A stretch of DNA of 24,000 nucleotides from the NCBI GenBank assembly GCA_048465415.1, contig DBFWLO010000014.1:11514-35513 (forward strand), read 5' to 3'. Shown here one piece after another: positions 1 through 24,000 of the stretch. Source of the DNA: Candidatus Scatosoma sp. (GTDB lineage: Bacteria; Bacillota; Clostridia; Christensenellales; Borkfalkiaceae). The notes beneath the pieces were generated by a model. The model made no database searches. It saw only the letters and a list, made by a program, of their open reading frames with translations, and was not told the DNA's origin. The position numbers were made by a program, and so were the translations under genes. Each line of letters starts with the position of its first letter. The first letter of the stretch is position 1.

Positions 1-784
1 CTTTCTTTCCCGAAATATCAGAAAACCATGCGCCCGTATTTTCGGCCGTTTCGTTGCTGTAGTCGTTGGTTTTCAACGATCTCGCCGTTTCCATAAGGCT
101 ATCCGTCCCCTCCGTAAGGCTGCCGTCGATCACAAGCTTATTGTCGCCGTCTACCCAGCCCTTTTCTCTGCCGCCGAAAAATACTTTTGCAATATCCATG
201 TAGGAAGAAAGCACCTTATAGTCTTTTTGTTTCAATGCCTGCGCAGAATCAAGAAACTGCTCCCAGCTGTCGAAATGCTTCTGTATTTCCGCGGGTTCGT
301 CGGTTCCGAAAACTTCCTTGGCGATACTGCGTCTATAAGCGAATACGCCCGGCGTTACGTTTGTCGCCATCGCGTATAAATGACCGTCTTCCGCGGTCGC
401 CGCCTCTACCGTATAATCGTACATGTCGGACGTAAATTCTTTAAGCTCGTCGAGGTTTTCCATCAATTTACCGTCTATGTATCTTTTGAAAGAAGCTCCC
501 TCCAAGGCGACTACATCGGGGAGATTTTTGCCCGTCCGGAGACCGCTGTCCAATTTTGAAAGCATATTGTCCAGCGTCATTACCTCGATTTCAATTTTGT
601 ACCCCCGTTCTTCTTCGGAAGGGTAAAACCGCTCCACCTGTCTGCGCATCGCTTCGTCAAAACACCAATACACCAACGTATTGTCGCCCTTACCGCCGCA
701 GGCCGCCCCGGACAATGCTACGGCCCCCAACGTCGCCACTGATAATAACGTCGTCATTATCTTTGCTACTGCCTTTTTCATCAT
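1..784 (-). CDS. ABC-transporter extracellular solute-binding lipoprotein (start is in the window; the 3' end runs off the left edge)
   Basis: Absent from the ORF track because the window edge truncates it. The reverse complement from 784 reads ATG ATG AAA AAG GCA..., giving MMKKAVAKIMTTLLSVATLGAVALSGAACGGKGDNTLVYWC. This is a signal peptide ending in Cys (lipoprotein-like), with a GGAGG RBS at 790-794 on the minus strand. The downstream translation (..LDNMLSKLDSGLRTGKNLPDVVALE..) resembles family-1 sugar-binding proteins. A LacI regulator is adjacent. The + strand ORFs at 187..786 are its shadows. Confidence 0.7.
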   Translation of the reverse strand, partial: MMKKAVAKIMTTLLSVATLGAVALSGAACGGKGDNTLVYWCFDEAMRRQVERFYPSEEERGYKIEIEVMTLDNMLSKLDSGLRTGKNLPDVVALEGASFKRYIDGKLMENLDELKEFTSDMYDYTVEAATAEDGHLYAMATNVTPGVFAYRRSIAKEVFGTDEPAEIQKHFDSWEQFLDSAQALKQKDYKVLSSYMDIAKVFFGGREKGWVDGDNKLVIDGSLTEGTDSLMETARSLKTNDYSNETAENTGAWFSDISGKK

Positions 785-839
785 AGAAACCTCCTTATTT
801 CATTTCCTTTTAAGGAAATAATTAAATATTTTTTGATTA

Positions 840-857
840 GGAAAACGATTACCCTAT
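840..857. promoter_or_regulatory. Putative LacI-type operator, copy 1 (GGAAAACGATTACCCTAT)
   Basis: An 18-nt direct repeat recurs at 908-925 with one mismatch. Its core AAACGATT resembles the AANCGNTT centre of LacI/CcpA-family operators. It lies between the LacI gene and the start of the binding-protein gene. Confidence 0.3.
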
Positions 858-902
858 CTGCCAAAAAAAGTTCCCTGCGTGGGGAATTTTTTGAATTGGC
901 AG
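858..902. terminator. Bidirectional intrinsic-terminator-like hairpin downstream of the LacI gene
   Basis: Sequence ctgccaaaaaaagTTCCCtgcgtgGGGAAttttttgaattggcag. A GC-containing stem (TTCCC/GGGAA) is extended by A-run/T-run pairing and outer ctgccaa/ttggcag arms. T-runs follow it on both strands. Confidence 0.45.
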
Positions 903-907
903 CACAG

Positions 908-925
908 GGAAAACGATTACCTTAT
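908..925. promoter_or_regulatory. Putative LacI-type operator, copy 2 (GGAAAACGATTACCTTAT)
   Basis: Second copy of the 18-nt repeat, on the other side of the hairpin at 858-902. Confidence 0.3.
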
Positions 926-1000
926 TTATATTATAATACCTATGAAAGCATTTGTCAATAGGTTTTTGAAAGTTTTTTCGTCTTTTTTTATCGGCGCAAT

Positions 1001-2002
1001 TTATAGACGTTTCACGCTTTCACCCTCAAATATCTCTGTTTCCAAGCGCAATACGGCGGGATTTTTCGCTTTTCCTTCTATCCGGTCAAGCAAAACCTGC
1101 GCGCAGGCTCTGCCGAGCGCATTGGCATTCTGCACGATGGTCGTCAGCTGGGGCGAAATCAACCGGCCGATCGAAATACCGTCGAAACCGGCGATAGAGA
1201 TATCGTCGGGTATCGATTTACCGTATCTTTTCAATTCTCTCAAGCCCGCGATCGCGGTAAAGTCATCGGGATACATGACGGCAGTCACTTCGCGGCCGCA
1301 CTGAAACAATAATTCCGTCGCGTGTTTCCCCTCGTCCGCGCTGAAAAAGCCGGAACGAATCACAAATTCCTCATCGGATACCCCCGCGTCTTTCAGCGCG
1401 TCTCGGTATCCGCGGATTCTTTCCCGCGTTATCATGGTATCGGTACCCGCGATAAACGCAATCTTTTTATGTCCCATCGAGAGAAAATATTGTGTAAGCT
1501 TTTTACTTGCTTCGTAATTTTCACTTTCAATACAGAACGAGTTTTCGTAGGGAATTTCAAAACCCACCATCGGAATTGAACCCGCCGCAAGTTCTTTTAC
1601 AGCTTCCGCGTTATAGTCACAGGTTAAACAAAACACGCCGTCCAACCGGAGAGCCTGACAGTGACTGGACAAGCTGCCGTTCCAAGCTTCCGATTCTTCG
1701 GAAATAAGCAAAATTTCGTATTGTTTAGTTTCCATTTCCATACGGAAGGCGTTAAGAATTTCCGCAAAAAGCTCATGGCGAAGCCCGAGGCTTTTGTCGA
1801 CAAACAACAGGATTCCTATCATATTCGATTTGCAGTTGACAAGATTGCGTGCCGTTACGTTAGGAATATATCCCAACCTGTCCGCCGCGGCCATAATTTC
1901 TTTTCGCTTTTCTTTACTGATATTTCCGGTATTATTAAATACCTTACTTACCGTCGCGGTTGAGCATTTACATTCTCTGGCGATGTCGTAAATAGTGATC
2001 AT
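1001..2002 (-). CDS. LacI/GalR-family transcriptional regulator
   Basis: N-terminal HTH MITIYDIARECKCSTATVSKVFNNTGNISKEKRKEIMAAADRLGYIPNVTARNL, followed by a periplasmic-binding-protein-like sugar-binding fold. The ORF-track start at 2038 is a TTG. The ATG at 2002, preceded by AAGGAAA, gives the canonical N-terminus. Confidence 0.9.
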   Translation of the reverse strand: MITIYDIARECKCSTATVSKVFNNTGNISKEKRKEIMAAADRLGYIPNVTARNLVNCKSNMIGILLFVDKSLGLRHELFAEILNAFRMEMETKQYEILLISEESEAWNGSLSSHCQALRLDGVFCLTCDYNAEAVKELAAGSIPMVGFEIPYENSFCIESENYEASKKLTQYFLSMGHKKIAFIAGTDTMITRERIRGYRDALKDAGVSDEEFVIRSGFFSADEGKHATELLFQCGREVTAVMYPDDFTAIAGLRELKRYGKSIPDDISIAGFDGISIGRLISPQLTTIVQNANALGRACAQVLLDRIEGKAKNPAVLRLETEIFEGESVKRL

Positions 2003-2777
2003 GATTAATCGATTTCCTTTTCTTAAATTATATACCAAACCTGACGTTCCGTCAACAATTTGTCTTTACATTTTTTAATTTTACTGAAAATTTATCGTAT
2101 GAAGAAAAGCGCAACCCTTTTATGAAATCTCAAAACGTCTGTAACCCCCAGTGAAAAGGGAAAGGCGTCTTGAATTCTTGAGTCTATATATTCTCCCAAA
2201 AGTGCTTACCCTCCTTTGAATAGTCTATTTTTAATTTTACGCTCCTTTGGCCTAATCGTACTCTTTCGCCACGTGCAATCGCTTATTTATTGTAATATTT
2301 AAGATAGACTATGCCTTATTCAGCTAATCTTGCCCCCATTTTGTACTTGCGTGTTTTTTCTTGATAGCTTAATCTCTTTTTATATATTCAGTATAATACT
2401 TTTCTTAAACCCTCAGTTCTTTTTATTTTCTAACAAAAACACCCCATCGGTTGACCAACCTTTGAGGTGCTTTTGATTTTTAGTTACAACACTTTTTACT
2501 TTTCTGTTAAGAAACTTGCTGATTTTTCGAGTACAAGGGAATAATCTTATCATTTGTAAGTACGTTTTTGAACGCAAATCCTTAGTATTATTGCCGTCGT
2601 CATCAGACAAAAAATGAATTGCTGTAATTAAAGAAAACATTTTTTGCAATGCCGACGAGTTAATTGAGGAATCTATATACTTTCATTTCAAGGATAGAAT
2701 CGCACATTTTATATATTCCCTTTGCATAGATTTTAATTTTTGAAAAGGCCAAATAGTAAAATTTATTAATTTAACTT

Positions 2778-4016
2778 CTATGCCTTAAAGCCCAGGAGTT
2801 CAATAGACGTTTCATTAAAAACAAGGGATTCTTGTTCCAATTTATATCCATTCTTTAACATAAATTCGATAACGGGATAAAATAACTGCGCCTCCTGATT
2901 TTGAAGCAGCAAAGACAAATGTCGCCTATCATTTTCTGTAAGAGGCGAACAATCGCCTTTATATTTTATCAGTTCTTCCATTCCCATCATTAAAGGTATA
3001 AAGTTAATGCCTGTTTTACGCTTTAAATGTAAGAATATTTCAAATCCGCCCCAATCGATATCTCCAATGTGATAAAATTTTAACTGCGGATTAAAAGAAT
3101 ACAACTTTTCTAATAGCTTTCTTTTAACAGAATTGTGATATCCCCCAAGATAAATGATAATGGAGTTTGGTTCATTATAATAATGAAACGTTGTAAGATT
3201 CTCTATGGTTATAACTCTTTCCTTTTTGACTGAAATAATTTCTATTTTATCAATAGCAGACTCCGAAAAAGAAAAATCTTCCTTTAGGCAATCCAGATCT
3301 ACAATCTGTTCGTTAAGCTTAAAGCAAAATCCGTATTTGACGTACACGTACCCTTTGTTTTTTACAAGATAATGCTCCGAACAAAGTTCTGCAAAACTAC
3401 CGTATTCTTTTTCATCAAAAGTATTAAATATACGCAACAAACGAGCCGCATTGTTTTCAACTATTTTAGAATCTTTAAACTTTTTTTTACTAAAATTTCT
3501 AAGTAATATTTCTTCTTCATTTTTTTCTATTTCCTCCACTATATCCGATAGTAAAGCAAGCTCATCTATCGTTCTAAATTGCGAACGATATGAATGGCCA
3601 CTTTCAATCAGCCGTTTTACCTCCGATAAATATTTGTAGGCGATAGACGCATCGTCAAGAGTAGAAAGTCTGGCGTTAATAAACGCTATTTCTTTCCCGG
3701 TAACTTCCCTGCGCGAAGGGCGCTTCAGGGAGTCAAATGCCTTATCGACATTTTCGAGCTTTAAAGTTACTCGCTTTAAAATTTCGCTTTGCTTATCGTA
3801 TTCTGCCACCACGAAGCCTTCTTTTGATAAATCGTCAACCGCGTCATGAATTTCCGGGCGGTAATTATAACAGTCCGCACACCAATATTTCTCAAAGATC
3901 TTTTCTTTGTCCGTGCGCAAGGAAATAGTCCTGGCTTTTGCCGTCGTATCTCTTGATTGAAAACTGTTGTCATACTTATCTAAAAGTTTATTCAATATTT
4001 TTTCCCGATAATTCAT
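2778..4016 (-). CDS. jetD: Wadjet JetD: Toprim-domain nuclease subunit (DUF3322/DUF2220-like)
   Basis: 412 aa and last gene of the operon. The ATGA at 4013-4016 overlaps the jetC stop. The C-terminal region has Toprim-like acidic motifs: VITIENLTTF (Glu) and YHIGDIDWGGFEIF (DxD). Size and position match JetD. Confidence 0.8.
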   Translation of the reverse strand: MNYREKILNKLLDKYDNSFQSRDTTAKARTISLRTDKEKIFEKYWCADCYNYRPEIHDAVDDLSKEGFVVAEYDKQSEILKRVTLKLENVDKAFDSLKRPSRREVTGKEIAFINARLSTLDDASIAYKYLSEVKRLIESGHSYRSQFRTIDELALLSDIVEEIEKNEEEILLRNFSKKKFKDSKIVENNAARLLRIFNTFDEKEYGSFAELCSEHYLVKNKGYVYVKYGFCFKLNEQIVDLDCLKEDFSFSESAIDKIEIISVKKERVITIENLTTFHYYNEPNSIIIYLGGYHNSVKRKLLEKLYSFNPQLKFYHIGDIDWGGFEIFLHLKRKTGINFIPLMMGMEELIKYKGDCSPLTENDRRHLSLLLQNQEAQLFYPVIEFMLKNGYKLEQESLVFNETSIELLGFKA

Positions 4017-7000
4017 AGATTGTTCCTTATATGTGATTTGGGAATAATACGATCCCTACATTTCACCAGCGCAACCGTAGTATCTACATAAGGCATGATC
4101 GTTTTAGCACGAGGAGAAGGAACCGCAATCAACGGCTGAATATCCAGACTCGTAAAATATTGCATCATCGAATCGATATGAGATCCGTCCATATTATTAA
4201 AAGCCTCATCCAACATTACAAGGCATCCCGGCGATTTACGCCCAAAACTGCTATGTATGATTTGATCGAAAGACGCGGCGATAATTACGTAGAAAGGAGT
4301 TTGTGTCTCACCGCCGCTTTTTTCTCTGTTTATTTTAGAAAAATAGGAGACTTCGCCGCGCTTATTGGTAATTTTTATGTCATAGCTCATAAACTTACGA
4401 TAATCCGTAAACTCTCGTATAATTTTATCTTGCTTTTCAGACTGTGTATCCTGTGTCAAAAGCACAAATAAATCTTGCATAAGTTGATAATTTTTATCGC
4501 TCAGCTGATCCGTAAATAAACTTTTTGTATCGTAATCTTCATCGCTCATAAAGATATTGTAATAGTCGCCAAACTTTTTATCCGTACTGCGCTTAATCTC
4601 AAATTGATAAATTTCTTCGTCCGCTCCAAAAGGTTTATTCTGCAAAATTTTATTTAATTTATTTATATTATCTTTTTCGTCCTTAATATGTTTTCTGATC
4701 TCGGCAATATAAGATTCTTGAAAAGCACAACTTGCAAGTTGTTTGACCTCCTGCAATTTTTCTTGCCACCTTTCTAAATCCCGTAATACAACTTCGTTGT
4801 ACTCCTGATAAAATACATTTAAGCTGTCCAATTCGGCGTTGGCGTCAAAACCAAACTTTGTTATATACATTGACATAAGAGACGGAAGATGCGTTTCCAC
4901 TTTGGCAATCTCGATTTTTAATGCGTCTATTCTATCGGAACACTCTTTTACAGAATACTGATACTCTTCAAAAAAACTTTCTACTTCCTTCCATAAAGTA
5001 ACGTCTTGCTCTAAAAGTCTTATAAACGGAGTAATCTGTTCGATGGCTTTTTTTGCCTTTTCTGCCGATTGAATATTATCCTTGATTGACATATTCAACT
5101 GAATTATATTATTCGAGCAATGCTTCTTCTTTTGTTGCGCAGACTCATGCAATTGTTTTTGGACATCGATTTTGGGATCGAGCGTAGACGTATTTTTTGT
5201 TGCTTCTAAAAGTCTTGCCTTTAAGGTTTTTATATTGCCGAGCACTCTATGGCATTTATCCCATATATTTTCAGTTTGGTAGATGAGAGAATAATTGCTG
5301 TCTTTCGTCTTTCTTCTTAAAGCTTCAAAGTTTGATTTTTTATTAAGTGATATCTCCGTTATTTTTTCGTTTTCCCCGAGTTTTTCGTTAATACTTTTTA
5401 AGCGTATCCGTAAAGACTCCCTGCCGATATATGGAGTAGCGTATACCTCTCTCTTTGTTTGACGCGCCGCTTTGTTTTGATATACCATGACGGTTTTCGT
5501 AATAGATTTTTCATAACCTTTCAAATCGTCCTCCGACTCTACGCAACTGACGTTGCCCATAAGGTAATTGACATATTTTCTTGCTTCTTTATTCTCCGTA
5601 TAGACCTTTTCCGCAAGAGAACCGAAGTTACATTCTACATCTTTGATTTTTGCGTGATTCACTAACCCTATGCCAGAAATTCTTTTTTCAAATTTATATT
5701 TTTCATACAAATTTAAAGCTTTATCGTAAAAACGTTCAGGTACAAACAAGTCAAATCTGCGAGTATTCAAATAACCCTCTACGGCATCGCGCCATTCCTC
5801 TTGCCCTTCGGATATTTCCAGCATTTCGCATAAAGGCGTAACGCAGACGTCTTCGTTGGTATCCGCTTTTATTCCTGAAACAATCACACTGATTAAAGAA
5901 GAAACTTCACTGCTATAAGAGGGTAGCCCCTTTAACAATTTTTCCTTCTCGTCTGTAAGCGATTTTTTATCAACGCTTAATTTTGTTAAAGAAGTCTCCA
6001 ACTCATAAATATTTTTATTAATTTTTTCAACTGCAATATCATATAAACGTTTATATTCGGTAAGTGTTTCCAAAAAAGCCGAATGATCCTTTGTTTTCAG
6101 ATATTTTTGGAAATGGATATTTATTTCTAACGCGTCCGCTATTTCGGCTTCAGCTAATATCCATTTGTTGAATTTAGAAACTTTTTCTTTAATCTCTTCA
6201 TAGTTTCTATTTTCAACCGTCAATTCATCTTCTATCTGTTTTTTCGCAAGATATGCTTCACAATGCGTTAATGAATATATCGTTTCTTCGATCGATTTTA
6301 ATTGAGTTTCATAATCTGTTTCGTTTATTTTTTCTTGTTCGAGATTTTTTCGCAGAACTATTATTTGCTGTTCCGCTTTTTCCACAATCTTCTCGTTCTC
6401 GCACAATGCTTTTTTGAGCTTATAGCCTTCGAGTAACTGTTTTTCGTTAACCAAAGTCTTGTATTTGTCTCCCCAAAACGTTATTTTTTCAAGGTCTTGC
6501 TTTTTCTCTTTGTCTTGAGATATTTTTATCTGAATTTCATTATAGGCGTGTATATTCTGCCGAATATTTTCGATATTTATATCGCTTTCCGGCATAAGAA
6601 ACTTATATACAAAATCACTGACTTCGGAAATCGGCTTGAACGCAATGGCTTTGGGTAAAATATCGTAGTATTTATTATTCAAATCGAGGATACTGTAAAT
6701 ATTTTTTCTTATCGAACTGCGGGAACTACTTTGATAATCAAGTGCATTTATATGCTCTTTATCAAGTTTTTTCTCCATCGAACGATAATTTAGACAAAAT
6801 CTCTTTCCGTCTTTTTCTGCGTAAAACAACTCGTCGTTTATTTTTCCGTTTACAATATGATAAAAAGATTTTCCGACTTTCAGTTTGGAATCTTGGATTT
6901 CCAAAACGACACCGATAACGAGAGAAGTATTATTTGAATCGTCAAAAAATTCCAAAGCAATATGGGAGATAAGATCGTTGTCGTTACGAAGAAATTCTTT

Positions 7001-7237
7001 TCCTTCAACGCCGGTTTTTCCTCTCATGTAGGTTACAATAGTTCGTTGTGCATTTTCATTTGCCGCAGAATTAAAGTTATTATCTTCTCCGCCCGTTAAA
7101 AGGAAATAGAGCGCGTCTATCAGCGTCGATTTTCCACACCCATTTTCTCCGGTAATAAGCGTAGCTCCCTTTATTTCTATCGTTTCATCGTAAAAGCCGT
7201 GCCAGTTAATAAGTTTAATCTTCGTCAATGTTTTCAT
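4013..7237 (-). CDS. jetC: Wadjet JetC: SMC/MksB-like ABC ATPase
   Basis: 1074 aa. N-terminal Walker A ITGENGCGKSTLIDAL. Long K/E/L-rich coiled-coil middle. C-terminal signature-like SGGETQ and Walker B CLVMLDEAFNNMD. Confidence 0.9.
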   Translation of the reverse strand: MKTLTKIKLINWHGFYDETIEIKGATLITGENGCGKSTLIDALYFLLTGGEDNNFNSAANENAQRTIVTYMRGKTGVEGKEFLRNDNDLISHIALEFFDDSNNTSLVIGVVLEIQDSKLKVGKSFYHIVNGKINDELFYAEKDGKRFCLNYRSMEKKLDKEHINALDYQSSSRSSIRKNIYSILDLNNKYYDILPKAIAFKPISEVSDFVYKFLMPESDINIENIRQNIHAYNEIQIKISQDKEKKQDLEKITFWGDKYKTLVNEKQLLEGYKLKKALCENEKIVEKAEQQIIVLRKNLEQEKINETDYETQLKSIEETIYSLTHCEAYLAKKQIEDELTVENRNYEEIKEKVSKFNKWILAEAEIADALEINIHFQKYLKTKDHSAFLETLTEYKRLYDIAVEKINKNIYELETSLTKLSVDKKSLTDEKEKLLKGLPSYSSEVSSLISVIVSGIKADTNEDVCVTPLCEMLEISEGQEEWRDAVEGYLNTRRFDLFVPERFYDKALNLYEKYKFEKRISGIGLVNHAKIKDVECNFGSLAEKVYTENKEARKYVNYLMGNVSCVESEDDLKGYEKSITKTVMVYQNKAARQTKREVYATPYIGRESLRIRLKSINEKLGENEKITEISLNKKSNFEALRRKTKDSNYSLIYQTENIWDKCHRVLGNIKTLKARLLEATKNTSTLDPKIDVQKQLHESAQQKKKHCSNNIIQLNMSIKDNIQSAEKAKKAIEQITPFIRLLEQDVTLWKEVESFFEEYQYSVKECSDRIDALKIEIAKVETHLPSLMSMYITKFGFDANAELDSLNVFYQEYNEVVLRDLERWQEKLQEVKQLASCAFQESYIAEIRKHIKDEKDNINKLNKILQNKPFGADEEIYQFEIKRSTDKKFGDYYNIFMSDEDYDTKSLFTDQLSDKNYQLMQDLFVLLTQDTQSEKQDKIIREFTDYRKFMSYDIKITNKRGEVSYFSKINREKSGGETQTPFYVIIAASFDQIIHSSFGRKSPGCLVMLDEAFNNMDGSHIDSMMQYFTSLDIQPLIAVPSPRAKTIMPYVDTTVALVKCRDRIIPKSHIRNNL

Positions 7238-7865
7238 CGATATTTTCCCCTGTGTCTTCCGACTCTTTTCTTAATGCGCTTAATCTATCCGTAATATTTT
7301 CCAATTTATCTTGCTGAACAATAATTTGAATAGCAGGATAAATAAGTATGGGCAAGCTTTCATCTATAGTGGTCGCCGTATAATCAATAATTTTATGTTT
7401 TCTCAATTTAATAAGGCTTTCTTTATAGGCATTTATTTTTTTCTCCTCTTTAAAAATTTTACTTGTTTTAACTTTTTCAATGATCTCCTCCAACTTTATA
7501 ACTACCTTATTGTCAGTTGCGACTTCTCTTCTTTTTATATAATAAAACTGCCGTAAAATGAGAATAATGGCTGTATCGAATTTATATAATTTCACTCGAT
7601 TTCTATTTTCAGTTGTTTTAATATAACAAAGTTCGTTATATCTGTCATTGATAAACTCGTAATCGGTTATTTCAAAATAGGAAGTAAATAAAGCGTTATT
7701 TTCGCGGGCAAATAAATAATCCGCACGATCCGCCTCTTTATCTTTCACGATAAAGGTTTCGTTCAAAAGTTTACTTACAATTTTTGAAAACTCTTGCTTA
7801 TCCGTTTCTGTAAGCATTTTATATTCAGTCGAAAAATTATTCAAAGAAGTTATTTTATCGCTCAT
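7215..7865 (-). CDS. jetB: Wadjet JetB: MksE-like KITE subunit (DUF4194-like)
   Basis: 216 aa with an acidic C-terminal tail (ESEDTGENIDENIDED). Its start overlaps the jetA stop (7862-7865) and its 3' end overlaps jetC by 23 nt. Called mainly from size, order and context. Confidence 0.7.
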   Translation of the reverse strand: MSDKITSLNNFSTEYKMLTETDKQEFSKIVSKLLNETFIVKDKEADRADYLFARENNALFTSYFEITDYEFINDRYNELCYIKTTENRNRVKLYKFDTAIILILRQFYYIKRREVATDNKVVIKLEEIIEKVKTSKIFKEEKKINAYKESLIKLRKHKIIDYTATTIDESLPILIYPAIQIIVQQDKLENITDRLSALRKESEDTGENIDENIDED

Positions 7866-9259
7866 AATGCTTTTCTCCTAAAAATATAAAAAGATTCCAT
7901 ACTATATCCGTATATTACCTGTTTACTGCCGTTATACCTTATATAATAATCCATTTCTTTATATTCGGAATATATTTGTATCATAACAATTTTCATAAAC
8001 TCTTGCATGCCGGTTATAGGAATATACGATATCTCTATGCTATTCCTATTTCCCAATAAATTAGCAACAAATTGGTTGATTTTATTTCGGGAATATTCAT
8101 CGTCTTGAAAAATTGCTTCAAAGCCTGTTTTCACTTCATCCTCCGAAATCTCGGGAATTTCCGTAAAAGTTTCCGATTTCTTCTCCCTATTAAAATTTCT
8201 CGAATGCAGAGATTTATCGTCGATATTTCCGTAAGAATAAATTTCGATTATTTCCTCAAAATCTTCACCGTCACTGACGTTCTGTAAAATTCTTAACGCT
8301 TTATCGATTTGCCCTTCTATGTCCCTTCGATTATTCATTATAAAGTTTAACGTAGCTAATGCCGAACCATGAAATTTACTGTTTTTATAATCTATAATCG
8401 AAACGAATTGATCTACGCTTTCAAAACTTGCAATTACTTCATCAAGTTCTCTTTCAAGTTTTCGTTCTACTTCTTCATACTTTTCATTTGTAAGTTCTTT
8501 TATATTTGCAGTAGCAATATAATTGGACACTACTTTATCGAAATTTTCATATCGGATCCATTTTAACTTCCCTAGTATTTCAGAAGTATATTTACTTGGA
8601 TTATCGCGTCCTTTTAAATTATTAAACACCGTTAAGATAACTTGATCTTGATATTTGTTTAGCAATAAATCTAATACGTCTTGAGGAGTTAAATCTGTTC
8701 TGTTAATCAATTTTTTGATAAAGCGCTTAATTTCAGAATGAAGTCCCTGTAAACTGTTGAAAAGTTCATTGGTATTCTTAACGATCTGTTCTACCAAAGC
8801 TTTTGATTTTTGATAATCAAAATTGCGTAAAGTTTCATATATAACATAAAAATACCCCGTATATTCAAGCGGCTGTTCTCTTTTTGATACAATCATGCGA
8901 AAAGCTTCAAGCAGTAAAATGGCATTATCAGACAAAGTAATGATATATTCCAGTCCTTTCGAGTTCTCCTCCTCCAACCAGCCACATTTTATAAATTGTC
9001 CAATCTTATATGAGGCTTTCTCTCGCGCTGATTTTCCCAACAGACTTACATTGTCCGCATCGTCCAGTTCGTCGAAATCCCGACCTTTCATGTATGCCGC
9101 AATCTTATCTTTAAGATCTTCTTTTACTATGTTTTGAAATCTATCCTCTTTAGTAAATATATCGTAAAGCGTAGAAAGCAAATCGTAATTTGCGCGTTTA
9201 TCCTTACGGGCAAAAACTGAAAACATCCCGTTGTTTATTACATCAAACAGATTCTCCAC
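7862..9259 (-). CDS. jetA: Wadjet JetA: MksF-like kleisin subunit
   Basis: 465 aa and first gene of the operon. GTG start at 9257-9259, with GAGAGG 7 nt upstream. Called from size, order and tight coupling to jetBCD. I recognise no diagnostic motif by eye. Confidence 0.7.
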   Translation of the reverse strand: MENLFDVINNGMFSVFARKDKRANYDLLSTLYDIFTKEDRFQNIVKEDLKDKIAAYMKGRDFDELDDADNVSLLGKSAREKASYKIGQFIKCGWLEEENSKGLEYIITLSDNAILLLEAFRMIVSKREQPLEYTGYFYVIYETLRNFDYQKSKALVEQIVKNTNELFNSLQGLHSEIKRFIKKLINRTDLTPQDVLDLLLNKYQDQVILTVFNNLKGRDNPSKYTSEILGKLKWIRYENFDKVVSNYIATANIKELTNEKYEEVERKLERELDEVIASFESVDQFVSIIDYKNSKFHGSALATLNFIMNNRRDIEGQIDKALRILQNVSDGEDFEEIIEIYSYGNIDDKSLHSRNFNREKKSETFTEIPEISEDEVKTGFEAIFQDDEYSRNKINQFVANLLGNRNSIEISYIPITGMQEFMKIVMIQIYSEYKEMDYYIRYNGSKQVIYGYSMESFYIFRRKAL

Positions 9260-9585
9260 AATTTACCTCTCTTATATTTTACAGTTTTTCTAAAATAATT
9301 TTCTAAAGTTTTTTATGAAGTCCTACTTATTAGCTAAACGTCTATTGGTTTTGTAATATCCCAATTTGATATATAGTTTTCATTTTATTTCCTTTGATTA
9401 TTTTTCATTATACTTATTATAACATACCACTTCTAGGAAATCAATACCTAAACCATATTTTTCTTTGCTTTCTAACGTCTTATTTTAATTTGTTAAACAT
9501 TATAAAAATCTCTTTTAAGGCATCCACTTCTCTCCTTGAAAATCGTTTTACTCCTTTGAAACAGTTTTTCTATAAAGTAAAAAGC

Positions 9586-9609
9586 CGTTCCGAAAAAAAG
9601 TTCGGAACG
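9586..9609 (-). terminator. Perfect 9-bp hairpin followed by a T-rich tract on the minus strand
   Basis: CGTTCCGAA-aaaaag-TTCGGAACG. On the minus strand it is followed by gcTTTTTacTTTat. It lies about 285 nt downstream of the minus-strand ATPase gene and upstream of the jet operon, so it may insulate the two. Confidence 0.4.
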
Positions 9610-9893
9610 ACAGTCGATAATTACAGAGCTTTTTATAATGGGCACAGACCACATACAAAAACAGATCCGCGAGCCGTAGGAAAAAGGAACAAAATTTCTT
9701 TAATACGCAACATTGTAAATAGGTCTTAATTGATACGAACCTTTGAAAGCCTTCTTCCCCTTTTAATTTTCATTGTAAATTTTTTAGTTTTACTGTTCAC
9801 ATAAACCCATATAGAAATCAATGGAAGTCTTTACTCATAAACGCCTATTGATGTCTGAACATTAAAGGTTCGAATTTCAATAGGTGTTTTAGT

Positions 9894-11180
9894 CTAATTT
9901 TTCAGGGCGGTAATGGGGATTACGAAAACACCGTCAGGTCTTACATACGCAGCATTGGACATACCGCATATCACACAAAGGATTGTAGGCGCTATACCAC
10001 CGTCCTTTACAATGTCCTCTCTTAATGCAATAAGCTCAGTTGCCGCTTTTTCTATTTGATTTGCTCCGAGCTTTATTTCAAAAGCACACCAGCTTCCATT
10101 TTCAAGCTCAATAACGGCATCGATTTCTTTATTGTTGTAATCTTGATAATGGAATACGTTCGCGCCGAATGATTCCGCATAAATTTTCAAATCGCGCTCC
10201 ACGAGTGCTTCAAATAAAAACCCGAAGGTTTCAAGGTCGCCGATCAAACGCTCAGGCGTAGCCTTTAACAATGCACACGCAAGTGCGGGATCGCAGAAAT
10301 GCCGCTTTTCAGCCTGCTTTACACGAACGGAAGAACGAATGTTGGCAGAGAAAGGCAACTGATTGTCGATCAGGAACAAGCGGTTGAACACGTCGAGATA
10401 CGTTGTAACGGTGTCGCCGTCAATCGTTTCATCGTCGATTTCTTTAATATCAGAAAGGAGCTTCTTTTTAGTTGCCGTCGTGCTTTCATTTCTCGCAAGA
10501 GAACGTAGCAATAAACGCATTTTGGCAACGTCGTATTTTTTATCGTCAATTCTTTGTGAATCATCGTCAAGAATTGCATCGAGATAAGATCGCGGTAAAA
10601 GAGATGCGTTTTCGATCGGAACATTCAGATTTCCGGGCCACCCTCCGCGCACCACGAAGTTCGCAAGATCACGCAAATTGACCTCAACCGTCAACATGGG
10701 CGTTATATTGCCGTTGCACAGTTCTTTGAGAGAAATGGCACCGCTTGAATCTCCCGACTCGTAAAGTGACATCGTCCGCATACGAAGTTTACCGATTCGA
10801 CCTGCGCCGCTATGCAAAACGCCTTTCCTCTTAGGTGTCGATGAACCCGTGAGAATAAATTGTCCTTTTTTTGCTCTTTGATCCACCGTATAACGCACAG
10901 CATCCCATATTGACGTTACCTCTTGCCACTCGTCAAGAAGTCTTGGCACTTCACCCTCAAGTACAAGTGCCGGCGATATTTCGGCCAAGGCTCTGTTTTG
11001 AAAATTATTTGCGGGATCTCCTATTAAAAATTCGCTGTTGCTATGGTACGAAGAAGTCCAAGTCTTGCCACACCACTTTGGTCCTTCAATACACACAGCA
11101 CCAAAGGTGGCAAGATATTTTTTTACCATATCGTCAACGATTCTCGGTTTATATTGAGATTTATCCGCTATTTTTTTCAT
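9894..11180 (-). CDS. AAA+ ATPase with a DUF4143-type C-terminal region (AAA_14/DUF4143, COG1373-like), copy 1
   Basis: Walker A EGPKWCGKTW, Walker B RLLDEWQ, ILTGSS sensor and GAGRIG. C-terminal FEALVERDL...EIDAVIELENGSWCAFEIKLG gives a D...ExK restriction-endonuclease-like motif. The start is set at the ATG at 11180 (MKKIADKS), which has an AGGAG RBS. The upstream ATG at 11222 overlaps the predicted -10 box. Confidence 0.85.
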   Translation of the reverse strand: MKKIADKSQYKPRIVDDMVKKYLATFGAVCIEGPKWCGKTWTSSYHSNSEFLIGDPANNFQNRALAEISPALVLEGEVPRLLDEWQEVTSIWDAVRYTVDQRAKKGQFILTGSSTPKRKGVLHSGAGRIGKLRMRTMSLYESGDSSGAISLKELCNGNITPMLTVEVNLRDLANFVVRGGWPGNLNVPIENASLLPRSYLDAILDDDSQRIDDKKYDVAKMRLLLRSLARNESTTATKKKLLSDIKEIDDETIDGDTVTTYLDVFNRLFLIDNQLPFSANIRSSVRVKQAEKRHFCDPALACALLKATPERLIGDLETFGFLFEALVERDLKIYAESFGANVFHYQDYNNKEIDAVIELENGSWCAFEIKLGANQIEKAATELIALREDIVKDGGIAPTILCVICGMSNAAYVRPDGVFVIPITALKN

Positions 11181-11210
11181 AACCGATCTCCTATTGTTAT
11201 TTACATCATT

Positions 11211-11239
11211 ATTATACCACATTACTTTTGATTTTACAA
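11211..11239 (-). promoter_or_regulatory. Sigma70-type promoter for ATPase copy 1
   Basis: The minus strand reads TTGTAA (11239-11234), a 17-nt spacer, then TGG-TATAAT (11216-11211), an extended -10. It is about 30 nt upstream of the ATG at 11180. Confidence 0.55.
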
Positions 11240-11240
11240 C

Positions 11241-11309
11241 TCTATTCGGTCTAATTTTGAAATTTTATTCGGTAAAATTTATTATTTTCTTTCGGCGTAA
11301 TTTTTTATT
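11241..11309. repeat. Three tandem 23-bp iterons with core TTCGG-N3-AATTT
   Basis: TTCGG occurs at 11245, 11268 and 11291, an exact 23-bp phasing. The units are tctaTTCGGtctAATTTTgaaat, tttaTTCGGtaaAATTTattatt and ttctTTCGGcgtAATTTTttatt. The array begins 6 nt upstream of the -35 box of the minus-strand promoter. Confidence 0.6.
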
Positions 11310-11424
11310 ATTCGTGCATCAATCTTATTTCCATCAAGCCTTCTTTCAAAACGCAAAAACGGTTACGCAGTAGACAAAGAAAAGCGATTTTCAAAAAAAT
11401 TTCTCTTTAAACAACGAAAAAATC

Positions 11425-11461
11425 TTCGGCCAATTTATTAAAATTTCATAAATTGGCCGAA
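11425..11461. promoter_or_regulatory. Perfect 14-bp inverted repeat carrying the same TTCGG..AATTT motif; candidate operator
   Basis: TTCGGCCAATTTAT-taaaatttc-ATAAATTGGCCGAA. It ends 7 nt upstream of the -35 box at 11469. On the minus strand it is followed by gaTTTTTT, so it could also act as a terminator or insulator. Confidence 0.5.
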
Positions 11462-11468
11462 TAAAGTC

Positions 11469-11497
11469 TTGACAAACGGATAAAATCAGAGTATAAT
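11469..11497 (+). promoter_or_regulatory. Consensus sigma70 promoter for the ATPase copy 2 / hsdMSR operon
   Basis: TTGACA (11469-11474), a 17-nt spacer, then TATAAT (11492-11497). Both hexamers are perfect. It is about 43 nt upstream of the ATG at 11540. Confidence 0.65.
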
Positions 11498-11539
11498 ACT
11501 TTTAGTATTAAAATGCCATAGGTATACATGGAGGAATTT

Positions 11540-12769
11540 ATGAATTATATCTACCGCCATATGGAAAATAGAATTTTAGAGCTGTCACAGTCGTATTCCG
11601 CCATACTTTTGACTGGTCCGCGCCAAGCAGGTAAGACGACCATGCTCCGTTCCCTTGCAGAAAAGGAAAACAAGGGGCGTGAGTATGTGTCTCTTGACGA
11701 CCTTGTTACGCGCGATATGGCAAAGAACGATCCTGCGCTATTTTTACAAATGCATAAGCCCCCTGTATTAATCGACGAGGTTCAGTATGCGCCAGAGTTG
11801 TTTACGTATATTAAAATGCATATTGACGAAAATCATAATCCTGGCGATTTCTGGATGACAGGTTCGCAAATCTTTCGCTTGATGAAAGGCGTACAGGAAT
11901 CGCTTGCAGGACGCGTAGCGCTTTTGCATATGTCGCCTATGTCGCAGCGTGAGATTATCGGTGCGGAATGCATTCCATTCTCAACGAAGATGGAAACGCT
12001 TCTTGACGAAAGCAAAAAGATTGCGCCCGTGGATACGCCTACGCTATTTGAACGCATCTGGCGTGGTTCGATGCCTGGTATCGTATCAGGACTTTATCGC
12101 GACCGCAATATGTACTACTCGTCCTATATCTCTACGTATGTGGAACGCGACGTACGTGATATTTCGGGAACGGTAGACGCGCTTAAATTCAATCGCTTTA
12201 TTACGGCGGTCGCGGCGAGAACTTCGCAACTACTCAATTATAAAGCAATCGCAGACGATGCCGATATCGATATGGCTACGGCAAAAGCGTGGATAGCTAT
12301 TCTCGAAACGCTCGGCATCATCTTCCTTCTGCACCCGTATTCAAATAACGTGCTTAAACGCACGATTAAAACGCCGAAAGTTTATTTTTATGATACAGGA
12401 CTTGTGTGCTATCTCACGAAATGGTCAAGTCCCGAAGTTGCAGAAAGCGGCGCAATGAGCGGCGCACTTCTTGAAAATTTCACGATATCTGAAATTATGA
12501 AGGGATATCAAAACGCAGGGCTTGAACCGTATCTGTACTTTTACCGTGATAAAGACGCCAAAGAAATCGACGTTATCATGGAAGGAAACGGCAAACTCTG
12601 TCCTTTGGAAATTAAGAAAACCGCAACGCCCGACAAGCGCATCATCCGCACTTTTGGTGTGATTGACCGCGCACCATTGCAGGTTGGAACAGGCGCTGTT
12701 TTGTGTATGGCGGAACAGTTCGGCGCATTCGATAGGGATAACCTCATCATACCGATTTGGATGATATAA
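11540..12769 (+). CDS. AAA+ ATPase with a DUF4143-type C-terminal region (AAA_14/DUF4143, COG1373-like), copy 2; restriction-linked
   Basis: Walker A TGPRQAGKTT, Walker B VLIDEVQ, WMTGSQ and LAGRVALL. C-terminal LLENFTISEI...EIDVIMEGNGKLCPLEIKKT gives a D...ExK motif. The ATG at 11540 has a GGAGG RBS 5 nt upstream. The stop is only 12 nt before the hsdM ATG. Confidence 0.85.
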   Translation: MNYIYRHMENRILELSQSYSAILLTGPRQAGKTTMLRSLAEKENKGREYVSLDDLVTRDMAKNDPALFLQMHKPPVLIDEVQYAPELFTYIKMHIDENHNPGDFWMTGSQIFRLMKGVQESLAGRVALLHMSPMSQREIIGAECIPFSTKMETLLDESKKIAPVDTPTLFERIWRGSMPGIVSGLYRDRNMYYSSYISTYVERDVRDISGTVDALKFNRFITAVAARTSQLLNYKAIADDADIDMATAKAWIAILETLGIIFLLHPYSNNVLKRTIKTPKVYFYDTGLVCYLTKWSSPEVAESGAMSGALLENFTISEIMKGYQNAGLEPYLYFYRDKDAKEIDVIMEGNGKLCPLEIKKTATPDKRIIRTFGVIDRAPLQVGTGAVLCMAEQFGAFDRDNLIIPIWMI

Positions 12770-12781
12770 TGGAGAAGAAAA

Positions 12782-14386
12782 ATGGCTAAAAAGACTACTG
12801 AAGAAAAAATAAACTTGGATTCTATACTGTTTAAGTGCCGCGATATATTGCGTAAAGCAAGAAATTCGGGGTCGTTCTTTGAAAAACGCGATATGATGTT
12901 GACGCTCGTATTTTTGCGTTTCATTGGTGAAAAATTTGAAGACGGGCTTAAAAAACTCCGTCAAGACCTTATCGAACAAGGACTTGACCCCGATGATGAA
13001 GATATTATTGCCGCATTCTTCGACGACGCAACCTTCACGGACGGCACGTACAACCTGCCCTTAGAGGCCCGTTGGTCTACCATCATCAATACCCCTGCGC
13101 CGAAACTCAACGTCGCACTCGATACCGCACTTCATAGCATTGCCGCAAGTAGTACGCAGTTGAAGGGCTGTTTTGTGGAAGGCACGTTCACTGCGCGCAA
13201 CCTTGCCCCCAACGACATCAAACAAGTCGTGGACGAAGTAAACAAAATCAGCCATAAAGTGTTTGGTAAAGAAAAAGATTTAATCGGTCGCGTATATGAA
13301 TATTTCTTGAAAGAGTTCGCCGTAAACGCAACCAAAGAAGAAGGCGAATTCTACACTCCGCATGACGCAGTTCAGCTTATTGCTACAATCATAGAACCGT
13401 TTGACGGCACATTGTATGACCCTTGTTGCGGTTCGGGAGGTATGTTTGTTCAAAGTACCGATCTTATTAGAGAAAAACACGGCGACATTAGCCGTATCAA
13501 CGTTTACGGACAAGAAAAAGAAGCAGCAACCTATCGCCTGGCAAAAATGAACCTTGCGCTTCGCGGCATCAGCCATAACCTTGGCGAAACGAGCGATTCT
13601 ACCTTTACGCACGATTTGCATAAAGGTTTATACTTTAACTACATTATGGCAAACCCGCCCTTTAACCTTAAAGGCTGGTACGACGATAATTTGAAAAACG
13701 ATTCCCGTTGGGCGGACTATACCACGCCTCCTGAAAGTAACGCAAATTATGCATGGATTTTGCATATGCTTTCGCATTTAAAACCCCTTGACGGCGTTGC
13801 TGGTTTCTTGCTCGCTAACGGTGCATTAGGTGATAGTGATACACTGGAAATTCGTAAAAAGCTGATACAAAATAATAAAGTCGAAGCCATCATTATCCTT
13901 CCGCGAGAACTTTTTATTACCACGGATATCAGCGTTACCCTTTGGATTTTGAACCAAAATAAAAAAGGCGGCACATATCACGGAAGAAAACTTCGTAACC
14001 GTGAACACGAAATTTTGTTTATGGACTTACGTACTTGGACGGAAAATCACGTTTCGGGCGAAAACAAAAAGAAAGTGCGTTTAGACGATACGCAAATTCA
14101 ACGTGCTGCCGATATATACCACACTTGGCAAAGCGAAGGAACCGATGGCAAGAATTATGCCGTACCCGAACTTTACCGCAGCGTAAGTATGGACGAAATT
14201 GATAAAAAAGGCTGGACGCTTGTACCCAGCAAGTATATCGAGTTTATCGACCACGATTTGGATATTGACTTCCCTATGGAAATGGCGCGTATTCAAAGCG
14301 AAATGAAAGAAATCATCAAACAAGAAAAACAATCGCAAAAAATGTTGGAAGATGCTTTTAGGGGTATTGGCTATGGCATTGACTAA
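12782..14386 (+). CDS. hsdM: Type I restriction-modification system, N6-adenine DNA methyltransferase subunit M
   Basis: 534 aa. HsdM N-terminal region, AdoMet motif LYDPCCGSGGMF and catalytic motif IMANPPFN. GGAGA RBS. Followed by hsdS and hsdR. Confidence 0.95.
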   Translation: MAKKTTEEKINLDSILFKCRDILRKARNSGSFFEKRDMMLTLVFLRFIGEKFEDGLKKLRQDLIEQGLDPDDEDIIAAFFDDATFTDGTYNLPLEARWSTIINTPAPKLNVALDTALHSIAASSTQLKGCFVEGTFTARNLAPNDIKQVVDEVNKISHKVFGKEKDLIGRVYEYFLKEFAVNATKEEGEFYTPHDAVQLIATIIEPFDGTLYDPCCGSGGMFVQSTDLIREKHGDISRINVYGQEKEAATYRLAKMNLALRGISHNLGETSDSTFTHDLHKGLYFNYIMANPPFNLKGWYDDNLKNDSRWADYTTPPESNANYAWILHMLSHLKPLDGVAGFLLANGALGDSDTLEIRKKLIQNNKVEAIIILPRELFITTDISVTLWILNQNKKGGTYHGRKLRNREHEILFMDLRTWTENHVSGENKKKVRLDDTQIQRAADIYHTWQSEGTDGKNYAVPELYRSVSMDEIDKKGWTLVPSKYIEFIDHDLDIDFPMEMARIQSEMKEIIKQEKQSQKMLEDAFRGIGYGID

Positions 14387-15497
14387 ATACAAATTAGGCG
14401 ATTTAATAGAGTCTTGCGACGTACGAAATTACGAAGACGCTTATACTCTTGACGATGTTAGGGGGATTTCAACGAACAAGGAATTTATTGAAACAAAAGC
14501 AGATATGGACGGGGTAAGTTTGTCCTCCTATAAAGTGGTCGATAAAGGTGAATTTTCTTATGTTTCAGATACTTCAAGACGAGGCGAAAAAATAGCTCTC
14601 ACTTTCAACAAAAGCGAACAGGCATACTTGATATCGTCCATATATACAGTTTTTCGGGTGACGAGAAAAGAGTTGATACATCCCGACTATCTGTTTATGT
14701 ATTTCAATCGTCCAGAGTTTGATCGATATGCTCGCTTTAATTCTTGGGGCTCAGCAAGAGAAGTATTCAGTTGGGAGGACTTGTGCGATATAAATATCGA
14801 ACTTCCCGACTTGCCTACGCAACAAAAATACGTGGATATTTACAAAGCAATGGTGGCAAATCAGCAAAGCTACGAGCGCGGCTTGGAAGACTTGAAACTC
14901 GTTTGCGACGGCTATATTGAAGACCTGCGTCGTAAAATGCCTTGTGAAAAAATCGGTCAATATCTCATTGAAAGCGACCAAAAAAACGATATCGGACTTA
15001 TTCTTGAAGCCGTCAGAGGATTATCTACGAATAAAGCGATGATACCAACCAAAGCCGATATGAACGGAGTTGGGCTTGATGGATATAAGGTAGTAAATCC
15101 CCGACAAATCGCTTATGTTCCCGATACTTCAAGACGAGGCGAAAAGGTTTCGCTTGGTTTTAACAATACAACGGAGCAGTTTTTAGTGTCTTCTATCTAT
15201 ACTGTTTTTGGAACAAACCCCGAGGTCTTGATTCCCGAATACTTGATGTTATTCTTCACGAGAGCAGAGTTCGATCGCTATGCACGCTTCAACTCGTGGG
15301 GTTCGGCACGCGAAACGTTTGAATGGAGCGAAATGCGTAATGTTCAAATACCTATTCCCGACATTCCAATACAGCAAGCAATAGTCGATGTTTACAACGC
15401 GTATATTACACGTAAAGAAATAAACGAGCGATTGAAAGCACAAATCAAGGATATTTGCCCCATCTTAATCAAAGGCTCATTAGAAGAAGGAAAATAA
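14373..15497 (+). CDS. hsdS: Type I restriction-modification system, specificity subunit S
   Basis: Two target-recognition-domain halves, each followed by a conserved helical region (..FDRYARFNSWGSARE..). The ATG at 14373 (MALTKYKLGDL) overlaps the hsdM stop by 14 nt. The ATG at 14352 is an alternative start. Confidence 0.9.
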   Translation: MALTKYKLGDLIESCDVRNYEDAYTLDDVRGISTNKEFIETKADMDGVSLSSYKVVDKGEFSYVSDTSRRGEKIALTFNKSEQAYLISSIYTVFRVTRKELIHPDYLFMYFNRPEFDRYARFNSWGSAREVFSWEDLCDINIELPDLPTQQKYVDIYKAMVANQQSYERGLEDLKLVCDGYIEDLRRKMPCEKIGQYLIESDQKNDIGLILEAVRGLSTNKAMIPTKADMNGVGLDGYKVVNPRQIAYVPDTSRRGEKVSLGFNNTTEQFLVSSIYTVFGTNPEVLIPEYLMLFFTRAEFDRYARFNSWGSARETFEWSEMRNVQIPIPDIPIQQAIVDVYNAYITRKEINERLKAQIKDICPILIKGSLEEGK

Positions 15498-15555
15498 ATT
15501 ATGACAGATTACGAAAAATTAAAGAGTAGTATCATCAATACATAGGAGAAACACT

Positions 15556-18500
15556 ATGGCAAAATTACACAATTTTAACGGGCGTTATTGCGAATCTGAA
15601 TACGAAAACGCTTTCCTTTCCTTTTTAGAACAAGAAGGCTGGGCATATCTTGCAGGAAACAACATTCCGCGCACAACAAAACGCGATGCGATTTATACTG
15701 ACGATTTGGAACAGTTTTTAAGCAAAACGAACGTCGATTTAACCGTAGACGAAATACGGCAGATTATAGACACCGTCCGCCTTGTGGGTTCGGAAAGCGA
15801 GTTTTCCACCTTACATAAGGTTTACGGTTGGATGGTCAACGGCATTCAATTTACGTCGCAATCGGGGCTTGCTAAAATGGTTGCTCTGATTGATTTTGAA
15901 AATTTCGAAAATAATATTTTCCGTGCGGTCAACCAATTCACTGTGGAATATACACACAATGGACTAGTTGAAACGCGCCGTCCTGATATAATTTTGTTTG
16001 TCAACGGCATGCCTTTATGTCTAATCGAGTTGAAAAATCCGGCAGATGCAAACGCAACTATTTACACCGCTTGGGAGCAAATTTACAATCGCTATTGGCG
16101 CGACATTCCACACCTTTTACATTTCAGTCCTTTGGCGTGCATTTCCGACGGTGTTAAAACGCGTCTTGGAACGGTTCGTACGCCTTATGAACATTTCTAT
16201 GCTTGGCGTCGTATCAATGACGGAGATAAAGTTTCTACTCTTCCTTTTGAAGAAACGCAAGCTATGATTAAGGGTGTTTACAGCCCTGAAAGATTCCTGG
16301 AAATCTTCCGTGACTACATATATTTCCAAGACAGCGAATATGACAGTGATGAACGCGAAATCGTTTGCCGTTATCCGCAGTTTTTTGCCGCACGTTTATT
16401 GAAAAACAGTATTATAAAATCTGTTATAGAAAAAAGCGGTAAAGGCGGTACGTATTTTGGTGCAACAGGTTGCGGTAAAACGTACGCTATGGCGTTCCTT
16501 GCCCGTCAACTTGCTTTGCGTTGTACGGACGTGCCTGAAATCGGTTCTCCCACTATTGTTTTAATCGTTGATCGTGACGATTTGCAAAAACAAGGCGCAA
16601 AACTATTTACCAAAAGTAAAGAATTCTTAAATCTTGGCGAAGTTAAAATTGTTCCTACACGTAAAGTATTGCGTGAAGAACTCGGCGCACGTGAAAGCGG
16701 CGGTTTTTATATCTGTACTATTCAAAAATTCTGTGACCGTGAAGATGATAAAATCGGTCTTATTAACGACCGTGCGAATATTATTTGCTTCTCTGACGAA
16801 GCGCATAGAACGCAGCTTGAGCATGCAAAGAAAATTAAGTTCAGCAAGGATACTGATGAGAATATGAGAGCTATGATTTCTAAACCGTATGCGAAAGTAT
16901 TAAAAGAAGCTCTTCCCAAGGCTACGTTCGTTGGGTTTACCGGTACGCCTATTTCTGAAACGTATCAGACTTTCGGTGATGAAATTGACCGTTACACAAT
17001 GGACCAAGCGGTTGCCGACGGACTTACGGTTTCTATCAAATATCATCCCCGTATCACAAAAGTATTGCTTGACCAAGAAAAAGTCAAACAAATTGAAGCG
17101 TATTACAAGAAATGTGCCGATGATGGTGCAACTGAAGGAGATATTGAAGCAAGCAAAAAGGCTATGAGTTCAATGGAAGTAATCCTTGGCGAGCCTTCAC
17201 GTTTAGAACGTCTTGCGGTGGATATTCACAACCACTACGTTTCGTCTTGCGCAAACACCCCTACAAGAGTACAAAAAGCAATGATTGTTTGTTCCAGCAG
17301 AACGATTGCTTACCAACTCTTGAAGGAATTCGAAAAGAAGTATCACGAATGGTTTGAAGAAAAGAAAACGCCCGACGGTATGGACGCAACCGATGAAGAA
17401 TTGCGTGAATTGAAACCTATGCCATGCATCGCCATGGTTGCAAGCGTCGGCAGTAATGACGATTCTGAAATGTATAACTATTTAGGCGGTGTTAAAAATA
17501 GCAAGCGTTCAGATGATATGGCTGCGGCGTTCAAGCAAGATAAATCAAACTTCCGTATTGTTATCGTCGTCGATATGTGGATAACGGGTTTTGACGTACC
17601 TTCGCTGACATATATGTACAATGATAAACCTCTTAAAAAACACATGCTTATACAAACAATTAGCCGTGTTAATAGAAAATTTGAAGGAAAAGACTATGGC
17701 TTAATCGTGGACTATATCGGTATTCGTGATAATATGCGTGAAGCGATAAAAATCTACGGGGGTGATGTGTCTGTTGCTCCTTCTTCTGACGATGTGGAAC
17801 AGGCTACCGCTATTTTTAGAGAAGAACTTGAAATCCTTAAAGACCTTTTCAACGGCTATGATTTAGCTCCGTTCCTTGACCCAAGCGGTGATCCTACTTT
17901 AAGATATACGCTGTTAGCAAAAGCAGCCGAATACGTGTTTATTTCCACACAGGAACTGCAAACACAAACTGACGGCGGTAAAGGCGTTAAAAAGGTATCC
18001 TTTAAGACTTACTTTTTGAAAACCGTTAAACGTATGCGCACGGCTTACGACATTTGCCAACCTTCCGGAGAACTTGGTGAAGAAGAATCCGCACTCGCAC
18101 AATGCTTTATGGCTATAGCTGGTTTTGTTCGCAAGATGAGCGGTACTAGCGATGTGGATACGGAAACTATGAATCGCCATGTAGCTCAAATGGTTGAAGA
18201 AGCCCTGAAATACAATAAAGTTGAAAGCATTCTTGAAGACGGCGAGCAAGAAGATATTTTCAGTCCCGAATACTTTGAAAGATTGATTGACGTTAAGATG
18301 CCTGCCTCCAAGTTAGAATTGCTCATAAAAATGCTTCGTAAGCAAATCAAGGAATACGGTAAAACCAACCAAATGGCGGCGAAAAAGTTCCAAGAAATGC
18401 TTGAAGAAACGATTAAGTTATACCACGAAAGAAGAAAAACGCTCTCTGCCGAAGAATCAGATGAAGCACAAGAATATACGTCGGAAGAGATTATTCGTAG

Positions 18501-18885
18501 CGCAACCGAACAGGCTCTCCGCATCTTAAAGGATATGAACGCCGACCGCGAAAGTTTCCGTAAGATAGGCTTGACCTTTGAGGAAAAGGCGTTCTACGAT
18601 ATTTTGATGGCTTTACGTGACCAGTACAACTTTGAATATGGCGAAAATAAGGTCGTTGACGGCGTAGTGCTTAACGATAGATGCAAGGCGTTGGCAAAGA
18701 AAATCAAGGAAATCATAGATACGAAATCTTCGTTTGCCGACTGGCTTAACAATCAAATCGTGCGCGATCAGTTGAAATTTGATATCAAGGTATGCTTGAT
18801 TAAAAACGGATATCCCCCACAATATAGCCCCGAAGTTTTCCGTAAAATCATAGAACAAGTTGAAAACTTCGAGGAGAATAATTAG
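15556..18885 (+). CDS. hsdR: Type I restriction enzyme, R subunit (helicase/endonuclease)
   Basis: 1109 aa. An N-terminal nuclease region with a PD-(D/E)xK-like segment (RPDIILFVNGMPLCLIELKN). Helicase motif I FGATGCGKTY and motif II (DEAH-type) CFSDEAHRTQ. Long C-terminal helical domain. Confidence 0.95.
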   Translation: MAKLHNFNGRYCESEYENAFLSFLEQEGWAYLAGNNIPRTTKRDAIYTDDLEQFLSKTNVDLTVDEIRQIIDTVRLVGSESEFSTLHKVYGWMVNGIQFTSQSGLAKMVALIDFENFENNIFRAVNQFTVEYTHNGLVETRRPDIILFVNGMPLCLIELKNPADANATIYTAWEQIYNRYWRDIPHLLHFSPLACISDGVKTRLGTVRTPYEHFYAWRRINDGDKVSTLPFEETQAMIKGVYSPERFLEIFRDYIYFQDSEYDSDEREIVCRYPQFFAARLLKNSIIKSVIEKSGKGGTYFGATGCGKTYAMAFLARQLALRCTDVPEIGSPTIVLIVDRDDLQKQGAKLFTKSKEFLNLGEVKIVPTRKVLREELGARESGGFYICTIQKFCDREDDKIGLINDRANIICFSDEAHRTQLEHAKKIKFSKDTDENMRAMISKPYAKVLKEALPKATFVGFTGTPISETYQTFGDEIDRYTMDQAVADGLTVSIKYHPRITKVLLDQEKVKQIEAYYKKCADDGATEGDIEASKKAMSSMEVILGEPSRLERLAVDIHNHYVSSCANTPTRVQKAMIVCSSRTIAYQLLKEFEKKYHEWFEEKKTPDGMDATDEELRELKPMPCIAMVASVGSNDDSEMYNYLGGVKNSKRSDDMAAAFKQDKSNFRIVIVVDMWITGFDVPSLTYMYNDKPLKKHMLIQTISRVNRKFEGKDYGLIVDYIGIRDNMREAIKIYGGDVSVAPSSDDVEQATAIFREELEILKDLFNGYDLAPFLDPSGDPTLRYTLLAKAAEYVFISTQELQTQTDGGKGVKKVSFKTYFLKTVKRMRTAYDICQPSGELGEEESALAQCFMAIAGFVRKMSGTSDVDTETMNRHVAQMVEEALKYNKVESILEDGEQEDIFSPEYFERLIDVKMPASKLELLIKMLRKQIKEYGKTNQMAAKKFQEMLEETIKLYHERRKTLSAEESDEAQEYTSEEIIRSATEQALRILKDMNADRESFRKIGLTFEEKAFYDILMALRDQYNFEYGENKVVDGVVLNDRCKALAKKIKEIIDTKSSFADWLNNQIVRDQLKFDIKVCLIKNGYPPQYSPEVFRKIIEQVENFEENN

Positions 18886-18952
18886 TCTAACTCCAATAAA
18901 AGTATGTTAAAATTTCTTTATACAAACGATTAAAGAGTTAACTTATGATTTC

Positions 18953-19828
18953 ATGAAGATAATTAGAGAGAGCAACTCAATGATTGATAGAAGAATAAAA
19001 AACGCAGAAATATTCCGTGACACGGAGCAATGCTACACAACCAACCAAGTATTGCGGCAAGGGGTTGAAACATCAATAGAAACTCAGATTTTTATTCCAG
19101 AAAAATCTACTGTATGCTTACATGCCCTTTGTAAAACAGAAAAAGCGAGAGTCATTGTAAGCGGAAAGCGTTCGCTCGAAGCGGCTGAAAACTAAGTCAA
19201 ACAAGGTAAACAGGTGTGCGTGTTGAACTTTGCTTCTGCCACAAATCCTGATGGGGGCGTTGTTAGCGGTTCCTCCGCGCAAGAAGAATGTATTTGCAGA
19301 TGCACTACTTTATATCCTTGCCTAAGCACTAAAATGATGTGGGATGTATTTTACGCACCGCATTGTCAAACGGCAAGTCCATTATATAATGACGATTGCA
19401 TCTATACGCCAAACATTTGCGTGTTCAAGAGCGATACAAATTTCCCTGAACCGCTTCTTCAAGAAAAATGGTGGAGCGTGAATATTCTCACTTGTGCTGC
19501 CCCTAATCTACGCGAACGTCCCAACAATAGAATGAATCCGCATGCAGGTGATACGGCAACAAGGATTACCCATGAAGAACTTGAAGAATTACTAACGACA
19601 CGGATTCGTCGAATATTTGAAATTGCGGCTGCAAACAAAAACGAAATTTTGATTCTTGGTGCATTTGGATGCGGTGCTTTTAGAAATCCCCCTGAAATCA
19701 CGGCAAAGGTGTTCAATAACGTGATGAAGGATTACTTGTGCTATTTCGATACAATCGAATATGCAGTTTATCATACTGAACGTGAATTGGCAAACTATGA
19801 AGCATTCCAGAAAATAATTGAAAGCTAA
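18953..19828 (+). pseudogene. PARG-like macrodomain protein (TIGR02452/DUF2263 type) interrupted by an in-frame TAA at 19193-19195
   Basis: ORFs 18953..19195 and 19214..19828 are in the same frame with no other stop between them, reading ..SLEAAEN*VKQGKQVCVLNFASATNPDGGVVSGSSAQEECICRCTTLYP... The NFASA..GGG-x7-QEE motif is the bacterial PARG/macrodomain signature as I recall it. Here the first Gly is Asp (DGG). The true start may be the ATG at 18980 (MIDRRIK). Confidence 0.7.
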
Positions 19829-19830
19829 GT

Positions 19831-19880
19831 AGAGCCCGGTGATCGGTCAAGGTCGCCGCGCTCTATTTTTATTTTTTATT
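19831..19880 (+). terminator. Rho-independent terminator after the macrodomain gene
   Basis: The hairpin AGAGCCCGGTGATC-ggtcaa-GGTCGCCGCGCTCT (19831-19864) has a 14-position stem with one mismatch and two G-U pairs. It is followed by aTTTTTaTTTTTTaTT. Confidence 0.6.
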
Positions 19881-19952
19881 CTTTTGACAAACAAAGACAC
19901 ATGAAACTATATAGTATTTTCATAAACGCATTAATACATTCCTAAAAACGAC

Positions 19953-19981
19953 TTGACAAATAATTCCAAATATGTTAAACT
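19953..19981 (+). promoter_or_regulatory. Sigma70-like promoter facing the element genes
   Basis: TTGACA (19953-19958), a 17-nt spacer, then TAAACT (19976-19981). A second TTGACA at 19884-19889 has TATATA about 18 nt downstream. Confidence 0.35.
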
Positions 19982-20225
19982 ATATATGTTGATACAAATT
20001 CATAGGCGCACATTTATTAAAACAATTAAGCTCGTATAAACCTTTGTGCACACAACTGAATACACATAATATTTTTTAAGAATTTTTAGACTTGTACATA
20101 GTAAACGGATTGCTTTCAGCCGTTTTTTGTGCAGGTCTTTTTTGTTTGCCCTTAATAAATATCAGGAGGTAAAAATACGAAACAAAAATGAACAGAAGAA
20201 AAACAACAAGGAGGGTGTTACAAGG

Positions 20226-20645
20226 TTGAGATACTACGATTCTAACCGAAAGGATATCCCCGGGAAATATTTCCCTATGCCGAAAGCAGTGTTTCGACTC
20301 GATCTCGATACAGGTGAAATTGCGCTTCTCACCTACCTCATGTACTGCGAGAACCGAAAAACCTTCTAATGTTATCCGAGCTACTCCACCATCGGCCGAG
20401 CGATCGGAATGAGCAACAACACCGTCAGGAAGTATGTTGACAGCCTCAGGCGCAAAGGCTTCCTCTGCACCGAGCCCACGATGGTGAAAACCCTTGACGG
20501 TCGCTTTCACAACGGCAGTCTCCTCCATACTTTACAACCGATCAAGCCTTTGGAGGATGCTTACTATAAGCAGCAACTATGCGAAGCGGAGGCAAGGTTG
20601 AACTTCAAAAAAGCAATGGCAAAATATGAAAAAACCAGGAAGTAA
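20226..20645 (+). pseudogene. Helix-turn-helix (replication-initiator-like) protein typical of Firmicute-type ICE/IME, interrupted by an in-frame TAA at 20367-20369
   Basis: ORFs 20127..20369 and 20409..20645 share a frame and read ..YLMYCENRKTF*CYPSYSTIGRAIGMSNNTVRKYVDSLRRKGFL... The likely start is the TTG at 20226 (MRYYDSNRKDIPGKYFPMP), after AAGGAGGG. From memory, intact homologues read ..RKT(F/Y)QC(Y/H)PSY.., so CAA->TAA is plausible. Confidence 0.6.
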
Positions 20646-20650
20646 ATGAA

Positions 20651-20872
20651 ATGAAACAGTCGATGTATAAGAGCCGTGAGGAGATGCCTATGTTCCTCAC
20701 CGTGATGGACGTAGCAAATCTGCTTGGGATTTCCCGAGCGAGCGCCTACGAGCTTGTGCGCGAGGAGAACTTTCCGAAGCTGAAAATCGTTCAGGGCAGA
20801 ACCATCATACCGCGCGACAGACTTCTCGAATGGCTCGATGAACAGACGAAATACGACCATACAGCAAAATAG
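20651..20872 (+). CDS. Excisionase-family / MerR-like helix-turn-helix DNA-binding protein
   Basis: ..PMFLTVMDVANLLGISRASAYELVREENFPKLKIVQGRTIIPRDRLLEWL.. is the typical HTH_17/Xis-type pattern. An alternative start at 20690 has a GAGGAG RBS. Confidence 0.75.
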   Translation: MKQSMYKSREEMPMFLTVMDVANLLGISRASAYELVREENFPKLKIVQGRTIIPRDRLLEWLDEQTKYDHTAK

Positions 20873-20895
20873 GGTTTTGCGAAACCCTATTTTTT
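20869..20895 (+). terminator. Rho-independent terminator
   Basis: ATAGGGTTT-tgcg-AAACCCTAT is a perfect 9-bp stem with a 4-nt loop, followed by TTTTT. It overlaps the TAG stop at 20870-20872. Confidence 0.7.
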
Positions 20896-21152
20896 AAGCA
20901 GGATAAAGCCGTGTCTGCCCCACACGGCATACCACATCGCACGGCAACGCCGAGCGAGACGAAACCGGGGCGTGATAAGGCTTTTTGAAGACCTCTCCCC
21001 TGCCAAATCACAAAGACATATCGTGTCTGCGGGGGGACAAAATCGACACTTTATAGTCTTACAGTACCAAAATATCAAGGCGTTACAAGGGATTGCAGAT
21101 ATCTGATCATGGCGCCTTCCGAAGTTTTACAATCATCAAAAGGAGAAAAACG
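20896..21152 (+). other. Candidate oriT / relaxosome assembly region
   Basis: About 250 bp of non-coding sequence immediately upstream of the RHH and relaxase genes. It contains the inverted repeat GCCGTGT-ctgcccc-ACACGGC (20908-20928). The 9-mer CGTGTCTGC occurs at 20910-20918 and 21022-21030. A G6 tract starts at 21031. Confidence 0.3.
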
Positions 21153-21554
21153 ATGGAACAAAATAACGATATACTTGAAGCAAGAGGCGTTAGCCTCACC
21201 AAAAAACAGTGGGCACGCTGCGACAGGCTCGCAGAGGACAAAGGTTATAAATCGCGCAATGCCTTCATCCGGGAAGCCGTGGATTTCTACTGTGCGTGGA
21301 TAGAGAAGGAACATATTGAAAAATTTCTTCTGCCGTCTCTGGAATCCGTCATCGGGGCGAAGGTAAGAGACAGCGAGGAACGCATTTGCAGACTTTTGTT
21401 TAAGCTTGCGGTCGAGCAAAATTCTCTTGCCAAGATCATGGCGAGAGAGTATGAAGAATACGACACATATCTCCTGGACGAAATCCGCCAGGAAAGTATC
21501 CGTGAAGTGAAAGAAACCAACGGCACTATTCGTATTCGGGAACACTTCGAGTAA
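21153..21554 (+). CDS. Ribbon-helix-helix (CopG/MobC-like) DNA-binding protein, probable relaxosome accessory factor
   Basis: The ATG at 21153 (MEQNNDILEARGVSLTKKQW..) follows an AGGAG RBS. The RHH-like segment is VSLTKKQWARCDRLAEDKGYKSRNAFIREAVDFY. It lies directly upstream of the relaxase. Confidence 0.65.
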   Translation: MEQNNDILEARGVSLTKKQWARCDRLAEDKGYKSRNAFIREAVDFYCAWIEKEHIEKFLLPSLESVIGAKVRDSEERICRLLFKLAVEQNSLAKIMAREYEEYDTYLLDEIRQESIREVKETNGTIRIREHFE

Positions 21555-21564
21555 GGAGGCATGA

Positions 21565-23304
21565 ATGGCAGGATTAATTTTGAAAGCCCCCTACTACAAG
21601 CCCGGACAAACCAACGAACAGGGTCAGTCCCGAGGCGGCTACGTCGAATATATTGCAAAGCGCGAAGGCGTTGAAATTCTTCGGAGCGGTATGGCAAGCT
21701 ATATCGGCGAACGCCGCGGCTCGCACGGTTTATTTTCGGATGAGGGTATAAAAATAAATCTCTCCGCCGTCGGCAAAGAGATAGAAGAACACCCGGGCAA
21801 CATTTGGGGCTTCATCATTTCGCTCAAACGCGAAGACGCCGAGCGTCTCGGTTACAACTGCGCGGAACAATGGCTGAATCTGCTGCGTTCCCGCCGCAAT
21901 GACATTGCAAGAGAGATGGGCATCGCGCCCGGAAACTTCCGTTGGGTTGCCGCCTATCATAACAAAGAACTCAATCCCCACGTGCATCTGCTGGCGTGGT
22001 CGTCACGTCCGCAAGAGCCCTATCTCTCCCGCACAGGCATTCAGCATATCAAGCAAACTCTTGCGGGGGATATCTTTCGGCAAGAGCTGATCTCGATTTA
22101 TAAAAAGCAGACCGCTGCAAGAGATGACGTTAAGGAAAGATACCGTGAGCGTATCAAAGAATTGGTTTCCGAAATTCAAAACGGCAATCACGCCTTCTCA
22201 CCCGAGCTGATTTCAAAAATGTAAATCCTTTCAAAGAGACTCCAAAAAGTCAAAGGCAAGAAGGTCTACGGGTATCTTGATAAAAATTCGAAAGCTCTCA
22301 TAAAGGAAATAGTAACAATGCTTGGGAGGGATGAAAAAATTGCGGAGCTTTACGAGTCGTGGTACAGATATAAATGCGAAACCGTCCGTACCTATACCGA
22401 CAAACTGCCGAAAAAAATTCCGATCGAGGAGAACGAGGAATTCAAATCCGTCCGCAATGTTGTCGTGCGCTGTGCGGCCGCGCCCGGAAAGCTCGGCGAA
22501 CCGCCCGACCGAGATATCGATTTCGATTACTCTGTGCTCAAAGACAAGGCAGACGATTTCAGATATTTATATGTAGAAGCCAATTCGACGGACGATCCCT
22601 TTGCGTATTGCCGTCTCGGGCGGTATTATCTTGAAAAGACGGACGATATGGAACAAGCGGAGTATTGGCTGCGCATGGCGGCAGACCAAGGAAACGCCTT
22701 AGCCGCATATCTAGTCTATAAAAGCTGCCGCAACGGAAAATTTACCGAGACGCCGAGCGACAAAATGAAATACCTTCGTATGGCGGCAGATGCCGGGTTT
22801 GGATATGCCGAATATGAATACGCCAAGTATCTGCAAGACAAGTCCCCTGTCGATGCGAAAAATTATTTGCGGAGTGCCGCCGAGCACAGCTGTTTCCACG
22901 CCGCATATATGCTCGGCAAGCGGCTCTTCGACGAAGGCAGGCACGAAGAAGCAAAGGAATGGTTCCAACGCTCCGCGCAGAGCGACACCTGGGCTCAAAC
23001 GAGAGTCGGGTTGCTATTTTATTACGAATACAATGATCATGAGACAGGCAAGGAATTTCTTCAAACTGCCGCCGACAACGGATACACTCCCGCAGAAGAA
23101 GCCTTTAAGGCGATACAAAATAATCTTAACGCACAATTCCTTGTCGGGGTATGCGATTTATTTTATTACGCAGGCAATCTCATCGACGAACGTACCGAGG
23201 ATATGTATGACAAAGAACAGCAGATAAAGGGCCGCGGCATTGACCGCAAACAGAAGAAAGCGATACGTGAAAAGAAGCAGAGCATGGGTTTGAAAGGCCT
23301 ATAA
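21565..23304 (+). pseudogene. MobL-type conjugative relaxase with C-terminal Sel1-like repeats, interrupted by an in-frame TAA at 22222-22224
   Basis: N-terminal motifs HGLFSD, IWGFIISLKREDAERLGY and WVAAYHNKELNPHVHLLAWS (His-triad type). The frame stays open from 22225 through the ATG at 22318, reading ..ELISKM*ILSKRLQKVKGKKVYGYLDKNSKALIKEIVTMLGRDEKIAELYESWY... The C-terminus has repeated A-A-x-x-G-x-x-x-A-x-Y-x-L-G type Sel1 units (RMAADQGNALAAYLVY, RMAADAGFGYAEYEYAKY, RSAAEHSCFHAAYMLGK). Confidence 0.8.
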
Positions 23305-23420
23305 CGGAGATGAAAAAATAATGATAATAAACCGATAATTCCTCGCAAAAACGCTGGATATTCTCTCGAACCTGTGGTATATTTGTGGTACGACAAAAAT
23401 CACAAAAACAGGAGGAACTG

Positions 23421-23726
23421 ATGGCTAAGCTGATTAGAAAACATTTTGGAAAACTGGTTTCGGTAGAGCCGAACACCCCATCGGGAATCGACAAGGAATG
23501 GTCTTGGCGCAAAGCCTACGAAGGATTTTACGGAATTATTCATGTTTATGAAAGCCGGCATAGATTTTCAGGGAAACATTTTATCGTGATATACGATATA
23601 GACTTCGACTATCTGAAAACGGGTGTGGGAGAGTTAACATACGAAGGCAAGCGTATTCTCCTAAATACCCGAAACAGCAGATACGCATTCACGTATATAG
23701 ACCTTGAAAAAAAGGATGGTGATTAA
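23421..23726 (+). CDS. Hypothetical protein (101 aa) abutting the integrase
   Basis: The ATG at 23421 (MAKLIRKHFGK..) has an AGGAGG RBS 5 nt upstream. Its TAA stop (23724-23726) directly abuts the integrase ATG (23727). I recognise no family. Confidence 0.5.
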   Translation: MAKLIRKHFGKLVSVEPNTPSGIDKEWSWRKAYEGFYGIIHVYESRHRFSGKHFIVIYDIDFDYLKTGVGELTYEGKRILLNTRNSRYAFTYIDLEKKDGD

Positions 23727-24000
23727 ATGGCAAGCAGACGCAGACCGCAAGGCGACGGTATGGTACGTAAACGGGACGACGGACGATGGGAAGGTCGCAT
23801 CGTTATCGGGCATAAGAAAAACGGCGCGCCGATGTATAAATCGGTGTTCGGGAATACCCAAAAATCAACGCTGAAACAGCTTCATCAGCTGATAGACCTC
23901 TACCGCGACGTCGACCTTACGGAAGAATGCCGCATGACGCTCGGCGAATGGATGGACAAGTGGCTCGACGAGTATATGATATTCAAAATCAAAGAAAACA
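23727..24000 (+). CDS. Tyrosine-type site-specific integrase, N-terminal part (runs off the right edge)
   Basis: Absent from the ORF track because it is truncated. The translation is MASRRRPQGDGMVRKRDDGRWEGRIVIGHKKNGAPMYKSVFGNTQKSTLKQLHQLIDLYRDVDLTEECRMTLGEWMDKWLDEYMIFKIKEN. The G(x)VRKR.DGRWEGR beta-hairpin arm-binding motif followed by a TLGEW..WL core-binding helix is typical of Tn916/ICE-family tyrosine integrases. Confidence 0.75.
   Translation, partial: MASRRRPQGDGMVRKRDDGRWEGRIVIGHKKNGAPMYKSVFGNTQKSTLKQLHQLIDLYRDVDLTEECRMTLGEWMDKWLDEYMIFKIKEN

Follow-up and report, generated by a model that had tools for sequence, protein, structure and literature searches.

A portable ATPase-nuclease gene as probable leader of a composite Type I restriction-modification operon in Candidatus Scatosoma sp.

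The ATPase-nuclease gene that precedes a Type I restriction-modification (R-M) system in Candidatus Scatosoma sp. is a portable leader gene, neither a subunit of the Type I R-M system nor a dedicated helper of it, because the clade to which it belongs heads many unrelated defense cassettes and also occurs alone. The locus lies in a stretch of 24,000 nucleotides (the window), and it is interpreted here, with moderate confidence, as a composite operon in which a mobile, self-contained leader module has been fused to a promoterless R-M cassette. The first module would be a horizontally mobile single-gene unit of ~1.36 kb in which an inverted-repeat operator and a consensus sigma-70 promoter precede the ATPase-nuclease ORF; the encoded protein is predicted to combine an AAA+ ATPase, a winged-helix segment, and a PD-(D/E)XK nuclease domain. 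The second, a Type I hsdM-hsdS-hsdR cassette that would lack a promoter of its own, begins 12 nt past the ATPase stop codon, and its R-M genes would be transcribed from the ATPase promoter. The leader module would in this way lend a strong promoter to any cassette docked behind it.

Gene organization of the R-M locus

The first cistron is the ATPase-nuclease ORF, located on the + strand. It ends at position 12769 and has two possible starts, 11528 and 11540, of which the ATG at 11540 (ORF 11540-12769) is the likelier, because a GGAGGA sequence stands at 11530-11535 and the homologs open with MNYI or MSYI. The stop codon TAA (12767-12769) is followed by a 12-nt spacer (tGGAGAAGaaaa, 12770-12781), which holds the ribosome-binding site of hsdM alone (GGAGAAG, 12771-12777), and then by the ATG of hsdM at 12782. 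The identical 12-nt gap recurs in independent metagenome contigs (L183 and L187).

The methyltransferase gene hsdM (12782-14386, + strand) matches HsdM_N and N6_Mtase in Pfam and MTase_I in PADLOC (1.3e-101). The specificity gene hsdS (14373-15497, + strand), which matches Methylase_S in two stretches and Specificity_I in PADLOC (3.2e-141), overlaps hsdM by 14 nt from the ATG at 14373 used in the gene call, or by 35 nt from 14352. The gene for the restriction/translocase subunit, hsdR (15556-18885, + strand), starts 58 nt after the hsdS stop and presents HSDR_N, SWI2_SNF2/ResIII, T1R_D3-like, and T1RH-like_C domains, as well as a PADLOC match to REase_I (6.7e-243). The Type I R-M set is complete, with hsdM, hsdS (two target-recognition domains), and hsdR intact, contiguous, and on one strand, and the spacing of the four genes is the same as that given in a preliminary description of this DNA.

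The same description had proposed a single ATPase-hsdM-hsdS-hsdR transcript, and the terminator scan agrees with this proposal. No + strand terminator-like site was detected between the promoter and position 15135, and the sole one between the promoter and 19837 is a weak site within hsdS. The four genes are therefore predicted, from sequence, to form one transcription unit driven by the ATPase promoter. The probable tail of this unit (18980-19858, + strand) comprises a 71-aa ORF (18980-19195, gene call) and a TIGR02452/PARG-like macrodomain gene (19220-19828), and it closes with a terminator-like hairpin, the first one past hsdR (19837-19858, terminator scan). The macrodomain gene has a PARG_cat_microb match and a TIGR02452 match (1.6e-45) that covers profile positions 82-266 only, and both it and the small ORF probably share the transcript initiated at the ATPase promoter. 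Two weak promoter-like sites (9/12) are found within the ATPase ORF, at 12366-12394 and 12471-12498, so hsdM could also have a start of its own.

The ATPase-nuclease protein

The protein encoded by the first cistron has 409 aa. The Pfam and PADLOC searches suggested in the preliminary description were run, yielding matches to AAA_14 (PF13173; residues 20-139, 1.4e-29), to DUF4143 (PF13635; residues 202-360, 2.9e-47), and, over its full length, to the PADLOC model PDLC04790 of the candidate system PDC-S01 (E=1.5e-108, with residues 1-408 aligned to positions 8-416 of the 422 in the profile). As six more PDC-S01 models also match, the protein is a clear member of this family.

The Walker A (G26-P-R-Q-A-G31-K32-T33) and Walker B (I78-D79-E80) motifs noticed at the outset are invariant in 74/74 intact members of the clade, and also across three paralog clades. 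The same applies, in the 74/74 intact members, to the C-terminal nuclease motif formed by D344 (EIDVIME) and E357-I-K359 (PLEIKK), residues that an AlphaFold2 (AF2) model (pLDDT 76.4, pTM 0.81) places on predicted strands 343-347 and 353-358. DUF4143 has been included in a survey of the PD-(D/E)XK superfamily. The model consists of an AAA+ core, a lid, a helix-helix-helix-strand-strand segment (residues 214-283, pLDDT 78-93), and a putative C-terminal alpha-beta-beta-beta-alpha-beta unit. Assignment of the middle segment to the winged-helix fold is weak, because it is based on this predicted secondary structure and on a weak profile match to the MarR-type regulator SlyA (E=0.055).

Foldseek returned matches with probability 1.0 to Apaf-1, FtsH, ORC/Cdc6, RuvB, and a clamp loader, with low whole-chain TM-scores (0.2-0.36), and also matches to STAND ATPases; no solved structure of the family was found. 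Neither the Pfam nor the PADLOC profiles of McrB and McrC match the protein. An ATP-dependent, DNA-binding nuclease activity resembling that of the McrBC-type enzymes is predicted for it.

Promoter and repeats of the ATPase gene

The ATPase gene is preceded on the + strand by a perfect sigma-70-type promoter, TTGACA-17-TATAAT (11469-11497), as had been pointed out; it matches the consensus at 12/12 positions and is the sole such match within 10000-20000. Promoter-like sites as a whole are not in excess over shuffled sequences (29 found vs 22.7+/-4.1); this one is more than a chance occurrence, because it is kept, together with its flanking repeats, upstream of the orthologs in about 70 other species.

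An operator-like inverted repeat, IR1 (TTCGGCCAATTTATTAAA / TTTCATAAATTGGCCGAA, 11425-11461), stands 7 nt upstream of the -35 hexamer. Its arms, of 18 nt, are 94% complementary, and its half-site is unique within the window. Homology between loci extends from the left arm of IR1 to the ATPase stop codon, so that IR1 bounds the conserved mobile unit on its left; in many orthologous loci, terminator hairpins are found directly before it. TTCGGC / GCCGAA half-sites occupy fixed positions (-118, -87, -58, and -25) in 72 orthologous promoters. The subclade of the window carries, in place of the second TTCGGC/GCCGAA pair, a palindrome read from the sequence as TAATACT-TTT-AGTATTA (11494-11510), which overlaps the -10 hexamer; in one ortholog (L008), the equivalent palindrome has both arms altered (TATACTACT-AAT-AGTAGTATA). 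Other paralog clades show this same layout, built from different repeats.

The ATPase gene has the traits of a leader or regulator, being the first gene of its unit and having conserved repeats and palindromes in its own promoter. Putatively, this promoter is repressed by the ATPase itself. Such self-repression is probable because each paralog clade has its own repeat motif at a near-consensus promoter, and because the ATPase is the sole gene that travels with those repeats.

Orthologous ATPase loci and their cassettes

The survey comprised 80 orthologous loci from 80 species, including Oxalobacter and Synergistaceae, with 59-96% identity. Conservation among them begins at the inverted repeat, some 125 nt upstream, and ends with the ATPase stop codon, while all else varies. 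A DNA methyltransferase gene is found within 5 kb downstream of the ATPase in 19/56 loci (18 of them on the same strand) and upstream in 2/57 (Fisher p=2e-5, a value that overstates independence, since the 80 loci are not phylogenetically independent and several have a cassette in common, with about ten distinct cassette types among them). Likewise, a same-strand gene lies within 60 nt downstream in 17/74 loci, but upstream in 1/66. The association between the ATPase and R-M systems is statistically real and strongly polar. The leader role is facultative, since the downstream gene is on the opposite strand in 27/74 loci, about a third.

What had been advanced as a component or accessory of Type I R-M systems does not behave as such. 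The co-occurrence with R-M genes stands, and has a direction, but it is not specific to Type I. The R-M cassettes found downstream belong to Type I, Type II (with C5 or EcoRI-like methyltransferases), Type III-like, and Type IV (GmrSD) systems, and the others comprise PDC-S14 and the non-R-M genes SoFic, PDC-S06, PRTase, MNT/HEPN, and truncated JetA. Many orthologous loci have no defense gene downstream, and members of the clade are also found solitary among housekeeping genes, for instance, rhamnosidases. The genes upstream of the ATPase are either housekeeping or mobile-element genes, and a third paralog clade has been found as a lone insert.

Cassette swapping is observed directly in two loci, L203 and L202. 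Both carry an identical ATPase protein (P0114) at one shared chromosomal site, and their DNA is 98-99% identical as far as the stop codon. Behind it, L203 carries a DrmD-like/Type III R-M cassette and L202 a truncated jetA. The high conservation of the gene among species would let it serve as a homology arm through which cassettes are exchanged, with homology stopping at the stop codon. A site-specific cassette platform, such as an integron-like arrangement or an att site at the ATPase 3' end, was rejected: no recombinase consistently adjoins the ATPase in the 80 loci, and its 3' end was not found repeated elsewhere in the window.

Genes upstream of hsdM and the case for an R-M partner

Looking from the side of the R-M system, 59 close relatives of the hsdM in the window were compared. 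The preliminary description asked how often DUF4143 genes stand upstream of hsdM; in these relatives, a distant paralog does so in 10/59 and the ATPase clade of the window in 0/59, and any DUF4143 gene is missing from this place in 49/59. This absence, together with the existence of relatives outside Type I loci, speaks against the ATPase being an integral subunit or a dedicated accessory of Type I R-M systems. Taking all fusions of an AAA-ATPase to a PD-(D/E)XK domain, the upstream position is occupied in 12/59 (10 DUF4143 and 2 AAA-ATPase_like+PDDEXK_9), so a genuine functional synergy with Type I R-M may exist. The slot before hsdM is equally often held by AbiEii (13/59), a small HTH_3 protein, or GmrSD. 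In 8 of the 10 DUF4143-bearing loci, just a 3' stub of 22-37 codons is kept from a gene of the ATPase2 clade (that of the R-M ATPase in the window), so the R-M system can outlast the loss of this clade. The replacement of one paralog by another in these eight loci suggests that the position has been re-filled.

According to some of these data, the ATPase-nuclease could be a genuine partner of R-M systems generally, selected for co-expression with methyltransferase-containing systems of any type, in which it might act, as put forward in the preliminary description, as a back-up nuclease, an anti-restriction sensor, or a controller of restriction alleviation. The directional enrichment of R-M genes, the tight coupling of Type I, II, and III-like cassettes (6-60-nt gaps), the 10/59 and 2/59 fusions just mentioned, and the re-filled positions all point in this direction, as do the first detection of PDC-S01 inside Type I RM, BREX, and DISARM loci and the fact that one stand-alone representative was not among the candidates protecting E. 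coli. Nevertheless, such a general partnership is considered improbable, given that the clade also precedes Fic/SoFic, PDC-S06, PRTase, MNT/HEPN, and truncated JetA genes and adjoins housekeeping genes, that paralog clades occur in prophages or as lone opposite-strand inserts, and that 49/59 hsdM relatives do without an upstream DUF4143 gene, with 8 of the other 10 keeping a mere stub of the ATPase2 clade.

Neighboring modules in the window

A second PDC-S01 paralog, ATPase1 (9894-11180, - strand; Pfam, PADLOC), is encoded divergently from the R-M unit and is 25% identical to its ATPase; its length, 428 aa, is taken from homologs. It precedes jetABCD on the same strand, 634 nt away, and jetABCD likewise comes about 630 nt behind a 98% identical copy in 6/6 contexts. 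ATPase1 heads the Wadjet system of the window. Its promoter-like site, TTGTAA-17-TATAAT (11239-11211, within a - strand region at 11211-11305 that includes the repeats), is preceded by three direct AAWTTnnnCCGAA repeats (+ strand TTCGGnnTAATTT at 11245, 11268, and 11291), a layout also present in phage-borne copies. The Type I Wadjet operon itself, jetA-jetB-jetC-jetD (2778-9259, - strand), was assigned by Pfam (JetA, DUF4194, SMC-like, and JetD_C) and PADLOC (JetA-D); it has a low GC content (31-36% in the GC profile) and is context, outside the R-M unit. The window forms the cargo region of an integrative mobilizable element, whose excisionase, MobP3 relaxase, and integrase are encoded to the right.

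This crowded setting, with three or four defense modules side by side, is compatible with the alternative that the adjacency of ATPase and R-M genes has no functional meaning, the ATPase being an independent single-gene defense system or selfish gene placed in a recombination hot spot of a defense island, and the tight spacing a result of genome compaction on a mobile element. The swapping seen at the site shared by L202 and L203, the tight position of AbiEii and GmrSD upstream of hsdM in the same R-M family, and the presence of COG1373 genes among those most often common to different gut genera fit this explanation as well. It is judged unlikely all the same, because clustering in an island should be symmetric, whereas defense genes are far more common downstream and on the same strand, the ATPase is almost never the second or a later gene of a unit (1/66), and at least 17 loci leave the downstream gene no space for a promoter of its own.

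Very improbable is the proposal that the ATPase is mobile-element machinery, either an ORC/Cdc6-like initiator or a recombination or capture factor that binds iteron-like repeats by its own gene and could promote replication, mobilization, or cassette capture: the AAA+-lid-winged-helix architecture, the Foldseek matches to ORC/Cdc6, RuvB, and STAND proteins, the iteron-like repeats (six 23-nt tandem copies adjoining the ATPase gene in L047, and the three direct ones of ATPase1), the very high conservation across phyla, and a paralog clade adjoining a prophage replication module are compatible with it, but no conserved backbone, integrase, or transposase travels with the gene in the surveyed loci, its 3' end shows no att-like duplication, no PHROG family matches it and no close relatives appear in the viral contig collection, and the invariant PD-(D/E)XK residues are foreign to initiators.

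Comparison with known systems

The preliminary description regarded the family as unassigned in the context of R-M. No function has indeed been demonstrated for it, but it is already a PADLOC candidate, PDC-S01, whose definition drew on genes lying inside Type I RM, BREX, and DISARM loci; it is very abundant and horizontally spread, and is regarded as a candidate consisting of one stand-alone gene (Payne et al., bioRxiv 10.1101/2024.01.29.577857). Among the candidates that protected E. coli B against T4, T5, or T7, one PDC-S01 representative did not figure. The protein of the window resembles PDC-S01 in its full-length match, in having AAA_14 and DUF4143, that is, an ATPase fused to a PD-(D/E)XK domain, and in its single-gene occurrence, with opposite-strand or housekeeping genes downstream in many orthologous loci. 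Contrary to the original definition, in which the genes are embedded between those of a system, the clade of the window is generally the first cistron, with its own operator-flanked promoter and a cassette behind.

Several accessory and regulatory proteins of R-M loci offer partial parallels. PrrC, an ABC-type ATPase-anticodon nuclease, is encoded between hsd genes and is under the control of the R-M complex. PrrC, RloC, and others located within Type I R-M loci are, like the ATPase, accessory defense genes physically tied to hsd genes, but the gene of the window is outside and upstream of hsd, belongs to another family, and has relatives not restricted to Type I loci. WYL regulators of the BrxR/CapW type and the C (controller) proteins of Type II R-M systems are encoded directly upstream of variable defense or R-M operons and have palindromic operators in their own promoters. 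They are small DNA-binding proteins without enzymatic domains, similar to the ATPase in gene position and operators but with no sequence or domain kinship to it. In McrBC-type (Type IV) and related enzymes, an AAA+ NTPase is paired with a PD-(D/E)XK nuclease, which makes them a plausible biochemical analog for NTP-dependent recognition and cleavage of DNA by the ATPase. Unlike them, the protein of the window is a single polypeptide with a putative winged-helix segment between the two parts and an ORC/STAND/RuvB-like AAA+ domain.

As a precedent for a regulated leader gene at the head of a Type I R-M operon, the RMS-proximal repressor RptR comes closest. Its gene opens a Type I R-M defense island, whose promoter RptR represses through repeats that it binds there, and the gene is conserved, along with its site, beside Type I RMS (PMC12255303). 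While RptR is a small dimeric transcription factor linked to Type I R-M, the leader protein of the window is 409 aa long, keeps its ATPase and nuclease motifs intact, would bind its own promoter, and is linked to many types of defense.

Organization of the ATPase-hsdMSR locus

The most plausible reading of the locus is a composite operon, in which a mobile and self-contained module of the PADLOC candidate family PDC-S01 (Payne et al., bioRxiv 10.1101/2024.01.29.577857) provides the promoter for a Type I restriction-modification (R-M) cassette that has none of its own and has been fused behind it. The first gene, which holds AAA_14 and DUF4143 domains (hereafter the ATPase, or ATPase2), matches the PADLOC profile PDLC04790 (PDC-S01) over its full length (E=1.5e-108), and the Type I system that follows is complete by Pfam and PADLOC, which agrees with the domain assignments of the preliminary description. 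The open reading frame starts at 11528 or 11540 and ends at 12769 (+ strand); the ATG at 11540 has a GGAGGA sequence five bases 5' of it, and homologs begin with MNYI or MSYI. It is preceded by a TTGACA-17-TATAAT promoter (11469-11497, + strand), which had been described as perfect and is the sole 12/12 match in 10 kb, promoter-like sites in general being no more frequent than in shuffled sequences. The TAA stop codon (12767-12769, + strand) is followed by tGGAGAAGaaaa and then by the ATG of hsdM (12782-14386, + strand, by Pfam and PADLOC), which is overlapped by hsdS (14373-15497, + strand, in the collection's gene call), and hsdR (15556-18885, + strand) starts 58 nt after hsdS. The 12-nt gap, the overlap and the 58-nt spacing, from which a single transcript had been predicted, are all present in the window.

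A terminator scan from the promoter to hsdR revealed no terminator-like site on the + strand except a weak one inside hsdS, in agreement with that prediction. The range proposed for the transcript may nevertheless be too short, since the first terminator-like site after hsdR is found at 19837-19858 (+ strand), beyond a 71-aa ORF (18980-19195, + strand) and a PARG-like macrodomain gene (19220-19828, + strand), both of which may therefore share the hsdMSR transcript. The macrodomain gene matches TIGR02452 (1.6e-45) at profile positions 82-266 only, and the 71-aa ORF might be its detached N-terminus, that is, part of a frameshifted gene. GC composition was uninformative as a sign of separate origin, as the ATPase gene and hsdM are both ~45% GC.

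The 58-nt spacer between hsdS and hsdR (15498-15555) holds a 14-codon mini-ORF that runs from an ATG at 15502 to a TAG (MTDYEKLKSSIINT). At this position, many relatives of the R-M system carry 1-2.5 kb of embedded genes, so the spacer may be a scar.

Predicted structure and conserved residues of the ATPase

A first AlphaFold2 model, built from 27 sequences of two clades of PDC-S01/DUF4143 paralogs, reached a pLDDT of 47.7, and a fold search with it was uninformative. After the addition of a third paralog clade, the pLDDT rose to 76.4, with a pTM of 0.81. In this model, an AAA+ core with its lid precedes a helix-helix-helix-strand-strand segment (residues 214-283), and the C-terminal unit is alpha-beta-beta-beta-alpha-beta. 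The segment 214-283 looks winged-helix-like in the model, with which a match to the SlyA profile (E=0.055) weakly agrees. In Foldseek, the ATPase part retrieved STAND proteins (Apaf-1, NLRs and Avs4), ORC/Cdc6, RuvB, FtsH and clamp loaders, with low whole-chain TM-scores.

The Walker A and B motifs and the C-terminal D...ExK motif recognized in the preliminary description are present and invariant in all 74 intact orthologs, each from a different species. The invariant residues comprise K32 (Walker A), D79 and E80 (Walker B), T107-G-S109 and G124-R125, as well as E312, D337, D344 and E357-x-K359, and most of them are shared by three paralog clades at 19-25% identity. Because the catalytic motifs are maintained both among orthologs and across clades, the two predicted activities, ATPase and nuclease, appear to be under selection.

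Promoter and operator-like repeats

The consensus promoter hexamers are conserved in 72 orthologous upstream regions, together with two types of half-sites, TTCGGC at about -118 and -58 relative to the ATG and GCCGAA at about -87 and -25. These form two inverted pairs with ~30 bp between the members of a pair, one located before the -35 hexamer and the other bracketing the -10 hexamer and the start site; from such a spacing, a large oligomer would be expected to bind. In the window, the first pair corresponds to IR1 (11425-11461), a near-perfect 37-bp palindrome that is unique in the window and represents an operator candidate, while the second pair is substituted in the window's subclade by a palindrome over the -10 hexamer (11494-11510). 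At one comparison locus (L008), both arms of this latter palindrome have changed together.

The other paralog clades exhibit the same promoter layout with different repeat sequences, as illustrated by TTCGGCAGATTT in one clade versus TTGAGAAGTT in another. ATPase1, a second PDC-S01 gene in the window, and its phage-borne relatives hold three direct AAWTTnnnCCGAA repeats before the -35 hexamer; a PDLC04787-type paralog shows an inverted pair of TTGAGAAGTT before the -35 and a third copy after the -10; and another paralog has three TTTTATTCCTTTTT repeats. Six tandem 23-nt repeats (AAATACCRCAAAAGTCTCCAWYR) with an iteron-like appearance lie directly 5' of the TTGACA-17-TATAAT promoter of a further DUF4143 paralog in locus L047 (~15310-15500, - strand).

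The TTCGGC/GCCGAA repeats are presumably not a known host operator such as the LexA Cheo box, whose motif is not known to match them. The sole gene that travels with the repeats, even into Proteobacteria, is the ATPase itself, so self-regulation through its winged-helix-like segment would be the most economical explanation, and the PDC-S01 module as a whole is probably self-regulated.

A 1.36-kb mobile unit at the head of variable cassettes

A protein search with the ATPase returned thousands of matches, the best 120 clusters of which are all 86-90% identical to it. A scan of one genome per species yielded 80 loci at 59-96% identity, mostly from uncultured gut Clostridia and additionally from one Oxalobacter (80%) and one member of the Synergistaceae (76%). 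Homology between these loci begins at the left arm of the inverted repeat, ~125 nt before the ATG, and ends at the stop codon, which defines a unit of 1.36 kb with non-conserved flanks. Clustering of all flanking ORFs revealed no shared backbone gene, the most recurrent neighbour being an N6-adenine methyltransferase (14 loci, in 12 of them downstream).

Each of three DUF4143 clades with 19-25% mutual identity has its own swarm of close relatives; among the best-scoring 120 clusters of each clade search, identities to the query fall mostly between 83 and 90%, reaching 100% in two of the searches, a tight conservation that is unusual for genes spread over many genera. A phage origin was considered for the ATPase2 clade and rejected, as no relative was found in a scan of viral contigs and no PHROG family matches it, even though one paralog clade is phage-borne.

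Where the gene right behind the ATPase is on the same strand, often 6-60 nt away, its identity is highly variable. The downstream types include at least four HsdM types unrelated to one another; a GIY-YIG/DUF4357 protein (PDC-S14) with a ResIII helicase and an M-S fusion behind it; a C5 methyltransferase accompanied by PDC-M33A; methyltransferases of the EcoRI type and of the N6 type (676 aa); and Fic/SoFic, GmrSD, AAA_13-S24 (PDC-S06), PRTase and ResIII proteins. On metagenome contigs, the genes behind an 88% identical copy are those of a DrmD-like helicase and of a Type III methyltransferase and nuclease, with a TIR (PDC-S66) or SH3 gene embedded among them; behind another copy stand DUF6076, MNT/HEPN, Dam and DndB genes, in an island where CBASS and a second PDC-S01 gene are also present. 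In the cassettes of the DrmD-like/Type III kind (L093-L102, L203-L209), whose helicase is of the SNF2 type, the gene between helicase and methyltransferase alternates by sample (e.g., L094 11978-12847 versus L093 11960-12808), being either a TIR protein (PDC-S66, ThsB-like) or an SH3-like protein accompanied by a 93-aa ORF.

This association is directional. The first two genes downstream (62 loci) encode mainly ResIII, N6_Mtase, DNA_methylase, HsdM_N, DUF4357, Methylase_S and Fic domains, whereas the first two upstream (60 loci) encode oxidoreductases, ABC transporters, HTH proteins and recombinases, and the numbers of PADLOC families matched were 306 downstream versus 65 upstream. A DNA methyltransferase occurs within 5 kb downstream at 19/56 loci (18 on the same strand) versus 2/57 upstream (Fisher p=2e-5, for loci that are not independent because several share a cassette; they comprise ~10 distinct cassette types, at least five of them within a single subclade of at least 93% identity). 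The nearest same-strand gene lies within 60 nt at 17/74 loci downstream and 1/66 upstream, and at many loci a terminator hairpin stands directly before the inverted repeat, which indicates that the ATPase is nearly always the first gene of its unit. The genes behind it frequently have no room for a promoter of their own.

The reciprocal view from hsdM

The reciprocal survey covered 80 metagenome loci with an HsdM at 82-90% identity, 59 of which have enough upstream sequence. None of these 59 holds an intact member of the ATPase2 clade upstream. A tblastn search with the two window ATPases gave 0/59, being blind to distant DUF4143 paralogs, versus 10/59 with a Pfam scan of the upstream ORFs. 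By Pfam, the nearest upstream ORFs are AbiEii (13), AAA_14+DUF4143 (10), a 75-aa HTH_3 protein (10, with a 4-nt gap), GmrSD_N (3) and AAA-ATPase_like+PDDEXK_9 (2), a tally from which this R-M family is usually docked behind some other gene. The DUF4143 ATPase is one recurrent upstream option (~17%), neither required nor exclusive.

At eight of the 59 loci (L111-L114, L117-L119 and L123; e.g., L114 3338-4822 and 4873-4938), the ATPase2-clade gene is reduced to its final 22-37 codons, ~60 nt before hsdM, and in all eight a distant DUF4143 paralog of 449-494 aa precedes the stub. One PDC-S01 gene thus appears to have been replaced by another through recombination near the 3' end. Among the other arrangements, the AbiEii genes are of the nucleotidyltransferase type, tightly coupled and on the same strand; a 298-aa ORF lies 30 nt before hsdM in L121, L124, L126-L128, L130, L132, L134, L136 and L137; and a 75-aa ORF with a 4-nt gap is found in L148, L150, L152, L153, L158, L161, L163 and L176. 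The 75-aa HTH_3 protein is a possible controller protein for the Type I system.

This distribution does not support the idea, put forward in the preliminary description, that the ATPase is a dedicated R-M accessory, given that the intact clade is missing from all 59 hsdM relatives and that its cassettes are of many other kinds. The co-occurrence that had been expected holds in one direction only, as the methyltransferase excess behind the ATPase, and a looser functional synergy of the ATPase with methyltransferase-containing systems is still conceivable.

Cassette exchange at the stop codon

Two samples share the ATPase protein P0114, identical in both and encoded at the same chromosomal site, with DNA 98-99% identical from the upstream genes through the ATPase stop codon. 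Past this codon there is zero similarity, a DrmD-like/Type III cassette being present in one sample and a truncated jetA in the other. A site-specific insertion into the gene's 3' end was rejected as an explanation, because neither this end nor the promoter is duplicated within the window, and an integron-like mechanism is not supported. As the flanking genes of the loci likewise include no consistently adjacent recombinase, the simplest reading is that cassettes are swapped by homologous recombination, with the conserved ATPase gene as one arm.

Neighbourhood and mobile element

ATPase1 (9894-11180, - strand) is divergent from ATPase2 and 25% identical to it, and lies upstream of a type I Wadjet operon (2778-9259, - strand; jetA 7862-9259, jetB 7215-7865, jetC 4013-7237, jetD 2778-4016), from which it is separated by 634 nt (9260-9893). 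The GC content of this operon is 31-36%, versus 45-49% in its flanks. The ATPase1-jetABCD order is maintained in 6/6 contexts of a 98% identical copy, and in two of those six the ATPase2-hsdM junction consists of the same 12 nt, with Fic genes between the divergent promoters. L183 (3048-5783) and L187, contigs that are otherwise 95-98% identical, carry a 2.7-kb insertion of Fic-domain genes and fragments at a point corresponding to window positions 11364-11396, between the two divergent PDC-S01 promoters.

An 86% identical clade of ATPase1 is found in a prophage, between replication genes and HNH/terminase. In the prophage or phage loci L083-L092 and L189-L194, the paralog stands between a DNA polymerase A/D5 primase/SNF2 module and HNH-terminase, followed by genes for an S-adenosylmethionine synthetase, a ParB-methyltransferase, a PAPS reductase and a 729-aa C5 methyltransferase, in what may be a region for anti-restriction or DNA modification.

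Right of hsdR, the window holds an HTH_17/AlpA-like excisionase (within 20651-24000), a MobP3 relaxase apparently split into two ORFs (21565-22224 and 22318-23304, which cover profile positions 44-218 and 268-315, respectively) and, from about 23727 on, a tyrosine integrase. These genes suggest that the defence island travels as cargo of an integrative mobilizable element, and the relaxase may be a pseudogene.

A possible role for PDC-S01 ATPases

A more far-reaching proposal, which we regard as rather unlikely, is that PDC-S01 ATPases are not effectors, but portable, self-repressed, ATP-driven DNA-sensing gatekeepers. Each ATPase would sit on its own clade-specific operator and hold the promoterless cassette behind it at a set level, and the cassette would be released or boosted once foreign or damaged DNA attracts the ATPase-nuclease. 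The conserved gene would double as a homology arm for cassette swapping between species. Such a role could account for the directional association, the breakpoints exactly at the stop codon, the repeats specific to each clade and the absence of one stand-alone representative from the candidates that protected Escherichia coli. If the ATPase does control or assist its cassette, many defence islands would need to be viewed as regulated operons, and surveys that count PDC-S01 as a system of its own would mislead. If neither holds, the locus still illustrates how a conserved mobile gene can both donate a promoter and anchor recombination when R-M systems are exchanged among gut Clostridia.

Comparison with the known PDC-S01 family

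PDB sequence searches, run with the protein itself, with a shallow profile and with a profile of 83 sequences, gave P-loop matches only, NCBIfam returned no named family for the ATPase, and a literature search on AAA_14 in defence yielded unrelated papers only. No description was found of the clade-level pattern, which comprises the nearly constant first position, an operator-bearing promoter with clade-specific repeats, the directional link to ~10 cassette types and swap breakpoints at the stop codon.

The preliminary description had held that no R-M-linked function is assigned to this family; a function is indeed undemonstrated, but the family itself is already catalogued, and the locus adds a member to it. 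PDC-S01 has been described as an unvalidated ATPase fused to a PD-(D/E)XK domain, and DUF4143 was included, with function unknown, in a survey of that nuclease superfamily. The family, with 18,772 representatives at 50% identity in a large protein library, is reported to rank fourth in frequency among prokaryotic defence entries, is the commonest single locus in a rumen survey, and is among the most frequently annotated candidates in bacterial, archaeal, rumen and wastewater surveys. Common as it is, it has neither a demonstrated function nor a solved structure retrievable by sequence or profile, and one study that expressed a representative in E. coli B did not count it among the candidates protective against T4, T5 or T7. 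The present locus and its relatives offer a unit of 1.36 kb, a consensus promoter next to a 37-bp operator candidate, invariant ATPase and nuclease residues and a directional link to ~10 kinds of cassette, and the clade-level pattern makes the function of PDC-S01 directly testable.

Follow-up and report, generated by a model that had tools for sequence, protein, structure and literature searches.

Mobile elements that have lost their mobility and kept useful cargo are a familiar sight in bacterial genomes, and these grounded elements include defective prophages and degenerate ICEs and IMEs (integrative mobilisable elements) whose integrase, relaxase or replication genes have become pseudogenes. 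Domesticated defective prophages were reportedly described by Bobay, Touchon and Rocha in 2014. Firmicutes and Clostridia also have IMEs that are integrated at tRNA genes and carry a relaxase of the MobL/MobP3 type (PF18555, NF041499). Stop-codon reassignment and suppressor-dependent expression, involving TAG or TGA recoding, are known from phages and from some bacteria. On plasmids, pseudogenes of relaxase and mobility genes mark lost mobility (PMC11229322, PMC9185392). The window analysed here, a stretch of 24,000 nucleotides, contains three genes, for a PARG-like protein (microbial-type poly(ADP-ribose) glycohydrolase family), an HTH_36 protein and a relaxase, each of which is interrupted by an in-frame TAA. 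Ordinary nonsense decay of a stranded mobile element, which calls for no new code or mechanism, is very probably the explanation.

The comparison rests on relatives drawn from about 20 human metagenome samples, with 16–20 loci covering each gene. In these relatives, the ATPase, type I restriction–modification (RM), PARG and mobilisation genes form an island of about 21 kb between tRNA-Pro-derived repeats, with an intact tRNA-Pro at its right end and a 49–93-bp copy of the 3′ part of that tRNA about 520 bp 5′ to the ATPase gene. As in tRNA-integrated IMEs, the direct repeats of the relatives thus derive from a tRNA 3′ end, the cargo arm varies (L031 has another RM system), and tyrosine recombinase(s), HTH_17 and a ribbon–helix–helix (RHH) protein accompany the relaxase, with no conjugative genes seen; domains of a T4SS or of coupling proteins were found in none of the genes of the island in the relatives. 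By its gene content (Int1, Int2, HTH_17 and MobL present, conjugation apparatus absent), the island is, as predicted from sequence, an IME. In the window lineage, however, the left repeat is absent, and no tRNA-Pro-derived copy of it was found in the window or in the 2.8 kb further left. Compared with L036, the window lineage lacks about 2.7 kb, in which Fic/Bro-N genes and the left attachment repeat, 49 bp derived from tRNA-Pro, are located; the junction lies at a motif of about 19 bp which is duplicated in L036. With its left repeat lost in this deletion, the island is probably immobile in the window strain and probably unable to excise. Unlike a working IME, with the left repeat lost and the relaxase and one recombinase broken, it would be a remnant.

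Table 1. Features of the island in the window, with coordinates in the window unless otherwise stated
Feature	Position	Strand	Remarks
Deletion junction	11364..11382		single copy of TACGCAGTAGACAAAGAAA; about 2.7 kb of relative L036 missing
AAA_14/DUF4143 ATPase, type I HsdM, HsdS and HsdR	11528..18885	+	intact cargo
PARG-like gene	18953..19828	+	island cargo; pseudogene here
PARG codon 81 TAA	19193..19195	+	TAC (Tyr) to TAA; C->A change
PARG Gly100Asp	19250..19252	+	GGT to GAT; first Gly of the GGG-X6-8-QEE signature
HTH_36 gene (winged-helix DNA-binding)	20226..20645	+	mobilisation module; PF13730, residues 27–80; pseudogene
HTH_36 codon 48 TAA	20367..20369	+	CAA (Gln) to TAA
HTH_17 excisionase-like gene	20651..20872	+	PF12728, TIGR01764; intact
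Ribbon–helix–helix protein gene	21153..21554	+	PF01402; directly 5′ of the relaxase gene; intact
MobL/MobP3 relaxase gene	21565..23304	+	PF18555, NF041499; Sel1/TPR-like C-terminal half; pseudogene
Relaxase codon 220 TAA	22222..22224	+	CAA (Gln) to TAA
101-aa protein gene	23421..23726	+	function unassigned; conserved in module; intact
Int1 tyrosine recombinase, 5′ part	23727..24000	+	387 aa; intact in extension L007
Int2 recombinase, codon 99 TGA	25189..25191 (window-equivalent; L007 13625–13627)		outside window; CGA (Arg) to TGA

Translation of the three frames places one internal stop in each gene, and translation across the TAA gives full-length products that are matched by Pfam/NCBIfam family models on both sides of the stop. 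The codon alignments with intact relatives are gapless, with zero indels in the PARG-like, HTH_36 and relaxase genes. The observation of the earlier note, namely three genes with a single in-frame TAA each and no frameshifts, thus stands, as does its statement that the rest of the coding sequence is free of such lesions: when the window was scanned for open segments of at least 70 codons that lie in one frame with a single stop between them, no further interrupted real gene came up, and the other large open reading frames match their own Pfam models essentially end to end. A fourth nonsense mutation, in the second integrase (Int2), lies about 1.2 kb beyond the window end on a Logan contig, which was assembled separately from the records of this genome (SRR16554638). 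The earlier note mentioned neither this fourth stop nor the structure of the island at tRNA-Pro, nor that the left repeat had been lost.

Each interrupted gene is intact in every relative that covers it (PARG-like 16/16, HTH_36 20/20, relaxase 20/20). Alignment with these intact homologues, the check that had been proposed, recovered ancestral sense codons (Table 1). The glutamine that had been named for the HTH gene agrees with the codon of the relatives, and the sense codon at every stop site in all covering relatives (16–20 loci) upholds the proposal of a recent, derived inactivation in an acquired segment. Judged from these alignments, the three TAAs are genuine, independent and derived point nonsense mutations that are predicted to be inactivating. 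The stops would end translation normally. The PARG product would be only 80 aa long and lack the catalytic macrodomain, and the HTH product would break off after 47 aa, within the DNA-binding domain. Of the relaxase, 219 aa would be made, without the last part of its relaxase domain and without any of the C-terminal half, and of Int2 98 aa.

Internal stops are a known class of artefact in low-coverage or low-quality assemblies (PMC11017572), and all three contigs of the window lineage may stem from one isolate or sample and one read set, so that substitution errors of sequencing or assembly, one of the explanations first put forward, could have produced spurious stops. However, the Logan contig, a separate k-mer-based assembly, agrees with the window at every one of 12,436 bases (100% identity), stops included, which makes an assembly error unlikely. 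Random errors should also scatter, whereas the three window stops all fall within the PARG/mobility module, which makes up 21% of the coding sequence ((0.21)^3 = 0.009); this non-uniform clustering fits differential selection. Moreover, since a random substitution creates a stop in about 4% of cases, four stops would imply roughly 100 errors in 7 kb, whereas the private changes in HTH36, Int1 and Int2 are mostly synonymous. The excess of change in PARG also ends at the gene boundary, beyond which the adjacent HsdR is only half as densely changed and looks to be under purifying selection. Taken together, we consider a spurious origin of the stops very unlikely.

A different reading holds that the stops are suppressed or read through, by a suppressor tRNA, a reassigned TAA or programmed read-through, giving full-length expression. 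As in stop reassignment, in-frame stops sit within otherwise intact-looking mobile-element genes. The frames remain open past them, indels are absent, and genes interrupted by stops are reported to be expressed at a low level in Salmonella (PMC9122581). In contrast to stop reassignment, however, there is one stop per gene, two codon types are involved (the fourth stop is TGA), and TAA is an ordinary terminator that ends 10 of the 16 window genes, the three interrupted ones included; no more than three genes in the 24 kb have an internal stop. The replaced residues differ (Tyr, Gln, Gln, Arg). The stops occur in no relative, each position being a sense codon in all covering loci, and hence are no conserved feature of the kind expected of programmed read-through. 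The window and L007 contain no tRNA gene, and the islands of the relatives have Pro-CGG as their only tRNA; a suppressor tRNA was found in none of them. With PARG, in addition, showing neutral change and damage to its catalytic motif, expression across the stops, which the earlier note had listed as an option, is scarcely credible.

The three identical TAAs had been taken as a non-random pattern, and a C->T-biased process had been suggested to account for them. Under the lineage's own spectrum, about 45% of the nonsense paths in the affected genes lead to TAA, giving P = 0.09 for three of three; with TGA as the fourth stop, the identity of the codons loses its force. The more specific idea is a localised C->T hypermutation of the acquired segment, deaminase-like or chemical. 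In its favour, all nonsense mutations but that in PARG are C->T on the coding strand, three out of four, and the PARG stop is part of a double change, TACGCC to TAAGTC. However, PARG acquired its stop by a C->A transversion, and the three C->T sites share no common context (TCC, TGC, ACC). The spectrum of the 200-odd substitutions private to the window lineage is ordinary and strand-symmetric (C>T 42, G>A 37, T>C 29, A>G 25), with no strand-coordinated signature, and under it at least three C>T among four nonsense events have a probability of about 0.09; the share of C>T, like that of TAA, is not significant. Such hypermutation is thus highly improbable.

The PARG-like gene appears to differ from the other interrupted genes in its history. 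Its product is matched by PF10021 (119.7 bits against a cutoff of 23.5, 1.8e-34) and TIGR02452 (173.1 bits against a cutoff of 50) over residues 29–287, and it is homologous over residues 44–290 (E about 1e-26) to the solved bacterial PARGs of Deinococcus radiodurans (5ZDA-5ZDG) and Thermomonospora curvata (3SIG), in an alignment that takes in the NFASA...GGG...QEE region. The copies of the relatives retain the full signature, as do the solved PARGs, whereas the window copy reads NPDGGVVSGSSAQEE in place of GGG-X6-8-QEE, that is, NPDGG...QEE against NPGGG...QEE. The change from GGG to DGG, which the earlier note had ascribed to a G->A mutation, is indeed one (Table 1). Besides the stop at codon 81, followed by a second changed codon (GCC to GTC), and this Asp, the window copy carries nine further amino-acid changes. 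The window-specific changes number 2 synonymous, 10 nonsynonymous and 1 stop, a pattern indistinguishable from neutrality (p = 0.75); in contrast, those of the neighbouring HsdR (15 synonymous, 10 nonsynonymous, 0 stops) are significantly non-neutral, and the two ratios differ (2:10 vs. 15:10, Fisher p = 0.015). The PARG-like copy thus appears to show neutral decay. No gene for an ADP-ribosyl-transferase partner was seen near it, and we infer a transfer-related role for PARG.

The relaxase is recognised over residues 1–300 by the MobL (PF18555, 85.8 bits against 28.5) and MobP3 (NF041499, 280.6 bits against a cutoff of 150) models and has the HxH motif, NPHVH at residues 137–141, which is invariant in an alignment with 12 homologues. 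These homologues have Q, and in one case E, at the position of the stop, and the best 120 of 2,897 hits are 576–581 aa long, whereas the frame in the window ends at codon 220. The RHH protein encoded directly upstream is likely a relaxosome accessory. The window-specific changes in HTH_36 comprise 17 synonymous, 9 nonsynonymous and 1 stop, and HTH36, Int2 and Int1 all keep a strong synonymous excess; HTH36, MobL and Int2 show no visible nonsynonymous rise. Because the synonymous excess is retained, the stops in HTH36 and Int2 look recent, and the relaxase stop likewise looks recent. In other clades, Int2 has been broken separately by a 1-bp deletion, showing that decay of the mobility module recurs.

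Ordinary decay would run as follows. An island of about 21 kb, with a DUF4143 ATPase, a type I RM system and a PARG-like gene as cargo, would have integrated at a tRNA-Pro gene, and its left attachment repeat would have been lost in one lineage when 2.7 kb were deleted between short repeats, after which the island would probably have been unable to excise. Genes that serve only the excision, transfer or establishment of the element would then lose their selective upkeep and accumulate knock-outs, and the host-useful defence cargo would be kept under purifying selection. We infer that grounding came first and decay second. As in other grounded elements, the island in the window has inactivating point mutations in mobility genes and has lost one attachment site, its type I RM and ATPase cargo is under purifying selection, and independent lesions differ by lineage, as the Int2 frameshift elsewhere illustrates. 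The number of stops agrees with the neutral expectation given 37–48 private nonsynonymous changes. Int1 and the excisionase, RHH and 101-aa genes are intact; about 1.3 stops would be expected in them if they had been neutral for as long as PARG, and the probability of none is about 0.27. Such decay of islands is ordinary and already known in kind, and the locus offers a small example of island domestication in which the attachment site is lost, the self-serving genes decay and the RM cargo is kept by purifying selection. It also gives a clean negative, in that readings such as recoding, a suppressor tRNA or hypermutation are tempting, whereas about 20 intact relatives show ordinary nonsense pseudogenes. 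For annotation, the three window genes become pseudogenes and the island probably non-mobile in the window strain.

We note two differences from known grounded elements. First, all four lesions are nonsense mutations, without indels and in a single sampled lineage. Frameshifts usually make up at least half of bacterial gene disruptions, whereas the disrupting lesions in the window lineage are 4/4 substitutions and 0 indels (roughly P = 0.01–0.06), a mild and post hoc oddity that we count against decay as the best explanation. Second, three of the four genes of the window lineage show no detectable earlier relaxation of selection; three near-simultaneous knock-outs (HTH36, MobL, Int2) by pure drift need some luck.

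Selection for silencing, raised in the earlier note, differs from decay only in the force that fixes the mutations: knock-outs of functions in excision, replication and transfer, and of PARG, would be favoured because they stabilise a useful RM island or remove the cost of an active element. Four genes each carry a nonsense mutation, three of them with few signs of earlier relaxed selection; Int2 was inactivated separately in other clades, the defence cargo is retained intact, and the element has a MazE-like antitoxin gene in L007, all of which speaks in its favour. However, it concerns one lineage only, with no replication, the stop count is compatible with the neutral expectation given above, and PARG looks neutral rather than swept; we regard silencing by selection as unlikely. 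An active element might be costly, for example, if its excised circle came into conflict with the neighbouring Wadjet, a system known to attack small circular DNA. A Wadjet with the exact JetB of the window was seen only in the window lineage; clade-B relatives, which have intact mobility genes, lack it in the 10 kb to the left (the clade-A contig ends there), and this distribution favours silencing. A newly acquired Wadjet beside the island might have made the excising circle a liability, the more so as the element also has an antitoxin-like gene and a useful RM system, so that lineages with attachment-site loss and nonsense mutations in the integrase, relaxase, HTH and PARG genes were favoured, although we hold this version to be slightly less probable again. 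If true, this would be a case of host defence driving an integrative mobilisable element to rapid domestication by substitutions alone.

Each of the three genes in question, set within a patchwork of defence and mobile DNA (listed below), is interrupted once. Translation of the three frames gives exactly one internal TAA in the PARG-like gene (19193-19195), the HTH_36 gene (20367-20369) and the MobL/MobP3 relaxase (22222-22224), and family profiles align both upstream and downstream of each TAA. Codon alignments of the three genes with relatives contain no gaps, showing that none carries a frameshift, and a scan for same-frame open segments parted by one stop found no further interrupted real gene in the window. 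The earlier note was right about single in-frame TAAs, no frameshifts, family sequence running across the stops, and no other such lesion in the window's coding sequence. A contig of the window's own lineage that reaches 5 kb past its end (L007, the Logan contig of run SRR16554638) adds a fourth interrupted gene, the second tyrosine recombinase, Int2 (473 aa in intact relatives), which carries CGA->TGA at codon 99, without indels (L007 13625-13627, window-equivalent 25189-25191, roughly 1.2 kb beyond the window); Int2 is intact in the relatives L002 and L003. The full pattern is four nonsense mutations within about 6 kb, not all of them TAA.

Genes of the window, in order of position
Feature	Position	Strand	Remark
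LacI-family regulator	1001-2038	minus	
Wadjet system (JetD, JetC, JetB, JetA)	2778-9259	minus	complete; G+C about 0.31-0.35
DUF4143/AAA_14 ATPase	9894-11222		
Second DUF4143 ATPase	11528-12769	plus	
HsdM	12782-14386	plus	type I restriction-modification
HsdS	14352-15497	plus	type I restriction-modification
HsdR	15556-18885	plus	type I restriction-modification
PARG-like gene	18953-19828	plus	
HTH_36 gene	20226-20645	plus	
HTH_17 gene	20651-20872	plus	excisionase-like
Ribbon-helix-helix (RHH) gene	21153-21554	plus	
MobL/MobP3 relaxase	21565-23304	plus	C-terminal half Sel1/TPR-like
101-aa gene	23421-23726	plus	
Tyrosine recombinase	from 23727 to window end	plus	start only

The relatives come from different human metagenome samples: about twenty syntenic loci, taken from contigs encoding the closest relaxase homologues, that share a gene order (ATPase, RM, PARG, HTH, excisionase, RHH, relaxase, 101-aa gene, integrases). 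Every relative covering the gene has it intact (16 loci for PARG, 20 for HTH, 20 for the relaxase), so split ORFs are not the normal state of these families but a derived one, private to the window's lineage. The codons replaced are TAC (Tyr) in PARG and CAA (Gln) in both HTH and the relaxase, Gln being the residue that the earlier note gave for the HTH gene. The read-through relaxase has 2,897 homologues at E <= 1e-20, the best 120 of these being 576-581 aa long, and at the stop position 12 aligned homologues have Gln, except for Glu in one. Beyond these loci, scanning genome contigs with the relaxase gave nothing closer than distant relatives at 31-63% identity in MAGs of Oscillospiraceae and Eubacteriales, exact protein look-ups of HsdM, JetB and the PARG fragment matched solely the window lineage's own contigs, and a megablast of the 18.9-24 kb segment against plasmid and phage collections found no match. 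Two DNA-pattern scans of a metagenome contig collection also found no match, even for a 26-mer; since L004 and L005, both JGI-derived loci, carry this 26-mer, the null scan reflects a gap in the collection and is not evidence of absence.

Apparent splits of MobL in L031 (6299-8046) and of HsdM in L042 (3129-4736) were rejected as mutations, as short N runs in these scaffolds shift the frame. HsdR is split into two parts, 373 + 116 aa, in one relative (L018/L038 4566-6043), with about 1.8 kb missing, and is called as 1017 aa in another (L040 4533-7586); these are possibly further island lesions in other lineages.

Spurious internal stops are a known problem of poor assemblies (PMC11017572), and substitution errors in the assembly had been among the explanations offered for the stops. 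However, a second, k-mer-based assembly agrees with the window base for base: the Logan contig of SRR16554638 is 100% identical to window 11565-24000, and the 219-aa truncated relaxase fragment occurs on three contigs, of which this assembly is one. Furthermore, the three stops are confined to the PARG/mobility module, which makes up 21% of the coding sequence ((0.21)^3 = 0.009), the private changes of neighbouring genes are mostly synonymous, and four error-derived stops would need about a hundred random errors within 7 kb. The lesions are real, with a small residual doubt at the level of the reads.

The identity of the stop codons, which had been called non-random-looking, is within chance. 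TAA is the normal terminator of 10 of the window's 16 genes, the three interrupted ones among them. When every single-base change that gives a stop in the four genes is weighted by the window lineage's own substitution spectrum, TAA accounts for 45% of the nonsense routes and C>T for 31%, giving P = 0.09 for three of three TAA, 0.24 for at least three of four TAA (the fourth stop being TGA) and 0.09 for at least three of four C>T. The C->T-biased mutational process suggested in the earlier note fares no better, given that the PARG stop arose by a C->A transversion and that the 200-odd private substitutions (C>T 42, G>A 37, T>C 29, A>G 25, the rest transversions) display the usual mild AT bias without strand asymmetry; a burst of deaminase-like or mutagen action finds no support. 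Two further candidates were dropped: TadA-type mRNA editing, prompted by the ancestral TACG at the PARG site, because the change sits in DNA and makes a stop, and engineered base editing, in view of the C->A lesion and of the natural, gut-type bacterial setting. At the PARG stop, two changes lie two bases apart (TACGCC -> TAAGTC, window 19193-19198) and may be one multi-nucleotide mutational event.

Expression through a suppressor tRNA, read-through or recoding was likewise rejected: two different stop codons (TAA and TGA) occur, TAA serves as an ordinary terminator here, the ancestral residues at the four stops differ (Tyr, Gln, Gln and Arg), the stops are absent from every relative, PARG is in neutral decay, and no tRNA is encoded nearby. 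No tRNA gene was found in the window, and no Rfam family matches anywhere in it.

Judged by the other changes within each gene, the stops appear to differ in age. The window-specific changes in PARG (2 synonymous, 10 nonsynonymous, 1 stop) are indistinguishable from the neutral expectation of 24:72:4 (p = 0.75) and significantly different from those in the adjoining HsdR (15:10:0; Fisher p = 0.015). PARG also carries Gly100Asp within its signature GGG-X6-8-QEE, a signature that relatives and solved bacterial PARGs keep unaltered; this bears out the GGG->DGG change noticed earlier. The neutral pattern together with Gly100Asp indicates that PARG has been a pseudogene for some time. By contrast, HTH36 (17:9:1), Int2 (35:10:1) and the first tyrosine recombinase, Int1 (12:7:0), show a strong synonymous excess, and the ratio in the relaxase (9:8:1) matches that of the intact clades (36:46 and 7:10), suggesting that the stops in HTH36, the relaxase and Int2 are recent. 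Four stops per 37-48 private nonsynonymous changes is within the neutral expectation (about 2-3). That all four lesions are substitutions, without indels, is mildly unusual: with the typical frameshift share among gene disruptions, P is estimated at roughly 0.01-0.06, for a post hoc observation on four events.

The affected genes lie in a mobile element. The segment ends on the right, in relatives, with an intact tRNA-Pro(CGG), whose 3' part recurs as a copy about 520 bp upstream of the plus-strand ATPase gene (49 bp, 100% identical in one clade; 93 bp, 89% identity in the other), indicating that the ATPase, RM, PARG, mobilisation and integration genes form one island of about 21 kb at tRNA-Pro. 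As no conjugation genes were found in it, the island is an integrative mobilisable element, and its cargo serves defence.

The window lacks the left repeat (attL): no copy of the tRNA-Pro repeat was found in it or in 2.8 kb further left (L033, of the same lineage). Window 9417-11396 is collinear with 1-1977 of the relative L036, and window 11345-13000 with L036 4695-6353. The switch between these blocks falls inside the short motif TACGCAGTA(G/A)ACAAAGAAA, which L036 has ahead of each of its two divergent DUF4143 ATPase genes and the window only once (11364-11382). In L036, the segment missing from the window, roughly 2.7 kb, carries the 49-bp tRNA-Pro-derived repeat as well as Fic and Bro-N genes. 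The simplest reading of this alignment is that attL was lost, along with the Fic/Bro-N genes, through a 2.7-kb deletion between the motif copies. With such a left end, the island would no longer be excised by attL x attR recombination, element-only genes would lose their selective value, and the RM system and ATPase would keep theirs. Such a loss of attL-dependent mobility would match which genes are broken and which are intact, and we infer that the deletion came first and gene decay second; for PARG, our guess is a transfer-related role of the anti-defence type. Int2 is also broken in other clades, where one G is deleted (GGGCGAG -> GGGC-AG, window-equivalent 25606; L001, L017, L018, L023-L026, L028, L030). 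As these clades keep both repeats, some decay of the module occurs regardless, and Int2 was lost on more than one occasion. As a whole, the case is one of a stranded integrative element decaying in a familiar way while its useful cargo is retained, and is of a kind already known.

Selection for silencing of the mobile element is inseparable from drift with one lineage. The Wadjet block lies directly left of the island, and a Wadjet with the exact JetB of the window is seen solely in the window's lineage, whereas ordinary chromosomal genes occupy this place in clade-B relatives that have intact mobility genes; for clade A, the comparison of this region is limited by a contig end. A conflict between Wadjet and the excising circular element is possible, with low probability.

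The core is highly mosaic between lineages, with separate 300-bp segments closest to separate relatives. The HTH-to-Int2 core is also found in L031 behind a different RM system, the homology of L031 to the window beginning directly after the PARG stop codon. Identity to relatives shifts sharply at the PARG end, from about 99% on the left to 90-94% on the right (window 19829-21150), and three indels plus 45 private differences mark the 397-bp intergenic region after PARG. The 15-bp sequence ATTCCAGAAAATAAT forms an exact direct repeat, once at the PARG 3' end (window 19804-19818) and once at L002 19772-19786, between HTH_3 and CI-like genes near the island right end (about 0.06 matches expected by chance), and may be a relic inner attachment site of the HTH-to-integrase core. 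Within the RM operon, HsdS 14393-15348 is the sole part not aligning with relatives, bar a 185-bp stretch at 92% identity; HsdS is 368-375 aa in relatives, and its divergence is typical swapping of target-recognition domains. A 150-aa antisense ORF (20076-20528, minus) overlaps the HTH_36 gene, and gene callers picked it, or a 114-aa version, over HTH_36 in the window lineage and in several relatives with HTH_36 intact; it is probably a gene-calling artefact.
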